Program-made: the position numbers and the translations under genes
Assembly: GCA_963668465.1 (NCBI GenBank)
Contig: OY764542.1
Location: 1,094,153-1,158,152, forward strand
Origin: Dehalococcoidia bacterium
GTDB taxonomy: Bacteria > Chloroflexota > Dehalococcoidia > Lucifugimonadales > Australimonadaceae
Length of the DNA: 64,000 nt
Reading direction: 5' to 3'
Notes under the pieces: generated by a model
The model's database searches: none
Seen by the model: the letters and a program-made list of their open reading frames with translations, nothing else
Told to the model about the DNA's origin: nothing
Shown here: piece by piece, positions 1 through 64,000 of the stretch
Position numbering within the stretch: the first letter of the stretch is position 1
Layout of the letters: the number at the start of each line of letters is the position of its first letter

Positions 1-360
1 TTCGGGGCGGCGCTCGCCGACCCCGCTCTCGAACTCGGCAGGGTCAGGGAACGCGAGGACGGCCACAGCCGCAACCAGTGGGAGGCGGCGCTGACTGCGT
101 GGGCCGCCTTCCTGACCGAAGCAGAATGGAATGAAACGCTGACGGTCGTCTACACCGAAGAGATTGCCAATACCCTGCACATCCACGCACTCTACCTGCG
201 CCGGGTTCTCGCCAGGGCGCAGAATATGAAACCGCGGACAGCCGAGGCGGCCAAAGCACTGGCCGTGCTGGAACGGCATCGCCACGAACTGGAAGACGTG
301 GTGACCAGTATCGGCGTCCCACTGCCGGGAGAAGAGTGGCACCCGATGCCGAGCAGATAG
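1..360 (+). CDS. 3' end of a gene running off the left edge; hypothetical protein
   Basis: Frame 1 is open from nt 1 to TAG at 358-360 and gives a non-repetitive, protein-like peptide (..LTAWAAFLTEAEWNETLTVVYTEEIANTLHIHALYLRRVLARAQ..). It is missing from the ORF track only because it has no start codon inside the window. Confidence 0.4.
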   Translation, partial: FGAALADPALELGRVREREDGHSRNQWEAALTAWAAFLTEAEWNETLTVVYTEEIANTLHIHALYLRRVLARAQNMKPRTAEAAKALAVLERHRHELEDVVTSIGVPLPGEEWHPMPSR

Positions 361-734
361 TTCTCCAAGACATCGCACGCACGATGTACAAAGATTAGCC
401 ACTTACCGTATGGGCTTGCTCACCGCGGTGTTCGCGTTGACGGCACGGGCAACGCCATTTCACGCGGTACCACCACCACGGATAGGGGCAGGGTGTGCAG
501 GAGCACGCTCCAACCACCCGCTAGGGTGCCAATCGAATGGCACCTACGACGTGAACTCTGTAGGGGTTCCCACTGTAGGCCGATACCGATTTGCCTGACG
601 GCGCGGGAGACCTCCCCGCCACTGCGCAGATGCTCAGGGGATGACTTCGGGCTGCACCGGCCTACAAGCGGGGGTTATCGTGCGGGATACTCCGCAGCGA
701 AGCGTCGCTAGGGCCAAACTGAATAGAGGACAAT

Positions 735-770
735 GCATTGAGGGGCGCGGATTTCCGCGCCCCTCAATGC
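735..770. other. Perfect 16-bp inverted repeat (hairpin) with a 4-nt loop
   Basis: gcattgaggggcgcgg-attt-ccgcgcccctcaatgc read directly; no T-run follows on either strand. Confidence 0.7.
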
Positions 771-1325
771 TGTATAGACCGGAGACATGGTTTACGGGTG
801 TTCAGAGACATACTTTACACATCCGGGCACCTTGTGACCTCCGGTTCAGGGCCACGCAGGTCCCCGTCGGCGATGGGGTGTGTCATGAACCAGACGCTTT
901 GTGGGCGCGACCTGATGACGCTCCGCACTCCCGTTCGCTTCCGTTCCTCGTGGGACTGCGGGGCATCACTCGCACACTGCGCCATCGCCGTTGGCTCCGT
1001 TCGCCAGGGACGGAACCGGCTTGCCGTCCCTGAGGGTGCGCCAGTCGGCGTGCAGTTGGACGGGATGCTCTCCGGTACTCCCCCTGGTACCGCATCGCTG
1101 GAGGTCGTAACCGCCCCCACTCCCTGGCGAGATTGCGATACAGGTTTCGATCACGGCACATTCGCACCTGAGCCGGACACCCATGGCGAGGTGCTCGATC
1201 CGCTTCCAACCGACACTCCTATCGGGGTGACTCTGGAGTCTTCCGCGAGTCAACATAGATGCACATCCATAGCTCTCCGATGCGGATCATTCCGCCCGGC
1301 ACCTTGAGGAAATCGATGAGACGTA

Positions 1326-1344
1326 CCCCCCCCCCCCCCCCCCC
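1326..1344 (+). repeat. Homopolymeric C19 tract
   Basis: Counted directly: 5+10+4 C. It lies 7 nt after ATG 1316-1318, and that ATG is preceded by GAGGA (1306-1310). Confidence 0.95.
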
Positions 1345-1362
1345 GTCGTCGGAACACCCCTC

Positions 1363-4300
1363 TTGCCCGCACTCGCGGTGCTTGTATCTGTGGCCTTTGG
1401 CTTGTGGCTGCTTCCCGTCGGGTTTCTCCATGCCCAGACGCCCGAGATCATCGAGTACGCGGAGCACACGCCGGTAGCCAGTCCGGTGGCGACGTTCACG
1501 GCGACGGACGACGAGGACGACAAGGCGGGGAAAGCGCTTACCTGGTCGGTTGAGGGCACCGACGCTGGGTATTTCGACATCTCTCAGAGAGGAGTCCTCA
1601 CCTTCAAGGAGTCTCCCGACTATGAGAATGCGAAGGGCAGAGGCTCTGGCGAGTCTGCGAATACGTACACCGTAGACGTGGTGGCTACCGACAGTGCTAG
1701 TGGTAAGGGTACCCATTCCGTCGTCGTGAAGGTCACGAACGAGGACGAGCCCGGGACGTTGACGCTGTCGAATCGCCAGCCGGTGGTGGGGGTGGCGCTC
1801 ACGGCGACGCTCACCGATGTTGACGGTGGGGTTTCAAATGAGCAATGGCAGTGGGCACGGAGCTCCAATCGGGGAGGCCCCTTCGTGACCATAGAGGCGA
1901 CCGAAACCAACGGTGCCGGGACGGTTGCGTATGTTCCCGATTCGACGGACACGGGGCGCTACCTGCGCGTGACAGTGACCTATACCGACGCCGAGGGCCC
2001 GGGAAAGCAGGAGTCCGTGGTCTCGGACAGAAGCGTGCTGGCACGCCGGGCCGCGAATGCGGCTCCTGTGATCATAGATAGTGATGGAAGTCCAATCACG
2101 GCTACCTCGATCGATAGGGATGTTGCGGAGAATTCGCCTGCGGGCACACCGGTGGGTGACTCCATCGGCGTCAGCAACCCCGAACGTGACGTGCTGACCT
2201 ATACGCTGAGCGGCGATGACGCCGGGAAGTTCACCATCGACTCAAGTGGTCAGATCCGGGTAGGTCCCGGCACGGAGCTGGACACCGAGGGAACAGCTAC
2301 CTTCAGCGTCACCGTTACGGTCTCGGATGGCAACCTGGCCGGTTTGGCAAACTTGGCGACCTACTCAGACTCCGTTGGTGTGGCTATCGGAGTGACGGAC
2401 GTTCCGGAGCCGCCCGAGTTGAGCGGGAAGACATCCGTTTCACACCCGGAGAACACCTCGATAGAGACTCCCGTGGCCGCGTACAAAGTGACCGATGATG
2501 AAGACGATTTTGCCGAAACAGCTGTTGGAGTGACGTTGTCGGGTGCAGACGCGAGTGCCTTCACGTTGACCGACAGCAGCTCAGCTGGTGGAACAGCCGA
2601 TGACGGCACGTGGGAGCTAGCCTTCAAGTCGATGCCTGATTTCGAGTCTCCGGTGGATGCGGGCAGGAACAACACGTACAACGTGACGGTGAGGGCGACT
2701 GACAGTGCTGGACGCACCGACGTTCTGAACATAGCGGTGGTGGTGACGAACGTGGACGAGGAGGGGACGGTGAGCCTGTCGACGCTGGCGCCGAAGGTAG
2801 GGGTTGAGCTGACGGCCACGCTCACGGGCGACCTGGATGGGAGGCCATCCCGTGTCACCTGGAAGTGGGAGAGGGCTGACAGCGGTGCGTTTGGCGATAG
2901 CGACAGCGTCACAGTCATCAGCGGGGCGACGTCGGCTTCCTACACTCCGGTTCACGCGGATGCGGGAAAGTACCTTCGGGCGACGGCGCTGTACGCGGAC
3001 CCCCAGGGGCCGGGCAAGAGTGCGGGTGTGGTTTCGGCGGGCGCTGTGGCGGCGTCGAACAAGCCGCCGTGGTTCGACGACCCTAGCACTGGTGATAAGG
3101 ACGAGAGCATCAAGGAGATAGCTCAGGAGGAAGGCGAGTTCCAGGCGGAAACCGATCTGGGAGATTCGGTCAGCGCCACCGATCCTGAGAATGCGCAACT
3201 GACGTACGAGTTGAGCGGTGATGCGGCCCTGTTCATTATCGACCGTTCGACGGGTCAGATAAAGGTGAGGGCGGGGACGACGCTGGACTACGAGACGAAG
3301 AGCAGCTACGTGGTGCGGGTGAAGGCGACGGACCCTGATGGAGCGAGCGCGACTGCCACGGTGACCATCAACATCACCGATGTCCCCGAACCCCCAGTGA
3401 TTTCCGGGACTGGTTCCTTTAGCTTCTTGGAGCACACGCCGATAAACCGTCCGGTGGCGACGTTCAGGGCGACGGACGATGAGGACGACAAGGCAAGGAA
3501 GGCACTGACTTGGTCGGTTGAGGGCACCGACGCTGGGTATTTCGTCATATCCCAGAGAGGAGTTCTCACCTTCAAGGAGTCCCCCGATTATGAGAATGCA
3601 AAGGGCGAAGGCTCTGACGAGTCTGCGAATACGTACGACGTAGACGTGGTGGCCACCGACAGTGCTAGTGGTGAGGGTACCCATTCCGTCGTCGTGAAGG
3701 TGACCAACGATGACGAGCCCGGGACGTTGACGCTGTCGAATCGCCAGCCGGTGGTGGGGGTTGGGCTCACGGCGACGCTCATCGACGTTGACGGTAGGAT
3801 TTCAAATCAGCAGTGGAAGTGGGCGTGGGGCACCAGCCGTGCCGGTCGCTTCACAGACATGGATTCAACCGATCTCCCCACCTACGCCCCCGTTGAGGTT
3901 GATGGACGGCGCTACCTGCGTGTGACGGTGACCTACACCGACGGTCAGGGATCCGGGAAGACGAAGTCGGCGGTTTCGGAGCGGCCGGTGCGGGCAGCCA
4001 AGGATTCGGATACCACCCCCGTATTTGTAGATGACAGAGGGACCGAGATCACTGATGGCTCAATCACTCGGGAAGTGCGAGAGAACTCGCGCGCGGGCAC
4101 GCTAGTGGGTGGGCGCGTCAGGGCCAGGGACCCTGAGGGAGACGTGCTGACCTTCGCGCTGGACGGCGATGACGCCGGGAAGTTCACCATCGACTCGAAC
4201 GGTCAGATCAAGGTGGGTCCCGGCACGGAGTTGGACGCCGAGGAAGACTCCCTCGATGTCACGGTCACGGTCACGGACGGGGTTAAGAATACTACTTCCA

Positions 4301-5814
4301 TCAATGTGACCATCACGGTGACGGACGTTCCGGAGTCGCCCGAGTTGAGCGGGAAGACATCCGTTTCACACCCGGAGAACACCTCGATAGAGACTCCCGT
4401 GGCCGCGTACAAAGTGACCGATGATGAAGACGATTTTGCCGAAACAGCTGTTGGAGTGACGTTGTCGGGTGCAGACGCGAGTGCCTTCACGTTGACCGAC
4501 AGCAGCTCAGCTGGTGGAACAGCCGATGACGGCACGTGGGAGCTAGCCTTCAAGTCGATGCCTGATTTCGAGTCTCCGGTGGATGCGGGCAGGAACAACA
4601 CGTACAACGTGACGGTGAGGGCGACTGACAGTGCTGGACGCACCGACGTTCTGAACATAGCGGTGGTGGTGACGAACGTGGACGAGGAGGGGACGGTGAG
4701 CCTGTCGACGCTGGCGCCGAAGGTAGGGGTTGAGCTGACGGCCACGCTCACGGGCGACCTGGATGGGAGGCCATCCCGTGTCACCTGGAAGTGGGAGAGG
4801 GCTGACAGCGGTGCGTTTGGCGATAGCGACAGCGTCACAGTCATCAGCGGGGCGACGTCGGCTTCCTACACTCCGGTTCACGCGGATGCGGGAAAGTACC
4901 TTCGGGCGACGGCGCTGTACGCGGACCCCCAGGGGCCGGGCAAGAGTGCGGGTGTGGTTTCGGCGGGCGCTGTGGCGGCGTCGAACAAGCCGCCGTGGTT
5001 CGACGACCCTAGCACTGGTGATAAGGACGAGAGCATCAAGGAGATAGCTCAGGAGGAAGGCGAGTTCCAGGCGGAAACCGATCTGGGAGATTCGGTCAGC
5101 GCCACCGATCCTGAGAATGCGCAACTGACGTACGAGTTGAGCGGTGATGCGGCCCTGTTCGATATCGACCGTTCGACGGGTCAGATAAAGGTGAGGGCGG
5201 GCACAACGCTGGACTACGAGACGAAGAGCAGCTACGTGGTGCGTGTGAAGGCGACGGACCCTGACGGAGCGAGTGCGACTGCCACGGTGACCATCAACAT
5301 CACCGATGTCCCCGAACCCCCAGTCATTAGACGAGGAGGCTTGGCCGTGGTGGGGCCGGGCAGCCTGCGGTACGCCGAGAACGGATCGGGTCCGGTCGCA
5401 ACCTACAGGCCTGCGGGGCCGAAGGCGGCCACGGCGCGATGGGGTTCGCTATCAGGTGCTGACGCGGGGAAGTTCAGTATCTCCACGGGAGGAGTACTCA
5501 CATTCAAGGCGCCTCCCGACTACGAGGCCCAGGGAAGTGCCGATGGAGACAACGTCTACCATGTCGTGGTGACGGCGAATGACGGAGAGAACGACCCAGC
5601 CGTGCGCCATGTGACCGTCACCGTCACCGATGTTGACGAAACGTCCACCGGAGACCCCCTGCTGGATAGGTGGGACGCCAATCGGAATGGCAAGATCGAC
5701 AGGTCTGAGGTCACCCGCGCCATCAATGCGTACTTCGATGGAGGGCTGCAAGCGGGCGATAGGGCGGTGGTGATACAGCTCATGGAGCGCTACTTCCAGG
5801 ACGCGCAGAGCTAA
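1363..5814 (+). CDS. Giant secreted cadherin-like repeat protein with a C-terminal dockerin/EF-hand-like Ca-binding loop
   Basis: 1483-aa ORF. N-terminal hydrophobic stretch (LPALAVLVSVAFGLWLLPVGFLHAQ). Repeated cadherin-type modules (V.EN.P.GT.VG.., LTY.LSGDDAGKFTID..GQI.V, TV.ATD). Alternating beta-sandwich modules (L.ATL.D.DG....W.W......YLR.TV.YTD..G.GK). C-terminal DANRNGKIDRSEV loop. The track start is TTG 1363; the likely true start, ATG 1316, is one frame off across the C19 tract. Confidence 0.85.
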   Translation: MPALAVLVSVAFGLWLLPVGFLHAQTPEIIEYAEHTPVASPVATFTATDDEDDKAGKALTWSVEGTDAGYFDISQRGVLTFKESPDYENAKGRGSGESANTYTVDVVATDSASGKGTHSVVVKVTNEDEPGTLTLSNRQPVVGVALTATLTDVDGGVSNEQWQWARSSNRGGPFVTIEATETNGAGTVAYVPDSTDTGRYLRVTVTYTDAEGPGKQESVVSDRSVLARRAANAAPVIIDSDGSPITATSIDRDVAENSPAGTPVGDSIGVSNPERDVLTYTLSGDDAGKFTIDSSGQIRVGPGTELDTEGTATFSVTVTVSDGNLAGLANLATYSDSVGVAIGVTDVPEPPELSGKTSVSHPENTSIETPVAAYKVTDDEDDFAETAVGVTLSGADASAFTLTDSSSAGGTADDGTWELAFKSMPDFESPVDAGRNNTYNVTVRATDSAGRTDVLNIAVVVTNVDEEGTVSLSTLAPKVGVELTATLTGDLDGRPSRVTWKWERADSGAFGDSDSVTVISGATSASYTPVHADAGKYLRATALYADPQGPGKSAGVVSAGAVAASNKPPWFDDPSTGDKDESIKEIAQEEGEFQAETDLGDSVSATDPENAQLTYELSGDAALFIIDRSTGQIKVRAGTTLDYETKSSYVVRVKATDPDGASATATVTINITDVPEPPVISGTGSFSFLEHTPINRPVATFRATDDEDDKARKALTWSVEGTDAGYFVISQRGVLTFKESPDYENAKGEGSDESANTYDVDVVATDSASGEGTHSVVVKVTNDDEPGTLTLSNRQPVVGVGLTATLIDVDGRISNQQWKWAWGTSRAGRFTDMDSTDLPTYAPVEVDGRRYLRVTVTYTDGQGSGKTKSAVSERPVRAAKDSDTTPVFVDDRGTEITDGSITREVRENSRAGTLVGGRVRARDPEGDVLTFALDGDDAGKFTIDSNGQIKVGPGTELDAEEDSLDVTVTVTDGVKNTTSINVTITVTDVPESPELSGKTSVSHPENTSIETPVAAYKVTDDEDDFAETAVGVTLSGADASAFTLTDSSSAGGTADDGTWELAFKSMPDFESPVDAGRNNTYNVTVRATDSAGRTDVLNIAVVVTNVDEEGTVSLSTLAPKVGVELTATLTGDLDGRPSRVTWKWERADSGAFGDSDSVTVISGATSASYTPVHADAGKYLRATALYADPQGPGKSAGVVSAGAVAASNKPPWFDDPSTGDKDESIKEIAQEEGEFQAETDLGDSVSATDPENAQLTYELSGDAALFDIDRSTGQIKVRAGTTLDYETKSSYVVRVKATDPDGASATATVTINITDVPEPPVIRRGGLAVVGPGSLRYAENGSGPVATYRPAGPKAATARWGSLSGADAGKFSISTGGVLTFKAPPDYEAQGSADGDNVYHVVVTANDGENDPAVRHVTVTVTDVDETSTGDPLLDRWDANRNGKIDRSEVTRAINAYFDGGLQAGDRAVVIQLMERYFQDAQS
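2411..3243 (+). repeat. Copy 1 of an 833-bp perfectly identical intragenic direct repeat, part of a 1926-bp super-repeat
   Basis: Identical by direct comparison to 4337-5169 (offset 1926 nt = 642 codons). Flanking parts of the super-repeat are visibly more diverged. Confidence 0.85.
4337..5169 (+). repeat. Copy 2 of the 833-bp perfectly identical intragenic direct repeat
   Basis: See 2411-3243. The first mismatch after the block is at 3244 (a) versus 5170 (g). Confidence 0.85.
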
Positions 5815-5817
5815 TCG

Positions 5818-6831
5818 ATGGGGGGGGGGGGAACCCGCGCGATGACAAAGGCGATGGAGACAAGGGCATTGTTCAGAAGGATACTCGCGTTCGCGGCAGT
5901 AGCAGCATGCGTGGCTGCCGTGGGGATGCTGAGCCTCAGTGCGTTGTCAGTACAAGCGCAGCAAACCCCAAGCGCCACGAGGCAGATCTCGCCTGCAACG
6001 GTAGCACCTGGAGGCACACTGACGGTTACCATCACTGCTTCGGGTTTTACCTTCGCACAGCTGATAGAGACGCTGCCCCCTGGATTCGAGTACGTGTCGA
6101 GTTCCTCGGAGGAGGTGCTGCGGGGCGAGGACAAGCTCACATTCGTATTGCTGAGCGGAGACCCCCCGATCAGATACACGCTCAAGGCTCCGGCTCCTCA
6201 ACTGGCGACGGTGTACACGTTTGTCGGAGAACTGAAGACTGCTGCCGGGAACAATGTTCCGGTTCATGGTGATCTAAGTGTGACCGTTCGCGCTACTCCT
6301 GCGCCGACCGCGGAGCCCACGGCAGAACCGACCGCGGAGCCCACGGCAGAACCGACCGCGGAGCCCACGGCAGAACCAACAGCGGAGCCCACGGCAGAAC
6401 CAACAGCGGAGCCCACGGCGGAACCGACTGCAGAGCCCACGGCGGAACCGACCGCAGAGCCCACGGCGGAGCCGACAGCAGAGCCCACGGCGGAGCCAAC
6501 AGCACGACCCACTCCGGAGCCCACCGCAGAGCCCACGGCGGAGCCAACAGCACAACCCACTCCGGAGCCCACCGCAGAGCCCACGGCAGAGCCAACAGCA
6601 CAACCCACTCCGGAGCCCACCGCAGAGCCCACGGCAGAACCAACGCCTACGCCGATCCCCATCGTCCCGCCGGTCGTTCTAGAAGAGGGAGGTACCCCTG
6701 GCTGGGTAAGCATCCTGGTCGTTCTCGGCCTGATAGGCGCAGTGGTGGCTGGGGGCTTCGCCATCGGGATGCGACAACGGAGCGGGCGACCGCTCTTCGG
6801 GCACCGTAGGGGGGAAGGGACCGGGAGCTAG
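5818..6831 (+). CDS. Surface protein: signal peptide, about 130-aa beta-rich domain, long (PTAE)n linker, C-terminal TM helix plus basic tail
   Basis: 337-aa ORF. Signal-like RILAFAAVAACVAAVGMLSLSALSVQA. About 28 PTAE/PTAQ units. C-terminus GTPGW-VSILVVLGLIGAVVAGGFAIGM-RQRSGR. The start is ambiguous (ATG 5818, 5842 or 5854). Confidence 0.75.
   Translation: MGGGGTRAMTKAMETRALFRRILAFAAVAACVAAVGMLSLSALSVQAQQTPSATRQISPATVAPGGTLTVTITASGFTFAQLIETLPPGFEYVSSSSEEVLRGEDKLTFVLLSGDPPIRYTLKAPAPQLATVYTFVGELKTAAGNNVPVHGDLSVTVRATPAPTAEPTAEPTAEPTAEPTAEPTAEPTAEPTAEPTAEPTAEPTAEPTAEPTAEPTAEPTAEPTAEPTARPTPEPTAEPTAEPTAQPTPEPTAEPTAEPTAQPTPEPTAEPTAEPTPTPIPIVPPVVLEEGGTPGWVSILVVLGLIGAVVAGGFAIGMRQRSGRPLFGHRRGEGTGS
5820..5831 (+). 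repeat. Homopolymeric G12 tract
   Basis: Counted directly. It starts with the G of ATG 5818-5820, 4 nt after the TAA stop of the cadherin gene. Confidence 0.95.
6298..6642 (+). repeat. Tandem 12/24-nt coding repeat encoding (PTAE)n
   Basis: ccgaccgcggagcccacggcagaa units read directly, with synonymous and PTAQ/PTAR variants toward the 3' end. Confidence 0.9.
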
Positions 6832-6842
6832 CTGTAGTTCCT

Positions 6843-9800
6843 ATGGACATTGCTTACGGCTGGAAGGCGAGAGTGGCTCCTATGAATCCCCGGGGGACCT
6901 TGTTGCTCGCGCTGGCGGCAGTTGCAGTGCTCATGCCCTTCTCCTTGCTCTCACCACGGATCGCCGCCGCCCATTCGGTTGCCGCCTCACCAGAACTGCC
7001 GGTGGTTACCGTTGAGGCCGGTGACGACACCTGTGGCGACAAGGGCGCCCATTTCACCCTTCACCTGGACGCCGATACCGGAACCGATGGCCGCCAAGCC
7101 CTTGACCGTAGTCTCCAGGTTCGGTTCTTGGTTGGCACCAATCGAAGGTCGATTGGCGAGCGTCAGCCTACCGAACCGGACAACGGATACGTCAGGGTCG
7201 GTGCGTGGGGAGACGACGAGATCCGCAATCATGTTGGCCGCACCGAGTTCGCCGCTGGCCAGACTTCAAAGCGCATCTCGATCAATACCCAGGATCCAGT
7301 GCCAACTGCCACTGATGAGGAGTTAGGCATCAATGGACAGGATGGCGATGTGCAGGTGAATTTGAATGGCTTTGACAGCCCGCCTACCGGACATAGGGTT
7401 GGCAAACCGGGGGTTGCCAGTGTCGATGTGCACCACTCCGACGGTCGCACTTGCCCCACCCCTCGAACCACTGGTGCGGGGGTGACGATTGTGGAATCAG
7501 ATGGTTCCACGTCGGTTGCGGAGGACGGGGGGGCGGACAGCTACACGGTGGTGCTGGACACGCAGCCGACGAACCCCGTGACCATCGCCGTCACGTCGGA
7601 GACGCCAGGGTCCGCCACGGTGAACAAGAGCGGCGGCACCGCAGGGGAGAGCCAGACGCTGACCTTCACGACCAGCGACTGGAACCAGAGGCAGACAGTG
7701 ACGGTGACCGGGGTCAACGACGCCATCGACAACCCCACCAGCCGCACCTCGACGATCACCCACACAGCGACATCGACGGACACCACCTACAAGGGCATCA
7801 CCATCGCATCGGTGACGGCTACCGTGATCGACGACGATGGTGCGGGAGTGACGATCGTGGAATCAGACGGTTCCACGTCGGTTGCGGAGGACGGAGGGAC
7901 GGACAGCTACACGGTGGTGCTGGACACGCAGCCGACGCACTCCGTAGACATCACCGTCACATCGGGCACGCCAGGGTCCGCCACGGTGAACAAGAGCGGA
8001 GGCGTTGCAGGGGCGAGCCAGACCCTGACGTTCACGACCGCCAACTGGAACCAGCCTCAGACGGTGACGGTGACCGGGGTCAACGATGACGTCGACAACC
8101 CCACCAGCCGCACCTCGACGATCACCCACACAGCGACATCGACGGACACCACCTACAAGGGCATCACCATCGCATCGGTGACGGCTACCGTGATCGACGA
8201 CGATGGTGCGGGGGTGACGATCGTGGAATCAGACGGTTCCACGTCGGTTTCGGAGGACGGAGGGACGGACAGCTACACGGTGGTGCTGGACACGCAGCCG
8301 ACGCACTCCGTAGACATCACCGTCACATCGGGCACGCCAGGTGCCGCCACGGTGAACAAGAGCGGAGGCGTTGCAGGGGCGAGCCAGACCCTGACGTTCA
8401 CGACCAGCGACTGGAACCAGCCTCAGACGGTGACGGTGGCCGGGGTCAACGATGACGTCGACAACCCCACCAGCCGCACCTCGACCATCACCCACACAGC
8501 GACATCGACGGACGCCACCTACAAGGGCATCACCATCGTGTCGGTGACGGCTACGGTGATCGACGACGATGGTGCGGGGGTGACGATCGTGGAATCAGAC
8601 GGTTCCACGTCGGTTTCGGAGGACGGAGGGACGGACAGCTACACGGTGGTGCTGGACACGCAGCCGACGAACCCCGTGACCATCACCGTCACTTCGGGCA
8701 CGCCAGGTGCCGCCACGGTGAACAAGAGCGGAGGCGTTGCAGGGGCGAGCCAGACCCTGACGTTCACGACCAGCGACTGGAACCAGCCTCAGACGGTGAC
8801 GGTGGCCGGGGTCAACGATGACGTCGACAACCCCACCAGCCGCACCTCGACCATCACCCACGCAGCGACATCGACGGACGCCGAGTACAACGAGATCAAT
8901 ATCGTGTCGGTGACGGCTACCGCCACTGATGACGATGCGCCCGCGGTCGCATTCGGTGCGTCGGCGTACACGGCAGGCGAGGCATCGGGGAGCCGCAACG
9001 TCAACGTGGCGGTGAACGTCTCACCTGCGCCGGCCTCGGACATCGCTGTGGCGTACGCGGTGCAGGGCTCGGCGACCCCGGGCGACGACTACACTGCCCT
9101 CTCGGGCAGTTTGACAGTACCCGCTGGCGCGACTTCGGCGAGTATCGCCGTGGCGGTGGTCGACGACAACATCGACGACGATAACGAGACGATCATCCTC
9201 ACCCTCACCAACGCCTCCGCCTACAATCTCGGCACAACGACATCCACCACGGTGACGATCACCGACGATGACCTCAGAGCGTTGGGATTGCAGCAGCAGA
9301 GTCCGATCCACAAACCCGTCGTCACCGTAAGCGCGTCACGATCTTCCGTCATCGAGGGTTCTCCTGCCTTGTTCACGATCAAGGCGAACCCCGCACCGGC
9401 CGGCCCGCTGCCGGTCATGCTGACGATTGCGCAGACGGGGAACGTCGTGGACCCGAACGATTTGGGAACGAAGACGGTCATCATTCGTACCCTGGCAGGG
9501 ACCTACACCCTGGTGGTGGAGACGGTTGGCGACAGCGTCGACGAATCGCATGGGTTAGTGCGCGTCCAGGTCGCCGTGGCAGATGGCTATGACATCGGGA
9601 GGCAATCGGCAGCATCCGTCATAGTCGAAGACGACGAGGACCCCCGCGTCGTCATCAGCCGGTCCAGCATGGGTCTCACGGAGGGGAGCACCGGGACATA
9701 CACGGTGCGGTTGAACACCGATCCCGGCGGGACGGTAACGGTTCGGCCCGCCTCCGAAGACGCGGGTGCGGTACGGGTCTCCCTCGCGTCGCTCACCTTC

Positions 9801-10697
9801 AACAGCGCAAACTGGCGGACGCCGAAGACCGTCACGGTTAGGGCGATGAGCGACAGCGATGCACGGCATGAACGGACCACCCTCACTCACCGGGTGAGCG
9901 GCTACGGCAGCGTTTCCTCGGGCCCATCGATCATCGTGCGCGTGAGCGACGACGACGTGGCGACTCCAACACCCACGCCTGTAACCTCCGCCGCACTCGC
10001 GCTGGCCAGAACACCGACTCCTACCCCATTCCCGACACCAATGCCAACCCATCCCCTGACAGCGATTCCAACCCAAGCTCCAACGCCGACGGCGCTCCCC
10101 TTACTGGCTGTCGATCCCACGTCAACGCCCACGCCTACTCCAACGCCAACCGCAATTCCTCTGCCGGCCCCAGATTCGGTTCAGCAGAACACGGTCGAGC
10201 CTTCGGCCACTCCTACACCTACCCCCACGGCGATTCCGGCGCCTGTGCCAGTCATCACGATACCCGGTGGTGATAACAGCCTAGGGGGGGTGCTGCTGGT
10301 GGGTGGACTGCTCATCGGCACGGGTGCGCTCGGCTATCTGGGTTCCTGCCGCTATCGGCGGCTGGAGCGGAAGCCGTCAGCGGCAGACCTGAAGTACGCC
10401 GCAGTCTCGCTAGGCGCACGCCTCCATGGAACGTGTATTCATCTGAGGAGAATGGGCAAGGGAGCGGTTTTCACCCTTCGAAGTCTGCCAGGCCGGTTAA
10501 TGGTGGCTGGACTGATGACAGCGGCAGATATCAGCAACTCCATCGAGAGTCTCCGCAGCAATCCTGGAGGTGACCGGCGTTCCGCGCAATCACGGCGCAG
10601 TGCGTCCTCGGAAGCTGCTACACCTAGCACCCGATGCGAGAGACTCTTCCTTCTGCTGCGAAACAAGTTGTTCTGGGGAGAGAGACAGGCCCGGTAG
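6843..10697 (+). CDS. Giant surface protein with tandem beta-sandwich repeats, Calx-beta-like domains, a Pro/Thr linker and a C-terminal TM anchor
   Basis: 1284-aa ORF. Signal-like LLLALAAVAVLMPFSLLSPRIAAA. Four near-identical 122-aa modules (..LTFTT.NWNQPQTVTV.GVNDD..) plus a fifth, diverged one. Calx-beta-like segment (GDDYTALSGSLTVPAGATSASIAVAVVDDNIDDDNETIILTL). PT-rich linker, then GGVLLVGGLLIGTGALGYLG-CRYRRLERK. The last roughly 100 codons look non-native. An alternative start is ATG 6882. Confidence 0.8.
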   Translation: MDIAYGWKARVAPMNPRGTLLLALAAVAVLMPFSLLSPRIAAAHSVAASPELPVVTVEAGDDTCGDKGAHFTLHLDADTGTDGRQALDRSLQVRFLVGTNRRSIGERQPTEPDNGYVRVGAWGDDEIRNHVGRTEFAAGQTSKRISINTQDPVPTATDEELGINGQDGDVQVNLNGFDSPPTGHRVGKPGVASVDVHHSDGRTCPTPRTTGAGVTIVESDGSTSVAEDGGADSYTVVLDTQPTNPVTIAVTSETPGSATVNKSGGTAGESQTLTFTTSDWNQRQTVTVTGVNDAIDNPTSRTSTITHTATSTDTTYKGITIASVTATVIDDDGAGVTIVESDGSTSVAEDGGTDSYTVVLDTQPTHSVDITVTSGTPGSATVNKSGGVAGASQTLTFTTANWNQPQTVTVTGVNDDVDNPTSRTSTITHTATSTDTTYKGITIASVTATVIDDDGAGVTIVESDGSTSVSEDGGTDSYTVVLDTQPTHSVDITVTSGTPGAATVNKSGGVAGASQTLTFTTSDWNQPQTVTVAGVNDDVDNPTSRTSTITHTATSTDATYKGITIVSVTATVIDDDGAGVTIVESDGSTSVSEDGGTDSYTVVLDTQPTNPVTITVTSGTPGAATVNKSGGVAGASQTLTFTTSDWNQPQTVTVAGVNDDVDNPTSRTSTITHAATSTDAEYNEINIVSVTATATDDDAPAVAFGASAYTAGEASGSRNVNVAVNVSPAPASDIAVAYAVQGSATPGDDYTALSGSLTVPAGATSASIAVAVVDDNIDDDNETIILTLTNASAYNLGTTTSTTVTITDDDLRALGLQQQSPIHKPVVTVSASRSSVIEGSPALFTIKANPAPAGPLPVMLTIAQTGNVVDPNDLGTKTVIIRTLAGTYTLVVETVGDSVDESHGLVRVQVAVADGYDIGRQSAASVIVEDDEDPRVVISRSSMGLTEGSTGTYTVRLNTDPGGTVTVRPASEDAGAVRVSLASLTFNSANWRTPKTVTVRAMSDSDARHERTTLTHRVSGYGSVSSGPSIIVRVSDDDVATPTPTPVTSAALALARTPTPTPFPTPMPTHPLTAIPTQAPTPTALPLLAVDPTSTPTPTPTPTAIPLPAPDSVQQNTVEPSATPTPTPTAIPAPVPVITIPGGDNSLGGVLLVGGLLIGTGALGYLGSCRYRRLERKPSAADLKYAAVSLGARLHGTCIHLRRMGKGAVFTLRSLPGRLMVAGLMTAADISNSIESLRSNPGGDRRSAQSRRSASSEAATPSTRCERLFLLLRNKLFWGERQAR
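7473..8936 (+). repeat. 4 x 366-bp tandem intragenic repeat
   Basis: ggtgcggg(g/a)gtgacgat.gtggaatcaga.ggttccacg recurs at 7473, 7839, 8205 and 8571 (period 366 nt = 122 codons). Confidence 0.9.
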
Positions 10698-10741
10698 AGA
10701 GTGCTGGGGTGTCGGTACTCGTCAATCAGAGTGAGGCGGGT

Positions 10742-10918
10742 CCACGCGGCCTCCAGCCCTGCGATCACATCCTCCAGCTTCTGGCCGTAGATCGGCCAGC
10801 CGCCGCACCGCTTGCGGTTCACCCGCTTGCCCAGCGACCGGAGCCACACTGTCATCCGCCGCGAACCGTAGTACGGCGTCTTCAGATACTGGCGGTCCAT
10901 CAGTCCCATCAATTCCTC
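10742..10918 (-). mobile_element. Juxtaposed transposase fragments: IS3-family OrfB N-terminal piece (about 10808-10918) and a roughly 57-nt IS21 istA piece (10742-10798)
   Basis: The minus-strand translation contains LMDRQYLKTPYYGSRRMTVWLRSLGKRVNRKR (IS3-type OrfB motif). It is followed by WPIYGQKLEDVIAGLEAAW, which matches WPTYGQKLEDVIAGLEAAW of the intact IstA at 13081-13140. The DNA similarity is visible directly. Confidence 0.55.
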
Positions 10919-11338
10919 ACTCCCTCTGCACTCGATGCCGCCGCCAACGAGGCGAGGCAGTGAACGGGCGCGAGTCCATCTTGGGATGCGAGTCCTATGG
11001 GGCGTCCTACCGCAGCAGGAAGTGATGTTCCTGGGTCCTACGCTCCCTTTGGTCAACTAGAAGTCGACGTGACTCCTGAGTTGAACAGGTGGTCAAACTG
11101 CGCCGGGTTCCCAGAGGCGTCAGACAGGGCCACTACGAAATCCGCCTCCGCGCCATCCAGAAAGTCAACGAACCACGGCGCAGCTACGAGTTCATCGAAT
11201 CGTTCGGACGTGCGGCTGCCTGTCGCCAAGAGGGACAGAGCAGACAGCAAAGCCTCCCCCTGTCAATCGCCAAGGTCATTAGGCCAGTCGTCGCCACAGT
11301 CATTAGGCCACCCTGAGCACGGCTGACTAGGACTTGTA

Positions 11339-12124
11339 TCAGGTCGCGGTTGGCGGGTCAAACACCCCCTTCGGCGCCGAGATGGCACGGTGCGGCGAGA
11401 GCCGTTCGCGGTAGCTCTGGCCTTCGATGACGATCTGGTAGCTGGCGTTGGCGAGGCGGTCGAGGGCGCTGTTGCCGAGGATGGGGTCCTCGAAGAGGCT
11501 GAGCCATTCCTCGACGGCGCGGTTGGAGGTGATGATGAAGCTGGAGACGCGGTGTCTGCTGATGATCAACTGGTAGAGGTCGGCGGACTGCTGCGCGGTG
11601 AGGCGGTGGAGCCCGAGGTCGTCGAGGATGAGCAGGTCGGGGGAGAGGAAGGAGCGGAATGCCCGGTCGAGGGAGTTGTCGACCCTTGCCTGGGTCATGG
11701 TGCGGAAGAAGTCGTCGGCGTGGATGAAGCGCACGGTGTAGCCGGAGCGGATGGCGGCATAGCCGAGGGCCTGTGCGAGGAAGCTCTTGCCGACGCCAGC
11801 AGGGCCGAGCAGCAGGACGTGCTCGTGCTTGATGAGGAACTCCAGGGAGAACACGGCGTCCAGCAGACGGCGGTCCAGAGTGACGGACGCTGTCCAGTCG
11901 AAGTCTTCGAGCCTGCAGGTCTCCTCGAAGCCGGCGCTGCGGAGCCGGAGGTCGATGCGCCGGTGCTCGCGGCGGTTGACCTCGTCAGCGAGGATGATCT
12001 CGAGGAACGATGCGTAGTCGAGCTGCTCCCTGCGGGCGAGGGCGATGCGTTCAGGCAGGGTGTCCAGCATCGCGCTGAGCTTGAGCCGCTTGAGCAGCGG
12101 AGAGAGTTCGGCATTGCGGGTCAT
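11339..12124 (-). CDS. istB: IS21-family helper ATPase IstB
   Basis: Walker A GPAGVGKS, Walker B LLILDDLG, length about 261 aa. ATG 12124 overlaps the istA stop (ATGA). The longer track ORF (to 12382) is an upstream extension into istA. Confidence 0.9.
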   Translation of the reverse strand: MTRNAELSPLLKRLKLSAMLDTLPERIALARREQLDYASFLEIILADEVNRREHRRIDLRLRSAGFEETCRLEDFDWTASVTLDRRLLDAVFSLEFLIKHEHVLLLGPAGVGKSFLAQALGYAAIRSGYTVRFIHADDFFRTMTQARVDNSLDRAFRSFLSPDLLILDDLGLHRLTAQQSADLYQLIISRHRVSSFIITSNRAVEEWLSLFEDPILGNSALDRLANASYQIVIEGQSYRERLSPHRAISAPKGVFDPPTAT

Positions 12125-13698
12125 GATTGACCTCCCGTTGTTGAGTGATTGCTGAAGGCGAAGACGCTGCCGGGGCGGGTGAAGCGCCCCGGAGGCAACG
12201 GCTGTGGGTGCTCCTGCACCTCGGCCTGCTCCAGGGCCTCCACCAGGATGCGCTCGACGCGGCGCACGTCGATGAGGTCGACGGCCAGGGCCTTGCGGCA
12301 GGCGTCGTCGAGGCGCTGGGACGTGTAGCGCTGGCCGAGGCGCAGCAGCTTGTGGCCCTGGCGTATCTTCGCCCACGGCCATGGGCCGTCGAAGAGACGC
12401 TCGGCGAGTTCAGCCACTGCGGAACCGTGCTCGGCCGCGCCGCGTTTGATCCAGTCCGGAGCTCGGAGCGTGTAGGGAGTCAGTTCGGCGGGATAGTCGG
12501 CGTGGTCGGTGGCACGACCACCGCGGGGCTGCCGCGGATGGACCTTGATCAGCCTGCCCCGGTGATAGATACGCACCAGCTTGGCGCCCAGCCCTATCTC
12601 CACCTGCTGGCCCGGGGGGCAGAGGGTCGTCGGCACCGAATAGAGGGCATACTGGCAGGACACGTGGTGGTCGGGATGCACCTTGGCTGTGCGCCAATCG
12701 GTAATCTCGTAGGGCACACCGTCCCACGCGAGCAGGGCATCGCGCTCCTCCGCCTTGAAGACCGCCAGCGGCTGCCGTCGGGTGGTGCCGTGCACCCGAT
12801 GTCCGGCGACGTCACGACACCAGCGCGCAGCCTCATCCCGCACGTGGGTCAGGTCCCTGAAACTGCCGCCCTTGAAGAACCGCTCCCGCACGTATTGGAC
12901 CCCGCGTTCCACTCGGGGCTTGTCCTTGGGGTGGCGCACTCGCGCCGGGTCGCAGATGAAACCCCGGTGCTGGGCATACTCCAGGAATCCGCGCGTCAGC
13001 CGGGGATTGAGCGCGTCGGCACCCGCCACCGCGGCAGGAAAGTTGTCGATGACCAGGTAGCGGGGAACGCCGTCGAAGAAGGCCCACGCCGCTTCCAGCC
13101 CCGCGATCACGTCCTCCAGCTTCTGACCGTAGGTCGGCCAGACGAAGCTGTGCCGAGAGTGGGACAGCACCACGATCAGCGCCCACACCGTCCGGTTGCG
13201 GCCGGTCTCCGGATCGGGCAGCCGTCCCAACCGTCCGAAGTCCAGTTCTGCCACTTCTCCCGGCGCGGTGGACTCCATGCGAACGGTCGCCCGACTGCGT
13301 CGCTGCCAGTTGCGCCGTTGGATGAAGCGCCTCAGCGTCGTGTAGGAGACTCGGCAGCCCCGTTCCTCCAGCAACTCGAGGATACGCGTCAGCTGAAGAC
13401 GGTCCACCGTGAGCCACTGGTATATCTGCTCAGCCCAGGGAACCAGTTGGCCGTCGACCGGTCGCGGCGAACTCCGAGGGCCGGAACGCCCCATCGCCGC
13501 CAGACGGCTGAGCTGCTCCTCCGTGGGGGCTGGACCGCTCTCGCATACGCCAGCCTCCAGGGCCGCGTCCACATACTTGCGAACCGTCTCTCGCGACAGC
13601 CCGGTCCCCGACGCTATGTGCCGCTGGCTGTTCCCCCTCTGCCACCGCCGGATAACTTCCTCTATGTCCACTCTGGACACCTCCCTGTAAGCCATCAC
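12121..13698 (-). CDS. istA: IS21-family transposase IstA
   Basis: 525-aa ORF with an N-terminal HTH region and a DDE-type core, placed immediately upstream of istB in the canonical IS21 arrangement. Confidence 0.85.
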   Translation of the reverse strand: MMAYREVSRVDIEEVIRRWQRGNSQRHIASGTGLSRETVRKYVDAALEAGVCESGPAPTEEQLSRLAAMGRSGPRSSPRPVDGQLVPWAEQIYQWLTVDRLQLTRILELLEERGCRVSYTTLRRFIQRRNWQRRSRATVRMESTAPGEVAELDFGRLGRLPDPETGRNRTVWALIVVLSHSRHSFVWPTYGQKLEDVIAGLEAAWAFFDGVPRYLVIDNFPAAVAGADALNPRLTRGFLEYAQHRGFICDPARVRHPKDKPRVERGVQYVRERFFKGGSFRDLTHVRDEAARWCRDVAGHRVHGTTRRQPLAVFKAEERDALLAWDGVPYEITDWRTAKVHPDHHVSCQYALYSVPTTLCPPGQQVEIGLGAKLVRIYHRGRLIKVHPRQPRGGRATDHADYPAELTPYTLRAPDWIKRGAAEHGSAVAELAERLFDGPWPWAKIRQGHKLLRLGQRYTSQRLDDACRKALAVDLIDVRRVERILVEALEQAEVQEHPQPLPPGRFTRPGSVFAFSNHSTTGGQS

Positions 13699-14114
13699 CG
13701 CTCCTCGCTATGAAGTGCGGCTATGCTCTCGGATTCGGTGCCCAGGGGTGGCCTAAAGACCTTGGCGATTCCTCCGTTTACTGGCCTAATGTTCGTGGCG
13801 TTTGACACGAGTTGCGATTCCTCACCGAAGAGCAGAATCCCGGTAGGAAGACATCGGATAAGCATGTCTCCTGGGCTGACGTGGTGGTCATATGGGCTTC
13901 GACACCGATACCCCACAAGATGACCCAAGCGATCCGCGGACCGCACGTAATCACCTGCGGGCAGCGTGGGATAGGGGCACTAGCAAGAGAAGTCACGCGC
14001 TATCTCAGTGGTTGAGGTCACTGACCTCTTCCTACTGGCGAACGGCAGGGTTGTAGCGGGGGTGCACTACGCTAGGGACACCACCCACTTGAAAGTTCGT
14101 AGTACAGTACCGCT

Positions 14115-14147
14115 TGGCCCACCTAAGGGGGCTTGAACCCCTAGGCC
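14115..14147 (-). other. tRNA 3'-end fragment (T-arm, acceptor 3' strand and encoded CCA) with no 5' half; possible att remnant
   Basis: Minus strand reads AGGGG-TTCAAGC-CCCCT-TAGGTGG-G-CCA, a 5-bp T-stem with a canonical TTCRANY loop. No matching CCACCTA 5' acceptor strand or D/anticodon arms were found upstream. Confidence 0.4.
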
Positions 14148-14171
14148 TATGCCAGACCTGTTCTTGGTCGG

Positions 14172-15504
14172 CTAACGATGGGATGTCTGTAGTTCCCGCA
14201 CCATGTTGATACTCATTCTGCCCCGGCTGCTTCCAAATCGACTGCCCACGAGAACCGCACCTCTTTCTGTCGATTGGAAGACAGAGAACACGGGTTTGCG
14301 CCAGGCGACGGTGAAATCGTCCGCAGGCGGGAGGGCGAAGGGGATGGCGGGAGCGTCGTCGCTCATGGGGGGACGGAGGGGGACGAGGAAGCGCCGCTCG
14401 CCGGGTCCGACGACGGCGGTGGTGAAGACGACGGAGGCCTGGGCGAGGCGGCGCTGCATTGCGGTGACGGCGCGGCGGTAGTCGGGCGCAGGGTTGAGGG
14501 TGAGGGCTATGACGGCTGCACCGGAGCGGGCGGCGAGCGCCTTGAGCATGCCGAGGACCGTTGCCACCTGGGCGCGGTGCATGGCGGCGAGGTCTTCCAC
14601 CTGATCGACGACAACAAGGGCGGCGCTGCCCATGGTAATCATGTTGGCGAGGCGCGCCATGGTGTGGTTGAGCCCGGGCCACGGGGCGCCGAGCCTGAGC
14701 GTGGGGAAGGGGGTTGGAATCGTTGTGCGGGGCGGCGCGGTGAGCTCAGCGATGTTGGGTGGCCTGCGGAAGCTTGTTGAGCCAGACGTAGAACTGGCGG
14801 TCCTTCTCCTGCTTCCGTGCCGCCTCGACGTCTTGTTCAGTCGGGGGGTCGTCCGGGTAGTAGTCGGCGGGGTGGGTCTGGGAGAGGAGGTCGGCGAAGT
14901 AGACGCGGTCCAGATTCGCTCCGAAGGCGCGGAGGATGGGGAGGACGCTGGCCTTGGGGTTGCCGTTGAAGGTGGCCAGCAGAACGGGAGCGTTGGGGAA
15001 GGCGGCACCGTGCTGGTCAGGCGCGGGCGCTCCACGGGAGACGCGGGCGGCGATGTCGAGGGCGATGGAGGTCTTGCCAGATGAGGGGTAGCCGGCGATG
15101 AGGGTGAGCTGGCCCAAGGGTATGCGGTTGGGCCAGAGCCAGTCCGGCGGTTGGGGGATGAAGAGGGAGAAGGGGTCCAGCCCGGCTTCCTGGGCGCCAG
15201 CGGAGGTGAACAACTCCGATTCGGGGGCCAGGCCCCGCTTTGCAAGGGCTTCGAAGATCTTGTTGAGGGGGCAGCGCGTGCAGTGGAAGGAGTAGCCGTA
15301 GCCCCGTGTGAAGCCGACGGTGAGGGTCGCTATCTCAGGGTTGGGATGCGCCGGGCAGTGGAACTTGTTGCCGGAGGCGCACGAGCAGCCGGGGACGCCG
15401 CAGCGGAGCGCCGTGGAGAGGCGATCGACGTACGCCCTTTCCTCGGGCCGGAGGGTGTCTACGTCTATGCGGTTGTCAGGTGCGGAGGCGGGATGGGTAG
15501 TCAT
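14172..15504 (-). pseudogene. Frameshifted replication-type protein: CHC2-like primase zinc finger plus RecA/RepA-like (AAA_25-type) ATPase
   Basis: The N-terminal ORF (14746-15504) has FHCPAHPNPE..FHCTRCP and Walker A GYPSSGKTS, and stops at 14746. The continuation (..SAALVVVDQVEDLAAMH.., Walker-B-like) is in another frame in ORF 14172-15245. Confidence 0.6.
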
Positions 15505-15693
15505 GGGGACATGGTAGGGAGGGGTGTGGCGGGCGCGCTACGGGCGCGTGTCACAATCCGGATAATGAGCATAGATGGGGAGGATGGGCAGGAGCGGGGG
15601 AAGCCTCTCTCCCACTCCTACGGCTCCATATGGTATGGTCAGGTTAAGTGCTTCGCCACGAATACTGGCGAACGTTGTGGGAGTCTGCCACGG

Positions 15694-16215
15694 ATGGTTC
15701 TGGCCTTGGACAGCACTACGCAAGCCCTAGACGACTTTCGGGGGCGTTATACCCCTCGCCACCCGGATACCACCTTTAGGGACCGACCAGCACAGGAGAT
15801 GGTTTTGCTCACGGAGCAGGAGGGACTTCGACTCCTTCAGCCTGCCCCCGCAACCGATGTGTGCTTCGGGCCTCCGCCGCATTCGTTGGAAGAACGCGGT
15901 AACCACACATATCTCTGGGTAATCGATGAGAGAGGCATTCCTTATATAATCGACAGGCCAATATCTGCAGCTGGGGTTGCAGTGCCTAAACACACGAATC
16001 TAACTGGAGGAGGAAGGGCGTATCTGGGAGGTGAGATGTGGTTCGAATCAGCAGATTCCATGTATATTTCCGGAGCATCAGGCCGTTACCCACCAGCGAG
16101 TAGTCACCAACTTGAAGAAGCAAGCCAAGTATTTGAGTCCTTCGATTTTGCAGTAACCTCATTAGGTTGGAATAGGGTCACTGGGCGCGCCAAGCGCATC
16201 TTGGAGGCCACATGA
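15694..16215 (+). CDS. Hypothetical small protein, first gene of the low-G+C pair; no family recognised
   Basis: The C-terminal 173 codons of track ORF 15151-16215; the upstream part of that ORF is antisense to the ATPase gene. Its stop overlaps the next start (ATGA at 16212-16215). An alternative start is ATG 15565. Confidence 0.5.
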   Translation: MVLALDSTTQALDDFRGRYTPRHPDTTFRDRPAQEMVLLTEQEGLRLLQPAPATDVCFGPPPHSLEERGNHTYLWVIDERGIPYIIDRPISAAGVAVPKHTNLTGGGRAYLGGEMWFESADSMYISGASGRYPPASSHQLEEASQVFESFDFAVTSLGWNRVTGRAKRILEAT

Positions 16216-17645
16216 CGAGAGAATTGACCTTCATCTTCGGCCCGGGTCCGGAAGAGGTTTCTCCTCAAGAGGCAGCGAGAACGTCACTGAGACGCTTCGT
16301 TCGCAGTGAAGGCGAGCTGGGCGTGTATGAAGCCTCCAACAACCCCACTGGGCACGTACTTACGGCATGGGAAGCATATACTGCTTACGGTATTGAGATC
16401 TTGGAAGAGGCCGTTGAATATGGTTCTGCAATCTTAAGACAGACTAGGGACTCCACTAGCAAAGCGCTTAAGGACCGTAGAATAGCTCTCGGCCTGTCTT
16501 ACTCATCAGTTGGGCAGGCAGCAGATCTAGAGGCAGCAGAGATTGAAATTGCAGAATCGTCATCAGCGAAGATGTCTATAGCCGATCTCGAACGCTTGGC
16601 CTTCTTGCTGGGCTTGGATGAGCGGCTGCTGGCATTTGACAAGGAGGCGGGAGGAGATTCCAGTTTGGCGTACCGGCTGCGAACTCTCCAAACTGAAGAA
16701 ATCGACCCCGTTACTAAGTTGTCCGCTCGAACGGCGATTCGGTTTGCAGAGGCCGCATCAATCATCCGAGTACAACTTAGGATGCAAAAGTGGCTTGGCC
16801 TTCCAATGGAGAGCCACAAGGTTCAACCTGATTCCAACTACGGCTCAAGTTGGAGCCCAGCTTGGAAGGTGGGGTATGGCCTTGCAGAACGTGCCAGACA
16901 GGCCTTGAACCTTGATTACACACCAATCAACTCAATGCGTGAATTAGTTGAGAATCGATTAGGGATACCGGTCATTCAGGCAATACTGCCAGAGCGAATC
17001 GCAGGTGCAACTATCACGACGACAGACGAAGATGGTGTAGAAGCACGTGGCGTTATCCTGAATATGATTGGTCATAACGAAAACGTCTGGATACGTCGAG
17101 CAACGCTAGCCCATGAATTGGGCCACTTGCTCTATGACCCGCGTGGGAATCTGGAAAACGTAAGGGTTGACTCATATTGGGATAACCAAAGAGATGCTGA
17201 GACGGATGCATTAGATCCAGTGGAGCAGAGGGCCAACGCATTCGCTATCGCGTTTCTTGCTCCTAATGATGCAATCCGTACACTTGTGCCAGCTCCAGTA
17301 TCAGAACAGTCGGTGTCTGATGTAATGCACCTGTTTGGTATCAGCCTGACCGCAGCGCGATACCACATTGCTAACGTGCATTATCGCAATTATGATGTAC
17401 CATCTCCCGTGGGCGATGCTTCCCCTTCTGATGAGCAGAAGGCCGCGGAAAATTTTGCGGTAGACTTCTTTCCCCTGCAGAGCACTCCGGATCAACGCAG
17501 AGGCAGATTTGCAGGGTTGGTTGCAGCATGCTGCGAGCAGGGATTCATATCTGAGGACACTGCGTCCCTCTATTTGCAGTGTACTGTCGAAGACCTGAGA
17601 AGAAACTTGGGCACCCTACGAGAGCTCTTCGATATACACACTTAA
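16212..17645 (+). CDS. XRE-type HTH plus ImmA/IrrE-family (M78, HEXXH) metallopeptidase fusion protein
   Basis: HTH-like segment KALKDRRIALGLSYSSVGQAADLEAAEIEIAES. Zinc motif ATLAHELGHLLYD and downstream EQRANAFAIAFLAP, typical of ImmA/IrrE (COG2856). GGAGG lies upstream of the ATG. Confidence 0.75.
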   Translation: MTRELTFIFGPGPEEVSPQEAARTSLRRFVRSEGELGVYEASNNPTGHVLTAWEAYTAYGIEILEEAVEYGSAILRQTRDSTSKALKDRRIALGLSYSSVGQAADLEAAEIEIAESSSAKMSIADLERLAFLLGLDERLLAFDKEAGGDSSLAYRLRTLQTEEIDPVTKLSARTAIRFAEAASIIRVQLRMQKWLGLPMESHKVQPDSNYGSSWSPAWKVGYGLAERARQALNLDYTPINSMRELVENRLGIPVIQAILPERIAGATITTTDEDGVEARGVILNMIGHNENVWIRRATLAHELGHLLYDPRGNLENVRVDSYWDNQRDAETDALDPVEQRANAFAIAFLAPNDAIRTLVPAPVSEQSVSDVMHLFGISLTAARYHIANVHYRNYDVPSPVGDASPSDEQKAAENFAVDFFPLQSTPDQRRGRFAGLVAACCEQGFISEDTASLYLQCTVEDLRRNLGTLRELFDIHT

Positions 17646-17869
17646 GTCCATCAGAAGGCCGATTTTACTCCGCTATAGCACGAGAATTCCAGGAGTGTAC
17701 GCTGGGCTGATGTGCTCTCGCGCACTTCTGATTTCTCGCCCATCGTGGGAATCACAATTGATTCGACAGGCTCACGATGAGCGGGCACTCGAGAGGATGT
17801 TGCGCGCTAAAGCGCAGACTGCGACCCCGGCTTCACTCAACATGACAAGCGCTCCCCCACGCCTCCAGC

Positions 17870-17912
17870 CCGGTCCCTTCCCTCTTGATGGGGGAAGGTT
17901 AGGATGCGGGTG
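17870..17912 (-). repeat. REP-like 43-nt palindromic element, copy a
   Basis: Reverse complement cacccgcatcctaaccttcccccatcaagagggaagggaccgg. It shares the core ccttccccc-atcNa-gggggaagg with 24624-24666 and 57468-57510, and overlaps the ATG of the SDR gene. Confidence 0.8.
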
Positions 17913-18818
17913 AGCGCATACAATGCACCGGCTACGTGGGAGGTGCTGAACGTGGGCAAGCTGGATGGGCAGACGGTGATCGTGACGGGGGCGAGCCGGG
18001 GCATCGGGGCGGAGATCGCGCGGGTGCTGGCGGCGGAGGGCGGGCGCGTGGTGTGCGCGGCGCGCACGCTGCACGAGGGCGACCATCCGCTGGAAGGCTC
18101 GCTGGAGCACACGGTCGCGGGCATCCGCGACGCGGGGCACGAGGCGTCGGCGGTCGCGGTCAACATCTCGGAGGCGGAGGAGTGCGAGCGTCTCGTGCAG
18201 GAGGCGCGGTCGCTCTACGGGCCGGTCGACGTGCTGGTGAACAACGCGGCGCTCTCCTACTTCCTGCCGGTGACGGACTACGCGGTGAACCGGTGGATGC
18301 GCTCGTGGGCGGTGAACGTCCACGCGCCGTTCATCCTGAGCCAACTGGCGTTGCAGGACATGGTCCCGCGCCGGAGCGGGCGCATCGTCAACATCTCGTC
18401 GGTCGCGGCGATCGGGCCGGGGCATGGGCCGTACGATGGGGAGGGCGCGGAGGAGTTCCGGCTGAAGGGCGGCACGGGGTACGGCGCGCAGAAGGCGGCG
18501 TTGGAGCGCTTCTCGCAGGGGCTGGCGTCGGAGGTGTACGCGGACGGCGTCGGCGTCGCGGCGGTCGCGCCGTCGCTCATCGTGCCGACGCCGGGCACGG
18601 TGTTCCACCACCTCGTGACCGGCTACGACGACCCGCGCGGCGAGCACCCGAACGTCCTCGCGCAGGCCGTGTTGCTGCTGTCGACGGAGGCGCTCGACGC
18701 GGTGAGCGGCCGGGTCTGCTACAGCCAGCAGTTGCTGCGGGAATTCGGATGGATCGAGGGCGGCAGCGGCCCCGGCATCGACGTCGACTGGCCGGTGAGC
18801 GGGTTCACGCTGCGGTAG
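17904..18818 (+). CDS. Short-chain dehydrogenase/reductase family oxidoreductase
   Basis: TGASRGIG Rossmann motif, NNAA, and an SDR-type length of 304 aa. Confidence 0.8.
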   Translation: MRVSAYNAPATWEVLNVGKLDGQTVIVTGASRGIGAEIARVLAAEGGRVVCAARTLHEGDHPLEGSLEHTVAGIRDAGHEASAVAVNISEAEECERLVQEARSLYGPVDVLVNNAALSYFLPVTDYAVNRWMRSWAVNVHAPFILSQLALQDMVPRRSGRIVNISSVAAIGPGHGPYDGEGAEEFRLKGGTGYGAQKAALERFSQGLASEVYADGVGVAAVAPSLIVPTPGTVFHHLVTGYDDPRGEHPNVLAQAVLLLSTEALDAVSGRVCYSQQLLREFGWIEGGSGPGIDVDWPVSGFTLR

Positions 18819-18824
18819 GGGGTG

Positions 18825-18990
18825 TTGTCATTCCGAGCGCCGCGCCCATTGTCATTCCGAGCGGAGCGTTCCTTGTCATTCCGAGCGGAGTGCAGCGGAG
18901 CCGAGGAATCTCTCGGGAGGGGTCTCGTTGTAAGCGAACGTTCCCCGAGAGATGTTTCGACTCCGCCTTCGGCTACGCTCAACATGACAA
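18825..18990. repeat. MITE-like palindromic element (118 bp, 18873-18990) preceded by two extra 24-nt tandem copies of its left terminus
   Basis: ttgtcattccgagcg recurs at 18825, 18849 and 18873. Imperfect terminal inverted repeats ttgtcattccgagcggag ... ctacgctcaacatgacaa. Near-identical to 20345-20462. Confidence 0.8.
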
Positions 18991-18996
18991 TGCCCC

Positions 18997-19024
18997 CGTC
19001 ATTTCCGCGAAGGCGGGAATCCAG
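18997..19024. repeat. Short hairpin repeat (gtcatttccgcgaaggcgggaatccag type)
   Basis: An inverted copy is present at 21069-21097 (ctggattcccgccggtgcgggaatgacgg). Confidence 0.7.
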
Positions 19025-19030
19025 ACTGAT

Positions 19031-19100
19031 GTAGGGGCATCCCTTGTGGGTGCCCTGCCCGGCCGACAGGGACACGGGCGCCCACCAGGGACGCCCCTAC
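19031..19100. repeat. 70-nt long imperfect palindrome
   Basis: gtaggggcatcccttgtgggtgccc ... gggcgcccaccagggacgcccctac; the arms pair when G-U pairs are allowed. Confidence 0.65.
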
Positions 19101-19177
19101 ACCAAACAGGGCTGCGGGCTTGCGCGCTAAAGCGCGGGCCTTCGCAGGAACGACGGAAGGTTAGAGGAGGACAAGCG

Positions 19178-20329
19178 ATGACAACCCGGTTCCGTGCAGA
19201 CCACGTTGGGAGTTTCCTGCGGCCGCCGGAGGTGAAGGAGGCGCGGGAGGCGTTCGAGGACGGGCGCATCTCCGAGGAGGCGCTGCGGGAGGTGGAGAAC
19301 GAGCACATCCTGCGCGTGATCGACCTCCAACGGCAGGCCGGCATCGGCGTCTATACAGACGGCGAGCTGCGGCGCAGTGGCTGGGCGGGCGACTTCGGCG
19401 AGGCGGTCGAGGGGTTCATCCTCGGCGAGCCGCCCGTCCGCATGCCGTTCCAGGGCGGCAAGGGCGACTGGGAGGGGCCGGGCATCACGCCGGAGAACCC
19501 GATGGGCATGCCGGGCACGGCGGGCGGGCGCATCATCGGCGAGCGTCTGCGGCAGGTGCGGCGTCTCACGGGTCACGAGTCGGCGTTCATCCGGGAGCAC
19601 GCGCCGGGGCCGTACAAGGTGACGATGCCCGCGGCCAGCTACGTCGTCGCTCGCGGCTACAAGCCCGGCGTCACGGACACGGTGTACGAGTCGCGCGCCG
19701 CCGTGCTCGCCGACGCCGCGTCCATCATCCGAGACGAGGTCGTGGCGCTCGTCGGCGAAGGCTGCCCGTACGTGCAGCTGGACAATCCGCACTACCCGGA
19801 CTACATCCCGGAGGAGCGCCGCGCGCAGTGGGCCTCGCAGGGCGTCGACCAGGACCAGGCGCTCCAGGACGACATCGACGCCGACAACGCGTGCCTGCGC
19901 GGCTTCGACCGCAGCGCCACCATCCTGGCGATGCACCTCTGCCGGGGCAACGGGGCCTACGGCGCATGGCACACGTCCGGCGGCTACGACCGCATCGCGG
20001 AGCAGCTCTTCAGCCAGCTGGAGGTCGACTCCTTCCTGCTGGAGTACGACAGCGAGCGGGCCGGAACGTTCGCGCCGCTGCGCTTCATGCCGAAGGGCAA
20101 GACGGTCGTGCTGGGCCTCGTGACGACGAAGGCGGGCGAGCTCGAATCGCAGGACACGCTGCTGCGCCGTATCGACGAGGCGTCGCAATTCGTGGACGGC
20201 GACGACCTCGCGCTCAGCCCGCAGTGCGGCTTCTCGTCGACGCTGCAGGGCAACCCCATCACCTGGGACGACCAGCTGCGCAAGCTCGAACTCGTGGTGG
20301 ACACGGCGCGCCGGGCGTGGGGGACGTAG
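19178..20329 (+). CDS. Cobalamin-independent methionine synthase (MetE C-terminal domain)-like protein
   Basis: 383 aa starting MTTRFRADHVGSFLRPPEVKEA.., a typical COG0620/Meth_synt_2 N-terminus. AGGAGG lies upstream. The 797-aa track ORF (17936-20329) is a read-through artefact. Confidence 0.7.
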   Translation: MTTRFRADHVGSFLRPPEVKEAREAFEDGRISEEALREVENEHILRVIDLQRQAGIGVYTDGELRRSGWAGDFGEAVEGFILGEPPVRMPFQGGKGDWEGPGITPENPMGMPGTAGGRIIGERLRQVRRLTGHESAFIREHAPGPYKVTMPAASYVVARGYKPGVTDTVYESRAAVLADAASIIRDEVVALVGEGCPYVQLDNPHYPDYIPEERRAQWASQGVDQDQALQDDIDADNACLRGFDRSATILAMHLCRGNGAYGAWHTSGGYDRIAEQLFSQLEVDSFLLEYDSERAGTFAPLRFMPKGKTVVLGLVTTKAGELESQDTLLRRIDEASQFVDGDDLALSPQCGFSSTLQGNPITWDDQLRKLELVVDTARRAWGT

Positions 20330-20344
20330 GGGGAATGGGGATTA

Positions 20345-20462
20345 TTGTCATTCCGAGCGGAGTGCAACGGAGCCGAGGAATCTCTCGGGAGACGCCCCGT
20401 TGTGCGCGAACGCTCCCCGAGAGATGTTTCGACTCCGCCTCCGGCTCCGCTCAACATGACAA
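20345..20462. repeat. MITE-like palindromic element, copy 2 (118 bp)
   Basis: Same termini and internal ggaatctctcggga..tccccgagagatgtttcgac as 18873-18990. It begins 16 nt after the stop of the preceding gene. Confidence 0.8.
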
Positions 20463-20502
20463 GGCCAACGGGACAGGCAACGTAACAGCGGAGGAATGAC
20501 CG

Positions 20503-21009
20503 ATGACGATGTGGGGAGCAGGATTCTATGGAGACCCGTGCCGGGAGTGCGGGTACTCGTGGTCGATATCGCCGGAGGAAGGGACGGCGCTGATCCTCGA
20601 CGCGCCGCGCCGGTACGCGGAGCTGCTCGACGGCGCGGACGGCAACGTGCGGCACCCCGGCCTGACGTGGTCGGTCACGGCGTACGTCGAGCACGTCTCC
20701 GACAACCTTCGGAACTGGGCCGAGCGCATCGTGAGCGCGGTCGCGGCGGGGCAGACGGCGCTGCGCCCAACGGACCAGGATGTCGTCGCGGCGGCTCGGG
20801 GCTACGAGAGCATCCCGCTGGCGACTGCGCTCTGGTCGATGGGGCATTCGGCCGACATCTGGGCGGACGCGATGGCGGCGTCAGCGGGGCAGGACATCGT
20901 CTTCGCCCACCCGACGCGCGGGCAGCAGTCGCTGGCCGAGCTCGTGCTGACTGTCGCGCACGACACGGCGCATCACGAGTGGGACATCCGGCGGTCGTTG
21001 GGGACGTAG
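20503..21009 (+). CDS. DinB/maleylpyruvate-isomerase-N-terminal-like metal-binding protein
   Basis: 168 aa with His-rich helices (YVEHVSDNL.., TVAHDTAHHEWDI) resembling DinB-superfamily four-helix bundles. Confidence 0.45.
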   Translation: MTMWGAGFYGDPCRECGYSWSISPEEGTALILDAPRRYAELLDGADGNVRHPGLTWSVTAYVEHVSDNLRNWAERIVSAVAAGQTALRPTDQDVVAAARGYESIPLATALWSMGHSADIWADAMAASAGQDIVFAHPTRGQQSLAELVLTVAHDTAHHEWDIRRSLGT

Positions 21010-21068
21010 GGGCGGCCCTGTCATGCTGAGCGGACCGTCAGTCCCCCTGCGTGCGCTGCCCGCGCACC

Positions 21069-21097
21069 CTGGATTCCCGCCGGTGCGGGAATGACGG
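21069..21097. repeat. Short hairpin repeat, inverted copy of 18997-19024, followed by T5
   Basis: ctggattcccgccggtgcgggaatgacggggttttt read directly. Confidence 0.65.
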
Positions 21098-21120
21098 GGT
21101 TTTTCGCGCACCCGGATCGG

Positions 21121-21450
21121 CTACTTCGGGGGGAGGCTGAGGGCGTAGGCGGCGCCGGTGGCGACCCAGTCTTCGAGCGTCGCGTCGTCGTCAGTGCCGT
21201 CGGGGCCGACGACGATCCAGCCGCGCATGGGCCTGCCGGTGAAGTCCATCTCGCGGACGTGGGGTTTCGTGAGCGCGGCCTCGTACTCGTCCTTCGGGAC
21301 GCGGACCATCAGGTCGCTCCCCAGGACGCCGCAGGCCATGTTGCCCTGCAGCATGACGGCGACGCCGCCGAACATCTTCTTCTCCACGAGCGACGGCTCC
21401 GCGCCGAGGATGTCGAGCACGCGCTCGGTCAGTCGTTCGTCGTAGGGCAC
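21121..21450 (-). CDS. TfoX N-terminal domain protein
   Basis: 109 aa; ..EKKMFGGVAVMLQGNMACGV..LMVRV.. is the characteristic TfoX_N pattern. Confidence 0.7.
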   Translation of the reverse strand: MPYDERLTERVLDILGAEPSLVEKKMFGGVAVMLQGNMACGVLGSDLMVRVPKDEYEAALTKPHVREMDFTGRPMRGWIVVGPDGTDDDATLEDWVATGAAYALSLPPK

Positions 21451-21461
21451 CAGCCGCCTCC

Positions 21462-23105
21462 TTACTCCTGCCGCGCTCTGTCCTGCTCGATGAGGACGCG
21501 CCGCAACAGTTTACCGGAGGCGTTCTTGGGAATGGCGTCGATGAATTCGACCTCGCGCAGCTGCTTGAACGTCGCGACGCGCTCCGCAACGAACGCCATG
21601 AGTTCATCGGCAGAAGGCGCGTGGTCCGCTTTGCAGACCACGTACGCCTTCGGCACCTCGCCTGCTTCGTCGTCGGGCATCGGGATGACGGCGGCGTCGG
21701 CGACGCCGGGGTGTTCGAGCAGCAGGCCCTCCAACTCGGCGGGCGCGACCTGGAAGCCCTTGTACTTGATGAGCTCCTTTTTGCGGTCGACGATGCTCAC
21801 GTAGCCGTCCTCGTCCATGCTGGCGATGTCGCCGGTGTGGAACCAGCCGTCCGGCGTGATGGCCTCCGCAGTCGCCTCCGGCTGGCGGTAGTAGCCCTTC
21901 ATCACCTGCGGGCCGCGTACCAGCAGCTCGCCGAGTTCACCAGGCGGGAGATCGCAATCGCCGGACTCGAGGTCGACGATGCGCTCCTCGGTGTCCGGCA
22001 GCGCGGGGCCTATCGTGCCGGGCCTGCCGCGCTCGTCGGTGAAGTCGGTGTTGGTCATGGGGGATGTCTCGGTGAGGCCGTAGCCCTGGATGACGGCGCA
22101 GCCGAGCCGCTCCGCGAGGCGGGTCTGCAACTCGCCGGAGAGCGGGGCCGCTCCGGTGAGCAGGAATCGCAACGATGAGACGTCGTACTCGTCGAGCAGC
22201 GGCGTCAGCGTGAGGCCGAGGCAGACGGGCGGCACGGTGTAGAGCACCGTCATGCGGTGCTCCGCGATGAGCGCCAGCATCTCGCGCATGTCGAAGCGCC
22301 CCATCATCACCTGCGTCGCTCCGGCGGCGATGGCGCTCAACTGGAGCACGGTCATGCCGTAGATGTGGAAGAGCGGCAGGTGCACGAGCATCACGTCGCC
22401 GCGCCGGACGACGCCGTCCTCGCCGGGGCGTCCGAGGTTCTGCCGGACGTTGGTATGGAGGTTGGAGTGCGTGAGCATGACGCCCTTCTGCAGGCCGGTG
22501 GTGCCGGAGGAGAAGGGCAGCGCGGCGATGTCCTCGTAGGGGTCGAGCGCGGGCTCGGGCGGCGGGCCGCTCTGCGCCTCGATGAGCGACCAGAACGAGG
22601 GCGCCGTATCGGCGTCTTCCGTGATGAGGACGCGTCCTATGGCCTCCTCCGAGCCGGACAGCGCGAGGTCGGCGGCGTCCGCCAGCGTGTGATGGACGAT
22701 GAGCGCCTGTGCGCCGGAGGCCTCCAGCTGGTACGCGATCTCGCGTTCTCGGTATCCGGAGTTGATGGTGGTGACGGTGGCGCCAGCCTTGAGTATGCCG
22801 AAGAAGGCAATCTCGAACTCGGCGCAGTTGGGCGAGAGGATGCCCACGATGTCACCCTTGCCGAGGCCCATCGCGGCGAGGGCGGACGCGAACCTGCCGG
22901 AGTGCGCGTCCAGCTCCGCGAAGGTGAACCGGCGGTCGCCGTCGATGATGGCGGTCTCGTCGGGCCATCGCTCGGCGGCCTGCTGCAGCAGTCGCTGGAC
23001 GGGCTCCGGGTTGTATGGGGCGAGTGATGAGCGGCTCATGGGCTTCGGCTGACCTGTGCGTCCGTGATTCGGCGTGAAACTATCCGACGCGCCGGTAGCA
23101 GTCAA
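21462..23105 (-). CDS. AMP-dependent acyl-CoA synthetase/ligase (4-coumarate/long-chain fatty-acid CoA-ligase-like)
   Basis: FSSGTTGLQKGVMLTH (AMP-binding core), GYGLTETS, GWFHTGDI, KYKGFQVAPAELE, and a C-terminal KNASGKLLRR. Confidence 0.85.
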   Translation of the reverse strand: MTATGASDSFTPNHGRTGQPKPMSRSSLAPYNPEPVQRLLQQAAERWPDETAIIDGDRRFTFAELDAHSGRFASALAAMGLGKGDIVGILSPNCAEFEIAFFGILKAGATVTTINSGYREREIAYQLEASGAQALIVHHTLADAADLALSGSEEAIGRVLITEDADTAPSFWSLIEAQSGPPPEPALDPYEDIAALPFSSGTTGLQKGVMLTHSNLHTNVRQNLGRPGEDGVVRRGDVMLVHLPLFHIYGMTVLQLSAIAAGATQVMMGRFDMREMLALIAEHRMTVLYTVPPVCLGLTLTPLLDEYDVSSLRFLLTGAAPLSGELQTRLAERLGCAVIQGYGLTETSPMTNTDFTDERGRPGTIGPALPDTEERIVDLESGDCDLPPGELGELLVRGPQVMKGYYRQPEATAEAITPDGWFHTGDIASMDEDGYVSIVDRKKELIKYKGFQVAPAELEGLLLEHPGVADAAVIPMPDDEAGEVPKAYVVCKADHAPSADELMAFVAERVATFKQLREVEFIDAIPKNASGKLLRRVLIEQDRARQE

Positions 23106-23149
23106 CGCGGCGGCAGTATGCGCGGACTCCTATAATGCGCTTGTCTGTC

Positions 23150-23181
23150 GATGACACGTCCGAGTGATGACACGTCCGAGT
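23150..23181 (+). promoter_or_regulatory. Perfect 2 x 16-bp tandem direct repeat in the PKS leader; candidate operator
   Basis: gatgacacgtccgagt occurs twice back to back, ending 11 nt before the PKS ATG. TATAAT at 23131-23136 lies just upstream. Confidence 0.5.
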
Positions 23182-23192
23182 GAGAGGAAGTG

Positions 23193-26100
23193 ATGGCATC
23201 CGAGGGGAAGGTCGACTCCAGCAGACTCCCCAGCGAGTCCGTGGGCGGAGAGCCCATCGCGGTGGTAGGGATGGCGTGCCGGTTCCCCAGCGCCACGGGG
23301 CTTCCGGCGTTCTGGCGTCAGTTGGAGGCCGGTGAGAGCGCGGTCATCGAGGGCGTTCCAGGTTCCGGCGTCGGGCGCGTGGGCTACCTCTTCCCGGACG
23401 CAGCGGTACAAGCCGAGGCGTGCCGTTTCGGGGCGTACATCGACGAGATCGACCAGTTCGACGCGGGGTTCTTCCGCATCTCCCCGGTGGAGGCGCAACT
23501 GCTGGACCCGCAGCAGCGGCTGATGCTGGAGACGAGCTGGCGAGCGCTCGAAGACGCGGGGATCGACCCGGACACGCTGAAGGGCAGCCGCACCGGGGTC
23601 TACGCGGGCATCAGCAACAACGAGTACCGGGGGCTGATCCTTGGCGTCAGCGACACCGCCGACCCCGCCACGAGCCTCTACACGGTCACCGGCACGTCGT
23701 TCAACACGGCCATCGGGCGCGTGGCGTTCGCACTGGGGCTGCAAGGGCCGGCGATAGCGGTGGACACGGCGTGCTCGTCGTCGCTCGTGGCGGTGCACCA
23801 GGCAATCGTCGGTTTGCAGCGCGGCGAGGCCGACCTTGCGCTCGCGGGAGGCGTGCACGCGATCCTGTCGGGGCGGTTGCTCGAGCTGCGAGCGAACGCC
23901 GGGATGCTGGCGCCTGACGGCCAATGTAAGACGTTCGACGCCGCAGCGAACGGGTACGTGCGGGGCGAGGGCTGCGGCCTCCTCGTGCTGAAGCGGCTGA
24001 GCGAGGCGGAGGCGGACGGCGACCGGATCTGGGGCGTGATACGCGGCTCGGCGCTGAACCAGGACGGGGCGAGCCAGGGGCTGACGGTGCCGAGCGAGAG
24101 CGCCCAGGAGCAGGTGATCGAGGCGGCGTTGCTCCGGGCAGGGCTGGAGCCGTGGGAAGTGGACTACGTGGAGGCGCACGGGACGGGGACGCCGGTGGGC
24201 GACCCGATCGAGATGCAGGCCACGGGAACGGTGTACAGCAGGGGCCGCGAGGCAGACCGTCCGCTCCTCGTCGGGTCGGTGAAGACGAACATCGGCCACC
24301 TGGAGTCCGCGGCGGGCGCCGCCAGCCTCATCAAGGTGATGCTGGCGATGAAGCACCGGGTCATCCCGAAGCACCTGAACTTCCGCAACCCGAACCCGGA
24401 GATCGACTGGGAGCGGATGACGGTGCGGGTGGCGTCGGAGACGATGGAGTGGCCGGTCGTTCCCAACCGTCCACCCCGAGCAGGAGTGAGTGGATTCGGA
24501 TGGTCGGGCACGAACGCGCACGTCATCGTGGAGGGGTACGGGGAGCCTATAGCCGCTGACGCGGGGAACGGTCTGCCGGCGGGGCCTTCGGTGGCTATCG
24601 CGGTTGCGCAGGCGGAGGCTGGACACCCCCATCCTAGCCTTCCCCCATCGAGGGGGAAGGGACCGGAAGTCTCGACAGCGGAGGAATGGGAGTTGGCGGC
24701 GCGGGGGACGCGACTGCTGCCGCTGTCGGGGAAGTCGAGGCAGGCGCTCAGGGAGCAGGCGGAACGGTATATCGCGTGGCTCGACGAGCATCCCGAGCAG
24801 TTCCCACACGACGGCGCGGCCAGCGGCGAAGCGCTGTCAGACATGGCGTGGACAGCGAGCGTCGGGCGGAGTCACTTCCCGCACCGCTCGGGCGTTGTCT
24901 TTCGCAATGCGGCGTCGCTGCGCGAGCGGCTGCGGGAGGTCGTGGAGGGGGACGACACGCCCGACGGGCCAGAGCCGAAGCCTGCGTCCAAGGTGGCGTT
25001 CGTCTACACCGGCCAGGGCAGCCAGTGGGTGGGGATGGGAGAGGCGCTGTACGAGAGTGAGCCGGTGTTCCGCGCGGTGCTCGACCGGTGCGAGCGATGG
25101 GTGCAGGAGCACCGGGGAGCGTCGCTGCTGGACGTGCTGTTCGGACGGCCCGGCGCGACGGGCAGCCTCGACGACCCGATGTGGACGCAGCCCGCGACCT
25201 ACGCGCTCCAGTGCGGGCTGACTGCGCTCTGGTCGAGCCTGGGCGTGCATCCGGACGTCGTGATGGGCCATAGCCTCGGTGAGATTGCGGCTTCGCAGAC
25301 TGCAGGCGTGTTCAGCCTCGAGGACGGGCTACGGTTCGCGGCGACGCGCGGCGAGCTGATGGCGTCGCTGCCGGTGTCGGGCGCGATGGCGGCGGTGTTC
25401 GCGCCTGAGGCCCACGTGGGGGCTGCTCTAGAGGAGTGGAACGCTGCGACAGAGGGGCTGGGGTTGAGCGTCGCGGCAGACAACGGAGCGCACCAGGTGG
25501 TGAGCGGCGAGGCGGGGGAGGTAGAGCAGATCGTGCAGCGGTTCGAGGCAGAGGGGCTTCGCGTGAACCGGCTGCGGAGCAGCCCCGGCTACCACAGCGT
25601 GCTCGTGGAACCGGCGCTGGACGATCTGGCTGCTGTGGTTGGCGACCTTGCGGTCGCGCCGCCGTCCATCCCACTGGTGAGCAACGTGACTGGCCGGTTG
25701 ATCGCGCAGGGCGGCGTGCAGGACCCGGCGTACTGGCGGCGGCACGCGCGGCAGCCGGTGGCGTTCCGGGGGTGCGTCGAGACGCTGGCCGAGATGGGCG
25801 TCGACGCAGTCGTGGAACTGGGGCCGCACACGGTGCTGGGGCCGATGGCGAGCCTCGCGTGGCCGGAGACGAGCGCCGCCCCGGCGGTGCTATCGAGCCT
25901 GCACCGACCGCCGCGGGACCCGGCAGAGCCCATCGTGGACTCGACGGGTGGGTTCATCGAAGGAGTCGCCGCGGCGTACGAGGCGGACATCCCGTTCTCG
26001 TTCGCAGGGCTGTTCGCCGGGGAATCGCGGCGGCGGGTCGCGCTGCCGGGGTATCCATTCCAGCGGCAGTCGTACTGGGTCGACGAGGTGCGGCGGCGGC

Positions 26101-29100
26101 GCGCGGCCGCGGGGCATCCGTTGCTGGGGACCCGGCACGAGTCACCTCGCGGCGAGACGTCGTTCGAGTCGGAGCTATTCCCGGCGGACCCGGTCTGGCT
26201 AAACGATCACCGGGTGTTCGGGCGGGTAATCGCACCGGGCGCGCTGTACGGGGCGATGGCGGCGTCGGCGCTGGCGAACGCACAAGGGTCGGTGGCAGTG
26301 GAGGAGATGCAATTGCTCACCCCGCTGGTCCTGCCCGAACAGGACGGAGAGCAGGGTTCAAGGCAGGCGGGGCGGAGCGTGCAGATGGTGCTGGACGCTC
26401 CGGAAGGGACGTCGCCCCGGGGGTTCGAGATATTCAGCCGTGGCGATGGGGAAGAAGCGTGGACGCTGCACGCTCAGGGACGAGTGTCGTCGGCTGCGGA
26501 ACGGCAGGCACGCGAGCGGATCGACGTCGACCAACTCAAGGCCGGTCTGTCCGCAGTGGAACTGCCGGCGTTTTACCGGGCGCGCGCCGAAACGAACATC
26601 AACCTCGGTCCGTCGTTCCGAACGCTCCAGGGGCTCTGGCGCGGAGAGGGCAAGGCGATCGGCGAGATAGTGCTGCCCGAAGCGGTGGACGGCGCAGGGC
26701 TGCCCGTGCACCCGGTGCTGCTGGACGGCTGCTTCCAGGTGATGGCGGCGGCGCGCAACCGGGAGGGGAGCGAAGACGGAGCGACCTACCTGCCCTTCGG
26801 ATGGGAGCGGCTCTGGCTGGCGGAGCGATTGCCGGAACGGGTGGTCTGTCACGCCCGCATGCGGGAGAGCGTCCGCGAAGCGGGTAGCGATGGTGAAGCC
26901 GCCGAGCCGAGGGAGGTATTCGCTGGCGACCTGCGGTTCTACTCCGTGGACGGGGTCGAACTCGGCGGACTGAGCGGGTACACGGTGAAGCGGGCGACGC
27001 GAGCAGCCGTGCTGTCGGGGACCGAGGGAGTGAACGACCTTCTCTACGAGGTCATCTGGCGCGACAAGCCGCTTCCGCAAGGGATGCCATCCGCCGACTT
27101 CCTTCCGAGGCCGTCTGCCATCGCGGCGGGTTCCAATCCATTCTCAGGGTATCTGGTCGCGGAGGGTGTCGGAGCCGACGAACGAACAGCGCTGCTGACG
27201 GACCTCGAGCGGCTGTCGTGGCGGTACGCGCTCGCGGCGCTCGAACAGTTGGGCTGGAAGCGGCAGGCCGGAGAAGCGGTTGAGCCCGAACCCCTGCGGG
27301 AGCGGTTCGGGGTTTCGGCAGAGCACACACGACTGTTCCGTCGGCTGTTCGAACTGCAGGCGAGGGCCGGCGTCGTGGAGGCAGCAGGCGATGGCTTCGT
27401 CGTGCTGGCCGGGGGCGACGACCCACTCCCGGAAGCGGTGCCGAGCGATCCTGAGGCGTTCGCGGACGGGATGGCGTCGCGCTACGCGCATGGTTCGGTT
27501 GAAGTGGGACTGTTCCGGCGGTCCGCCGCAGCACTGGCGGAGGTGCTCGTCGGGAAGGCGGACCCGCTGACGCTGCTATTCAGCAGCGGGGAGCCGACCG
27601 CAGCCGACCTGTACATGCGGGCGCCGGTGGCGCGAGCGGCGAACCGGATGCTGGGCGACGCCGTCGCTGCGCTGCTGGAAGCGTTCCCGGATGGGCGTCG
27701 GTTGCGCGTGTTGGAGGTCGGCGCGGGCACGGGTTCGGCGACGGAACTGGTGTTGCCGGAGCTTCCAGCAGGCCGGTTCGACTACGTCTACACGGACATA
27801 TCGGCGGGCTTCTTCGCGGAGGCGGAGGGACGCTTCGGCGGGAGTGAAGCGTCGATCGAATACCGGGTGCTGGACGTCGAGAAGGACCCGGTGGCGCAGG
27901 GGTTCGACTCGCACGGGTACGACCTCGTCATCGCATCGAACGTGTTGCACGCGACACGCTACCTGGAGGAGACGCTCGCACACTGCCGTGACCTCCTCGC
28001 GCCGTCGGGGCAGTTGCTGGCGCTCGAGAACCTCCGCGGCCAAGGGTGGCTCGACCTCACATTCGGGCAGCTGGACGGCTGGTGGCGGTTCGCCGACTCC
28101 TACCGTCCGCATCATGCGCTGGCGAGCCCCGCGGTGTGGCGGCAGGCGCTCGGCGACGCGGGGTTCGTGGAGGCGGAGGTGCTGGGGGTGGAGGCGTCCG
28201 CATCGGCGGAGCCGGACAGGGGCGTCATCATGGCGCAGGGGCCGTCGGAAGTCATGGAACCGGCAGGCGTCTGGGTGCTCGCGGGCGACAAGGGCGGCGT
28301 GGGGGAGCAACTCGCGACGGAATTAGCGGGGCGCAACCAGACCGTGGTGCTGGCGGGCGCGGGGGTGGAAGGGGAGGACCGCGAGTCGTGGCGTTCGTTG
28401 CTGGAAGGGCTGCCTGTGGACCTGCCATTGAACGGCGTCGTCCATCTCATGGCGTTGGACGGGCATGGCCCGGATGCCACCACCGATGAGTTCGCACAAG
28501 ATGTAAGACATGCGGCGGCGAGCGCGCTTGCGCTCGTGCAGGGCATGACCGACGCCGACGTGACTCCCGTCAAGGGATTGTGGTTGGTCACGCGCGGCGG
28601 ACAGGTGCTGGAGAAGGAGCACGGCGGAGAGATCGCCGGCGCGACGCTGTGGGGGTTCGGGAAGGTGGTGGCGCGGGAGGCGGCGCACCTGCAACCGAGG
28701 ATGATCGACCTCGATCCGGGAGCGCCAGCGTCGATGTCGGATCTCGTCAACGAACTGCTGTACCCGGACTCGGAGACGCATATCGCCCATCGCCGGGGGT
28801 ACCGTCAGGTAGCAAGACTGGTTCGGGCCGGAAGCGCAACCGAGCGGTTGGCGCTGTCAGAAGACTCGGCCTGGCTGCTGGAGCCGGACGCAGGCGGTGC
28901 GCTCGAAGGGCTGCAGATAGGCCCCTTCCCTGCCCGTCCGCTGGAGCCGCGAGACGTCCGGATCGCGGTCGAGGCTGCGGGGCTCAACTTCTGGGACCTG
29001 TTCCGCGCGCTCGGCCTCATCGACGAAGGGTTGCTGGGCGGCGAGTTCTGTGGGCGGGTGCTCGGAGTGGGTAGCGATGTGACCAGCGTCTCGGTGGGAG

Positions 29101-32100
29101 AGCGGGTTGTTGGGCTGGCGTTCGGGACGTTCGGGTCCGAGGCCATCACGCGGGAGGAGATGGTTGCGCCTGCGCCGCCAGGGTTCCCGGTAGCGGACCT
29201 CGCCACGATCCCGACGGCGTTCGTGTCGGCGGCGCTCTCGTTCGACCTTTCGGGGCTGAACCCCGGCGACCGGGTGCTCATCCATTCCGGCGCGGGAGGC
29301 GTGGGGCTGGCCGCCATACAACTGGCGCAGGCGGCGGGGGCCGAGGTGTTCGCGACCGCGAGCGCGCCGAAGCAGGCGTATCTCCGCGAGTTGGGCGTAC
29401 AGCACGTATTCGACAGCCGCTCGACGAAGTTCGGGCAGGAGATACTCGACGCTACGGGCGGCGAGGGCGTTCACGTCGTGGTGAACAGCCTGACGGGAGA
29501 GGGCTTCATCGATGCGAGCTTGTCGTGTCTCGCGCAGGGCGGGCGGTTCATCGAACTGGCCCGGTTGGACATCCTGTCCGAGGAGGAGATGGCGGCGGTA
29601 CGGCCTGACGTCTCCTACTCGATCCTGATGCTGGACGTGCTGAAGGAGCATGACCCTGCGACGCCCGGGAACGCCCTGAGGCGCGTCATGCGGCAGCTGG
29701 CAGCGGGCGAGGTGACGCCGCTCGTCCATACCCGGTGGTCGATGACCGAAACCGGGCCTGCGATGAAGTTCATGCGGGCGGCACGGCACATCGGAAAGAT
29801 CGTCCTGGCGAACTCGCCCGTCGAGAGCGGGAGGCTGCGTGAGGACAGGACGTACCTCGTGACCGGCGGACTCGGTGGCATCGGGTGTGCGCTGGCGGAG
29901 TGGCTGGCAGAGCGGGGCGCAGGCGCTATCGTGCTGAATGGGCGTCGTCCTCCAGACCCCGAGGTGGCCGAGGCCATCGATGCCTTGCGCGAGCGCGGTG
30001 TGACCGTGCAGGTGGAGACCGCGGACGTGACGGACGCGGCGGCGGTCGACGGGATGCTGGAGCGCATCGATGCGACGCTGCCGCCGCTGGCGGGCGTCAT
30101 CCACAGCGTGGGTGTGCTGTCGGACGCGGCGCTGACGAACCAGAGCTGGGAGCGATTCGAGGACGTGCTTTGGCCAAAGGTGCTGGGGGCCTGGCACTTG
30201 CACCGCGCGACCATCGGACGCGACCTCGACATGTTCGTTCTGTTCTCGAGCGTGGCGGGGGTGCTGGGCAACCCGGGGCAGGCGAACCACGCCGCGGCCA
30301 ACGCATTCCTCGACCAGCTCGCCGGTCACCGGCGGGCGCTGGGGCTTCCCGGCCAGACCATCGCGTGGGGCGCGTGGTCGGGGCTGGGCGAGGCGGAGGA
30401 ACAGCGAGAGCGCATCGCGAGGCAGTTGGAGGCAGCGGGAACGGGCTGGATCACGCCGGAGCAGGGGCTCAAGGCGTTCGACGAGGTGCTGCGGCAGGAC
30501 ATGACCACCGGGATGGTGGCGTCGGTGGACTGGCAGGTCTTTTCGGAGGGGCACGAGCAACGTCCGCCATTGTTGAAGGAGCTGCTGGCCACGACCGAGG
30601 ACAGCGCCGCCGAGGCGGCTACGTCGCCGGGCGACATGCTGTCCGGCCTCTTGGACGCGTCGCTGGCGGAGCGTGAGCAGATGCTGGCATCGTTCCTGCA
30701 GCGGGAACTGCAGGCGGTGATGCGTCTGCCGACTCCTCCGGCCGCATCGGTGGAGTTCTCCGAGCTGGGGATGGACTCGCTGATGGCGGTGGAGTTACGC
30801 AACCGTGTGAACCGCGCATTCGCCGGAGAGTACGTGGCGCCGAACACTGTGGTGTTCGATTACCCGAGCGTCACGGCGCTCGCGCGTCACCTGGCCGGAG
30901 AGCTCGGTGAGCCTGCCGAAGCGGCGCTCCCGGAGCGGCGCGCGCCGGAAGTGCAAGTGCGGTCCGTCGTGGGAGACGGCATCGCCATCGTTGGGATGGC
31001 GTGCCGGTTCCCCGGCGCGGAGGACCTCTCGGCTTTCTGGCGCCAATTGGAAGCAGGCGAGAGCGCAATAGCAGACGGGCGCGAGGGGTCCGGCGACTGG
31101 AATGGCGCCGTAGGAGACCCTGCGGTGACAGACGCTTCCTACGTGCGGGGAGGGTTCGTCAAGGACATCGATCTGTTCGACTCCCGGTTCTTCCGTATCG
31201 CCCCGATCGAGGCCCGGATGATGGACCCGCAGCAGCGGATGATGCTGGAGACGAGCTGGCAGGCGCTGGAGGATGCGGGCATAGACCCTGACCGGTTGCG
31301 GGGCAGCCGCACGGGGGTCTACGCGGGCGTCGGGGGCAGCGAATACCGGGACCTCATCCAGACCAGCGGCAGGTTCAACAGCTACCTCGGCACCACAGGG
31401 AGCGTGACCGTTGGCCGCGTTGCGTTCGCGCTGGGCCTGGAGGGGCCCGCGATGCCGATGGACATGGCGTGCGCGTCGTCGCTGGCCGCCGTGCACCAGG
31501 CGGTTGCCGGCCTGCAGCGGGGCGAGGTGGACCTCGCGCTTGCGGGCGGCGTGAACGCTGTGCTGTCCGCGTCGGTCACGAGGTTCATGGCGGACCTCGG
31601 CATGTTGTCGGCCAACGGCGAGTGCAGGACGTTCGACGCAGCCGCGGATGGTTACGTGCGGGGCGAGGGCTGCGGTATCGTGGTGCTGAAGCGCCTTAGC
31701 GACGCGGAGGCAGACGGCGACCGGATATGGGGCGTCATCCGCGGCTCCGCGGTGAACCAGAACGGCGCGAGCATGGGGCTGACCGTCCCCAAGGGGCCGG
31801 CGCAGGAACGCGTTATCGAGGAAGCACTCGCACGGGCGGGCGTCGAACCCTCGGAAGTGGACTACCTGGAAGCGCACGGGGTCGGGTCGAACCTGGGCGA
31901 CCCCGTCGAGGTGCGCGCGGCGGCGGCGGTGTACGGCAGGGGGCGCGAAGCAGACCGCCCGCTCCTCGTGGGGTCCGTGAAGACGAACATCGGCCACCTG
32001 GAGTCCGCAGCGGGCATCGCCGCCTTCATCAAGGCTGTGCTCGCGATGGAGCACGGCGTAATCCCGAAGCACCTGCACCTCGACAACCCGAACCCCAACC

Positions 32101-33266
32101 TGGATTGGGAGCAACTCCCCGTACAGGTGACCACGGCCATGACCGACTGGCCGCCCGTCTCCGGCCGTCCGCCACGAGCAGGTGTGAGCGCGTTCGGACT
32201 CTCGGGCACCAACTCGCACGTCATAGTCGAGGGCTACGGAGAGCCGGACGCTGGCGGTGGGAACGGCTGGCCTGCGGGGCCTGCGGTACCGATCGCCGTT
32301 CCTGCGCCGGAGTCCGCAATCGATGGAACGCTCACGGTGCGAGGAACCCGGTTGCTGCCCCTCTCAGGGAAGACGGACCGCGCCCTGCGAGAGCTTGCCG
32401 GGCGCTATCTGTCGTGGCTGGACGAACATCCTGAGCTGTTCCCGCCCGGGTGTACCGGGAGCGATGAAGCGCTGTCTGACTTGACCTGGACGGCGAGCGT
32501 TGGACGCAGCCACTTCCCGTACCGCGCGGGCGTGGTGTTCCGGGATGTGGCATCGCTGCGCGCCCGGCTGCGGGCCGTGAGCGAAGAGGACGAGATGCCT
32601 GACGGGCAGGAGCCGCGAGTCGCGTCGAGGGTCGCTTTCGTCTACAACGGCGAAATTGGCCAGTGGGCAGAGGTGGGACAGGCGCTATACGAGAGCGAAC
32701 CGGTGTTCCGTGCGGTGCTGGACCGGTGCGATGCAGCGCTACGTGAGGTGCGCGGCGCTTCGCTGCTGGACGTGATGTTCGGTCGGTCTGGCGCTGCGGG
32801 TGGCCTCGACGATCCGGCATGGACGCAGCCTGCGATCTACGCCTTGGAATGCGCGCTGACGGCCCTCTGGTCAAGCGTGGGTGTGCGTCCGGACGTGGTT
32901 GTGGGCCACGACCGAGGCGAGACAGCAGCGTCGCAGGCGGCAGGCGTATTCAGCCTCGAGGATGGCCTGCGATTTGCAGCAACGCGCGGCGAGTTGATGG
33001 CATCAGGTGCGGAGACCAGCCTCGGAGCGGCCCTCGACGGAGTGGTTGTTGCTTCGCCGTCCATACCTCTGGTTCGTAGCCTCACGGAAGAGCCTGGGAT
33101 CGACTTCTCGGTCGAGTTGAACCCGAACGGCGGGTTCCTGGACGCGGTAGCCGAGGCATACGAGGCCGGCCTCCCGCTCTCGTTCCCGGGGCTGTTCGCT
33201 GGGGAGTCCAGGCGGCGTGTCTCACTACCGGGGTATCCGTTCCAGCGCAGACGTCACTGGGTCTAG
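23193..33266 (+). CDS. Type I polyketide synthase: KS-AT-DH-cMT-ER-KR-ACP-KS-AT(degenerate), with no terminal ACP or TE
   Basis: KS1 DTACSSS (about 23770) with EAHGTGT and KTNIGH. AT1 GHSLGE (25266-25283). DH HPLLG..P and LLDGCFQ. Methyltransferase LEVGAGTGS. MDR-type ER HSGAGGVGLAAIQ. KR TGGLGGIG. ACP GMDSL (Ser codon 30777-30779). KS2 DMACASS (Cys codon 31470-31472). AT2 GHDRGE (32904-32921) with large internal deletions. The ORF ends at YPFQRRRHWV. Confidence 0.9.
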   Translation: MASEGKVDSSRLPSESVGGEPIAVVGMACRFPSATGLPAFWRQLEAGESAVIEGVPGSGVGRVGYLFPDAAVQAEACRFGAYIDEIDQFDAGFFRISPVEAQLLDPQQRLMLETSWRALEDAGIDPDTLKGSRTGVYAGISNNEYRGLILGVSDTADPATSLYTVTGTSFNTAIGRVAFALGLQGPAIAVDTACSSSLVAVHQAIVGLQRGEADLALAGGVHAILSGRLLELRANAGMLAPDGQCKTFDAAANGYVRGEGCGLLVLKRLSEAEADGDRIWGVIRGSALNQDGASQGLTVPSESAQEQVIEAALLRAGLEPWEVDYVEAHGTGTPVGDPIEMQATGTVYSRGREADRPLLVGSVKTNIGHLESAAGAASLIKVMLAMKHRVIPKHLNFRNPNPEIDWERMTVRVASETMEWPVVPNRPPRAGVSGFGWSGTNAHVIVEGYGEPIAADAGNGLPAGPSVAIAVAQAEAGHPHPSLPPSRGKGPEVSTAEEWELAARGTRLLPLSGKSRQALREQAERYIAWLDEHPEQFPHDGAASGEALSDMAWTASVGRSHFPHRSGVVFRNAASLRERLREVVEGDDTPDGPEPKPASKVAFVYTGQGSQWVGMGEALYESEPVFRAVLDRCERWVQEHRGASLLDVLFGRPGATGSLDDPMWTQPATYALQCGLTALWSSLGVHPDVVMGHSLGEIAASQTAGVFSLEDGLRFAATRGELMASLPVSGAMAAVFAPEAHVGAALEEWNAATEGLGLSVAADNGAHQVVSGEAGEVEQIVQRFEAEGLRVNRLRSSPGYHSVLVEPALDDLAAVVGDLAVAPPSIPLVSNVTGRLIAQGGVQDPAYWRRHARQPVAFRGCVETLAEMGVDAVVELGPHTVLGPMASLAWPETSAAPAVLSSLHRPPRDPAEPIVDSTGGFIEGVAAAYEADIPFSFAGLFAGESRRRVALPGYPFQRQSYWVDEVRRRRAAAGHPLLGTRHESPRGETSFESELFPADPVWLNDHRVFGRVIAPGALYGAMAASALANAQGSVAVEEMQLLTPLVLPEQDGEQGSRQAGRSVQMVLDAPEGTSPRGFEIFSRGDGEEAWTLHAQGRVSSAAERQARERIDVDQLKAGLSAVELPAFYRARAETNINLGPSFRTLQGLWRGEGKAIGEIVLPEAVDGAGLPVHPVLLDGCFQVMAAARNREGSEDGATYLPFGWERLWLAERLPERVVCHARMRESVREAGSDGEAAEPREVFAGDLRFYSVDGVELGGLSGYTVKRATRAAVLSGTEGVNDLLYEVIWRDKPLPQGMPSADFLPRPSAIAAGSNPFSGYLVAEGVGADERTALLTDLERLSWRYALAALEQLGWKRQAGEAVEPEPLRERFGVSAEHTRLFRRLFELQARAGVVEAAGDGFVVLAGGDDPLPEAVPSDPEAFADGMASRYAHGSVEVGLFRRSAAALAEVLVGKADPLTLLFSSGEPTAADLYMRAPVARAANRMLGDAVAALLEAFPDGRRLRVLEVGAGTGSATELVLPELPAGRFDYVYTDISAGFFAEAEGRFGGSEASIEYRVLDVEKDPVAQGFDSHGYDLVIASNVLHATRYLEETLAHCRDLLAPSGQLLALENLRGQGWLDLTFGQLDGWWRFADSYRPHHALASPAVWRQALGDAGFVEAEVLGVEASASAEPDRGVIMAQGPSEVMEPAGVWVLAGDKGGVGEQLATELAGRNQTVVLAGAGVEGEDRESWRSLLEGLPVDLPLNGVVHLMALDGHGPDATTDEFAQDVRHAAASALALVQGMTDADVTPVKGLWLVTRGGQVLEKEHGGEIAGATLWGFGKVVAREAAHLQPRMIDLDPGAPASMSDLVNELLYPDSETHIAHRRGYRQVARLVRAGSATERLALSEDSAWLLEPDAGGALEGLQIGPFPARPLEPRDVRIAVEAAGLNFWDLFRALGLIDEGLLGGEFCGRVLGVGSDVTSVSVGERVVGLAFGTFGSEAITREEMVAPAPPGFPVADLATIPTAFVSAALSFDLSGLNPGDRVLIHSGAGGVGLAAIQLAQAAGAEVFATASAPKQAYLRELGVQHVFDSRSTKFGQEILDATGGEGVHVVVNSLTGEGFIDASLSCLAQGGRFIELARLDILSEEEMAAVRPDVSYSILMLDVLKEHDPATPGNALRRVMRQLAAGEVTPLVHTRWSMTETGPAMKFMRAARHIGKIVLANSPVESGRLREDRTYLVTGGLGGIGCALAEWLAERGAGAIVLNGRRPPDPEVAEAIDALRERGVTVQVETADVTDAAAVDGMLERIDATLPPLAGVIHSVGVLSDAALTNQSWERFEDVLWPKVLGAWHLHRATIGRDLDMFVLFSSVAGVLGNPGQANHAAANAFLDQLAGHRRALGLPGQTIAWGAWSGLGEAEEQRERIARQLEAAGTGWITPEQGLKAFDEVLRQDMTTGMVASVDWQVFSEGHEQRPPLLKELLATTEDSAAEAATSPGDMLSGLLDASLAEREQMLASFLQRELQAVMRLPTPPAASVEFSELGMDSLMAVELRNRVNRAFAGEYVAPNTVVFDYPSVTALARHLAGELGEPAEAALPERRAPEVQVRSVVGDGIAIVGMACRFPGAEDLSAFWRQLEAGESAIADGREGSGDWNGAVGDPAVTDASYVRGGFVKDIDLFDSRFFRIAPIEARMMDPQQRMMLETSWQALEDAGIDPDRLRGSRTGVYAGVGGSEYRDLIQTSGRFNSYLGTTGSVTVGRVAFALGLEGPAMPMDMACASSLAAVHQAVAGLQRGEVDLALAGGVNAVLSASVTRFMADLGMLSANGECRTFDAAADGYVRGEGCGIVVLKRLSDAEADGDRIWGVIRGSAVNQNGASMGLTVPKGPAQERVIEEALARAGVEPSEVDYLEAHGVGSNLGDPVEVRAAAAVYGRGREADRPLLVGSVKTNIGHLESAAGIAAFIKAVLAMEHGVIPKHLHLDNPNPNLDWEQLPVQVTTAMTDWPPVSGRPPRAGVSAFGLSGTNSHVIVEGYGEPDAGGGNGWPAGPAVPIAVPAPESAIDGTLTVRGTRLLPLSGKTDRALRELAGRYLSWLDEHPELFPPGCTGSDEALSDLTWTASVGRSHFPYRAGVVFRDVASLRARLRAVSEEDEMPDGQEPRVASRVAFVYNGEIGQWAEVGQALYESEPVFRAVLDRCDAALREVRGASLLDVMFGRSGAAGGLDDPAWTQPAIYALECALTALWSSVGVRPDVVVGHDRGETAASQAAGVFSLEDGLRFAATRGELMASGAETSLGAALDGVVVASPSIPLVRSLTEEPGIDFSVELNPNGGFLDAVAEAYEAGLPLSFPGLFAGESRRRVSLPGYPFQRRRHWV
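24624..24666 (+). repeat. REP-like 43-nt palindromic element, copy b, inside the PKS coding sequence (KS1-AT1 linker)
   Basis: cacccccatcctagccttcccccatcgagggggaagggaccgg; translated in-frame as HPHPSLPPSRGKGP. The paralogous KS2-AT2 linker lacks this stretch. Confidence 0.8.
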
Positions 33267-33294
33267 GGCGCCACACGAACGTTTAGCTCTGAAG

Positions 33295-34203
33295 TCAGAT
33301 AGCCCTGACCTCATCCAGGAATGCAAGCATCGTTTCAACGCATTCGCGAGGCTCTTCCAGTTGCAGGAAATGTGTCGTATCCGGCAAAAAGTCGTAGCCG
33401 ACGCTTTCGATGTCGCTGAGATCAAGAGTAGGGAGATAAGAGTATGGAAGGGTAGGATCGGCTCCGATGACCTTCACGGGGCAAAGGAAGGAATCGAAGT
33501 CGACTCCCATGGCGTAGACGCCGGCATACTCGATCATCCGGGCTTCGTATTCACGAGGGCATCGCAGCTGATAACCATCCCCGTCGTCGCTCCTGCGCAG
33601 TGTCGTCCGAGCAACCAAGTCGTGGACTCCCGGAACGACCTTTCTGTACAGGGGCGCCAGAGGAAGAACCTCCATGAGCTGCTCCAGCGAATGGAATCGC
33701 TCAGTACGGTGGCGGGCTATGTATGCGGTGCGGATCGCCACGGCATCGAATTCTTCGTAGCTTCGACCAGGCTTGCATAGAGGCGGGTCGAACAGGACAA
33801 GCGCCGAGTAGTCCTTTCCCCTGGCCTGGGACAGGAGCGATACCAGCGCTGAAACGGAGTGGAAGACCCCAATCGTGGGTTTGGCTCCGAAGTGCAGGTT
33901 GACGGCTTCGAGGATGCGGTCATGGTCGGCGACGTGAGTTGGGATGTGGTGCTTCTCGATCGGGCTGAGGCGATTCCAGCCGTGGTTACGCAAGTCATAC
34001 ACGATGACGTCGAAGTCGTTGGTGAGGAGAGACCAGAACGGATAGTAGAGGTCGATGGCGAGACCGTTGCCGTGACTCAGGAGAAGCCGGGGTCCATCCG
34101 GATTGCCGTGACGCCGCAGCGTAATGACCGTGTCGGCATCCACTCGCACGTCGAGTGTGGAGAGAGGTTCTGGCACCTGCCAGACCGCTTCCGCAGGTGG
34201 CAT
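33295..34203 (-). CDS. Alpha/beta-hydrolase fold protein; candidate chain-releasing or editing hydrolase
   Basis: About 302 aa. HGNG oxyanion-like motif, nucleophile-elbow-like GVFHSVSA, and a C-terminal ..DTTHF.. His. The ATG overlaps the PPTase stop (TGATG). Confidence 0.65.
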   Translation of the reverse strand: MPPAEAVWQVPEPLSTLDVRVDADTVITLRRHGNPDGPRLLLSHGNGLAIDLYYPFWSLLTNDFDVIVYDLRNHGWNRLSPIEKHHIPTHVADHDRILEAVNLHFGAKPTIGVFHSVSALVSLLSQARGKDYSALVLFDPPLCKPGRSYEEFDAVAIRTAYIARHRTERFHSLEQLMEVLPLAPLYRKVVPGVHDLVARTTLRRSDDGDGYQLRCPREYEARMIEYAGVYAMGVDFDSFLCPVKVIGADPTLPYSYLPTLDLSDIESVGYDFLPDTTHFLQLEEPRECVETMLAFLDEVRAI

Positions 34204-34970
34204 CAACGTGCAAGGCCTGTAAGGGGATGGGCGTTCAGATCGGATCCGGCCAGGGAGGTGGCTGGGCTTAGTTCGTGGGCGATGGCCGCAACGAAGTCCT
34301 TGTTCTCGAAACCATGCACAAACCAGCGGTCCGACGGCGCCTGGGGAAACGTGAAGATAGCGGAGTTGGCGCCACGGCGCATCGCCGGCGGGACTTCGAA
34401 TGAGGATGCGTCCAGGGACAGACCCGTTCCCAGGGCTTTGACGAGGGCTTCCTTGACCGTCCAGAGCTTGAAGAAAGCACGATGTCTGTCACTGCCTGTG
34501 GTTGAAGCGAGATCCGCTTGCTCAGCAGGCGTGAATACGGCATCGATGAGAATGTCCACATTGCGGTGGGGAGTGCACTCCTCCACGTCGACGCCCAACC
34601 GACCCTCAGGGGCAAGCGCAACGAGTCCGTGTTCCCCGCTGTGGCTGACGTTGAAGCTGATGCAAGCGGGAAGCCCCTGCACGATGGCGAATGGCTTCTC
34701 GTGCTCTGAGGCCCCGAAAGCAAGTTGCTCGTTGCAGCAGCCGAGGTCGTGACTCAGCAGCGCACGGAGAGCAGCGCGGCAGAGTGTGAAACGGCGTCGC
34801 GGCCCAGGGTTGGTGAATCTGGAGGCACGCGCCCGCTCTTGCTCATCCAGCCAGGAGAACGCTTCGGCTTCTCTGGCTGGATGAGGGCTCAGATCGACAT
34901 GCGAGACGACAGCGCTTCCGACCTGTCCGATAGAACTCCACCAGTGTCCGGTGACGGAAGAGGTCGCCAT
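34203..34970 (-). CDS. Sfp-type 4'-phosphopantetheinyl transferase
   Basis: FNVSHSG, LGVDVE and FKLWTVKEALVKALG motifs. Confidence 0.85.
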   Translation of the reverse strand: MATSSVTGHWWSSIGQVGSAVVSHVDLSPHPAREAEAFSWLDEQERARASRFTNPGPRRRFTLCRAALRALLSHDLGCCNEQLAFGASEHEKPFAIVQGLPACISFNVSHSGEHGLVALAPEGRLGVDVEECTPHRNVDILIDAVFTPAEQADLASTTGSDRHRAFFKLWTVKEALVKALGTGLSLDASSFEVPPAMRRGANSAIFTFPQAPSDRWFVHGFENKDFVAAIAHELSPATSLAGSDLNAHPLTGLAR

Positions 34971-34991
34971 TGCACGTCTGTCTAAACCGGA

Positions 34992-35237
34992 CTAGGCGGA
35001 TTTGCTGTCGAGGAAGGCAACAACCTTCGGGAGGTCCGTCAGGGCAGCGCAGTCGTCAGGAGTGAAGGTGACGTTGAAGTCCTGGGCTATCAGCTTCGCC
35101 AGTGCAACGATGTCTGTGGAAGACACTCCGGCGTCCACCAGGCTGAGGTTCAAGTCCTCCGGGACGTCCAAGGCCTTGCCATCCACTTCGATGTTCTCAC
35201 TGACCAGCTGCCTGATCCGTTCCGCGCTTGAGGCCAT
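34992..35237 (-). CDS. Discrete acyl/peptidyl carrier protein
   Basis: 81 aa; LVDAGVSSTDIVALAKLI resembles the carrier-protein Ser-attachment helix. AAGGAG lies upstream of ATG 35237. The track ORF extends further upstream. Confidence 0.65.
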   Translation of the reverse strand: MASSAERIRQLVSENIEVDGKALDVPEDLNLSLVDAGVSSTDIVALAKLIAQDFNVTFTPDDCAALTDLPKVVAFLDSKSA

Positions 35238-35412
35238 CAGGGTAACTCCTTTCGGGGGTCCGCATGGGTGCGGGAGGCGTTGGCACGAGGATAGCGACAC
35301 ACTCCCGACGGGGTCAAGTTCGAGTGCCGAAACTCCGGCCTCGTGACGCCGTCAGGCGAGGACTACCGCGGGGCTAAGAGTAGCCAGGTTTTGAGCCTCC
35401 AGGACACCGTGT

Positions 35413-35569
35413 GACATCTGCCCTTTTCGCGGTTGGGCATGCAATTCCTAACCTCTTCCGCACACCCGTGGCAGTCAACACGGGCACCAGGAGAGGTGAC
35501 AGGAATGCTGACCAAAGTGAATACGTGTGCGCTTACCGGACACGACGGGCAGATCATCGAGGTGGAAGT
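35413..35569 (+). pseudogene. Truncated duplicate of the comM/yifB 5' end plus its upstream leader (left direct repeat)
   Basis: About 93% identical by eye (10 substitutions and 1 indel) to 38145-38302. It includes ATG 35505 and about 21 conserved codons (MLTKVNTCALTG.DGQIIEVEV), after which similarity stops. Confidence 0.8.
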
Positions 35570-35754
35570 AGTGCATCGTGTCCTCCTTACGGTCTGCACG
35601 GGCCAGCCCCGGCCGTTCGCGGTTGCTCTGGTCAACGTTCCAAGGCCCACTTCGACGCCTGCCTGGTTCGCTGAGGGCATGCCGGTTGAGGGAGATCAGG
35701 AACCGTATGTCCCATCGCGAAGGGGCACAGGCGTCAGGCCGTGCAAGCGTGTCG

Positions 35755-36420
35755 CTAGTCCTCCTTAGCCAAGGCATCTACCAGGCCGTTCTGCACGGCC
35801 CAGAGCACCAACTGCTGCATCGACCCGATCCCGAGTTTGTGCTGGATGCCGTAGACGGCATTGCGAACGGTCACCGGCTGGACACCCCTCGCCTCCGCTA
35901 TCCGGGCGTAGGACATGCCGGTCGCGAAGGAGGTGAGTATCTCGCGCTCCCTTGGGGTGAGCCCGTCGATGTCCCTCGCCCTCGCACTGTAGCGTCTCCT
36001 TATGAACACTTTCCGTACAACCTCAGCCGGCAGGCGGAGTTCCCCCATGATTACGTCCCGCACGGCTGCGAGCAGTCGTTCCCGGCCCACTTCTTTCGGT
36101 ACGTACCCCGACGCGCCTGCAGCCACGGCTTCCACCACAGCGTCCTCGTCCGGCGAGGCCGTCAGCATGACCACGAGGGTCTCAGGGGCGGATTCCATGA
36201 TCTCCCTGCAGGCCTCAACCCCATCCTTCTCCGGCATCATCACATCCATCATGATCAGGTCCGGCGACACGTCGGCGGCCATCCTGACCGCCTCGACGCC
36301 ATCCACGGCCTGTCCCACCACCTCGTACTCGCCGGTCTGCTCCAGGAGCTGACTGAGGCCAAACCTCACGACCTCATGGTCGTCGACGATCATCACCCTC
36401 GTGCGCTTGCCTGGTGCCAT
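35755..36420 (-). CDS. NarL/FixJ-family response regulator (REC plus LuxR-type HTH)
   Basis: VMIVDDHEVVR..DLIMMDVMMPEKDG receiver motifs; C-terminal LTPREREILTSFATGMSYARIAEARGVQPVTVRN. Confidence 0.9.
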   Translation of the reverse strand: MAPGKRTRVMIVDDHEVVRFGLSQLLEQTGEYEVVGQAVDGVEAVRMAADVSPDLIMMDVMMPEKDGVEACREIMESAPETLVVMLTASPDEDAVVEAVAAGASGYVPKEVGRERLLAAVRDVIMGELRLPAEVVRKVFIRRRYSARARDIDGLTPREREILTSFATGMSYARIAEARGVQPVTVRNAVYGIQHKLGIGSMQQLVLWAVQNGLVDALAKED

Positions 36421-36432
36421 AGCAGTCTCCCT

Positions 36433-37680
36433 TCAGCCGATATCCAACGGCATAACGCAGGTTACGGTCGCCCCGCCCATGGCCCCTCTCTCCTCCACGA
36501 CGAGACGCCCGCCCAGGCGCTCGGCGTCCCTGCTCATGTTCGTGAAACCATGGCCGCGTTCCGCGTAGTCATGGGGGAGCCCGGCGCCGTCGTCCGACAC
36601 TGACAGCCGGAGGCTCCCCTCACCGAAGTTCAGCTCGACGGACACCCTGCTGGCCTCTGCATGGCGATAGGCGTTGGTGAGCGCGTTGTGCGCTATCGAG
36701 AACAGGAGGCCCCTGGTCTCTATCGAGAGCGGCGGCTCGACCCCCGTCTGGACGAGTTCTGCAGGCACGGAGGTGATGTTGGTGAAGCTGCTCGCGTGGG
36801 ATCTGAGCGCCCGGTTCAACTCCCTGCCCTCGTAGATGCCACCCATGTTGATGGGATGCCTCAACTCCCATATGGCAGAGCGGGAGAACCGGGACATCTC
36901 ATCGAGCATGGCGGTCAGCTCCGGGTTCGCGTTTCCGGCGAGCGACCTGGCCGTGTCGATACCCAACCCGATCATGTATGCGGACTGGGCTGCAGTGTCG
37001 TGGATGGTCTGCGACAGCTCGATGCGCTCACGTTCGAGCGCGCGCTCGCGCTCCACCGCCTGGCCGAACCTCATCCGCTCGAACCTGGAGGCCGCGTTGA
37101 CCACTCCGACGACCGCGTACATCATCGCTACCCTGGCCAGCAGCGCTTTCTCGTCCCGTGCCTCGTAGTCCAGGCCATCCCCCACGGTCAGGCTTATCGT
37201 GACATAGACGAGGGACACCGCCGTCACCCAGGCGAGATTGAGCCTGAGCGAGGTGAACACCACCGCGAACCCGGCCAGGGCCGGGTAGTAGAACAGGTGC
37301 ATGAAATAGTGACTGAAACCGGCGCCCAGAGTGATGGCGATGGAGAGGGCCACGGCATCCATCACATAGAGGGCCAGGAGCGAGGTCCCGGTTATGCTCC
37401 CCTTCGTGCGGATGCGGTAGTGGAGGTACCCGTTGTATCCGGCCAACAGCAGCGGGAACAGGAGGTAAACGGCGACCCTGAGCATCCCGTAGTACGGGCG
37501 ATAGACGACCTCGAAGAGAACCAGGGCGAGTATCACCCAGTGCCCCCAGACGGTGAGGGTCCCAACGTATCGCAGCCCGACAGCGTCGATCTGGTTGAGC
37601 GTCCAATCGCTCAGCCCGAGAAGCCTGGCGATCTTCGCGGCAGGCCGGAGACTCTGGTCGTACTGGGGCGCGTGAGACAT
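36433..37680 (-). CDS. Membrane sensor histidine kinase, HisKA_3/NarX-type
   Basis: Multiple N-terminal TM helices, H-box LSQTIHDTAAQSAY, N-box HNALTNAYRHA, G-box DDGAGL. Start taken at ATG 37680; the track ORF extends to TTG 37761 through a G12 tract. Confidence 0.85.
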   Translation of the reverse strand: MSHAPQYDQSLRPAAKIARLLGLSDWTLNQIDAVGLRYVGTLTVWGHWVILALVLFEVVYRPYYGMLRVAVYLLFPLLLAGYNGYLHYRIRTKGSITGTSLLALYVMDAVALSIAITLGAGFSHYFMHLFYYPALAGFAVVFTSLRLNLAWVTAVSLVYVTISLTVGDGLDYEARDEKALLARVAMMYAVVGVVNAASRFERMRFGQAVERERALERERIELSQTIHDTAAQSAYMIGLGIDTARSLAGNANPELTAMLDEMSRFSRSAIWELRHPINMGGIYEGRELNRALRSHASSFTNITSVPAELVQTGVEPPLSIETRGLLFSIAHNALTNAYRHAEASRVSVELNFGEGSLRLSVSDDGAGLPHDYAERGHGFTNMSRDAERLGGRLVVEERGAMGGATVTCVMPLDIG

Positions 37681-37744
37681 CTCTTTTCCCGGCGGTCGTT
37701 GGTTCTGAGGGGCGCCCCAGGTCATGCAGGGAGTCTCAAGGCGT

Positions 37745-37756
37745 CCCCCCCCCCCC
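37745..37756 (-). repeat. Homopolymeric G12 tract (C12 on the + strand) at the 5' end of the histidine-kinase ORF
   Basis: Counted directly. On the minus strand: TTG-GC-G12-ACG. Confidence 0.95.
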
Positions 37757-38144
37757 GCCAATCTAGTCAGCCTGGCCTATGCCCGCAAGAAGCAGATGCC
37801 CCTGACGACGTAGCAATAGTACCTATGGCGCATCGTTACATCGCACGCCCGCGCTGAAGGACGCGCCTGTAAGGGCGCCTGTTCCGGGTATGGCCTGAGG
37901 CTGGTGCCAGGGATGTGAGGCGCATCTGGTACCAGCGAATGTGACGTCTTCGAGTGGTCTCATGGGAGCAGATGCCCGTTCCAAGGCAGGCGCTCCCGCT
38001 GTGGGTGTGGATATTACCCTTCGTTGTGCTCGCACTGATCGGTGGCAGCATCGCGTACGCGCGCAGTCGGTCCTAGGTACAGATTCCCAACTAACCGGAC
38101 GCGTGGGCTAGCCGTGCTGCCGCGAGGGCCTCGTACGACAATGC

Positions 38145-38302
38145 GACATCTGCCCCTTTCGCGGTTGGGCATGCAGTTCCTAACCTCTTCCGACACACCC
38201 GTGGCAGTCAACACGGGCACCAGAAGAGGTGACAGGAATGCTGACCAAAGTGAACACGTGCGCACTGACCGGACTCGACGGGCAGATTATCGAGGTGGAG
38301 GT
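38145..38302 (+). repeat. Right direct repeat: leader and first about 24 codons of the intact comM/yifB
   Basis: See 35413-35569. Confidence 0.8.
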
Positions 38303-39758
38303 GGATGTCGCGCCCGGCCTGCCACACTTCGTCGTGGTGGGGTTGCCTGACGCGGCGGTGCAGGAGTCTCGTGAACGGGTGCGCTCGGCGATACGCAACT
38401 CGGGGTTCGAGTTCCCGATGCGGCGCATCACGGTGAGCCTCGCCCCCGCTGACATCCGCAAGGAAGGCCCGTCCTACGATCTGCCCATCGCAGTCGGCAT
38501 CCTCGCCAGTAGCGGGCAGATCGACATCATGCTCGGCGAGACAGTGCTCATCGGCGAGCTGTCGCTGGAGGGCAACCTTCGGCACACCGACGGCATCCTC
38601 CCAATGGTGGGTGTCGCGCGAGACCGGGGGATGCGGACCGCGGTCGTGCCGCAGGCGAATGCCGACGAGGCCGCACTGGTTGAGGGAGTGGACGTGCTCG
38701 GCGCGCGCACGCTTCGCGAACTGGTGGAGCACATCAGGGGCGATGCGCCCATCCTCACGCACACGCCCACCGTGGAACTTTCACGCATCGCACCTGAGGA
38801 CTACGCCATCGACATGGCCGACATCAGGGGGCAGGACCAGGCGAAGCGCGCGATCGAGATAGCTGCTGCGGGCGGGCACAATCTGCTGATGACCGGCCCA
38901 CCCGGCAGTGGGAAGACGCTCCTCGCCCGTGCGATGGCCTCCATCCTGCCGCCGCTCACCCCAACCGAGGCGCTCGAGACGACGAAGGTCTACAGCATCG
39001 CCGGGATGCTGCGCGACGACACCCCACTAGTCTCGACGCGTCCCTTTCGCTCACCGCACCACACCATCTCACACGCAGGGCTCGTCGGCGGCGGAAGGAT
39101 CCCCAAGCCGGGAGAGGTGTCGCTCAGCCACCGGGGCGTGCTCTTCCTCGACGAACTACCCGAGTTCGGGCACAGCGTCCTGGAAGTGCTGCGACAGCCG
39201 ATAGAGGACAAGGTCGTCACGATAAGCCGGGCGAACGGCACCGTCACCTACCCGGCAAGCTTCATGCTGGTCGGCGCCATGAACCCGTGCTTCTGCGGCA
39301 ACTACGGCGACCCGAGAAAGGCATGCACCTGCTCGTCGCAACTCCTCAGCCGCTACCAGAAGCGCATATCCGGCCCGTTGCTGGACAGGATGGACATCTT
39401 CATCGATGTACCGAGAGTGGAGTACGAGAAGCTCACGGGCGACGTGACAGGCGAGCCCTCAGCGCGCATAAGGGAACGCGTCTGCCACGCGCGGCAGGTG
39501 CAGCAGGCGCGGTTCCGCGAGTCGTGCGGACAGTGCAACGCGGACATGGGACCGTCGGACGTGTGGAAGTTCTGCCGTATGGACGACGAGGCCGAAGGGC
39601 TGGCGCGAGCCGTGATGGAGCGCATGCACTTCTCCGCACGGGCGTTCCATCGCACGCTCAAACTCGCGCGCACCATCGCGGACCTAAGCGGCGAGGACAT
39701 CATCGGCATGCCGCACCTCGCGGAAGCGGTGCAGTACCGACAGCGTGGGGCCGAGTAG
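38229..39758 (+). CDS. comM: YifB/ComM-family Mg-chelatase-like AAA+ ATPase
   Basis: 509 aa. N-terminal Lon-protease-like ChlI domain (ITVSLAPADIRKEGPSYDLPIAVGILAS). Walker A GPPGSGKT, GVLFLDELPEF, and a C-terminal Mg_chelatase_C-like region. Confidence 0.9.
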   Translation: MTGMLTKVNTCALTGLDGQIIEVEVDVAPGLPHFVVVGLPDAAVQESRERVRSAIRNSGFEFPMRRITVSLAPADIRKEGPSYDLPIAVGILASSGQIDIMLGETVLIGELSLEGNLRHTDGILPMVGVARDRGMRTAVVPQANADEAALVEGVDVLGARTLRELVEHIRGDAPILTHTPTVELSRIAPEDYAIDMADIRGQDQAKRAIEIAAAGGHNLLMTGPPGSGKTLLARAMASILPPLTPTEALETTKVYSIAGMLRDDTPLVSTRPFRSPHHTISHAGLVGGGRIPKPGEVSLSHRGVLFLDELPEFGHSVLEVLRQPIEDKVVTISRANGTVTYPASFMLVGAMNPCFCGNYGDPRKACTCSSQLLSRYQKRISGPLLDRMDIFIDVPRVEYEKLTGDVTGEPSARIRERVCHARQVQQARFRESCGQCNADMGPSDVWKFCRMDDEAEGLARAVMERMHFSARAFHRTLKLARTIADLSGEDIIGMPHLAEAVQYRQRGAE

Positions 39759-39827
39759 GAACGTACGTCAGACGTGGTGCGAGGCTAAACTGTGAGGCAG
39801 TCCGCCTTAGGGCCGCCAGGAGGAAGC

Positions 39828-41666
39828 GTGAGGATAGCCGTCTGCGTAAAGTGGGTGCCCGCCATATCCCGTATCCGCCTCGACCCGGAGACGAAGCGAC
39901 TCGTCCGGGAGGGCGTGCCGAGCGAACTGAACGCCTACGACGTGCTCGCGGTCAATCGTGCGGTCGAGTTGAAGCAAGCCCTTGGCGGCAGCGTCGCGGT
40001 CTACACGATGGGGCCACCGGAAGCGCGACGGGGTCTCGTGCGCTGCCTGGCGATGGGAGCGGACGAGGCATTCCATCTGAACGACATCGCATTCGCGGGG
40101 GCGGACACGCTCGCCACTTCCCGCGCACTTGCGCTCGCACTCTCCCGCGAGGGGTACGATCTGGTCCTGTTCGGCAACAACAGCGTTGACGCGGAGACCG
40201 GACAGGTCGGGCCGGAGGTCGCGGAGATGCTGGGCGTCCCTCAGATTACGGCGGTCAGCAGGCTGGATGTCACGGAGAACGGCGCAGTGCGAGCAGAGCG
40301 CGCGCTGGAAAACGGCACGGAGGTTCTGGAGGGCACGCTGCCGTTGCTGGTGTCGGTCGTGGAGGGTATCGCGCATGATGCACAAGCCCCGCGCGATGCG
40401 GTACGCGCCGCTGAGGAGCGCGAGATAACCGAACTGACCGCTGCTATGCTCGCCGACGACGTTTCGCAGTTCGGAGCATCAGGCTCACCGACATGGGTGG
40501 CGGAGGTGCGGCAGATCGAGCCGTCGCGAGAGGGCAGGCTCATCAACGAAGGCAGCGCGGCGGAGATGGCGCGAGAGGCTGTCGCGGCACTCGTTGACCG
40601 AGGTGCACTCGACGCAGACGCCGATACAACAGACACTTCGGACACGGCAGCCGACGCTCCCCGCGCCGCTGGCGGACCGGAACTGTGGGTGGTCGCTGAG
40701 GCGGACGAGAGCGGACTGCGGTCCGTCACGCTCGAAATGCTCGCTGCGGCGCAGCCTGTTGCGGACGTGCTGCGCGGCAGGGTCGCAGCGTTCGTCATCG
40801 GGGGAGGGGATGCAGCAGATTACGCGAGCGCGCTGGGAGAGGCAGGAGCGGATGCGGTCATGATCGCTTCCGATAGCGGGCTATCGGCATACTCGACCGC
40901 TGCATACACAGCGGTGCTGGCGGAGGCCATCGCTGAGCGGCAGCCGTTCGCCGTGCTGCTGCCTTCGACTCCGAACGGGCGCGACCTCGCAGCACGGGCA
41001 TCTGCACGGCTGAACCTCGGCCTGACCGGCGACTGCATCGGGCTGGACGTAGACGAATCCGGGCTCGCGCAGCTCAAGCCGGCGTTCGGCGGCAACATCG
41101 TTGCGCCCATCTACTCGCGTACGCTTCCGAACATGGCGACGGTGCGCCCGGGTGTGTTCAGTGCACTGCGTCCCAATCCGGCCAGGAGCATTCCGGTGGA
41201 GACCCTAAAGTCAGCAGCTATGCCGAGTGACAGCCTGACGCGGGTGGAGTTCCACGCCGCGCCGGACGACGATGCGGCCACACTGGACAAAGCGCGTGCG
41301 GTCGTGTGCATCGGCATGGGCATCGGTGGCCCGGAACACATCCACGAGCTGGAGGACCTGCGGGCGCTGCTCAGTGCGGACCTCATCTGCACGCGGGACG
41401 TTGTGGAGGCTGGGTGGATGCCACGGCAGCGGCAGGTCGGGTTGACCGGTCGCTCCATCGCTCCACGCTTGTACGTGGGTATCGGAGTTCGGGGTGACTT
41501 CAACCACGCGGTGGGGATACAGCGCGCGGGCACGGTGCTTGCCGTCAACAACGACCGCCGCGCCGCGTTCTTCCGGGGCCAGTCGGACATAGGCGTGATA
41601 GCAGACTGGCAGGAGTTCGTGCCCGCGCTTGTTGAGGAGCTGCGCCGCCATCGCAACGGCGGGTGA
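39828..41666 (+). CDS. Fused electron-transfer flavoprotein, beta-subunit-like N-half and alpha-subunit-like C-half
   Basis: The N-half (IAVCVKWVP..NAYDV.AV..A..L.., LFGNNSVDAETGQVGPEVAEMLG) is EtfB-like. The C-half (..PNGRDLAARASARLNLGLTGDC.., YVGIGVRGDFNHAVGI) is EtfA-like. AGGAGGA lies upstream of GTG 39828. Confidence 0.8.
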   Translation: MRIAVCVKWVPAISRIRLDPETKRLVREGVPSELNAYDVLAVNRAVELKQALGGSVAVYTMGPPEARRGLVRCLAMGADEAFHLNDIAFAGADTLATSRALALALSREGYDLVLFGNNSVDAETGQVGPEVAEMLGVPQITAVSRLDVTENGAVRAERALENGTEVLEGTLPLLVSVVEGIAHDAQAPRDAVRAAEEREITELTAAMLADDVSQFGASGSPTWVAEVRQIEPSREGRLINEGSAAEMAREAVAALVDRGALDADADTTDTSDTAADAPRAAGGPELWVVAEADESGLRSVTLEMLAAAQPVADVLRGRVAAFVIGGGDAADYASALGEAGADAVMIASDSGLSAYSTAAYTAVLAEAIAERQPFAVLLPSTPNGRDLAARASARLNLGLTGDCIGLDVDESGLAQLKPAFGGNIVAPIYSRTLPNMATVRPGVFSALRPNPARSIPVETLKSAAMPSDSLTRVEFHAAPDDDAATLDKARAVVCIGMGIGGPEHIHELEDLRALLSADLICTRDVVEAGWMPRQRQVGLTGRSIAPRLYVGIGVRGDFNHAVGIQRAGTVLAVNNDRRAAFFRGQSDIGVIADWQEFVPALVEELRRHRNGG

Positions 41667-43762
41667 TGAAGAGGCGCACGCTCGCATCCGCCTTCCTCGC
41701 CGCGGTGGTGCTGGGCCTCATCGTGGCGTTGGATGCGGCACTGGACGAACCGCAGGCAGAGCGACTCCCCATCGTGCCGTCCGAGGAGTCACCTCTCGCC
41801 TCTGCCGAACTTCTGCGCGAGTTCGCCGGGTTCGCATATGCGGACCTCTCCGAGGAGGACTGGGAAGGACTCGCGCTCTCGTTGCTTCCGGGTAGTGAGG
41901 CAACGTGCGGCATCGAGTCGCTCGCCGTTAACGCAGCTGCAGCGCAGCGCGACGCGGCGGAGACGATAGAGGCTGCCATTGCTCGTGACGACCCAGCGCG
42001 CGCTCAGTTCGTCCGTCTACCCGCCGTCGAATGGCGCATCGCTGGCATGGACGTGGAGGGTGGGCAGGCCACAGTCCAGCGCCGCGCGCGAGCACTAGGA
42101 CGGGACGCAGTTCCAACACTTGTGCGCGAGGACCTCTGGCGGGTCGCGAATGGCGCGTGGTGGCTGGAGCCGGAAAGCGTCGCGCCCGATTGCAGCGAGC
42201 AGATTCGAGAAGAAGAGGATGCTCTCCCCGAGTACGCTGCCGAAGAAGGAGGCTCCTTCGAACGTCCACTCGCGATTAGGAGGCCAGTTAGTGCAGTCTC
42301 GCCAGAAGGGCGCGCACTCAGCGTAACGCTCACGAAAGCGGAGCGCGGTGTGAGCCCCGCGCCCCCACAGGACGGCTACGAGCACGCTTACGTAGAGGTA
42401 CGCGTGGAGTCAGCCGACGGTGAGCAACTCGGCCTGCCGCCCGGGTTCCACTCCGCATCGTTCGACGGCTGGTACCTCCATGGGTCGGGTCCAGTGAGCG
42501 CTGACATCTGCCCCGGCACAGAGCACACCGGCGTAACGTGCCATCTGATAACCGGCCACTTCCTCGTTGCAACGGACGATCCTTCGCCCCGGTTCGCCTG
42601 GACGGTTACCCGACCTGGCGAGCGCATCGAAGCTCTGGCATGGTGGCGGCTGCCCACGGCAGAGCGTGGCGGTGAACCGCTCGTGCGCGACCTCAAGCCT
42701 GAGGAGGCGGCACGCGCCTTGGGCGAGGCATCAATCTCACCGGACGTATGGCGCACCGATTTCTCTCGCGTGACGGCGGACCTGAGTGATTCGGTTGTGG
42801 TTGCGAACGGGCGCGGAGGAGTCCCCGTTGTCACCGAACCTCGCTACGAGGCGACAGAGCAAGCTGACTCGTGGATCAGTAACAACGAGCCGGTGCTGGC
42901 AGCGTTCGCTGGGGGCGAGGCACGGGTTTATCCGTTGCGGCTATTGCTCTGGCACGAGGCAGTGAACGACTGGCTGGGTGGTTCGCCGCTGCTGGTCACG
43001 TACTGCCCGCGCTGCAACAGCGCAGCAGTCTTCGAGCGCAACGCCGGGACGCTCACGCTGGAGTTCGGAGCGGCCAGTGTGCTGCGCTCCGAGAACCGCG
43101 TGCTCTTCGATCAGACTACCGAGTCATGGTGGCAGCAGGCGACCGGGGAAGCCATCGCAGGGGAGCTCGCAGGCTTCCGGTTGCAGCCAGCCAAGAGTGC
43201 CCTCATCTCGTGGAAGGACTTCAAGGACGCCTACCCGGACGGGACCGTCCTTTCCCGATCGTCGGGCTTCGACCTCGATTATGACTTCAACCCCTACTTC
43301 AACGTCGATTTCAGTCAGCCCTCCTCGTCAGCCGAGGTTGACCCGCGTCTGCCATCCCGGGCACGAGTGCTCGGACTGCTGAACGACAGCTATGCGCTAG
43401 CGGTTCCATTCTCGGAACTCTTCTTCTCCGGAGCGGTCAACACAACGGTGGGTGGTATTCCGGTTGCCGCGTTCTGGCAGCGGGGCACCTCGTCACCGCT
43501 CAGCAGCGCCGACATCGCTCAGGGGCGGGACGTGGGCGCCGCGGTTGCATTCGACGCCAAGCTCGACAATCGAACGCTCACATTCCAGACAGAGCGCGGC
43601 GCATTCGTTGACGAGCAGAGCGGCTCAACGTGGAGCATCACTGGGGAGGCGTTGAGCGGGCCGCTCGCAGGCCGCCGTTTGAACGTCTTCCCGCACGTCA
43701 ACAGCTTCTGGTCGTGCTGGTCGGCATTCCGACCGGAGGCGGCGCTATACGGGCCTAGCTGA
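41666..43762 (+). CDS. Membrane-anchored or secreted protein with a C-terminal DUF3179 domain
   Basis: N-terminal TM/signal segment LASAFLAAVVLGLIVAL. C-terminal ..PLLVTYCPRCNSAAVFER..LEFGAASVLRSENRVLFDQTTESWWQQATGEAIAGELAG matches the DUF3179 pattern (YCPLC...). The start overlaps the etf stop (TGATG). Confidence 0.7.
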   Translation: MKRRTLASAFLAAVVLGLIVALDAALDEPQAERLPIVPSEESPLASAELLREFAGFAYADLSEEDWEGLALSLLPGSEATCGIESLAVNAAAAQRDAAETIEAAIARDDPARAQFVRLPAVEWRIAGMDVEGGQATVQRRARALGRDAVPTLVREDLWRVANGAWWLEPESVAPDCSEQIREEEDALPEYAAEEGGSFERPLAIRRPVSAVSPEGRALSVTLTKAERGVSPAPPQDGYEHAYVEVRVESADGEQLGLPPGFHSASFDGWYLHGSGPVSADICPGTEHTGVTCHLITGHFLVATDDPSPRFAWTVTRPGERIEALAWWRLPTAERGGEPLVRDLKPEEAARALGEASISPDVWRTDFSRVTADLSDSVVVANGRGGVPVVTEPRYEATEQADSWISNNEPVLAAFAGGEARVYPLRLLLWHEAVNDWLGGSPLLVTYCPRCNSAAVFERNAGTLTLEFGAASVLRSENRVLFDQTTESWWQQATGEAIAGELAGFRLQPAKSALISWKDFKDAYPDGTVLSRSSGFDLDYDFNPYFNVDFSQPSSSAEVDPRLPSRARVLGLLNDSYALAVPFSELFFSGAVNTTVGGIPVAAFWQRGTSSPLSSADIAQGRDVGAAVAFDAKLDNRTLTFQTERGAFVDEQSGSTWSITGEALSGPLAGRRLNVFPHVNSFWSCWSAFRPEAALYGPS

Positions 43763-44522
43763 CGCTCCAGCCTGCGTCCACCAGCAGGTGGTGGCCGTTG
43801 ACCGCACCTGCTTCCCGGCTGGCGAGGAAGACAACCGCTCCTGCAATTTCCTCCGGCTGGAGGCGCCTGCCGATGGGCGAGTGGCGCAAGAAGTCAGTGT
43901 CGCTGCGGGCGGAGTCGGGGTTGCGCGTCATGGGCGTATCGGTGGGGCCAGGACCCACTGCGTTGACGGTGATGCCCTGCATGGCCCACTCCGTAGCAAG
44001 CGATTTGGTCAGCGCCACAACGCCTCCCTTCGCCGAGACGTAGACGGCGCGGTTCGGGCCAGAAGTGACGACCAGTTGTGACGCGACGTTGACGATCCGC
44101 CCGTAGCCCGCGTTCAGCATGTGGCGCGCCGCGGCCTGCGCCGAGAAGAAGACACCCTTGAGGTTCACCCCATGTACCGCGTCCCAGTGCTCCTCCGATA
44201 CCTCCAGGGCGCTCATGCGGGAACTGACGCCCGAGTTGTTCACGAGGATGTGCAGCCCGCCCAGGTCAGCAGCTATGGCATCGAAGACCGGCGCGATGTT
44301 GGAGGTAGCGGTTACGTCGAGGTCGTAGGCGCGCGCCTTCCCACCCGAAGCCTCGATGTCACGCACAAACGCGTCCACGTCAGCACGCTTTGTGGGAAGG
44401 TTGGTCACGGCTACGGTGGCGCCTGCCTGGGCGAGCGCAGTGCTGACGGCTCCGCCGATACCCTGGCTGCCGCCGGTGACGACGGCGACCATGCCATCCA
44501 GTCTGAAAGGCCCATCTGTCAT
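43755..44522 (-). CDS. SDR-family oxidoreductase (FabG-like)
   Basis: VTGGSQGIGGA, NNSG, and S..YVSAKGG catalytic motifs. Confidence 0.85.
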   Translation of the reverse strand: MTDGPFRLDGMVAVVTGGSQGIGGAVSTALAQAGATVAVTNLPTKRADVDAFVRDIEASGGKARAYDLDVTATSNIAPVFDAIAADLGGLHILVNNSGVSSRMSALEVSEEHWDAVHGVNLKGVFFSAQAAARHMLNAGYGRIVNVASQLVVTSGPNRAVYVSAKGGVVALTKSLATEWAMQGITVNAVGPGPTDTPMTRNPDSARSDTDFLRHSPIGRRLQPEEIAGAVVFLASREAGAVNGHHLLVDAGWSVS

Positions 44523-44554
44523 GTGGGGATTATAGGCGCTGGGCAGGCCCAGTC

Positions 44555-44848
44555 CTACAGGTAGGTGAACCCGGCCGGAAGCGAGGCGTGACCGCCAGCG
44601 TAGTCGCTCTCCTTGGGAATCGGGTTTCGGAGTTCGTCGCGGGTCAGGTAGTTGTAGGAGATAACGCCGATGGTGGTCGCGGCCACGATGGCGGCCAAGA
44701 CTCCGAGAAGGATAAGCGAGAGATAGACGAGGCGAGCGTTGCGAGGCGCGGCGCTTGCTACGGACATGAGTGGTTGGGCCTCCGGCGGAGCATCGGTATC
44801 GAATCGAACCGTCCCAGTAACGCTACTATAGGCGGCGGCACGCCGCAA
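44555..44848 (-). CDS. Small hypothetical membrane protein
   Basis: One clear TM helix (LVYLSLILLGVLAAIVAATTIGVI). No family recognised and the start is uncertain. Confidence 0.35.
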   Translation of the reverse strand: MRRAAAYSSVTGTVRFDTDAPPEAQPLMSVASAAPRNARLVYLSLILLGVLAAIVAATTIGVISYNYLTRDELRNPIPKESDYAGGHASLPAGFTYL

Positions 44849-44964
44849 GGAGTTGTGGACCGCTCGGCACCGCGGGTTCCGTAGAAGGGCGCATCGTTAC
44901 CATCTGCACGCGGCGTGACCAGCAAGTTATCGTTTACAGGAGCAGACTCTTATCCGGGTGAGAC

Positions 44965-46068
44965 GTGCCTCTCGATCCACTGACAACAGACCTCCATCTG
45001 CAACGATTGATCGCCGGCAGCATTCTGGTCGGTTCTTTGATCGTGGCGTTCATCTTCTACCTGGTGACGCGATTCATCACCCGCAAGTACCTGACCAGCG
45101 GGAGCGGCCGCACCTACCGCCTGGCGCATTCCATCATGCGCGCCACTGCCAGACCAGGAGCCCTCTTCCTGCTGATCCTTGGCACCATGATTGCGCTGCT
45201 CGTCTGGCCGGATGCGGAGCCCTGGCGCGACCAGATCACTAACGTCGGCGGAGCCGCGCTCGTGCTCGTCGGCGCGTTCGGCGTGTCCAACGTCTTCCTG
45301 GCCGTTGCAAACTGGTACAGCCTGACTGTAGCGATATCCACCAAGACCGACCTGGACGACCGGATACTCCCGGTAGCCAAGCGCGTTATCCCGATTTCCG
45401 TCTACGCCATCGGCGGGCTCATCGTTCTAGACATGCTAGGCGTCAGCATCAGCCCGCTGCTCGGCGGTCTCGGCATCACCGGCCTGGCCGTAGCGCTGGG
45501 GTTACAGCCAACGCTTAGTAACTTCTTCGCGGGAACGAACATCCTCTCTGAGGGGATGTTCTCGGACGGGGACTACATCGAGATACAGGGTGGCCCCGCG
45601 GGTTATGTGGAGGCGGTCGGGATGCGGAGCACGAAGATACGCACCTGGCTGAACAACTTCGTAGTGATTCCCAATTCCGTGCTCGCCAGTTCAATCATGG
45701 TGAACTACAGCCGGCCCGACCCACGGATGAACGTCCTCGTTTCGTGCGGCGTGAGCTACGACAGCGACCTGCCCCGCGTGAATGAGGTTGCGCTGGAGGT
45801 GGCGCACGAGACTATCGCAGCGAACCCAGAAGCTGAGAAGGAAGACCCGTGGTTCGGGTTCGAGCGGTTCGGGGACTCCAACATAGATTTCTGGGTATTC
45901 CTGCAGGCGCAAGACCGGATCGGGTCGTTCATCGTGACGAACGATCTGATCAAGCGGCTGCACGCGCGCTTCCAGCAGGAAGGGATAGAGATCAACTACC
46001 CGGTGCGAAAGGTAGTGTTCGACTCCCCTGCCCCACCTGTTGCACCTCCGGCGCGGGCGGGCTCGTGA
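44965..46068 (+). CDS. MscS-family mechanosensitive channel
   Basis: TM helices followed by GLGITGLAVALGLQPTLSNFFAG and the beta-domain ..GDYIEI..GYVE.VG.RSTKIRT. Confidence 0.85.
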   Translation: MPLDPLTTDLHLQRLIAGSILVGSLIVAFIFYLVTRFITRKYLTSGSGRTYRLAHSIMRATARPGALFLLILGTMIALLVWPDAEPWRDQITNVGGAALVLVGAFGVSNVFLAVANWYSLTVAISTKTDLDDRILPVAKRVIPISVYAIGGLIVLDMLGVSISPLLGGLGITGLAVALGLQPTLSNFFAGTNILSEGMFSDGDYIEIQGGPAGYVEAVGMRSTKIRTWLNNFVVIPNSVLASSIMVNYSRPDPRMNVLVSCGVSYDSDLPRVNEVALEVAHETIAANPEAEKEDPWFGFERFGDSNIDFWVFLQAQDRIGSFIVTNDLIKRLHARFQQEGIEINYPVRKVVFDSPAPPVAPPARAGS

Positions 46069-46886
46069 GTAATCTGCCGGACCTGCTCGCGCATCGCGAC
46101 GAGGTGATAACGCTCTTGGCGCACCGCCCCACCTGCATCTTCACCGATATAGACGGCACGCTTTCCCCCATCGTTTCCGATCCAAGCTCCGCGACAGTGC
46201 CCCTCTCCACACGCGCTGCACTACAGGCACTTGCGGAACGCATCGCTGTGGTCGCACTCACCGGACGAAGCGTCGCACACGCACGGAGGATGGTGGGGCT
46301 CGACACGCTGGTCTACTCCGGCAACCACGGGGCCGAATGGTGGGAGAACGGAGTTGCCAGCGTTGAGCCCACAGCAAAGCCGTACCTCGACCGGATACGG
46401 AAGGTCGCGGCGGCCGTGGAACGAGGCATCACCACGCCCGGTACCCTCCTGGAGGACAAGGGGGTGAGCCTCTCCGTGCACTATCGGAATACAGTGGAGC
46501 CCGAAGTCGCCCGGTCGGCCATCCTTGGCCTCCTCGACACGCACGCCAAAGGGATGAGCATCCGCGAAGGGAAGATGGTAGTGGAGGTGCGCCCGCCGGT
46601 TGCGCTTTCCAAGGGAGAGGCGGTGCGCTCGTTCACGCGGCGCAAGGGGCTGGCATCGACGCTCGTGCTCGGGGACGACTGGACAGACGCGGAAGCGTTC
46701 GCGGTCGTCCGGGAGATGCGCGAAGCAGGAGCGGTCCACGGGCTGTGTGCAGCAGTGACAACAGCAGACGCACCGGCGGAACTGCTGGCTCTAGCGGACC
46801 ATGCGCTGGCAGATACGAGGGCCGTAGGACAGTTCCTTTCCTGGCTGGCAGCACAGTTGTGGCGAGCGCCGAATAGTGATAGGTAA
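46065..46886 (+). CDS. otsB: Trehalose-6-phosphate phosphatase (HAD family)
   Basis: FTDIDGTLSPI (DxDGT), LTGRS, GNHG, KG.AV, LGDDWTDE-like motifs. GTG 46065 overlaps the mscS stop. Confidence 0.75.
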   Translation: MSNLPDLLAHRDEVITLLAHRPTCIFTDIDGTLSPIVSDPSSATVPLSTRAALQALAERIAVVALTGRSVAHARRMVGLDTLVYSGNHGAEWWENGVASVEPTAKPYLDRIRKVAAAVERGITTPGTLLEDKGVSLSVHYRNTVEPEVARSAILGLLDTHAKGMSIREGKMVVEVRPPVALSKGEAVRSFTRRKGLASTLVLGDDWTDAEAFAVVREMREAGAVHGLCAAVTTADAPAELLALADHALADTRAVGQFLSWLAAQLWRAPNSDR

Positions 46887-46905
46887 GATGGCATCAGCGA
46901 AAGCT

Positions 46906-47517
46906 ATGAAATACCTCCCTCTCCTACTCATCCTCGCCACCCTAGCCGCGTGCTCGGGAGGCGACGAACCTGATGCCGACGCCACTGCAGCCGCTGCCGT
47001 TTCTGCATCTGAGGCAACTGCAGAAGCGAGGCAGGAGCGCGTAGAAATAGCGGCCACACTAACCGCGGCTGCCCCTACCCCGCGTCCCTCACCCACTCCC
47101 ACGGGAACACCTACTCCGAAGCCACCTCCCACGGCCACGGCGACCGCCACAGCAACCCCGACGCCAACCCCAACGGCCACACCGACTCCTATCCCCTTGC
47201 GGGTGGGCCCTTTCCCAACTCCTACGCCTGCCCCACCGCGCCTTGTCTTCGCTGACCCATCGAGGCCGCACACAGTCAGGTTGGCAGAACTCCTCAACGA
47301 GAGGAACCGGTTGCAGTTCGAGATGCCAGACTTCAATGCCCAGCCATCGTCCGAAGAAGTGAACGTCTGGAGCAGGGCTCTCCGCGATTGGCTGGAGGCG
47401 CAGGAAGGCTACTGCGGCATCGTAAGTAACTTTGAACTTGAGCGGACGAACTGCAACCAGATGGCGGTGGACGCACTGGAGATGCAGCGCGCACTGCAGG
47501 GTTGGCAACGCCGCTAG
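46906..47517 (+). CDS. Lipoprotein with a Pro/Thr-rich linker, hypothetical
   Basis: MKYLPLLLILATLAAC-SGG lipobox and a PT-rich low-complexity region. The track ORF starts 30 nt earlier. Confidence 0.6.
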   Translation: MKYLPLLLILATLAACSGGDEPDADATAAAAVSASEATAEARQERVEIAATLTAAAPTPRPSPTPTGTPTPKPPPTATATATATPTPTPTATPTPIPLRVGPFPTPTPAPPRLVFADPSRPHTVRLAELLNERNRLQFEMPDFNAQPSSEEVNVWSRALRDWLEAQEGYCGIVSNFELERTNCNQMAVDALEMQRALQGWQRR

Positions 47518-47550
47518 CAGGCGTGCGCAACCGAGGACCGCGCAAGCTCG

Positions 47551-48564
47551 CTACAGGCTGAGCACGCTCGGCGCGAAGAGGTCCTCGACCTTCGGTTTCT
47601 CCTCGATGAGATGCTGCTCGTGGAGAAAGTCAATCACGGTTTCAAGCATGGGCCGGTTGGCCTCCACTCCGTAGACGAAGGGGTCGCCGTCCAGCATCCT
47701 GCGGGTCTGAGCCATGTACTCCCGGCCGAACACCATGAAGGAAGGGATGCGTTCGTTGAGGGTCTGCTCAGAGTGCCGCTTGGCCCGCACGAAGGCGTCG
47801 TACAGATTGAACGCAGCCCACGGATACTTGTCGTAGGTCGATCTCCTGATGGTGTACATCTGCGTTGCCGGGATGAAGCCATACTTTGCGTAGAACCGCG
47901 ATCCTTCCTCGATGAGGCTGGGGAAGAGGGGCTTGACCTTGCTCCAGTCGCCGCTCCCTCGTATCCGGGAGGAGCGGTCTATCACGTTGCCCTGAGTGCC
48001 GGCGCCAGCCCCCAGGCCGGAGACAGCGTCGATCTGGTTGCTGAGGATCATCGAGGCGAGACTCTCCGTCTCCGGAATGCGCTCGAACGATATGCCCTCC
48101 GGTGGCTCGAAGCCGGTCACACCGCCGTGGCTGAACCCCTCGCTCCGCTCCATGAACCAGTGGATGTCGTATGGCGAGACGTCGAAGTCGTGTTCGAGCA
48201 CGCCGCGCAGCCAGATAGATGCAGTCATCTGGTACTCGGGGACTCCCACGCGCTTGCCCTTCAGGTCGGCAGGGACACTTATGCCGGAGTCCGCGTGGTG
48301 GCGGAGCTCAGCGTGCATGAAACGGCGCGACGCAAATACCGGCAACGCCACGGCGTCATACGCCTTGCTCTTGGCGATGATGTACGACGCCACAGACAGG
48401 GAGGAGACATCGAACTCGTTGAAGGTGAACTGACGCCAGTAGCCGGTTGAACCGTCGGCGCGTGTGGCCGCGAGCTCTATCCCTTCCGGCTTGACCTCGC
48501 CTTCGAACAGCGGATTGACGATGTCGGCGGGGCTCCCTATCAGGCTCATCTGGACGTCCGGCAT
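47551..48564 (-). CDS. 4,5-dihydroxyphthalate-decarboxylase-like (PhtD/periplasmic-binding-fold) protein
   Basis: 337 aa from ATG 48564 with AGGAGG upstream. The pattern ..FDVSSLSVASYI.., PVFASRRFMH, DLKGKRVGVPEYQMTASIWLRGVL resembles the PhtD family. The track ORF's N-terminal extension is antisense noise. Confidence 0.5.
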   Translation of the reverse strand: MPDVQMSLIGSPADIVNPLFEGEVKPEGIELAATRADGSTGYWRQFTFNEFDVSSLSVASYIIAKSKAYDAVALPVFASRRFMHAELRHHADSGISVPADLKGKRVGVPEYQMTASIWLRGVLEHDFDVSPYDIHWFMERSEGFSHGGVTGFEPPEGISFERIPETESLASMILSNQIDAVSGLGAGAGTQGNVIDRSSRIRGSGDWSKVKPLFPSLIEEGSRFYAKYGFIPATQMYTIRRSTYDKYPWAAFNLYDAFVRAKRHSEQTLNERIPSFMVFGREYMAQTRRMLDGDPFVYGVEANRPMLETVIDFLHEQHLIEEKPKVEDLFAPSVLSL

Positions 48565-48584
48565 GGAAGCACCTCCTGTCTGTG

Positions 48585-49829
48585 CTAGTGAGCGAGGTCC
48601 GGTGGCACTGGAACCTGGTGCTCGAGCAGTACCTCGCGTCGCTCTCGGGCTGACTGCATCAGACCTAGTTGAACCTCCAACGTGGCCATACCCCATCGTC
48701 CGTCGTGGAATATGGGCTTGCCGAGCACGATGCCGTTGTAGGCCTCCTCGATCGTCGGGTCGCCGCCGCCCTCGTTCACCTCGATAGCCTCCTCTCGGAG
48801 GCCGTCGTCGTTGTAGACGTAGATGCCGTTGGGCGACTGGCGCAGCAGGCCGCGCTCGCAGGTGACGAGGAGCAGGCCGAGGTCGCTCTGAAAGCGCTGC
48901 CGCGGAGGGCCCGAGGGGGCTCCCCCACCCTCCAACGCGTTGCGTTGCCCCTGCATGCTGGCTATCCGCATCGCATCCTTGGCCTGAGCCTGGTCCCACG
49001 TGCCGGTGTTGATGCCATTCCTGACGCGGGCGCGTTCTCCCGCCTGCGCGCCCGCGTCCATCTCCCACGGCAGCAGTTCAGACGCCATGAAGTAGCCGTA
49101 GGCGTTGTAAACGATGGTGGCGGGTGTGCCATCCTCGAACTCCAGGTAGGCCGAGTAGTACCCCGGGGCCCCGGAACGCCCCTCCATCCAGATACCCGTT
49201 GTGCCCCGCACGCTTCGGATGAGTCCGCCGCCGAGGAACCGGAGCGAGTCGATCTGATGCGGGGCCTGGCGGAAGGCGACACCACCGCCGCGTTCGACAT
49301 CGACCTCCTCCGGCATGCGGGGGCGGAGCATCCAGTCCGTGAACGACATGACGTTCATCGCCCTGATCGCGCCGACCTCGCCGGAGCGGACGATGCGCCA
49401 CATCGTCTGGACGGGCGGGTCGAACGCACGGGTGTGGCCGGAGAGTAGTTTGACGCCGTGCTTCTCAGCCGTTTCGACCATCAGGGAGGCCTCATCCAGC
49501 GACAGGGCCATCGGCTTTTCGAGGACGATGTGCTTTCCGTGCTCGGCAGCCATCACCGTGTGGGGGCAGTGGAAGTGGTTCGGGGTCGCAATCCAGACCA
49601 CGTCGACATCAGGGTCCTGGCAAATCCCCTCGACGCTGTCGTATGTCTTTCCGCCGAAGTCGCGTTGGAAGGCTTCGAGGGCCTGCGGGCGCAGGTCGGC
49701 TGCGGCCACGACCTCGACGTTGGGTTCGTCACGCATCATGTTAAGCACGCCGCCGCCCGCGTTGCCGACGCCGATGATGCCGAACCGCAGGACGGGGTTC
49801 CCATTCGAGGAAGAGTTGGACGTGGTCAC
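48585..49829 (-). CDS. Gfo/Idh/MocA-family NAD(P)-dependent oxidoreductase
   Basis: LRFGIIGVGNAGGG Rossmann start and the EKP motif (VLEKPMAL). GGAGG lies upstream of GTG 49829. Confidence 0.8.
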   Translation of the reverse strand: MTTSNSSSNGNPVLRFGIIGVGNAGGGVLNMMRDEPNVEVVAAADLRPQALEAFQRDFGGKTYDSVEGICQDPDVDVVWIATPNHFHCPHTVMAAEHGKHIVLEKPMALSLDEASLMVETAEKHGVKLLSGHTRAFDPPVQTMWRIVRSGEVGAIRAMNVMSFTDWMLRPRMPEEVDVERGGGVAFRQAPHQIDSLRFLGGGLIRSVRGTTGIWMEGRSGAPGYYSAYLEFEDGTPATIVYNAYGYFMASELLPWEMDAGAQAGERARVRNGINTGTWDQAQAKDAMRIASMQGQRNALEGGGAPSGPPRQRFQSDLGLLLVTCERGLLRQSPNGIYVYNDDGLREEAIEVNEGGGDPTIEEAYNGIVLGKPIFHDGRWGMATLEVQLGLMQSARERREVLLEHQVPVPPDLAH

Positions 49830-49950
49830 GATGGCGCCTCCGTTGGTGGGTCGCGCCGCGCCGCAGCGGATACCCGTGGTCAGACAAGGCACAGGTTAGG
49901 CCGCTGCTCGCTCGCTCACAAGCCTACCTCTACCCAACCGGCGCGGGGGT

Positions 49951-51465
49951 TCAGTTGTTGAGGGCGTCGAGGTCGAGGAGTTGGCGGCGGAGCCAGTCGG
50001 TGATGTCCTCGCGCTCGATGCAATCCCGCATCAGGTCAGCCCTTCGCTTGCGTTCCTCAGGCGGCATCGAGAGCGCCTCGTCGAGCGCGCGCGCCGCGCC
50101 TTCAATGTCGGCAGGAGCGACGGGGAGCGCGCCCACACGGAGCTGTTCGTAGGCTCCGGCAGACTCTGAGAGGATGAGGACGCCGTCCCTGCGGTTGACG
50201 ATAGGGCCCTCCTTGGCAACGAGGTTCATGCCGTCGATGACGGCATTGACGAGCAGCACGTCATAGAGGCGCATCCCGGCCATGGCCTGGGTGTAGTTGT
50301 TCTCGTAGAAGACCTCGATGGGCGTCCAGTCTTCCGTGCCGAACCGTTCGTTGATACGCCTGATGGCTGTGTCCACTTCCTCCACGTAGCGCTGGTACTG
50401 ACGGATGTGCGTTCGGGAAGGGACGAGGAACGCGAGGAAGCGCACGTTGCCGCGCAGGTCGGGTCGCCTGTCCAGCAGCGTCTCGTAGGCCGCGAAGCCT
50501 CTTACGATGTTCTTGCTGGGCTCGGCGCGGTCCACCCGGACGATGGTCTGCTTGCCGAGGAGTGGCGTGAGCCGCTCTTCGTACTCGTCGGCACGCGAGG
50601 AGTTTGCGATGTCGCGCACCTCGTCCACGTCTATCGAGATGGGGTAACAGCGAACGAGGGTGGTGCGTCCCTTGTAGTAGACGCGGGATTCGTTACGGTC
50701 AACGACAGCTCCGTCCAGGAAGGCGTCGCAACTGCCGAGGAAGGAGCGCACGTCCCGGGGAGCCTGGAAGCCGACGATGTCGGCCTGGCAGAGACTGTCG
50801 CAGATGGCGGTGCGAATCATGGCCGGGAGGAGTTCCCAGTAACTCGCGGTGGGCCACGGGATGTGGACGAACTCGTGGATGCGGGCGTGCGGCAATTGCT
50901 CCCGCACCATGCCGGGGACGAGGTAGAGCTGGTAGTCGTGCACCATCACCAACGGACGGGCGTCGGTCTGAGCCGCCTCGTCCACGACGGCGTCGGCGAA
51001 CTCGCGGTTGACGTGGACGTAGCCGTTCTCCCAGGCGTCGTATACGGCGGCGTCCACGCGGGGCGTGTACGGAGAGCTCCACATGTAGTGCTGGATGAAC
51101 CAGAGGAGGGGGTTGCAGATGATGTTGTAGTGCTTGTGGTAGGCGCGGCGGGGAGTGTTGATGAACCTGACGGAGACGCGCTGGCCGGGCAACGGCGACG
51201 GGACCGCCCTGCCCTCGTTCGCCCGCGCGGAGCGGCGGTCGCCCTCGCTCATGGCGGAAGCGATCCAGGTGAAGTCGACGTGGTTGGTAAGCCCGCTGAG
51301 CGCGGTCACGACGCCGCCACTGCCGCGTCGCGCCTGCAATTCACCGCCGGAGGCGACGTGGTACTCCATGGGGCCACGATTGGAGACGAGGATTAGGCGT
51401 TGGTCCCGGAGCAGATCGTCTGCAAGGTCCTTCAGGGAGTCGTGGGCGTTCGTGGGAGTCTGCAT
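49951..51465 (-). CDS. otsA: Trehalose-6-phosphate synthase (GT20)
   Basis: LILVSNRGP.., HDYQL.L.P, NLVAKE motifs. GGAGGAG lies upstream of ATG 51465. Confidence 0.85.
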   Translation of the reverse strand: MQTPTNAHDSLKDLADDLLRDQRLILVSNRGPMEYHVASGGELQARRGSGGVVTALSGLTNHVDFTWIASAMSEGDRRSARANEGRAVPSPLPGQRVSVRFINTPRRAYHKHYNIICNPLLWFIQHYMWSSPYTPRVDAAVYDAWENGYVHVNREFADAVVDEAAQTDARPLVMVHDYQLYLVPGMVREQLPHARIHEFVHIPWPTASYWELLPAMIRTAICDSLCQADIVGFQAPRDVRSFLGSCDAFLDGAVVDRNESRVYYKGRTTLVRCYPISIDVDEVRDIANSSRADEYEERLTPLLGKQTIVRVDRAEPSKNIVRGFAAYETLLDRRPDLRGNVRFLAFLVPSRTHIRQYQRYVEEVDTAIRRINERFGTEDWTPIEVFYENNYTQAMAGMRLYDVLLVNAVIDGMNLVAKEGPIVNRRDGVLILSESAGAYEQLRVGALPVAPADIEGAARALDEALSMPPEERKRRADLMRDCIEREDITDWLRRQLLDLDALNN

Positions 51466-51747
51466 AGTGGCCTCTCCTCCTTGCTCCACACGCACCCGAA
51501 ATCCCCGCCCGTTACGCTCCGGAGGAAGGGCCGCGAAACACGCTTCGTCGGCACGCTAACATACGGTTGGAGGAGGGTCAAACGAACGGAGGGCCTATCG
51601 GTGTCTCAGTTTTCCTCCCGGTGGAGTCTCAATCTACCCCTGTCCAACACGCCCTGTGCCGGCTGCGAGGCTCCCGCCTCCGGCGCGCCAATCCGCAGGA
51701 ACGACTGGGGAGAGACAGAACGACTCGGCTGGGCGTGCGAGTGATGC

Positions 51748-51776
51748 TTGACTCGCCTGCGCACGTATACGATAAT
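51748..51776 (+). promoter_or_regulatory. Sigma-70-type promoter for the tRNA-tuf cluster
   Basis: TTGACT (51748-51753), a 17-nt spacer, then GATAAT (51771-51776), located 57 nt upstream of tRNA-Thr. Confidence 0.6.
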
Positions 51777-51785
51777 CAGCTATTG

Positions 51786-51810
51786 GACGGGCCTGCGGGC
51801 CGTCTTTTTT
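51786..51810 (+). terminator. GC-rich hairpin followed by T6, between the promoter and the first tRNA
   Basis: gacgggcc-tgc-gggccgtc (7 of 8 positions pair) followed by tttttt. It has the form of an intrinsic terminator, but its position is odd. Confidence 0.45.
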
Positions 51811-51832
51811 GGTTGAGGCGGATGCCGTCCTG

Positions 51833-51907
51833 GCCCGAGTGGCGCAACGGCAGCGCAGCCGATTTGTAATCGGCAGGTTGTGGGTTCGACTCCCTCCTCG
51901 GGCTCCA
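51833..51907 (+). tRNA. tRNA-Thr (anticodon TGT)
   Basis: Acceptor gcccgag/ctcgggc, anticodon arm gccga-tttgtaa-tcggc, T-loop ttcgact (one T-T mismatch in the T-stem), encoded CCA. Confidence 0.8.
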
Positions 51908-52007
51908 AGTCTCACAGGGGAGAGAGCCTTCCGCAGGGAGAGAGCCCGCCGTAGCAGGGGGGCCAGGAGTGTTAGGATACGTTCACCGGACGGGCGCAAG
52001 CCTCCGT

Positions 52008-52094
52008 GGAGGGATGGGAGAGCGGCTAAATCCATCAGACTGTAAATCTGACGCCCTCAGGGCTACGCAGGTTCGAATCCTGCTCCCTCCACCA
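52008..52094 (+). tRNA. tRNA-Tyr (anticodon GTA) with a long variable arm
   Basis: Acceptor ggaggga/tccctcc, anticodon arm tcaga-ctgtaaa-tctga, T-arm gcagg-ttcgaat-cctgc, encoded CCA. Confidence 0.9.
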
Positions 52095-52113
52095 CGCCGC
52101 GCCACAGCAACAA

Positions 52114-52189
52114 AGTACGACACGCCCACATAGCTCAGGCGGTAGAGCACGTTCTTGGTAAGAACGAGGTCATCGGTTCAAGTCCGATT
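52114..52189 (+). tRNA. tRNA-Thr (anticodon GGT)
   Basis: Acceptor gcccaca/tgtgggc, D-arm tagctcaggcggtagagc, anticodon arm cgttc-ttggtaa-gaacg, T-arm atcgg-ttcaagt-ccgat, encoded CCA. Confidence 0.9.
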
Positions 52190-52301
52190 GTGGGCTCCAG
52201 GCAACCACAAGGGCCGGGAACACTCCGACAGGACTCCAGGCCGATGACAGCGAACGCGAAAGAAAACAGAAACAGGACAACAGCAGGAGGCAGAGGGTTA
52301 G

Positions 52302-53498
52302 ATGGCAAAGCAGAAGTTCGAGCGCACCAAGCCCCACGTTAACGTAGGCACGATCGGGCACGTTGACCACGGCAAGACCACGCTAACAGCGGCGATCACC
52401 AAGGTCCTCGCGCTGGGCGGCGGCAGCCAGTTCCGCGCTTTCGATTCAATCGATAGCGCTCCGGAAGAGAAGGCTCGCGGCGTCACCATCAACATCGCCC
52501 ACGTCGAATACGAGTCGCCGAACCGGCACTACGCACACGTCGACTGCCCCGGCCACGCCGACTACATCAAGAACATGATCACCGGCGCGGCGCAGATGGA
52601 CGGCGCAGTGCTCGTCGTCTCGGCGCCGGACGGCCCGATGCCCCAGACGCGGGAGCACATCCTGCTCGCGCGCCAGGTGGAGGTCCCCCGCATCGTCGTC
52701 GCCCTCAACAAGGTCGACATGATGGACGACGAGGAGTTGCTGGAGCTCGTGGAACTGGAAGTTCGCGAGTTGCTGAGCAAGTACAACTTCCCCGGTGACG
52801 ACACCCCCATCGTGCGGCTGAGCGCGCTACAGGCGCTCGAATCCAGCAGCACGGACCCGGATGCCCCCGAGTACGCCAGCATCCGAGAACTGGTGAAGCA
52901 GCTGGACGAGTACATCCCCGTCCCCGATCGCCCGCGCGACGGCACCTTCCTGATGCCCGTGGAGGACGTGTTCTCCATCAAGGGCCGCGGCACCGTGGTC
53001 ACGGGCCGTGTGGAGCGCGGCGTCGTCCACCCGGGCGATGAGGTGGAGATCGTCGGCATCAAGGAGACACACAAGACCACGGTCACGGGTGTTGAGATGT
53101 TCCACAAGCTGCTGGACGAAGCAGAGCCCGGCGACGCAGTCGGCACACTGCTCCGCGGTGTGGAACGCGCCGAGATCGAGCGGGGGCAAGTGCTAGCGAA
53201 GCCCGGCTCCATCAAGCCGGTCAAGGAAGCGGAAGCCGAGGTGTACGTGCTGGCGAAGGACGAGGGCGGCAGGCACACGCCGTTCTTCAGCGGTTACAAG
53301 CCGCAGTTCTACATCCGCACGAGCGACGTCACCGGCGAGATTGGTCTGCCCGATGGGGTGGAGATGGTGATGCCGGGAGACAACACCCAGATGCACATCA
53401 AGCTCATCAACCCGATGGCGATGGAACCGGGACTGCGGTTCGCCATCCGCGAGGGCGGCAGGACCGTCGGCGCAGGCGTCATCACGAGCGTCACTTAA
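52302..53498 (+). CDS. tuf: Elongation factor Tu
   Basis: [28 protein letters not shown].., [12 protein letters not shown]; 398 aa. Confidence 0.98.
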
Positions 53499-53508
53499 GG
53501 AGCCGGCT

Positions 53509-53679
53509 GTGGCTAAGAAGCGAGGAGACGTCCGACAACTGATCAACCTCGCGTGCACCGAGTGCCGCGAGCGGACGTACCACACTCAGAAGAACCGGCG
53601 GAACGATCCGAACCGGATGGAAATGAACAAGTTCTGCCCGCGCTGCAGGACACATCGCCTCCACCGCGAGGTACGGTAG
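53509..53679 (+). CDS. rpmG: 50S ribosomal protein L33 (Cys-containing zinc-ribbon form)
   Basis: Hand translation from GTG 53509: [55 protein letters not shown], with stop TAG at 53677-53679. At 56 aa it is too short for the ORF track. Confidence 0.85.
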
Positions 53680-53680
53680 C

Positions 53681-53923
53681 GTGGCACAGGCTCGAGGCCG
53701 GAACCCGCTCCGCTCGATGATGGACGAGGGCCAGGTCCGCCGCAGAGGCAGGCTGGCGTTCATCGGCGAGGTCTACAGCGAGCTGACGAAGGTAACGTGG
53801 CCTTCGCGAGAGGACGCTGCACGCCTGACAGTGCTGGTGCTGGGCGTGTCCGCCGTCGTGGGGGTGTTCCTGGCTCTGTGGGACCTCGGCTTCAGCGAGT
53901 TGGTAGAACGGGTGTTCCTGTAG
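53681..53923 (+). CDS. secE: Preprotein translocase subunit SecE
   Basis: 80 aa; ..FIGEVYSELTKVTWPSREDAARLTVLVLGVSAVVGVFL.. is the SecE signature, and it sits in the conserved position before nusG. Confidence 0.85.
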   Translation: MAQARGRNPLRSMMDEGQVRRRGRLAFIGEVYSELTKVTWPSREDAARLTVLVLGVSAVVGVFLALWDLGFSELVERVFL

Positions 53924-53972
53924 GCACGGCGCATCCCCGCACCGTTCAGTTGACTAAGAAAGACAGAGGCTC

Positions 53973-54542
53973 ATGACGCAACAATCCGTCATACCGGAGA
54001 TCGAGTCTCACTGGTATATCGTGCACACGTACTCCGGTCAGGAGGACCGTGTGAAGCGGAACCTCGAACTGAGGATTGAGTCCATGGACGTCAAGGACAA
54101 GATCTTCAGGGTCGTGGTCCCGACCGAAGAAGAGATCGAGATGAAGGAGGGGAAGCGCAAGTCAGTACAGCGCAAGATATTCCCTGGCTACATCCTGATC
54201 CTGATGCGGATGGACGACGAGAGCTGGTACGTGGTGCGGAACACTCCGGGCGTCACCGGTTTCGTCTCGTCCGAGGACGAACGCGAACGCCGTCCGAAGC
54301 CGGTCCCTCTGGAGGACCGGGAGGTGGAGCACATCCTGAACCGGATGGAAGAGCCCACGCCGCGCATCAAGGTGGGGCTCGCCCCCGGGCAGATGGTCCG
54401 CATCACGAGCGGACCGTTCGCCGAGTTCATGGGCTCCGTGGACACCGTGGACGAGGACAAAGGCAAGGTACGCGTGCTCGTGTCGTTCTTCGGACGCGAG
54501 ACGCCCGTGGAACTGGATTTCCTGCAGGTAGAGAGGGCTTAA
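53973..54542 (+). CDS. nusG: Transcription termination/antitermination factor NusG
   Basis: WYIVHTYSGQEDRVK.. NGN domain and a C-terminal KOW (G..VRITSGPFAEF.G.V). Confidence 0.95.
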   Translation: MTQQSVIPEIESHWYIVHTYSGQEDRVKRNLELRIESMDVKDKIFRVVVPTEEEIEMKEGKRKSVQRKIFPGYILILMRMDDESWYVVRNTPGVTGFVSSEDERERRPKPVPLEDREVEHILNRMEEPTPRIKVGLAPGQMVRITSGPFAEFMGSVDTVDEDKGKVRVLVSFFGRETPVELDFLQVERA

Positions 54543-54971
54543 GTGGCGAAGCGAGTTCGGGCGGTTCTGAAGCTACAACTCCCAGCCGGGAGCGCGACAC
54601 CCGCGCCTCCGGTGGGGCCGGCGCTGGGTCAGCACGGCATAAACATCATGGGGTTCGTGAAAGAGTACAACGCTCGCACGGCGAACCAGGCAGGGACCAT
54701 CATCCCCGCCGAGATAACGGTGTTCGAGGACGCCTCGTTCACCTTCGTCACCAAGACGCCTCCCGCGTCGGAACTCATCCGCAAGTCCATGGGTGTGGAC
54801 AAAGGCTCCAGCAACCCGCGTCACGAACGCGCCGGCTCGCTGTCCCGCTCAGCCATCCGGGAGATAGCGGAGACGAAGCAGAAGGACCTGAACGCGGCCG
54901 ATCTGGACGCCGCCATGAAGATCATCGAGGGTACGGCTCGCAGCATGGGCGTTGCGGTAGAGGGAGAGTAG
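54543..54971 (+). CDS. rplK: 50S ribosomal protein L11
   Basis: [34 protein letters not shown].. Confidence 0.97.
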
Positions 54972-54973
54972 GC

Positions 54974-55687
54974 ATGGTGAAGCACGGCAAGCGCTACCGC
55001 GCCGCGGCAGAGACGGTAGACCGGCAGCAGCGGTACGAACCCGCAGCGGCGATCGGCCTGCTGCGACAGACCGCTACGACCAAGTTCGACGAGACGGTGG
55101 AACTGCACCTGCGCACGAACGCCGACCCGCGCCACGCCGACCAGCAGCTGCGCGGCGTCGCCTCGCTCCCCCACGGTTTGGGAAAGCCCGTGCGCGTGGC
55201 GGTGTTCGTCGCCGGCGAGCGGGCACTCGCGGCCCAGGAAGCCGGAGCGGAGGTCGTCGGGGCCGACGACCTCATCGAGCGCATCGAGGGCGGATTCCTG
55301 GACTTCGACGTTGCCATCGCCACGCCGGACATGATGGGCAAGATCGGGCGCCTGGGCAGGCTGCTGGGCCGCCGAGGCCTCATGCCGAACCCGCGCACGA
55401 ACACCGTCGTCCAGCCGCAGGACATCCCGGACGCCGTCCGGGAGGCAAAGAAGGGACGAGTCGAGCTGCGGATGGACCGCACCGCCATCATCCACTCGCC
55501 GGTGGGCAAGACGAGTTTCCCTGACGAGCAGCTGCTCGAGAACGTGGCCTCCATCATGGACACGGTGAACCGGCTCCGCCCGGCAGCCGTGAAGGGCCAG
55601 TTCATCAAGACAGCGCACCTCACGACCACGATGGGCCCCAGCGTCCCCTTGGACGTGGGCTCGACGGCGGCGATGAGAGTCGAGTAG
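54974..55687 (+). CDS. rplA: 50S ribosomal protein L1
   Basis: ..FDETVELHLRTNADPRHADQQLRG...LPHG.GK..RV.VF.. Confidence 0.95.
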   Translation: MVKHGKRYRAAAETVDRQQRYEPAAAIGLLRQTATTKFDETVELHLRTNADPRHADQQLRGVASLPHGLGKPVRVAVFVAGERALAAQEAGAEVVGADDLIERIEGGFLDFDVAIATPDMMGKIGRLGRLLGRRGLMPNPRTNTVVQPQDIPDAVREAKKGRVELRMDRTAIIHSPVGKTSFPDEQLLENVASIMDTVNRLRPAAVKGQFIKTAHLTTTMGPSVPLDVGSTAAMRVE

Positions 55688-55699
55688 ACTGAGTACGAC

Positions 55700-55854
55700 A
55701 AGCGAATAGCCAACGCCGAAGACCGTGGGTCCCCGCATCGCGGGGTTAAGCCGGAAGGGCCCACCGAGGCGCGCCTAACAGCCTCCCATCCAACATGAGG
55801 AGCCCAGGGCCCGCGTCTTCGGAAGCGGGTCTTTTCTTATGGAGAGGTGAAACA
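55700..55854 (+). promoter_or_regulatory. rplJ (L10) leader region with a UUCG-capped hairpin followed by a T-rich tract
   Basis: cccgcgtc-ttcg-gaagcggg then tcttttctt at 55810-55839. Its position upstream of rplJ matches the known L10-leader autoregulatory site. The fold was not verified. Confidence 0.45.
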
Positions 55855-56379
55855 GTGCCGACGGAAGCGAAACGGGAAGCAGTGACAGACCTGGCGGAGC
55901 GCGTGAGCAAAGCCGCTATCGTCATCGCCACGGACTTCTCCGGGCTCAAGGTCAACCAGATGACCGAACTGCGGCATCGCCTGCGCGAGCAGGGTGTCGA
56001 GTACAGGGTCGTCAAGAACCGCATCGCGTCCATCGCGGCCGCCGAGTCGGGGGTCGAGGCGTTCCGGGACATCCTGGAAGGCGCGACCGGCGTGGTGCTG
56101 GGCTACGAGGACCCGGTAGCAGCGGCGAAGGCCGTGAACGACTTCGTGCGACAGACTCGCGCGGAGTTGAAGGTACGCAAGGGTGTGATGGACGGAGCGC
56201 TGATCAGCGAGGCGCAGGTCGTCGCGCTGGCCGCGCTGCCAGGCAGGGACGAACTCATTGCCAGACTGCTGGGGCAAATGAACGCCCCCATCAGCGGCCT
56301 GGTGAACGTGCTGAGCGGCCCGACACGGGCGCTCGCCATCGTGCTGCAGCGCCGTGCGGAGCAGTTGGGCGCTGCCTGA
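55855..56379 (+). CDS. rplJ: 50S ribosomal protein L10
   Basis: GTG 55855 preceded by GGAGAGGTG. PTEAKREAVTDLAERVSKAAIVIATDFSGLKVNQMTELR.. The track ORF starts 60 nt earlier. Confidence 0.9.
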   Translation: MPTEAKREAVTDLAERVSKAAIVIATDFSGLKVNQMTELRHRLREQGVEYRVVKNRIASIAAAESGVEAFRDILEGATGVVLGYEDPVAAAKAVNDFVRQTRAELKVRKGVMDGALISEAQVVALAALPGRDELIARLLGQMNAPISGLVNVLSGPTRALAIVLQRRAEQLGAA

Positions 56380-56423
56380 TAAAGAAAGCAAGAACGTAAA
56401 CCGGAAAAGAGGAGGACGTACAA

Positions 56424-56804
56424 GTGGCAACCAAGGAAGAACTCATCGAGTCGATCAAGACCCTCTCCGTGCTGGAGCTCTCAGAGCTGGTGAAGGCACT
56501 GGAAGAGGAGTTCGGCGTGAGCGCAGCCGCGCCGGTGGCAGTCGCCGCCGCCCCTACCGCGGGCGGAGACGCTGCAGAAGCAGCGGAGGAACAGTTTGAG
56601 TTCACCGTGACGCTGACGGACATCGGCGCGAACAAGATCAACGTCATCAAGACCGTGCGCGAGCTGACGAACCTCGGCCTGCGCGAGGCGAAGGAGATGG
56701 TGGAGAGCGCCCCCGTCGCCGTGCGGGAGAGCGTCAGCAAGGAAGAGGCCGAGGACACGAAGAAGAAGCTGGAGGAGACTGGCGCGACCGTAACCGTCGC
56801 GTAG
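56424..56804 (+). CDS. rplL: 50S ribosomal protein L7/L12
   Basis: ..[24 protein letters not shown].. and the C-terminal [24 protein letters not shown]. Confidence 0.97.
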
Positions 56805-56829
56805 TTCCTGCAACCCATAGTGGAACCAA

Positions 56830-56857
56830 GGGGCGGTCTTGCAGAAGGCCGCCCTTT
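56830..56857 (+). terminator. Candidate intrinsic terminator after rplL
   Basis: ggggcgg-tcttgcagaagg-ccgccc followed by only three T; a weak T-tract. Confidence 0.35.
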
Positions 56858-56882
56858 CCGCATCCGGGAGAGGGAGGGTGTC

Positions 56883-57413
56883 ATGTCGTCGTTGGGACAG
56901 GTGATCAAGGACGCGCTGAACAGGAACGAGGAATATATGCTGGCCGCGGTTGACGGCCTCTCCGCCGAGGAGTTACATCAGCGCCCGGCGCCGGAGTCCA
57001 ACCCCATCGGCTGGTTGATGTGGCATCTTTCGCGGGTGCAGGACTTCGCGGTGTCCAGCATGAGCGCGCAGGAGACGGTGTGGGTGCGCGACGGCTGGTA
57101 CGAGCGCTTCAACATGGCGCCGGACCCGGCCTACCGCGGCAACGGCGACACCAACGAGCAGGTGGACGCGTTCGCTTCGCCTCCGGCAGAGACGCTGCTC
57201 GACTACTACAGGGCAGTGCGCGCCAACACGGACGCCTTCCTCGACTCGCTAAACGAGGCCGACCTCGAGCGCATGGTGCCGCCCGTGCGGGGAACGGAGC
57301 TCGTGCCGCTGCGCGAGCGGCTGCCGGGCATCATCGTGGAGTCCATCCATCACGGCGGCCAGGTCTGCTACGCGCGAGGCGCGTTGCAGGGTCGGGGCTG
57401 GCTGAACCGGTAG
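56883..57413 (+). CDS. DinB-family protein
   Basis: ..NPIGWLMWHLSRVQD.. and a C-terminal ESIHHGGQV, typical of DinB_2. ATG 56883 follows GGAGAGGGAGG. Confidence 0.65.
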   Translation: MSSLGQVIKDALNRNEEYMLAAVDGLSAEELHQRPAPESNPIGWLMWHLSRVQDFAVSSMSAQETVWVRDGWYERFNMAPDPAYRGNGDTNEQVDAFASPPAETLLDYYRAVRANTDAFLDSLNEADLERMVPPVRGTELVPLRERLPGIIVESIHHGGQVCYARGALQGRGWLNR

Positions 57414-57467
57414 CGCACACTCCAAGGACTTGCGTAACCCTGCCGCACGCCCCTCGCCCCACCAAGC

Positions 57468-57510
57468 CATCCCCATCCTAACCTTCCCCCATCAAGGGGG
57501 AAGGGACCCT
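57468..57510 (+). repeat. REP-like 43-nt palindromic element, copy c (intergenic)
   Basis: catccccatcctaaccttcccccatcaagggggaagggaccct, lying between convergent genes. Confidence 0.8.
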
Positions 57511-57515
57511 CGGCC

Positions 57516-58118
57516 CTACCCGCCCCACGACTCGTGGTGCGTTACCTCGGACACAGGCCTACGTCCTGCGCCACCGAACCGTTCGCTATCCGCCGGGTAG
57601 CCCATCGCAATCATGCAGGAGGTGGCGTAGTCGTCCGGTATGCCGAGCAGCGCCTTCACCTCCCCTTCCCTCCTCATGTGGAACGTCGTGATGACCGTGC
57701 CGATGCCCAGGGCAGTGGCGGCGAGCATGAGGTTCTGCGCCGCCGGGTAGATGGATGAGCCGGTCTGGAAGGACGGCGCTCGGCCTCCTCCCGCTGAGAT
57801 GCAGGGGAAGATGAGCACGGGCGTCTCAGCCATGTGCTCCGCGAGGTACTCGGCTGAACGGTAGACGGCGTTGCGCGGTCGGCTGGGGTCGGACGCATAC
57901 ATCCCCACCCATCCCTCGTGGTACCACTCCGCTATGCGTTTTTTCTTCGCAGGGTCAGTTACGACGACGAACGCCCAGGGCTGCCGATTGCCGCCTGACG
58001 GAGCGTGCGTCGCCGCCTCGATGATGCGTTCGATGACCTCCCTCGGAACGGAGTCCGGTTTGAATCGGCGGATGGCCCGTTGGGCGTAGAGCGTCTCGAA
58101 CAGTTCCGGTTCCGGCAT
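57516..58118 (-). CDS. Nitroreductase-family protein
   Basis: RRAIRRF.. start, APSGGNRQPW, and a nitroreductase-fold length of 200 aa. Confidence 0.8.
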   Translation of the reverse strand: MPEPELFETLYAQRAIRRFKPDSVPREVIERIIEAATHAPSGGNRQPWAFVVVTDPAKKKRIAEWYHEGWVGMYASDPSRPRNAVYRSAEYLAEHMAETPVLIFPCISAGGGRAPSFQTGSSIYPAAQNLMLAATALGIGTVITTFHMRREGEVKALLGIPDDYATSCMIAMGYPADSERFGGAGRRPVSEVTHHESWGG

Positions 58119-58176
58119 CCAATCCTCCTTGCCACGATGGAGGTTCGAGTCTACTACGGGCCCACCTTCGTCTGGC

Positions 58177-58728
58177 TCACCAGCGCTCGGTGCCGGGTTC
58201 TCCCTTGAACGGCCCCACGATATTGGACGTTACCCAGCCACCGTAGTAGCCACCCGGTTGCGGAGTAACGCGCTCGTCGCCGACGTAGCAGGCATCCGCT
58301 CGCCCCGCGTGGAAAGCGAACCATCCGGCGATGGCCTCGTAGCCCTCGAACGGCGACGAGTAGCACCACGCTGCTGCCTGGGCTTCGCGTCCGCGCACGC
58401 TGAGCGTCCAGTAGGACGCCTCCCCTTTCCATTCGCAGAGCGTCGTGTGGCTCATGGGGAGGAGGAAGACTTGCTTCACGTCTTCCGGCGGGAAGTAGTA
58501 GACAGGTGCGCCAGCCGTCTCGCAGACGCGCATCCCATGCGCGGTTTCCGCGACGGTCACGCCCGCGAATTCGACGCGCAGCAGCGCGCCTGCCTGCTCC
58601 AAACGAGGCGGGCGTGGGTAGTCCCACACCGACTCCTGGCCGGGGCCGGGCGTTTCAACGTTCACCGGGCGCTCGCGCGGAAATGCTCGCCAGTAGGCTA
58701 CCTGCTCTTCTGTTGTCCGGTCCGCCAT
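58177..58728 (-). CDS. DUF427 domain protein
   Basis: 183 aa from ATG 58728. ..YYFP.EDV......S.....C.WKG.ASYW.. occurs twice (bipartite DUF427 pattern). The upstream part of the track ORF is discarded. Confidence 0.6.
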   Translation of the reverse strand: MADRTTEEQVAYWRAFPRERPVNVETPGPGQESVWDYPRPPRLEQAGALLRVEFAGVTVAETAHGMRVCETAGAPVYYFPPEDVKQVFLLPMSHTTLCEWKGEASYWTLSVRGREAQAAAWCYSSPFEGYEAIAGWFAFHAGRADACYVGDERVTPQPGGYYGGWVTSNIVGPFKGEPGTERW

Positions 58729-58782
58729 CGTGTGACACCAGCCTGTAGCGCGTTCGCGGTTATCTTTCGGATGATATCTGCG

Positions 58783-59526
58783 ATGAGCGACCCCGAAGCA
58801 ACGACGAACGTCGAACGGATACTGCACGAGCCGCGATACCGCCCGGTGCTGATACGGGACATGCCCGGCGAACAGCGCCCCCGGGAGCGCCTGCGCGACG
58901 CAGGGCCTGACGCGCTGAGCGACGCAGAACTGCTCGCGATCCTCCTCCGCACGGGTACGAAATCGGAGAGCGTCGTAGCGCTTGCGAACCGGCTGCTGGC
59001 CGAGGCGGGTGGCCTCGAACCCCTCGCGCGGGTGTCGCACGGCGAGTTGTGCGCGTTCCACGGCTTCGGAGAGGCGAAGGCCGCACATCTGCTGGCCGCG
59101 TTGGAGCTGGGAAGGCGCATCGCCACGCTGAGCGACGACGACGGTCCGCCCGTGCTCCAGACATCGGTGGACGTAGCGCGGATGATGAAGCCGATCATGG
59201 AGTTCCTCCCGCAGGAACAGTTGCGCGTGCTGTCGCTCAACTCGCGGAACCAGCTATTGGCCTCCTCCACGGTGTTCATGGGGACAGTGAACAGCGTGAG
59301 CGTCCGCCCGGTCGAAGTGTTCCGGCAAGCTGTGCAGGTGAACGCCCCAAGCGTGGTGATGGTGCATAACCATCCGTCCGGAGACCCCGATCCGAGCGCA
59401 GCGGACGTGGCGCTGACGAAGGAGATAGCCGCCGTCGGCAAGACGCTGGACATCAAGCTGGCGGACCACGTCGTTGTGGCACGGGACGGCTACGTAAGCA
59501 TGCGCGACAGAGAGATCCTCAAGTAG
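58783..59526 (+). CDS. radC: RadC-family JAB/MPN-domain protein
   Basis: ..LSDAELLAILLRTGT.. and HNHPSGDPDPSAADVALT (JAMM motif). An alternative start is ATG 58771. The long upstream extension in the track is noise. Confidence 0.85.
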   Translation: MSDPEATTNVERILHEPRYRPVLIRDMPGEQRPRERLRDAGPDALSDAELLAILLRTGTKSESVVALANRLLAEAGGLEPLARVSHGELCAFHGFGEAKAAHLLAALELGRRIATLSDDDGPPVLQTSVDVARMMKPIMEFLPQEQLRVLSLNSRNQLLASSTVFMGTVNSVSVRPVEVFRQAVQVNAPSVVMVHNHPSGDPDPSAADVALTKEIAAVGKTLDIKLADHVVVARDGYVSMRDREILK

Positions 59527-59637
59527 CGCAGCGCACCGAAGGCGGCCATCCTCACGAGAAGAACCCGGCAGCGTTTGGCGTATCCTTGAGTACAATTCCG
59601 ATCAGCCGATGACGGCGCGCCCTAAGGAGAGACACGG

Positions 59638-60429
59638 ATGGCAGAAGTTTCCCGACACGAGCCCGGCATGTTCAACTGGGTGGACCTGATGACCACCGAC
59701 GTTGAGAGCGCGAGGGCGTTCTACACCCAACTGCTCGGGTGCGAGACCGTCGACAACCCGGTGAGCGACGACCTCGTCTACACCCTCTTCAGCCGGAACG
59801 GAAAGAACATCGCCGGGATGTCGCCGATGATGCCGGATCTGTTGGAGCAGGGCGTGCCTCCCCACTGGAATTCCTACGTTGCGGTTGTGAACGTGGAGGA
59901 GGCGGCAGCGAAGGCGGCCAGCCTTGGCGGGACGGTGATCCTGCCGCCGATGGACGTGATGGAGTTCGGGCGGATGACCAGCATCATCGACCCGACCGGC
60001 GCCGTCCTGAACCTGTGGGAGGCGAAGGCGCACATAGGCGCGGACCTCATCGGCGAGCCGGGCGCGTTCTGCTGGGCCGAGCTGTACACCCACGACACAG
60101 ACGCAGCGAGCAGATTCTACGCGGGCCTATTCGGGTGGGCAGTTGAGCAGGTGCCAGGCGCGGGCGGCATGCCGTACAACCTGTTCACGAGCGGGGGTGC
60201 ACCCGCTGCGGGGATGCTCGCCATCCAGCCGATCTGGGGCGAGGTACCGCCGAACTGGACGGCCTACTTCGCGGTGGACAACCTGGACGCGGCGCTGGAG
60301 AAGGCGCAAGCGATGGGCGGCAGCATGCAGGTGCAGCCGATGTCCATACCGGGGATAGGACGAATCAGCCTCATCACCGACCCCCAGCACGTCTACGTGA
60401 TGCTCATGGAATTGGAGGCGACAGCCTGA
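59638..60429 (+). CDS. Two-domain VOC (glyoxalase/bleomycin-resistance fold) protein
   Basis: Two tandem F.WV.L.T.D...A..FY..L.GW halves; 263 aa. Confidence 0.7.
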   Translation: MAEVSRHEPGMFNWVDLMTTDVESARAFYTQLLGCETVDNPVSDDLVYTLFSRNGKNIAGMSPMMPDLLEQGVPPHWNSYVAVVNVEEAAAKAASLGGTVILPPMDVMEFGRMTSIIDPTGAVLNLWEAKAHIGADLIGEPGAFCWAELYTHDTDAASRFYAGLFGWAVEQVPGAGGMPYNLFTSGGAPAAGMLAIQPIWGEVPPNWTAYFAVDNLDAALEKAQAMGGSMQVQPMSIPGIGRISLITDPQHVYVMLMELEATA

Positions 60430-60499
60430 CCCGTGCCCAGGGCCGGAGCAGGCGGGCGCGGCTCCCAGCCCGCCCCGAAGGTGAGGTAAGCGTAGCGCG

Positions 60500-62260
60500 A
60501 TGGAACTGAGTACCGAGCTCTTCGACGATATCGTCGTCATCCTCATTGCGGCGGGGGCCGGCGGGCTCGGCGCGCGCCTGCTGCGCCTGCCTCCCCTCAT
60601 CGGCTACCTCGTGGCAGGCGCGGTAGTGGGGCCACACGCGCTGGGCATGGTGACACAGCTGGAGGACGTCCAAACGCTGGCCGAATTCGGCGTCATCCTC
60701 CTGCTCTTTGCCGTGGGCGTGGAGATATCGCTGTCGGACCTGCGCCGACTCGGCTGGCGCGTACTGGTCGCCAGCGTGGGCCAGATCACGCTGACGATAG
60801 CCGTGGGCTACGGCATCGGCACGGCGCTCGGTTGGGACGCAGGCGCGTCGCTCACCGCGGGCCTGGCACTCTCACTCAGCAGCACGATGGTTGCGCTCAA
60901 GACGCTGAACGATCGTGGCGAACTGGGTTCGCTGCATGGACGCCTCGCAGCGGGGATGCTGCTAGTACAGGATCTTGCGTTCGTGCCGATGATGGCTGTG
61001 ATCGCGGCTCTGGGAGGAGAAGGCGAATCGCTCGCCACGGAGTTGGCTATCAGCGCCGCGAAGGCAGCGGCCATCCTCGCGGGAGTGTGGTTCGTGGGTT
61101 CGCTCGGCCTCCCGTGGCTGCTCAAGCGCGTGGCGCTGATAGGAGCGCGGGAGTCATTCGTCGTGACAGTGATGGCTGCGGCGCTCGGCGCGGCGGCGCT
61201 CACGTCCTGGGCCGGACTTTCCGCGCCGCTGGGGGCGTTCGTCGCGGGGTTGGTGCTGAGCGAATCGGACTGGGCAGGACGCCGCGCCCTGGCGGAGGTG
61301 ATACCCGTCCGTGACGTCTTCGCGGCGTTGTTCTTCGTGTCTCTGGGCATGCTTACCGATCTCAACTTCCTTGCTTCGCACGTCGGCGAGGTGGCGCTCT
61401 TCATCGGGGCGTCGATCGTGGTCAAGCTCTTCCTCATCTACACGCTTTCCCGGGCGTTGGGCTACCTGCCGGACACCGCAGCCCGTACCGGGTTCCAGAT
61501 GATCCAGATAGGGGAGTTCAGCTTCATCGTTGCGGGCACTGCGGTTGCACTGGGAGTCGCGGGAGAGGAGCTGCTGCCGCTCATCATCACGGCGGCAGTG
61601 GTCACGATGGGGATAACGCCGGGATTCGTGGCAGTGGCGTCGAAGGTGCTGACATCCCTCCGGACGCGCTCCACCTTCTTTGAGCGGCACCTTGCGGGCG
61701 CGACTGGTGCGGAGTCGGCGTTGGAGCGCGGAGCCGCACTGCAGGGGCACGTGGTCATCGCGGGTTACGGGCGCGTGGGGTCGTTCATCGTGCAGGAGGT
61801 CAGCCGCCTCGGGCTGCCCTACATCGCGATCGAGTCCGACCCGGCGATCATCTCGCGCGAGATCGCGGATAACAACTCGTCGCTCATCTACGGCGACGCA
61901 ACGAATGACGGTGTGCTGACCGCGGCGGGCGTACAACACGCGCGGCTGTTCGTCGCGGCGCTCCCGGAGCACGTGTCGGCACTCGTTACCGTGCAGCACG
62001 TGCGGCGGCTCAACCCGGAGATACGCATCGTGAGCCGCGCCGGACGGCAGGAGGAGGTGCGTGCGCTGGAAGGCATCGGCGCCGACGCAGTCGTCTGGCC
62101 GGAACTGGAAGCGGCGCTGGAGATGATGCGGGTCTCCCTGCTGGACGTGGGCGTCGCGAAGCCAGTGGTCGAAGAACTCGTCGAAGAAGCCCGCGCCGAG
62201 ATGGGCGAGTGGGCTGACGATGATCCCCTCGCCGACGAGCCCTACGGTTCGTCCGTGTAG
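60500..62260 (+). CDS. Kef-type (CPA2) cation:proton antiporter with a C-terminal TrkA-N/RCK domain
   Basis: About 12 TM helices, then VVIAGYGRVGS (Rossmann) and an RCK_C-like tail. Confidence 0.85.
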   Translation: MELSTELFDDIVVILIAAGAGGLGARLLRLPPLIGYLVAGAVVGPHALGMVTQLEDVQTLAEFGVILLLFAVGVEISLSDLRRLGWRVLVASVGQITLTIAVGYGIGTALGWDAGASLTAGLALSLSSTMVALKTLNDRGELGSLHGRLAAGMLLVQDLAFVPMMAVIAALGGEGESLATELAISAAKAAAILAGVWFVGSLGLPWLLKRVALIGARESFVVTVMAAALGAAALTSWAGLSAPLGAFVAGLVLSESDWAGRRALAEVIPVRDVFAALFFVSLGMLTDLNFLASHVGEVALFIGASIVVKLFLIYTLSRALGYLPDTAARTGFQMIQIGEFSFIVAGTAVALGVAGEELLPLIITAAVVTMGITPGFVAVASKVLTSLRTRSTFFERHLAGATGAESALERGAALQGHVVIAGYGRVGSFIVQEVSRLGLPYIAIESDPAIISREIADNNSSLIYGDATNDGVLTAAGVQHARLFVAALPEHVSALVTVQHVRRLNPEIRIVSRAGRQEEVRALEGIGADAVVWPELEAALEMMRVSLLDVGVAKPVVEELVEEARAEMGEWADDDPLADEPYGSSV

Positions 62261-63369
62261 CCCTCCATCTGGGAGGTAGCGCCGCGCTTGGCCAGTTCCT
62301 CTTCGAAGTGTGACCGTATGGCCGGGTCCTCTTCCTTGAACTGTACCTGCGGCCCGCCGGTGTTCTTGTAGCGGGCGCCTACGTACCCCGCGTATCGGGG
62401 ATTGCCGTAGCGGAGCACGAGGTAGCGGATGGGTTCCGCGCTGCAGTTGAAGTGCTGGTGGTAGCCGGTGCCGGGCGACATGAGCGTGCCACCCCTGTAG
62501 TCCAACTGCTCCCATTCGGTGCCGGGCGACGGGTAGACGCCCTCTGGCCACTGCAGGTCATAGCCCTCCCCGCTCAGGAAGAGGTACGCCACGTCCGAGA
62601 CGAGTCCTGCCTTCTTGCGGTTCGCCTCACCGGTGTGCGCCTTCTTGTAGGTGCCCGCCGGGAACTCGGATAGGTGGCAGATGAAGTGGCCGTTGGCCAT
62701 GTTGATCATCATGTTCTCGCCCGGGCCCCGGGCGGTCCACCTGTCCAGCACGACGTTGTGCACGTTCGGAATGAAGTTCGTCTCCATGAACCGGTCCTCG
62801 ATCTTGGACGACTTCCCGCTGAAGTACAGCTCGTCGGTGGGGTCGAACCGGTCGGGGAACGTCATGGGGCAGTCGAAGATGAACTCCGGGCTGCCGTAGA
62901 GGTTGAAGGCGGTCGGGGCGTTGGTCGCGCCGTACAGCCGCACCGTCTCCTCGCCGCTGGCGTTGTACAGCTCGTGCCATGCATTGAGCGGAATGGAGAA
63001 GACGCTCCCCTCCTGCCATTCGAACGTGTGCTTCGGCTGGCCCTCGTACCAGACGGCGGTCGCGCCGCGTCCCTTGAGCACGAAGAAGATCTCCTCGTAC
63101 ATGTGGCGCTCGACGTTGAAGGTGCCCCCCGGTGGTATCTCGCAGACGAAGCGAATCGTTCCCTGGTTGTTGATGAGCGCACCATCGAGCGGGTCGGCGG
63201 TGAGGTCGAGCAGCGCGGCTTTCGTGCCGGTGCGCTCCCACGGTTCGACATCGATGGTGTGGATGTCATCGACGAGCTGCTGCGTGTGCACATGCAGTCC
63301 TTCGTCGGTCACCCATTTCTCGTAGGGGGTCAGTTTCCAAGGCTCGTAGCGATCGGTGATAGAGACCAT
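62242..63369 (-). CDS. Bicupin protein (gentisate-1,2-dioxygenase-like fold)
   Basis: Two cupin-like halves. AGGAGG lies upstream of ATG 63369. Its specificity is unknown. Confidence 0.5.
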   Translation of the reverse strand: MVSITDRYEPWKLTPYEKWVTDEGLHVHTQQLVDDIHTIDVEPWERTGTKAALLDLTADPLDGALINNQGTIRFVCEIPPGGTFNVERHMYEEIFFVLKGRGATAVWYEGQPKHTFEWQEGSVFSIPLNAWHELYNASGEETVRLYGATNAPTAFNLYGSPEFIFDCPMTFPDRFDPTDELYFSGKSSKIEDRFMETNFIPNVHNVVLDRWTARGPGENMMINMANGHFICHLSEFPAGTYKKAHTGEANRKKAGLVSDVAYLFLSGEGYDLQWPEGVYPSPGTEWEQLDYRGGTLMSPGTGYHQHFNCSAEPIRYLVLRYGNPRYAGYVGARYKNTGGPQVQFKEEDPAIRSHFEEELAKRGATSQMEGYTDEP

Positions 63370-63517
63370 GCCGCGCCTCCTCTGTTGTCTCCTCGGCTGG
63401 CCGGAGTATACGCCCACGCACGCTGCTTCGCGCGGTGCGAATCGGAAGGTGCTACGCTATCGCCACCAGACGCGACTACGACGGATCCGAGGCAGAGTAC
63501 GGGCAAAGGAGGCTGAC

Positions 63518-63910
63518 ATGGTGCAGGAAGCTCAGCAGTTGAAGATCAAGACGACGGGCATCGACCACGTCGTGCTCTGGGTGAACGACCTCCCCCGCGC
63601 CAAGCGCTTCTATACGGAAGTGCTGGGCATGACCGTGGGGCACGAGAGGGACTGGCAGTGCTTCCTCAAGTGCGGCGAGCACGACCAGGTGGCCCTGTTC
63701 GATGCGGGGCGCGTCGGTGGCTCGGTCAACGGGCGCGAGCTGAACCACATGGCGCTGCGCATGGAGCCCGCGAGCTACGAGGAGACGAAAGCGAGGCTCG
63801 AGGCGGAAGGCGTCGAGGTGCGGGGCCGCGCCGGCGACCCGACGTGCATCTACTTCGACGACCCGGATGGGCACGGGCTCCAGCTGCTCTACAAGGGGCA
63901 CGACGACTGA
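63518..63910 (+). CDS. VOC-family (glyoxalase-like) protein
   Basis: IDHVVLWVNDLPRAKRFYTEVLGM..HMALR..DPDGHGLQL. AAGGAGG lies upstream of ATG 63518. Confidence 0.75.
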   Translation: MVQEAQQLKIKTTGIDHVVLWVNDLPRAKRFYTEVLGMTVGHERDWQCFLKCGEHDQVALFDAGRVGGSVNGRELNHMALRMEPASYEETKARLEAEGVEVRGRAGDPTCIYFDDPDGHGLQLLYKGHDD

Positions 63911-64000
63911 TGGCGGACACCAAAGACGCCGCGCGGTCGGCGATAGACGCTGCGCGCGACGACCTGACAGCGCTAAGTAGGCGCATCCACGCGAACCCTG
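63910..64000 (+). CDS. 5' end of a gene running off the right edge (possibly an M20-type amidohydrolase)
   Basis: ATG 63910 overlaps the preceding stop (TGATG). MADTKDAARSAIDAARDDLTALSRRIHANP resembles the N-termini of M20 amidohydrolases. Only 30 codons are visible. Confidence 0.3.
   Translation, partial: MADTKDAARSAIDAARDDLTALSRRIHANP

Follow-up and report, generated by a model that had tools for sequence, protein, structure and literature searches.

Slipped-strand switching of the kind seen in Neisseria pilC is well known as a mechanism. Jonsson et al. reportedly located the pilC tract in the signal-peptide region in 1991. In Neisseria opc and Bordetella fim, the tracts lie within or upstream of the −35/−10 elements and change their spacing. 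In the insect endosymbionts Buchnera and Blochmannia, intact genes are interrupted only at a long homopolymer and are rescued by transcriptional slippage. The proven phase-variable tracts of Neisseria include those of pilC (G9-20) and pglA (G9-21) (PMC5953494), and Neisseria tracts of at least 8 nt are predominantly variable on resequencing (PMC5084427). A G/C homopolymer is found in the promoter region of opc (PMC3960869).

Here, a 64,000-nucleotide stretch of a Dehalococcoidia genome (Chloroflexota), referred to below as the window, was analyzed. It has a run of 19 C residues at the start of a gene encoding a cadherin-repeat protein. As in pilC (and pglA, lgtA, and nalP), a pure G/C run lies in the 5′ part of the coding sequence of a surface- or adhesion-related gene, with ON and OFF states predicted from the frameshift. 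The tract is also present in some lineages and missing in relatives, as in the pilC group. The length of C19 is within the range of the proven Neisseria G/C tracts (9-21 nt) and was thus counted in favor of a switch. On the other hand, the locus belongs to another phylum and an unrelated protein family, and switching, experimentally shown in Neisseria, is a proposed one here. A full-text literature search found no report of such switching in Chloroflexota or in sponge-type symbionts; the lack of reports from this phylum was counted against a switch.

The C19 tract and the cadherin-repeat gene

The 19 consecutive C residues (1326-1344, plus strand) are pure, without synonymous interruptions, and begin 7 nt past an ATG codon (1316-1318). 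A Shine-Dalgarno-like GAGGA (1306-1310) precedes this ATG with a 5-nt spacer, as the first-pass annotation had described. The tract makes up codons 4-10 and is read as poly-proline. At the assembled length, the frame from the ATG (1316-1477) reads MRRTPPPPPPSSEHPS... and ends after 53 amino acids at TAG 1475-1477. The long frame, open between 1273 (right after TAG 1270-1272) and TAA 5812-5814, has an uninterrupted cadherin-repeat ORF of 1,489 codons (1345-5814, plus strand), which C19 places one base out of phase with ATG 1316. The long frame has no ATG, GTG, or TTG between 1273 and TTG 1363, in agreement with the earlier claim. When the gene was rebuilt with C8 to C24, only the 3n+2 lengths fused ATG 1316 to the ORF; these are the 17 and 20 residues already proposed, and also 23. 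The OFF products predicted in the frame table are 53 amino acids long at C19 and 78-79 at C18 and C21. The OFF call rests on the 19-nt consensus length, which can be off by one.

A hydrophobic signal peptide or signal anchor (VVGTPLLPALAVLVSVAFGLWLLPVGFLHA, followed by Q) is encoded at 1345-1434 in the long frame. Its Kyte-Doolittle means over 19 residues reach 2.35, and it aligns with the N-termini of the orthologues in OZ242348.1 and OZ244813.1. The tract falls within the signal-peptide n-region, a part that tolerates differences in length. A Pfam search of the long ORF found Cadherin (E = 2e-58) in six stretches, together with Big_9, RibLong, and PKD, and the ORF has an internal tandem duplication of ~1.9 kb. 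The product is predicted to be a secreted or membrane-anchored cadherin-repeat protein and is adhesin-like. Compared with OZ242348.1, the ORF has a dN/dS of 0.44 and an amino-acid identity of 88%, and no second lesion was found in its 4.4 kb. Since the 1,489 codons are otherwise intact with this dN/dS value, the ORF is by these measures an intact gene under purifying selection and not a decayed pseudogene.

The best reading is that the cadherin-repeat gene heads a three-gene operon of secreted repeat proteins. Gene 2 (5854-6831, plus strand), probably the second gene of this operon, encodes a secreted protein with the Pfam PT repeat, and its start was set by comparison with OZ244813.1. Gene 3 (6843-10697, plus strand) begins 11 nt past gene 2 and encodes a Calx-beta repeat protein of 1,284 amino acids. 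Rfam and promoter/terminator scans of 300-1500 returned one weak hairpin match and no promoter.

Orthologous tracts and a candidate switch

Does the tract occur in relatives, as the first-pass annotation had proposed to check? The related Dehalococcoidia MAG OZ242348.1 has the same Shine-Dalgarno sequence, ATG, and AGACGTA, followed by an orthologous tract of another length, C9, which is in frame; the protein begins with MRRTPPRQRNALLPVLGVL... In a more distant relative, OZ244813.1, the start is shared and the tract is missing from this position; its protein begins with MRQELNRSLSRRNVLLPVLAL... from the aligned ATG. In both genomes, GAGGAA is found 5′ of the ATG. Since both orthologues share the Shine-Dalgarno sequence and the ATG, the comparison identifies ATG 1316 as the native start.

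Across 1201-1347, the window and OZ242348.1 differ by zero substitutions and three indels, all of which are in homopolymers. The 10-nt difference between C19 and C9 thus stands beside almost identical flanks. Another frame-affecting indel lies in a C4 run (1357-1360, plus strand), which has one C more than that of OZ242348.1; thus, the ON class is 3n+2 in the window and 3n in OZ242348.1. The genomes between which the orthologous tract varies in length (C19 in the window and C9 in OZ242348.1, with none in OZ244813.1) belong to different species. A within-species reading of C19 versus C9 was rejected, because the backbone of OZ242348.1 is only ~87% identical and a kinase locus of the window (see below) is absent from it. 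A chimeric join at the tract was also rejected: the window is collinear with OZ242348.1, with an identity of 96.8% at 1001-1250 and ~97% at 1400-1600, and the identity declines gradually with no step.

The orthologue in OZ244813.1 has an independent internal G12 (+4 nt relative to all homologues) that breaks an otherwise intact frame. This break is off by one, and the assembly is chromosome-level and probably long-read. The same gene has gained tracts independently in two lineages. Gapped and exact flank pattern scans of genome contigs and JGI metagenomes gave no match to other copies of the locus. The fused N-terminus matched nothing above 51% identity in the protein database, which yielded no ON-form N-termini, and no conspecific assembly was found by flank scans, protein search, or exact look-ups of three window genes.

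I lean towards the reading that C19 acts as a contingency-type switch that is prone to slippage and is placed in the n-region of the signal peptide of a secreted, adhesin-like protein. Strand slippage in replication would alter the length of the run. Lengths of 17, 20, or 23 would link ATG 1316 to the long ORF, merely adding prolines to the n-region (ON), while other lengths would stop translation early (OFF) and probably also reduce the expression of genes 2 and 3, which are tightly packed behind it. The gene would be switched stochastically and reversibly in the population, and the assembled 19 would be an OFF length. The slippage rate, the reversibility, the heterogeneity within the population, the polarity on genes 2 and 3, and the adaptive value are what I infer for such a switch.

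A contingency locus is expected to have a hypermutable G/C homopolymer of ~8 nt or more (thresholds in PMC5084427 and PMC5953494) that is placed so as to switch expression, to vary in length between genomes at the orthologous site and also within one strain or population, with frequent and reversible switching, and to be otherwise intact; a surface or host-interaction product is typical and not obligatory. Here, C19 lies inside the ORF and 3′ of the real start, the frame is ON only at 3n+2, the orthologous site is polymorphic between species, the rest of the gene is open, and the product is a putative adhesin; heterogeneity within the population would be expected. The first-pass annotation had claimed the architecture of a phase-variation switch. 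Its anatomy stands, namely the native start, the n-region tract, the orthologous length difference, the intact ORF under selection, and the cadherin repeats behind a secretion signal or anchor; the switching itself keeps the conditional form given above.

The assembled length and other long G/C runs

It is possible, though rather unlikely, that the consensus length is wrong, an alternative that the first-pass annotation had raised. The true mode would then be C20 (or C17), giving an in-frame gene with poly-proline in its n-region, and the OFF state would be an artefact. Indeed, at the longest homopolymer of the window, the frame is displaced by exactly one base. Long homopolymers are a recognised weak point of long-read consensus, and single-base frame breaks at very long homopolymers are what long-read indel errors look like (PMC9262707). 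The sole other frame-breaking tract found, the G12 of OZ244813.1, is also off by one in a probably long-read assembly. Unlike such errors, however, C19 has an orthologous tract in another genome. Comparable tracts are present in short-read MAGs of relatives, and thus such tracts are not a long-read artefact. The other genes of the assembly do not appear to be broken at homopolymers: long ORFs of 3,358 (PKS), 1,489, and 1,284 codons are whole, and long genes elsewhere in the assembly show no indels. A length error would account for the OFF call only, and not for the tract or its difference from OZ242348.1; a true C20 would still be hypermutable and compatible with switching. Thus, the length error bears on the OFF call, while the tract as such is backed by its orthologue in OZ242348.1.

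The window has three long homopolymers (C19, G12, and C12), and every other run is 7 nt or shorter. The expected number of 12-mers of C or G is 0.02 from dinucleotide shuffles of the window. In third-order Markov simulations, 0.01 runs of at least 12 nt are expected, and the longest simulated run was 12 nt in 300 trials. Three G/C tracts of at least 12 nt in the window are far beyond chance. All three lie at gene 5′ ends, within ~70 nt of a start codon. No other repeat types able to act as switches were found. Neutral tracts, too, would persist at tolerated positions such as n-regions, spacers, and UTRs.

The second tract, G12 (5820-5831, plus strand), lies in the 39-nt spacer between the stop codon of the cadherin-repeat gene and the conserved start codon of gene 2 (ATG 5854). 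OZ242348.1 has GGGGGGGCGGAG there, an interrupted G7 in place of the pure G12. The longer tracts of the window relative to OZ242348.1 could reflect a lineage-wide slippage bias, not selection for switching.

The third tract, a G12 on the minus strand (37745-37756), belongs to a histidine-kinase/LuxR-type two-component operon. A conserved promoter-like element (37760-37788, minus strand), consisting of TTGCGG, a 17-nt spacer, and TAGATT, was recognized 5′ of the kinase gene by aligning eight orthologous upstream regions. Since the tract starts 3 nt past the −10 hexamer, its predicted location is at the transcription start or in the 5′UTR. The kinase orthologues elsewhere have the promoter and lack the tract. 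A synteny comparison at ComM revealed that the kinase/regulator pair is a 2.8-kb insertion missing from relatives. The third tract resembles those of opc and fim in being a G/C homopolymer in a promoter region, and it could tune transcription. In contrast to opc and fim, it would alter the start site or the 5′UTR and not the promoter spacer.

These tracts may also be explained by slippage that is not adaptive. The lineage may tend to expand G/C runs, for example because of weak mismatch repair, and the gene may have lost its function or its reliability by a recent accident, with the tract simply tolerated. At both orthologous sites, the window has a longer tract than OZ242348.1 (19 vs 9, and pure G12 vs interrupted G7). 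Per base, tracts of at least 12 nt are ~20 times more abundant in the window than in ~2.5 Mb of relatives, where the long tracts are mostly intergenic and thus free of cost, and the dN/dS of 0.44 is fairly relaxed. Nevertheless, I consider this explanation quite improbable: a second lesion is missing from the 4.4 kb of the ORF, two lineages gained a tract in the same gene independently, C19 is pure without synonymous interruptions, and three of the three window tracts are at gene 5′ ends.

Possible expression at a fixed length and the meaning of a proposed switch

A fixed C19 might be expressed by recoding, either through RNA polymerase slippage (+1 C) or through a −1 slip of the ribosome at the CCC codons, and one −1 shift would be enough. 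Two further points favor recoding: the RNA:DNA hybrid is shorter than a run of 19 nt, and tRNA-Pro is able to re-pair on such a run in every frame. Moreover, as in the endosymbiont cases, an otherwise intact gene is broken only at a long homopolymer. However, the endosymbiont tracts are poly(A) with a frameshift conserved across lineages, whereas the window has a poly(C) tract with a frame state that varies from one orthologue to another; OZ242348.1 is in frame through C9, and OZ244813.1 is without the tract. In addition, G/C runs are considered less prone than A/T runs to transcriptional slippage (PMC5084427, discussion). Recoding is thus very unlikely, and at best would add leaky expression on top of DNA-level switching.

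A start at TTG 1363 or GTG 1378, the first possible start codons in the long frame, with the tract in the 5′UTR and ATG 1316 opening a 53-codon upstream ORF, is hardly credible and was rejected, because neither codon has an SD-like sequence 5′ of it, the product would lack the charged n-region found in all orthologues, TTG 1363 is CTG in OZ244813.1, and the orthologues begin at the aligned ATG. TTG 1363 had been described as lying in the middle of the hydrophobic core; it encodes the 7th residue of a stretch of ~28 residues, near the beginning.

Cadherin-domain proteins are enriched in sponge-associated MAGs, are laterally exchanged among these, and are believed to help the cells attach to host tissue (PMC8163846). 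If the tract switches the gene, adhesive and non-adhesive cells would occur side by side in a symbiont population, which would bear on the persistence of symbionts, their escape from host feeding or phage attack, and their spread between hosts. It would be the first described case of SSR phase variation in Chloroflexota and would extend contingency-locus biology past host-adapted pathogens into this phylum. A mutualist, not a pathogen, would be stochastically varying proteins thought to mediate host attachment. More tentatively, and with some doubt, it may be that these uncultured, probably sponge-associated Dehalococcoidia (SAR202-type Chloroflexota) have evolved a small set of G/C-tract contingency loci. 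Through these tracts, eukaryote-like cadherin adhesins that are exchanged horizontally would undergo phase variation, and a two-component regulator and, in relatives, a restriction-modification system would be affected as well. On the practical side, such tracts are the sites of the least reliable long-read consensus, and they cause large surface-protein genes of MAGs to be truncated or given a wrong start by gene callers.

Reading frame and start codon at the C19 tract

A run of 19 consecutive C residues (C19, 1326-1344) was found just downstream of the ATG at 1316, which is preceded by a Shine-Dalgarno (SD) motif (GAGGA, 1306-1310) at a distance of 5 nt. In the assembled sequence, the ATG 1316 frame reads MRRT, six prolines and SSEHPS..., and terminates after 53 codons at a TAG (1475-1477). 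Between 1273 and the TAA at 5812-5814 the long frame is uninterrupted, and it has no ATG, GTG or TTG until the TTG at 1363. Thus, the tract, the SD-preceded start and the out-of-phase ORF described in the first-pass annotation are all present, except that TTG 1363, which had been placed in the middle of the hydrophobic core, actually lies near the beginning of the hydrophobic stretch. When the gene was rebuilt in silico with 8 to 24 C residues, ATG 1316 was fused to the long ORF only at lengths of 3n+2; these comprise the 17 and 20 already predicted by that annotation and also 23. The C19 product is 53 residues in length and the C18 and C21 products 78-79 residues. Translation through the six- to seven-proline run beside the start codon should depend on EF-P.

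The orthologous locus L001 in OZ242348.1 has GAGGAA, ATG and AGACGTA as in the window, followed by an in-frame C9, and reads MRRTPPRQRNALLPVLGVLVSAALGLWLLPVGFLHAQ... over 1,480 codons. In the locus L005 of OZ244813.1 (75% amino-acid identity), the SD and ATG are shared, the tract is missing, and the sequence reads MRQELNRSLSRRNVLLPVLAL... Comparison with relatives, which the first-pass annotation had proposed, thus revealed an orthologous tract in one and none in the other. Since both share the SD and ATG, ATG 1316 is the native start, and therefore the window gene requires frame correction for translation from this codon. Between 1201 and 1347, the window and L001 differ by no substitutions and by three indels, every one in a homopolymer (C2/C3 at 1291, A3/A4 at 1309, and C19/C9). 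The upstream flank being unchanged, the tract has therefore shifted by 10 nt over the same time scale. Due to an additional 1-nt indel at 1357, the length class joining the start ATG to the long ORF (ON; other lengths are OFF) is 3n+2 in the window but 3n in L001. At 1348-1398 substitutions are dense, consistent with a signal-peptide n-region whose reading frame has varied over time.

The cadherin-repeat gene, its probable operon and the other long tracts

The long ORF encodes 1,489 residues with six Pfam Cadherin matches (E = 2e-58) and Big_9, RibLong and PKD signals. No lesion other than the tract was found in its 4.4 kb, and comparison with L001 gave a dN of 0.068, a dS of 0.154 and a dN/dS of 0.44. 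To judge from the sequence, this is no decayed gene. Beyond the tract, the N-terminus is markedly hydrophobic (Kyte-Doolittle means up to 2.35), with LHA|Q at its end. It may act as a signal anchor or as a cleavable signal peptide; the first-pass annotation saw a convincing signal peptide. The gene contains a tandem duplication of ~1.9 kb (1461-3402 and 3429-5328), of which L005 has one unit. The C-terminal part (window 5680-5720) contains DANRNGKIDRSE, which by eye fits an EF-hand/dockerin-type calcium loop; Pfam reported no such loop there.

A PT-repeat secreted protein gene begins at a conserved ATG (5854) after a spacer of 39 nt, and a Calx-beta secreted repeat protein gene (6843-10697) follows after 11 nt. 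The three genes look like an operon. The second gene has 24/48-nt PT repeats at 6304-6644, and the third has four 366-nt repeats at 7472-8922. An IS21-type element (11339-13698, minus strand; IstB ATPase at 11339-12382 and transposase at 12121-13698) lies just 3′ of the operon.

The 39-nt spacer, between the stop codon (5812-5814) and ATG 5854, carries a second tract (G12, 5820-5831). The orthologous site in L001 is GGGGGGGCGGAG, which is of equal length and interrupted by two substitutions. The octamer AATCGATG precedes both operon tracts (1311-1318 and 5813-5820) in a GAG..AATCGATG context, either by chance or perhaps as a remnant of a duplication. A third tract (G12 on the minus strand, 37745-37756) is found 3 nt downstream of a -10-like TAGATT, a position that would place it at the transcription start or in the 5′ UTR. 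The promoter-like TTGCGG-17 nt-TAGATT (37760-37788, minus strand) belongs to a HisKA_3 kinase/LuxR-type regulator pair and is conserved upstream of orthologous kinase genes. In other MAGs, the orthologues keep the promoter and have no tract, with GGGCGGCG or unrelated sequence in its place. The pair and the third tract constitute an insertion of ~2.8 kb (35296-38134) relative to the otherwise syntenic loci L027, L028 and L030.

Tract lengths, the switch reading and its rivals

In the window, whose G+C content is 65%, homopolymer counts drop steeply (C5 42, C6 2, C7 0; G5 67, G6 6, G7 2), and the runs at 1326 (C19), 5820 (G12) and 37745 (C12) are outliers. Dinucleotide shuffles gave an expectation of 0.02 C/G 12-mers. 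A 3rd-order Markov model gave 0.01 runs of at least 12 nt, the longest run in 300 simulations being 12. A start codon lies within about 70 nt of each of the three long tracts.

A census of about 2.5 Mb of related loci gave 22 G/C tracts of at least 9 nt, 6 of them at least 12 nt. Their density is similar in long-read-style and short-read MAGs, and therefore the tracts are biological rather than a platform artefact. Two short-read contigs end at or next to tracts, L040 exactly at a G20 (11605-11624) and L029 9 nt after a C11 (18985-18995), an indication that short-read assemblies of this group break at long tracts. L005 has an independent G12 (6849-6860), 283 codons into the cadherin gene. It is 4 nt longer than in every homologue and puts the two parts of a gene that is otherwise intact in different frames; G11 would mend this. 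In L037 (OZ241751.1), a G27 (4299-4325) separates the C-terminal tail of an N6/N4 DNA methyltransferase from the start of a MutH/MvaI-BcnI-like endonuclease. These are a restriction-modification pair, a class of genes that is typically phase-variable. Two non-coding repeat families also carry tracts: a G19 within an array of CCTCAGAATGACA-containing repeats (L076, 3183-3201), and a duplicated element with C8 and C9 copies (L022, 768-956).

Slipped-strand switching is a textbook mechanism in Neisseria, Haemophilus, Campylobacter and Bordetella; full-text searches gave no report of it for Chloroflexi or sponge symbionts. The anatomy of C19 matches such an ON/OFF switch: a pure tract just past the true start, in a length-tolerant part of a surface-protein gene, varying in length and presence among related genomes (C19, C9 in L001, none in L005). 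The phase variation put forward in the first-pass annotation thus stands in its anatomy, with the switching itself a candidate. It is well established that faithful replication of a 19-nt run is impossible; some ON/OFF heterogeneity at C19 is close to unavoidable. The tract resembles the proven phase-variable tracts of Neisseria pilC (G9-20) and pglA (G9-21) in being a pure G/C homopolymer with a length inside their range (PMC5953494). In Neisseria deep resequencing, tracts of at least 8 nt were predominantly variable, and the strong candidates were mostly G/C tracts (PMC5084427).

The OFF call rests on a single base in the sequence type hardest for any consensus (PMC9262707), and it says little alone because two thirds of lengths would be OFF under random length. 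A consensus error of +/-1 is one main rival. Against it, the 3,358-codon type I polyketide synthase (KS-AT...) adjoining an AMP-dependent ligase (minus strand) at 21462-33266 is uninterrupted, indicating a low general indel error rate. In the other main rival, the tract is neutral and arose as a by-product of an expansion bias across the lineage; this would fit the window tract exceeding that of L001 at both orthologous sites. Per base, tracts of at least 12 nt are about 20 times more frequent in the window than in relatives. RNA polymerase or ribosome slippage rescuing a fixed frame and initiation at TTG 1363 carry low weight. A chimeric join at the tract was ruled out by collinearity with L001 and the lack of an identity step.

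Relatives and probable exchange of the region

The nearest loci are all from uncultured Dehalococcoidia MAGs, one labelled SAR202 and many being chromosome-level assemblies. Searches of genome contigs, metagenomes and protein databases turned up no copy from the species of the window itself. The window is collinear with L001 over 1-8853. The conserved backbone is only about 87% identical to that of OZ242348.1, and thus the two organisms are different species. Nevertheless, window 1-1300 is nearly identical to L001 4648-5950 (99-100% over positions 1-1000), and the identity drops gradually to 88-92% within the operon in a mosaic pattern. Such a region in a backbone of ~87% suggests recent gene flow, in agreement with a published account of cadherin-domain genes being enriched in sponge-associated MAGs and passed laterally among them (PMC8163846). 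Judging from its relatives, the window organism is probably sponge-associated.

In the 950 nt or so 5′ of the cadherin gene (360-1315), also nearly identical in OZ242348.1, Pfam recognised no ORF and no promoter match was found. A strong hairpin at about 735-770 matches Rfam STnc40 weakly and below threshold (29.7 bits). Upstream of the shared region, L001 has an rve_3 transposase and a 617-aa leucine-rich-repeat protein.

Follow-up and report, generated by a model that had tools for sequence, protein, structure and literature searches.

The window, by which we mean the whole stretch of 64,000 nucleotides analysed here, contains a large synthase gene with a ligase gene on one side and genes for a hydrolase, a phosphopantetheinyl transferase (PPTase) and a discrete carrier protein on the other. 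The synthase open reading frame (23190..33266, plus strand) is intact; it opens at GTG 23190, which gives 3358 aa, and the public gene call begins at ATG 23193, which gives 3357 aa. The features of the locus are listed below.

21462..23105, minus strand: acyl-CoA ligase, fatty-acid-CoA-ligase-like (Pfam AMP-binding and AMP-binding_C; exact start codon uncertain)
23193..33266, plus strand: SupA-like type I PKS, 3357 aa, KS-AT-DH-cMT-ER-KR-ACP-KS-(AT remnant) (Pfam, ORF, public gene call)
23250..24569, plus strand: KS1 (Cys195, HGTGT and NIGH motifs; dN/dS 0.057)
24975..25904, plus strand: AT1, intact (GQGSQ, GHSLGE and GYHS motifs)
26115..27008, plus strand: DH (HxxxGxxxxP and DxxxQ motifs)
27654..28166, plus strand: C-methyltransferase (SAM motif LEVGAGTGS)
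28947..29807, plus strand: ER (GGVGLAA motif)
29850..30380, plus strand: KR (NADPH motif, Lys, Ser and Asn kept; Tyr replaced by His2367, codon 30288-30290)
30696..30893, plus strand: cis ACP (LGMDSL, Ser2530)
30960..32294, plus strand: KS2, an ancient KS1 paralogue (Cys2761, His2896, His2936)
32295..32669, plus strand: KS-AT linker domain of the second didomain (Pfam KAsynt_C_assoc; CurL-like and RhiE-like linker; dN/dS 0.21)
32670..33089, plus strand: AT2 remnant (GEIGQ for GQGSQ, GHDRGE for GHSLGE; dN/dS 0.21)
33090..33263, plus strand: post-AT linker ending LPGYPFQRRRHWV, the protein's last residues (motif in 76 of 76 genomes)
33295..34203 (also given as 33295..34206), minus strand: alpha/beta hydrolase, 302 aa (Pfam Abhydrolase_6)
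34203..34970, minus strand: Sfp/HetI-type PPTase, 255 aa (Pfam, NCBIfam)
34992..35237, minus strand: discrete carrier protein, 81 aa (Pfam; atypical attachment motif GVSS(T)D)

On the synthase, Pfam places KS at residues 21-398, AT at 604-883, DH at 976-1273, MT at 1489-1659, ER at 1920-2206, KR at 2221-2397 and a PP-binding domain at 2503-2568; C-terminal to these it finds another KS, with its C-terminal extension, and an incomplete second AT. This map bears out the anatomy described in the initial annotation to the codon: the KS2 cysteine, Cys2761, is TGC at 31470-31472 and the aspartate of GHDRGE is GAC at 32910-32912. The Pfam scan of the synthase found no carrier, TE or reductase C-terminal to AT2.

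At 76 of 77 related loci the synthase is the same and stops after KS2, whether or not an AT remnant follows that domain, and a comparison of synteny across these genomes found it usually accompanied by the same ACP, PPTase and hydrolase. The 76 genomes, each at species level, are spread over six phyla, namely Chloroflexota, Actinomycetota, Pseudomonadota, Latescibacterota, Thermodesulfobacteriota/Dadabacteria and Nitrospirota, and include SAR202/Dehalococcoidia, Acidimicrobiia and Gammaproteobacteria. From bin names, we take the MAGs of these relatives to be probably of sponge origin.

KS2-AT2 shares 65% identity with KS1-AT1 over 712 aa, in keeping with its earlier description as an internal duplicate. 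In the KS phylogeny, KS1 and KS2 are reciprocally monophyletic, and the relatives, near and distant, 76 in all, group together to the exclusion of a modular PKS outgroup; judging from this tree, KS2 is the product of one ancient duplication, not a recent one. The KS2 catalytic residues Cys2761, His2896 and His2936 are all present as claimed. Across the family, the Cys and the second His are found in 76/76 genomes and the first His in 73/76, with Gln in its place in three. The domain is under strong purifying selection (dN/dS = 0.086, level with MT, ER and ACP). The proposal that the terminal KS works with the free ACP gains from these observations, with catalytic residues kept in 73-76 of 76 genomes and ACP, PPTase and hydrolase genes nearly always alongside, and KS2 very probably does real work with that carrier.

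The second AT has fared differently. Only 37 residues stand where AT1 has residues 727-915, which comprise the small subdomain and the His motif, so the reported absence of the small subdomain and catalytic His from AT2 is confirmed. A canonical GHSxG serine site was found in AT2 in none of the 76 genomes; one has QSVG. By tail class, 51 genomes retain an AT remnant, 23 have the linker only and two have the KS only; AT2 is thus absent in 25, and the length of the remnant varies among lineages. Across the family, AT2 decays stepwise to nothing. The AT2 remnant and linkers have a dN/dS of ~0.21, and the terminal YPFQRRRHWV motif is kept in 76/76 genomes, including those without an AT remnant. 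The AT2 remnant and post-AT linker probably provide no more than structural support for KS2.

In module 1, AT1 (dN/dS = 0.133) is probably malonyl-specific, and all 67 full-length family members have its GHSxG motif. The catalytic Tyr of KR is His in the window and in all 67 full-length members; His2367 aligns with the catalytic Tyr of MAS and AmphB, and the best solved-structure match for the domain is MAS. The description of module 1 as fully reducing therefore stands for the DH, ER and ACP, whose motifs are all intact, and falters at the KR, whose Lys-Ser-Tyr-Asn set is incomplete; full reduction is uncertain because the catalytic Tyr is replaced by His.

The best NCBIfam model for the ligase is long-chain-fatty-acid--CoA ligase, at 441 bits, under the 476 cut-off. 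A ligase gene adjoins the PKS at 6 of the 76 related loci and is missing from the close relatives L005 and L008, which argues against the initial placement of the CoA ligase among the components of the system; it is a neighbour particular to this lineage and stands outside the core of the cluster. The convergent, coupled ACP-PPTase-hydrolase operon was correctly recognised: the PPTase stop overlaps the hydrolase start, and a strong Shine-Dalgarno sequence precedes the carrier gene. The hydrolase has invariant residues His115-Ser116 and His278 and a generic alpha/beta-hydrolase fold with the CurM thioesterase among the top structural matches, and is presumed to be the release enzyme. Within 10 kb of the PKS, a discrete ACP is encoded at 68 of the 76 loci, a hydrolase at 63 and a PPTase at 58. 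The operon in the window is a foreign copy in inverted orientation, 65-68% identical in DNA to that of sister species whose PKS is ~90% identical. A Xan_ur_permease gene lies beside the cluster at 47/76 loci; no SupE-like permease was found in the whole 64-kb window. No conserved discrete AT gene, acyl-CoA carboxylase or FAAL was found in the flanks of the related loci.

The domain order was not recognised by the initial annotation; the locus nevertheless fits a family already described, that of the sup clusters (sponge symbiont ubiquitous PKS; PMC3908369, PMC4245539, PMC9426513, PMC6306507). These are small monomodular PKSs that are widespread in high-microbial-abundance sponges, and mid-chain methyl-branched fatty acids have been proposed as products of the Sup enzymes (PMC4245539, PMC3908369). 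In sponge MAGs, of Chloroflexota and others, the occurrence of SUP clusters does not depend on taxonomy (PMC9426513), and type I PKS clusters of this kind have been described in SAR202 sponge symbionts (PMC6306507). Work on the sup cluster (Fieseler et al., 2007; Hochmuth et al., 2010) is cited in PMC3908369 and PMC4245539, and SupE (ABE03914) was the best BLAST match of an ORF annotated as a permease (PMC3908369). Sponge symbionts have one other widespread family of monomodular PKS/FAS, the swf cluster; unlike the PKS of the window, SwfA (KS-AT-DH-ER-KR-ACP) lacks an MT and a second KS, and it is partnered by a reductase/sulfotransferase and a radical SAM enzyme (SwfB/SwfC; PMC3908369).

As in sup, the synthase of the window is small (~10 kb), type I PKS/FAS-like and built of one module, which includes an MT domain and a reductive loop; small accessory genes lie alongside, and the family is spread over many phyla of sponge-associated bacteria including Chloroflexota/SAR202; an extra C-terminal KS with a partial AT or less is present in the window and all relatives. 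The 2007 description reportedly shows SupA as KS-AT-DH-MT-ER-KR-ACP-KS-AT, accompanied by genes for an ACP, a PPTase and a hydrolase. The window differs in having no permease, although a SupE-like one adjoins most relatives of the locus, and in having the upstream ligase and the inverted, foreign operon. The locus is probably a sup-type cluster in SAR202/Dehalococcoidia, an assignment made by descriptors, distribution and the domain order reported for SupA. We found no report in the accessible literature of a biochemical characterisation of the family, whether of product or of mechanism.

We consider it probable that, at this sup-type locus, KS2 and the discrete ACP act as a split second module without an AT or reductive domains of its own, and that the hydrolase releases the product. 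Module 1 (KS1-AT1-DH-cMT-ER-KR-ACP) would extend an acyl chain with malonate, C-methylate it from SAM and then reduce it, leaving a methyl-branched saturated chain held by the cis ACP. The initial annotation further suggested that module 1 works iteratively, an idea that the data favour no more than they oppose it. KS2 would still be active in condensation, though its AT is lost and a carrier of its own never existed, and the separately encoded 81-aa ACP would complete the module. We infer that the chain moves from the cis ACP to KS2, which would condense it with malonyl on the free ACP, potentially loaded by AT1 or by the cell's FabD. The clustered PPTase would activate both carriers, and the hydrolase would release or transfer the product. 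The data themselves show the anatomy, the conservation, the pattern of selection and the association of the genes; chain direction, the KS2-ACP pairing, malonate loading and the product class are inferred. In the variant that we prefer, module 1 would add one methyl branch, and KS2 and the free ACP would pass the chain on for elongation, in a role like that of mycobacterial FabH between FAS-I and FAS-II. More speculatively, KS2 and the free ACP could be a dedicated device for handing over from the type I synthase to the dissociated fatty-acid machinery, with module 1 acting once on a short or medium primer, KS2 condensing the 2-methylacyl chain onto malonyl-ACP, type II enzymes finishing the chain so that the methyl lies mid-chain, and His instead of Tyr as the KR catalytic acid.

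We count several points against a split module at a sup-type locus: the atypical GVSS on the free ACP, the lack of a conserved AT gene, the KR without its Tyr, the absence of a SupE-like permease from the window and the Gln for the first KS2 His in three genomes.

Mycocerosic acid synthase (MAS) and MAS-like PKSs, which are iterative and fully reducing, share the KS-AT-DH-ER-KR-ACP order of module 1, and their products are methyl-branched fatty acids, as proposed for the Sup enzymes. However, the methyls of MAS come from methylmalonyl-CoA and not from a cMT, and MAS has the canonical Tyr in its KR and no second KS; scores with the NCBIfam models Pks2 and PKS_plus_SDR fall well short of the cut-offs. 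The C-terminal part resembles the split modules of trans-AT systems, in which a KS and linker domain are followed by a dead or absent AT, a post-AT motif and the protein end, with the carrier encoded separately. Here, in contrast, KS2 has a cis-AT KS of its own protein as paralogue, no conserved discrete trans-AT gene lies nearby, and the carrier is a stand-alone 81-aa protein instead of the start of a further megasynthase.

An alternative is that KS2 is a non-condensing, gatekeeping transacylase like a trans-AT KS0; once the chain is finished, KS2 would take it over from the cis ACP and deliver it to the free ACP or directly to the hydrolase, thereby setting chain length and off-loading. Trans-AT KSs usually have a vestigial AT behind them, the second module has neither a working AT nor reductive domains, and three of the 76 genomes have Gln for the first His. 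Nevertheless, 73/76 genomes retain the two decarboxylation histidines and all of them the second, KS0 domains typically lack the HGTGT His that the window KS2 retains, and KS2 is sister to the condensing KS1; we regard this role as unlikely. Less likely still is that KS2-AT2 is a decaying, functionless leftover of a two-module synthase, with ACP, PPTase and hydrolase serving module 1 only. The erosion of AT2, which has no canonical GHSxG anywhere, varies in length and is absent in 25 genomes, would agree with this, but KS2 itself has a dN/dS of 0.086 and has kept its catalytic triad across six phyla since the ancient duplication. Nor has KS2 been lost in any of the 76 genomes, a count that is biased since the related loci were retrieved with KS2-AT2 as the query.

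The Pks13-like logic put forward initially, in which KS2 would join the module 1 product head-to-head to a second long acyl chain activated by the ligase and carried on the free ACP, has very little probability in our view. In its favour, both systems have a type I KS whose substrate may be a carrier-delivered long acyl chain, KS2 is intact, the window holds a free ACP and a ligase, and the Pks13 NCBIfam model is the second-best match of KS2-AT2. Yet Pks13 depends on a functional AT for loading carboxyacyl-CoA, and on two ACPs and a TE within the same protein. It is built as ACP-KS-AT-ACP-TE and has a dedicated FAAL (FadD32), an arrangement absent from the window: AT2 lacks a canonical GHSxG in every genome and its His motif is deleted, no cis ACP or TE follows, the ligase is CoA-ligase-like rather than FAAL and occurs at only 6/76 loci, and no acyl-CoA carboxylase is conserved in the flanks. 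The model score (NF040607, 568 bits against a cut-off of 2100) reflects generic KS-AT similarity. An assembly or frameshift artefact at the 3' end, with the real gene running on into an ACP or TE, is refuted by the comparative data and has practically no chance of being correct. The gene is split near AT2 in one related low-coverage contig (L078), but the protein end noted after the post-AT linker recurs, with the same stop after YPFQRRRHWV, in ~75 other, independent genomes, an identical 3357-aa product is on public record, and the hydrolase gene on the other strand ends 28 nt past the PKS stop.

Overall, the locus is a further case of the known sup family, biochemically uncharacterised as far as the literature found, and its striking KS-AT-DH-cMT-ER-KR-ACP-KS domain order is that of a common, already named family. 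Amplicon surveys count sup-type synthases among the PKS genes that are most abundant in the microbiomes of sponges, with supA making up >99% of KS amplicons in one survey (PMC4245539). The comparison adds new handles on this family: a KS2 that is selected and catalytically equipped while its AT is disposable, and a family-wide Tyr-to-His change in the KR. The core set consists of the PKS, the free ACP, the PPTase and the hydrolase, often with a permease, with the ligase outside it. With these handles, experimenters can choose the genes to co-express and the point mutants to make.

The synthase is encoded by a single ORF without interruption (23190..33266, +), which the public gene call starts at ATG 23193, downstream of the ribosome-binding site GAGAGGAAG, to give a 3357-aa product; public gene calls in the window were matched by exact-sequence look-ups. 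The Pfam domains of this protein and the neighboring genes are as follows.

Domains of the synthase (all on the + strand, from Pfam) and genes beside it
aa 21-398: first ketosynthase, KS1
aa 604-883: first acyltransferase, AT1
aa 976-1273: DH
aa 1489-1659: methyltransferase
aa 1920-2206: ER
aa 2221-2397: KR
aa 2503-2568: carrier domain (cis ACP)
after the carrier domain: KS2 with C-terminal extension and linker domain
after the KS2 linker domain: partial AT2, the last domain of the protein
divergent from the PKS: fatty-acid-CoA-ligase-like gene
33295..34203, convergent with the PKS: alpha/beta hydrolase
34203..34970, convergent with the PKS: Sfp/HetI-type PPTase
34992..35237, convergent with the PKS: discrete carrier protein, 81 aa, with a strong Shine-Dalgarno sequence

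Pfam detected no domain C-terminal to AT2 in the synthase, in line with the initial annotation, which saw no ACP, thioesterase or reductase at the 3' end. Its placement of the KS2 Cys2761 codon (TGC, 31470-31472) and of the Asp codon in the GHDRGE motif of AT2 (GAC, 32910-32912) is exact, and its view of KS2-AT2 as an internal duplicate of KS1-AT1 is borne out by 65% identity over 712 aligned residues. AT2, described there as dead and missing its small subdomain, indeed has only 37 residues in place of AT1 residues 727-915, which carry this subdomain together with the motif of the catalytic His; beyond these 37 residues the post-AT linker picks up again. Both His2896 and His2936 are kept in KS2. 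The neighboring genes also lie as had been described, with a divergent ligase and a convergent ACP-PPTase-hydrolase operon in which the hydrolase start overlaps the PPTase stop. Directly upstream of the PKS ribosome-binding site, within the 87-nt divergent intergenic region, 16 nt are perfectly duplicated in tandem (GATGACACGTCCGAGT twice, 23150-23181); this may represent either an operator or the result of slippage.

Scanning for relatives with KS2-AT2 as the query (one genome per species) yielded 77 loci, onto which the domains and neighbors of the window were mapped. The same synthase, KS-AT-DH-MT-ER-KR-ACP-KS with a tail of variable length, is encoded in 76 of them, and in each the stop codon stands right behind a conserved ...YPFQRRRHWV motif; the 77th locus (L075), which encodes an ordinary multimodular PKS, served as the outgroup. 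This identical stop in the relatives, together with the public 3357-aa gene call, excludes the explanation that the 3' end is an artifact of assembly truncation. The 76 MAGs are labeled as SAR202/Dehalococcoidia/Chloroflexota, Latescibacterota, Dadabacteria/Thermodesulfobacteriota, Nitrospirales, Acidimicrobiia (including Ca. Aldehydirespirator and Ca. Poriferisocius) and Gammaproteobacteria (including Ca. Rariloculaceae and Arenicellales).

The discrete ACP lies within 10 kb of the synthase in 68/76 loci, the hydrolase in 63/76 and the PPTase in 58/76. A ligase occurs within this distance in only 6/76 loci, all among the closest relatives of the window, and it is absent even from the related loci L005 and L008; we therefore rejected it as a core component, and the role that the initial annotation gave it in the system is not supported. 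Clustering of all flanking ORFs in the related loci recovered one further widespread partner, a Xan_ur_permease protein of ~590 aa in 47/76 loci and most lineages (e.g., L038:15022-16794, -), which is absent throughout the 64-kb window; no carboxylase, FAAL or discrete AT was conserved among these ORFs.

The domain order, which the first reading did not recognize, is probably that of a very common family already known under a name, the sponge symbiont ubiquitous PKS family (sup), for which the literature reached reports no biochemical characterization. For SupA, its synthase, the domain order has reportedly been given as KS-AT-DH-MT-ER-KR-ACP-KS-AT, accompanied by genes for an ACP, a PPTase and a hydrolase, and the bin names among the related loci are those of what we take to be sponge MAG series. 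Sup enzymes are small monomodular PKSs reported from high-microbial-abundance sponges only, in which they are widespread and show high diversity, and their proposed products are mid-chain-branched fatty acids (PMC4245539, PMC3908369). They occur, regardless of taxonomy, in MAGs of Chloroflexota, Spirochaetota, Proteobacteria and Acidobacteriota (PMC9426513), and have been reported for SAR202 sponge symbionts (PMC6306507). The permease of the sup loci is probably the published SupE, accession ABE03914 from sponge clone pAPKS18, which is the best-matching protein for an ORF annotated as a permease (PMC3908369). The window fits every published sup descriptor that was tested, a likeness drawn from descriptors and not from a reference SupA sequence, and shares ~90% DNA identity over 12 kb, and ~87% over a further 8-kb flank, with a contig of "SAR202 cluster bacterium bin16." When the MT region, the AT2 tail and the hydrolase were each used as a protein query, no SupA-named entry came up and most matches were short, unnamed metagenome fragments. 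No description of a C-terminal KS-AT in SupA, and no functional characterization, was found in the literature searched, which did not cover Fieseler 2007 and Siegl 2011.

Several further features of these genomes were observed. In one Ca. Aldehydirespirator genome (L073:1-17613), two sup clusters stand in tandem: a second complete PKS comes after the end of the first PKS and the ACP and hydrolase that belong to it. Genes for PhyH (phytanoyl-CoA dioxygenase) and an amidase lie downstream of the cluster in 16-18 Acidimicrobiia loci (L055-L076; for example, L064:15525-16520 and L066:15425-17113); since PhyH acts on methyl-branched acyl-CoAs, such a neighbor would suit a methyl-branched lipid product. 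Large purine-skewed genes in the window encode a 1483-aa cadherin/Ig-repeat protein (1363-5814, +), a PT-repeat protein (5818-6831, +) and a 1284-aa Calx-beta protein (6843-10697, +). Eukaryote-like adhesion proteins of the cadherin/Ig and Calx-beta kinds are typical of host-associated bacteria.

AT2 is a vestige. Among the 76 genomes none has a canonical GHSxG site in this domain; the variants include GHGxG, GQGxG and GHDRG, with QSVG in one genome, and the GQGSQ motif is scrambled. The tail after KS2 measures 768-857 aa with an AT remnant in 51 genomes, of which the window lineage has the shortest, about 580-610 aa with the linker only in 23 (mostly Acidimicrobiia), and about 447 aa with the KS only in 2. 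The terminal post-AT motif is kept across all three classes, and its survival fits a structural role in packing against the KS. KS2 with its remnant tail resembles the KS-plus-docking-remnant arrangement of trans-AT PKSs.

In a neighbor-joining tree of 151 KS domains with L075 as the root, KS1 (n = 70) and KS2 (n = 77) are reciprocally monophyletic, and mean identity is 73% within KS1, 68% within KS2 and 59% between the two, a pattern that holds inside a single protein. Thus, the duplication is older than the spread of the family, and a recent internal duplication is ruled out. The KS2 Cys and second His are present in 76/76 genomes and the first His in 73/76, with Gln in its place in L034-L036. 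A KSQ-type or priming role for KS2 was rejected. Among nine close relatives, dN/dS was 0.057 for KS1, 0.064 for KR, 0.077 for ER, 0.085 for MT, 0.086 for KS2, 0.087 for ACP, 0.133 for AT1 and about 0.21 for the AT2 remnant and both linkers, which places KS2 under constraint like that of catalytic domains.

The ketoreductase (29850-30380) has His2367 (30288-30290) at the catalytic Tyr of YxxxN, in the motif GQANHAAANAFLD. In alignment, this residue occupies the position of the catalytic Tyr in mycocerosic acid synthase (MAS) and in the AmphB KR, and all 67 full-length members of the family, which span six phyla, have His there. The KR retains its Lys, Ser, Asn and NADPH motifs and ranks with the most constrained domains. 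The usual inactive KR classes lack Asn, or both Ser and Tyr (PMC7327777), and the His-for-Tyr KR of the sup family matches none of them. Either the histidine would serve as the catalytic acid or the module has been wrongly described as fully reducing; conservation of the DH and ER motifs favors the former.

In the hydrolase, His115-Ser116 and His278 are invariant across 56 homologues. Sequence searches against PDB and NCBIfam gave weak, generic matches only, and an AlphaFold model of moderate quality (pLDDT 72) gave generic alpha/beta-hydrolase matches in Foldseek (TM 0.5-0.6), the curacin CurM thioesterase being among the best and none being specific; the predicted fold is that of a generic alpha/beta hydrolase. 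The discrete carrier (34992-35237) and its orthologues have the attachment motif GVSS(T/V/M)D or GVPS and not the usual GxDS(L/I), with the attachment Ser conserved and the preceding Asp not.

The window is collinear with the closest species (L047, L002) over 20836-33260, at ~90% DNA identity, and again from 38142. Between these stretches the two relatives have a co-directional ACP-PPTase-hydrolase operon; in the window (33261-38141) the operon is inverted, and its DNA is 65-68% identical to their copy. With this identity set against ~90% for the PKS, the operon is a foreign copy; its proteins are no nearer to the copies of these relatives than to those in other Dehalococcoidia. A 2.57-kb insert with a histidine kinase (36433-37761, -) lies between 160-nt direct repeats (35410-35569 and 38142-38302, 93-94% identical). 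The convergent layout is real, since it is shared by L078 (90% DNA identity) and L080 (synthase of 3357 aa). This layout suggests that sup lineages have exchanged the accessory operon. On its 6x-coverage contig, L078 (10906-20909, 90% identical to the window) has the PKS split near AT2 into 3180-aa and 163-aa ORFs, probably a sequencing indel and not biology. Elsewhere in the window, a stretch with a GC content of 0.53 (16000-18000; 0.62-0.70 around it) holds an HTH and Peptidase_M78 (IrrE-like) gene (16212-17645, +) and may be a mobile or defense islet.

The short junction between the cis ACP and KS2 is laid out like an ordinary intermodule boundary, which suggests that the chain is most likely handed from the cis ACP to KS2. 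KS2 would then perform a decarboxylative condensation, for which it is equipped. The discrete ACP, accompanied by a PPTase of its own, is the one conserved carrier candidate for KS2, and we therefore interpret KS2 with this free ACP as a split second module that lacks reductive domains. Malonate for the free ACP would come from AT1 or FabD, and the thioester carried by this ACP would be the substrate of the hydrolase. Our working hypothesis is that module 1 (KS1 through the cis ACP) acts in a single pass with hand-over; we prefer this to iteration with programmed methylation because it accounts for one mid-chain methyl and a second module without a reductive loop.

Other roles for the C-terminal region were weighed against this split-module reading. 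The selection data speak against KS2-AT2 as a whole being a vestige without function, and a KS0-like transfer role, though possible, is made less likely by the histidines that KS2 retains. The initial annotation proposed that the terminal KS works with the free ACP and that the hydrolase releases the product, and this part of its interpretation is probably right; its analogy to Pks13 is not supported, and Pks13-like coupling by KS2 fails on each defining feature that was tested. Useful by-products of the analysis are the evidence for a functional KS2, the recognition that AT2 has decayed in steps, and the ketoreductase with His in place of Tyr.

Follow-up and report, generated by a model that had tools for sequence, protein, structure and literature searches.

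The 64,000-nt window analysed here carries the gene of a type I PKS with the domain order KS-AT-DH-cMT-ER-KR-ACP-KS-AT, in which Pfam matches to KS, AT, DH, methyltransferase, ER, KR and PP-binding domains make up one reducing module with C-MT, and in which the second AT is truncated and degenerate (GHDRGE). Within the linker between the first KS and the first AT lies one of three copies of a short palindromic repeat, family A (Table 1). The 23-nt core of the repeat, CCTTCCCCCATCNAGGGGGAAGG, matches the window at 24638-24660 (plus strand, no mismatches), 57482-57504 (plus strand, no mismatches) and 17876-17898 (minus strand, one mismatch), where the initial annotation had placed the three copies. 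The chance expectation for such matches, from shuffles, is 0.00.

Table 1. Positions of the PKS, its linkers and the family A copies in the window
Feature	Coordinates	Strand	Basis and remarks
Family A copy, 1 core mismatch	17867..17913	-	Antisense 5´ tail TTAGGATGCGGGTGA contains ATG 17904
SDR-like ORF	17904-18818		Candidate start ATG 17904 inside antisense tail of repeat
Host gene, 3358-aa type I PKS	23190..33266	+	ORF, translation, Pfam
KS1-AT1 variable linker, GTNAHVIVE ... RLLPLSGK	24507..24737	+	Residues 440-516, 77 aa; segment scored against orthologues 76 aa
54-nt (18-codon) insertion	24620..24673	+	Versus element-free orthologues; DNA alignment with L001, L002, L003; genus-wide alignment
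Family A unit, 47 nt, in PKS	24623..24669	+	ACACCCCCATCCTAG-CCTTCCCCC-ATCGA-GGGGGAAGG-GACCGGAAG; full-length match to 92-copy consensus
Hairpin core, perfect 9-bp stem and 5-nt loop	24638..24660	+	Core match, fold energy
KS2-AT2 linker, GTNSHVIVE ... RLLPLSGK	32205..32375	+	Residues 3006-3062, 57 aa, without element
Family A copy, intergenic	57467..57513	+	Orthologous copy in sister genome G003/G008

The minus-strand copy had been thought to supply or overlap the start codon of the SDR-like ORF. The overlap is real insofar as a candidate ATG falls inside the repeat, but the orthologue of the sister genome has, in common with this ORF, an alternative in-frame GTG at 17943. Homology of this region with the sister genome begins only at 17906.

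The insert in the KS1-AT1 linker

The predicted translation of the insertion is GHPHPSLPPSRGKGPEVS (residues 478-495, codons spanning 24621-24674), set in the surrounding translation ...AEAGHPHPSLPPSRGKGPEVSTAEE.... Position 24624 is a codon start and the translation is free of stops, as expected for the in-frame copy originally described, and the frame used in the PKS is one of the two stop-free sense frames of the repeat unit. The peptide has a low-complexity look that might suggest an ordinary coding motif arisen by chance. However, the DNA matches the family model over its full length (55.4 bits, E 4.9e-18, nhmmer), with zero matches expected by chance, and this reading, like that of an assembly mis-join at a repeat, is hardly credible: five genomes, each assembled separately and several as a single contig, have the insertion, and the coding sequence is continuous on either side of it.

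The insert falls in a predicted coil of variable length, bounded by the final strand of the KS and by the KS-AT linker domain, which begins at residue 509 according to Pfam. An AF2 model, in which much of the KS domain is poorly modelled as well, has coil with pLDDT <50 at residues 452-503, between strands 442-448 and 508-514. The scored KS1-AT1 segment ranges from 43 to 96 aa among orthologues, mostly 58-64 aa, and the protein's own KS2-AT2 linker is both element-free and shorter (57 residues vs 77), in agreement with the first description of the locus. The idea that the element adds a stable hairpin to the mRNA fared less evenly. By itself the core folds stably, at -17.7 kcal/mol as RNA (z -3.4) and -10.1 kcal/mol as DNA (z -3.9), but the 87-nt mRNA context around the insert is no more structured than shuffles (z -0.67).

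The PKS is intact and under purifying selection. The dN/dS is 0.12-0.13 (0.12 against the L001 orthologue at dS 0.30, both genes being carriers), the frame is uninterrupted over ~3300-3450 aa in 12 further species, and the DTACSSS motif of KS1 and the GHSLGE motif of AT1 are retained. It is therefore very improbable that the insertion has been tolerated only because a decaying gene no longer matters. The degenerate, truncated second AT could be taken as a sign of such decay, but this AT2 architecture is itself conserved across species.

A dispersed family of hairpin repeats

Alignment of 92 copies from the 3.24-Mb genome gave the family A consensus TCACCCCCATCCTAA-CCTTCCCCC-ATCRA-GGGGGAAGG-GAYCAGGCA. 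The repeat had been recognized correctly but given as 43 nt; the unit is somewhat longer, at 47 nt from the conservation profile of the 92 copies and 51-53 nt when judged from the comparison with empty sites. By our own crude gene calls, 70 of the 92 copies are intergenic, so that most of the family resides in the non-coding ~13% of the genome, and the original view of a dispersed, mainly intergenic repeat stands. A further 15 copies merely overlap gene ends by the same crude calls, the unit providing TAA, antisense TGA or antisense ATG. Seven copies were scored as inside genes in an initial gene-context pass; once translated, these were mostly antisense shadow ORFs or start-codon mis-calls. 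As the coding test for genic copies, we used GC1 > GC2 plus high GC3 on both flanks.

The palindrome is internal (consensus positions 16-38), and terminal inverted repeats are absent from family A, the ends TCACCCCCATC... and ...GGGAYCAGGCA not being reverse complements. All 13 distinct pairs of neighbouring copies no more than 300 nt apart are in direct orientation, with no inverted doublet among them. A sister family, family B, has the same flanks and a stem altered by two compensatory pairs. A search of Rfam with the repeat unit matched no family. We rejected intrinsic termination as a general role, given that no T-run follows the hairpin and that the intergenic copies are evenly spread over convergent (20), divergent (17) and tandem (33) regions, again by crude gene calls. 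The C-rich strand is on the inferred leading strand in 59 of the 92 copies, a bias that is limited to one replichore with roughly placed origin and terminus, and thus too weak to use.

The PKS is not the only gene with an in-frame copy. Family A or B copies also occur in frame in LigA, IleRS and the large subunit of a prophage terminase; in-frame insertion, which the initial annotation called uncommon, is thus not rare in this lineage. The LigA insert matches a 14-residue gap relative to E. coli LigA, between conserved strands. At the IleRS site, different species have different repeat-derived inserts, from different repeat families, which indicates that hot spots exist. Copies present in G003 have clean empty sites in the genome studied here (G000), with inserts of 53, ~51 and 85 nt; the junction ambiguities in the three clean pairs of empty and filled sites are 2 nt (AG), 0 nt and 4 nt (AGCG), and three of four empty sites start with AG(C/G)G. 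Across the genus the copies are unevenly distributed: G026 has 159, G010 has 92 and G040 has 91, and there are 0 in G007, G009, G012 and G014.

Distribution and age of the PKS insertion

Five species of the genus carry the PKS insertion at the identical site, in the same orientation and frame, and ten species of the genus lack it. Among more distant orthologues, none of the linkers examined (76 of 80 loci) contains it. Together with the presence/absence polymorphism of other copies, this distribution upholds insertion into a tolerant linker. The genomes of L001, L002 and L003 all contain the repeat family, and the PKSs of L002 and L003 are without the insert. Searched with the family model, carriers give full-length matches (E 1e-17 to 1e-19), and non-carrier linkers do not match it (best E 1.4). 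The "alpha-type" linkers of four non-carriers (G008, G022, G023 and G013), considered as decayed remnants, were rejected on this score; the likeness of these linkers to the element is one seen by eye at the peptide level and is not evidence. In a scan of public genomes and metagenomes with a junction 34-mer, the matches were confined to the L001 record and a metagenome twin of it, whose identity to that record means that it is not independent; three more carriers came from the genus-wide protein search.

Comparison of orthologues had been proposed as a means to date the insertion and, being common to five species, it is not recent. The carriers are not monophyletic in the full-length PKS tree (3201 codons; AU p 6.6e-7), such that, after a single insertion, three or more losses or recombination events would have had to follow. 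With 648 codons the tree was unresolved. Informative sites among the window PKS and those of L001 and L003 give mosaic support to all three topologies (61/61/81), which points to recombination. In addition, the carriers G000, G016 and G010 have in common the non-consensus 3´ extension GTCTCGAC, which argues for a common origin of the insertion. The patchy distribution on the gene tree is most readily accounted for by a single ancient insertion, after which some lineages lost or replaced the linker through deletion or homologous recombination.

The polyphyly of the carriers could also reflect recurrent insertion, with a site-selective element striking the same linker position repeatedly in separate lineages. 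Such a course would be in keeping with the differing inserts at the IleRS site, with differences among the PKS copies at positions polymorphic in the family and with the AG(C/G)G start of most empty sites. We nevertheless regard recurrent insertion as unlikely, if by no means negligible. Orientation and frame are identical in all five carriers, the left junction is common to G000, G016 and G025, and the 3´ extension is shared between clade I (G000, G016) and clade II (G010) while being found neither in the consensus nor in empty sites; the mosaic topology support, for its part, favors recombination.

Third-codon-position diversity in the element core is 0.081 among the five carriers, against a gene mean of 0.245 (2.25th percentile of windows), a value that a purely passive passenger would not predict. 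Possible causes of the low diversity are that the hairpin is constrained, that the ~90 genomic copies act as donors in ectopic gene conversion, or that the element is younger. It also raises the question of exaptation, in which the hairpin or peptide would have become functional in the PKS and been kept by selection, for example as a translational pause between KS and AT, as a site for processing or stabilizing the mRNA, or as a spacer or docking segment. In support of this idea, the 13-codon core is near-invariant in the five species, while the flanking linker has lost 24 nt and 15 nt, and the stem is perfect in four of the five, with a single C-to-T change in the fifth. We consider exaptation distinctly unlikely, however, since the other ten species of the genus and all distant orthologues examined do without the insert, similar inserts occur in unrelated proteins and the mRNA context is not unusually structured. 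Moreover, the positions that vary among PKS copies (TAG/TAA/TGA, loop A/G) are those that vary among genomic copies, for which gene conversion and neutral sites are equally fitting accounts.

Mobility, comparison with known elements and significance

We conclude that the PKS insert is, in all likelihood, a lineage-specific hairpin repeat that inserted into the gene and has since been carried as translated "selfish DNA". In this model, elements would insert at many places, and genic insertions would survive only if in frame, stop-free and in a tolerant surface loop or linker, where the Pro/Gly-rich peptide HPHPxLPPSRGKG would passively lengthen a flexible linker. The hairpin, as DNA or RNA, may be recognized by a mobilizing enzyme in the manner of HUH/RAYT proteins; the compensatory stem changes between families A and B and the strictly direct orientation of neighbours point to recognition of this kind.

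Among Y1/RAYT, TnpB and DDE_Tnp_1 genes, no transposase could be linked to the repeat. The RAYT/IS200-type transposase suggested as a check is not encoded in G000, where Y1/RAYT (PF01797) had no matches while positive controls matched, and PF01797 likewise had none in G002 and G003. No TnpB gene was found in G000. A single RAYT-like ORF is present in sister genome G016 (L119:3194-3793; NF047646, 66.8 bits, below the cut-off of 80), with no family A or B copies within ~3 kb, and tblastn of this ORF against G000 returned nothing credible. Of three DDE_Tnp_1 matches in the genome, two are free of copies of either family for 3 kb around; near the third lie two family A copies, but they do not bound the match as matching ends. 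No parent IS with ends matching the repeat was found in these DDE_Tnp_1 neighbourhoods. Of the REP/MITE-like label first given to the repeat, the REP-like shape remains, whereas a cognate RAYT, inverted doublets, terminal inverted repeats and, around the DDE_Tnp_1 matches, a parent IS with matching ends are missing; with no RAYT gene, terminal inverted repeats or inverted doublets, membership in REP/RAYT or MITE families is undemonstrated. A bolder reading, to which we give rather long odds, is that the repeats are more than passive debris, that an undescribed hairpin-guided mobile system with no recognizable transposase in the genome repeatedly targets sites that include loops of essential proteins, and that the hairpin is actively maintained at the nucleotide level within coding sequences by selection or gene conversion. 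If true, such a system would time and again generate variation in the protein loops of sponge symbionts.

Translated palindromic repeats within genes are textbook for Rickettsia and thought to be rare elsewhere. Family A behaves like a Rickettsia palindromic element (RPE) but is a new family of far shorter units, from SAR202 Chloroflexota that live with sponges. As summarised in PMC10969869 from Ogata et al. (2000), RPEs are dispersed palindromes of ~100-150 bp, a sizeable minority of them in frame in unrelated genes. As with RPEs, the repeats described here are in frame in unrelated genes, including essential ones, their predicted translation adds extra segments, at positions that may be compatible with the fold, and the host is a host-associated bacterium. 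In contrast to the ~100-150 bp given for RPEs (PMC10969869), family A units measure 47-54 nt and contain one 9-bp hairpin; ~4 of ~120-140 copies are genic, vs nearly half in some RPE families; and the host is a sponge-associated SAR202/Dehalococcoidia bacterium rather than an alphaproteobacterium. The family is set apart from RPEs by size, described features and the Rfam non-match.

REPs are classically kept out of coding sequence. Family A shares with REPs and REPINs a short, G+C-rich imperfect palindrome with asymmetric tails, tens to hundreds of copies that are mostly extragenic and often adjoin gene ends, and sister families with compensatory stem changes. It differs from REP/RAYT systems in lacking a RAYT in this genome or G003 and in having direct pairs without inverted doublets, and from REPs in having no GTAG-type 5´ motif. 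MITEs such as Correia, ERIC and Chunjie are likewise small non-autonomous repeats with presence/absence polymorphism, and occasional in-frame fusions of MITEs with host ORFs are on record (PMC10969869). Unlike MITEs, family A has an internal palindrome, no terminal inverted repeats and a unit far shorter than is typical.

Our reading would mean that a small, unrelated element family entered a 3358-aa PKS and two essential enzymes and persisted through speciation. The family may offer a tractable case of how REP-like elements spread without a RAYT, and the PKS a natural experiment on where megasynthase linkers accept insertions, of use in PKS engineering. For the annotation of symbiont MAGs it counsels caution, given that repeat units supply predicted start and stop codons and create Pro/Gly-rich "low-complexity" protein segments.

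The host gene has its own affinities. Sup and Swf are reportedly single-module PKS/FAS enzymes of sponge symbionts (Fieseler et al. 2007). The DPQQR and HGTGT motifs of Sup are intact and it contains a C-methyltransferase domain, and in the host PKS both motifs are likewise intact and the C-methyltransferase domain is present. Like Sup and Swf, the host gene encodes a single-module reducing type I PKS spread over MAGs of many phyla; there are 550 relatives, and the best 80 are nearly all from MAGs, many bearing sponge-symbiont names. SwfA lacks the MT domain and has a changed HGTGT motif (PMC3908369). We liken the host PKS to Sup, by domains and motifs as described, with an apparently extra C-terminal KS-AT(degenerate) didomain.

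A dispersed hairpin repeat and its copy in a PKS gene

All three copies of a palindromic repeat claimed in the initial annotation were found, with 0.00 matches expected from shuffles (see table). In this genome, G000 (a single contig of 3,235,595 bp, 65.5% G+C, with the window at C1:1094153-1158152), the census which that annotation had proposed gave 92 copies of the repeat, here called family A, at a tolerance of up to three core mismatches; plus-strand copies number 58 and minus-strand copies 34, and the core is perfect in 56. Column conservation across the 92 copies defines a unit, TCACCCCCATCCTAA-CCTTCCCCC-ATCRA-GGGGGAAGG-GAYCAGGCA, whose boundary is sharp at the 5´ end and softer at the 3´ end, so the repeat stands but its length becomes 47 nt rather than 43 nt. 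The PKS copy (24623-24669) matches this unit over its full length and scores 55 bits against the family profile. The consensus has no terminal inverted repeats, and a search of Rfam with the unit matched no family. The core folds into a perfect 9-bp stem with a 5-nt loop (-17.7 kcal/mol as RNA, -10.1 kcal/mol as DNA). The stable mRNA hairpin proposed earlier is thus borne out for the core but not for its context, since the 87-nt mRNA neighbourhood of the PKS copy does not exceed shuffles in stability (z -0.67).

Our gene calls, which are crude, comprise 2892 genes and make 86.7% of the genome coding; they place 70 of the 92 copies between genes, with 15 more overlapping gene ends. The intergenic copies are spread over convergent (20), divergent (17) and tandem (33) contexts and therefore show no 3´-end preference. 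In the same calls, the sense TAA of the unit terminates four predicted genes and its antisense TGA six, while the antisense ATG in GGAAGGTTAGGATGG begins six, including an SDR-like ORF predicted to start at 17904. The antisense unit, GGGGGAAGGTTAGGATGGGGGTGA, offers a Shine-Dalgarno-like run and an ATG at this copy and five others. Upstream of the SDR-like gene, window positions 17600-17900 cannot be aligned with the sister genome, G003, which has other repeat families there. The intergenic regions of the genus appear to turn over mainly via such repeats.

The host PKS, which we take to be of the "Sup" kind, is encoded by a stop-free ORF of 3358 aa (23190-33266) with the Pfam domain order KS-AT-DH-methyltransferase-ER-KR-ACP, followed by another KS and AT. 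AT2 is shortened and reads GHDRGE (window 32904-32921) where the AT1 motif is GHSLGE. Among the best 80 public orthologues, the nearest relatives are PKSs from MAGs that span many phyla and in many cases bear sponge-symbiont names, those of SAR202/Dehalococcoidia being nearest. The methyltransferase domain sets the protein apart from SwfA, which has none (PMC3908369). At the C-terminus (33230-33266), the PKS of G000 and clade III species stops at GYPFQRRRHWV; that of G016, G008 and clade II species is about 20 residues longer (...RLIPG...).

The repeat lies in frame in the KS1-AT1 linker, as first described, occupying codons 478-495 with the predicted translation GHPHPSLPPSRGKGPEVS. On its N-terminal side is the final KS strand (GTNAHVIVE, residues 440-448), and on its C-terminal side RLLPLSGK (residues 508-515), which opens the KS-AT linker domain (Pfam match from residue 509). 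The protein's KS2-AT2 linker has 57 residues and lacks the element, again in agreement with the initial annotation. From GTNAHV to LLPLSGK, the segment spans 76 aa here and 43-96 aa, mostly 58-64 aa, among 79 delimitable orthologues. Residues 452-503 are coil with pLDDT <50 in an AF2 model from 52 sequences, which is supporting evidence only because parts of the KS domain are likewise poorly modelled.

Copies of the repeat families, genes with in-frame units, and empty sites
Feature	Location	Strand	Unit or insert	Remarks
23-nt core CCTTCCCCCATCNAGGGGGAAGG	window 24638-24660	+	family A	core match in window
23-nt core CCTTCCCCCATCNAGGGGGAAGG	window 57482-57504	+	family A	core match in window
23-nt core CCTTCCCCCATCNAGGGGGAAGG	window 17876-17898	-	family A	core match in window
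Copy giving predicted SDR-like start	window 17867-17913	-	family A	crude gene calls
PKS			family A, sense	
Prophage-type terminase large subunit	C1:1638657-1640219	-	family A, antisense, GVVPSPSMGEGKDGGD	outside window; phrog_2, E 8e-36
NAD-dependent DNA ligase (LigA)	C1:833577-835733	+	family B, sense, AHPHPNPLPSRERGW	outside window; loci L162-L183
Isoleucyl-tRNA synthetase (IleRS)	C1:1898631-1900868	+	family B, antisense, SPSPSMGEGRGEGG	outside window; loci L184-L208
A/B doublet	C1:683815/683859			
A/B doublet	C1:690097/690164			
A/B doublet	C1:2121821/2121891			
Empty site 1			insert 53 nt	2-nt AG junction ambiguity
Empty site 2			insert about 51 nt	
Empty site 3			insert 85 nt (element and flanks)	AGCG at both ends

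Gain and possible loss of the element in the PKS

The alignments show that the element in the PKS is an insertion. Among the best 80 public orthologues, its peptide is present only in L001, from SAR202 bin16 (94% amino acid identity), and is absent from L003 (92%), L002 (84%) and all other examined linkers; at the DNA level, the window gene and L001 have 54 nt more than L002. In public collections, the junction 34-mer turned up in the L001 record and in a metagenome twin identical to it, and nowhere else. At two or fewer mismatches, the repeat family has 55 copies in the genome of L001, 22 in that of L002 and 58 in that of L003, and thus the element-free PKS genes of the latter two coexist with the family, which was not found in two unrelated PKS-bearing genomes.

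Within the genus, 16 of the 22 species genomes have the PKS by protein search. Five carry the element (G000, G016, which is the genome of L001, G025, G010 and G019), with identical site, orientation and frame, and ten species are non-carriers, in whose linkers the family profile detected no remnant (best E 1.4). The 13-codon core is retained in all five carriers, while the 24 nt immediately upstream are gone in G010 and G019, and the 15 nt immediately downstream in G025 and G019.

The PKS genes of G000, G016 and G008 (the genome of L003) are nearly equidistant, with mosaic informative sites (61/61/81). A tree of 3201 codons gives (G000,(G016,G008)100) and a second clade of G025, G010, G019, G022 and G023 (bootstrap 100). 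Monophyly of the five carriers is rejected on this tree (delta lnL 1070, AU p 6.6e-7); therefore a single ancient insertion requires that the element was later lost or replaced in G008, G022 and G023. Instead of later losses, homologous recombination may have transferred the linker segment. A further possibility is that one hot spot in the linker was hit several times independently; a 3´ extension, GTCTCGAC, that is common to G000, G016 and G010 and is found neither in the family consensus nor at empty sites, speaks for a common origin.

Over the first 5.7 kb of the PKS, a comparison of G000 with L001 gives dN 0.038, dS 0.30 and dN/dS 0.12, indicating purifying selection on the gene while it bears the insert. 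Third-position diversity among the five carriers is 0.081 in the element core versus 0.245 gene-wide, a value as low being reached in 2.25% of 13-codon PKS windows, and three of the five variable core positions (TAG/TAA/TGA, loop A/G) are the most polymorphic of the family. The low synonymous diversity could reflect hairpin constraint or ectopic gene conversion, and the data fit either.

We consider it likely that the PKS copy is selfish DNA whose insertion has been tolerated. Of the unit's three sense frames, two are stop-free; the insert that survived in the PKS has a length divisible by three, falls in a predicted flexible coil whose length varies, and encodes a Pro/Gly-rich peptide. Judging by sequence, this would be functionally the phenomenon described for the Rickettsia palindromic element (PMC10969869), although the repeat here is unrelated and much shorter, a new family in a new phylum.

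Spread of the repeats and the search for a mobilising enzyme

When the 58 family-A copies of G003 were mapped onto G000, 23 were shared in place, including the window copy at 57482, 10 were split and 25 fell in over-rearranged regions; three have clean empty sites in G000. Across 41 relatives, family A ranges within the genus from no copies (four genomes) to 159 (G026) and is nearly missing from other genera (0-9 copies), the exception being G040, from another family in the same order, with 91. This patchiness points to horizontal spread or to recurrent expansion and loss.

A sister family, B, reads TCACCCTCACCCTAA-CCCTCTCCC-loop-GGGAGAGGG-GAYCAGRC, with at least 26-50 copies and tails identical to those of family A. 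The two stems differ by two compensatory pairs, which shows that the hairpin is important for the propagation of the family, whatever the agent. Neighbouring copies are direct in 13 of 13 pairs, frequently as an A unit and a B unit 44-79 nt further in the same orientation. A tandem array at C1:658281-658600 holds three or four family-A units at a 105-nt period, interleaved with a cccgagagatttctcggctccgctcggaatgaca repeat; a G003 array (2793297-2793467) has a 74-nt period.

The initial description of a REP- or MITE-like mobile unit fits the shape, which is REP-like, but not membership in either class: neither a RAYT nor the inverted doublets typical of REP/RAYT systems were found, and neither the terminal inverted repeats typical of MITEs nor, among DDE transposases, a parent IS. 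The RAYT/IS200 transposase search proposed there detected no Y1/RAYT gene in G000, nor any TnpB gene, while control genomes matched; Y1 was also not found in G002 and G003. G016 has one RAYT-like ORF (contig C67, L119:3194-3793, minus strand), which scores 66.8 bits against NF047646, below the 80-bit cut-off, and is broken up by a Gly-rich segment. No family A or B copy lies within ~3 kb of it, and it is missing at the syntenic G000 site, with no copy elsewhere by tblastn. Three DDE transposase fragments in G000 show no association with repeat copies. Cumulative GC skew has its maximum near 0.4 Mb and its minimum near 1.9 Mb. In the half of the genome with positive skew, family-A copies divide 37:12 by orientation, and in the other half 21:22, which hints weakly at strand-asymmetric insertion.

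Translated repeats in other genes

A test separating sense frames from antisense shadow frames called in-frame units in four genes, the PKS, a terminase, LigA and IleRS. In this lineage, translated repeats recur and are no peculiarity of the PKS. In the terminase, the family-A unit and then an apparent family-B-derived segment lie in frame between the two halves of the protein. The LigA insert corresponds to an exact 14-residue gap in E. coli LigA (4glx), directly before EVRGEV; within the genus, 7 species have the insert and 12 do not. G016 LigA has an extra local duplication at the insert site. At the IleRS site, 11 species lack any insert, and 9 others have varied extra sequence (for example, PLSLQGERARERVPGG, or VVPAQAGTSP plus SPSRGEGWGEGE), most of it visibly repeat-derived and with several units in some species. 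The site looks like an insertion hot spot.
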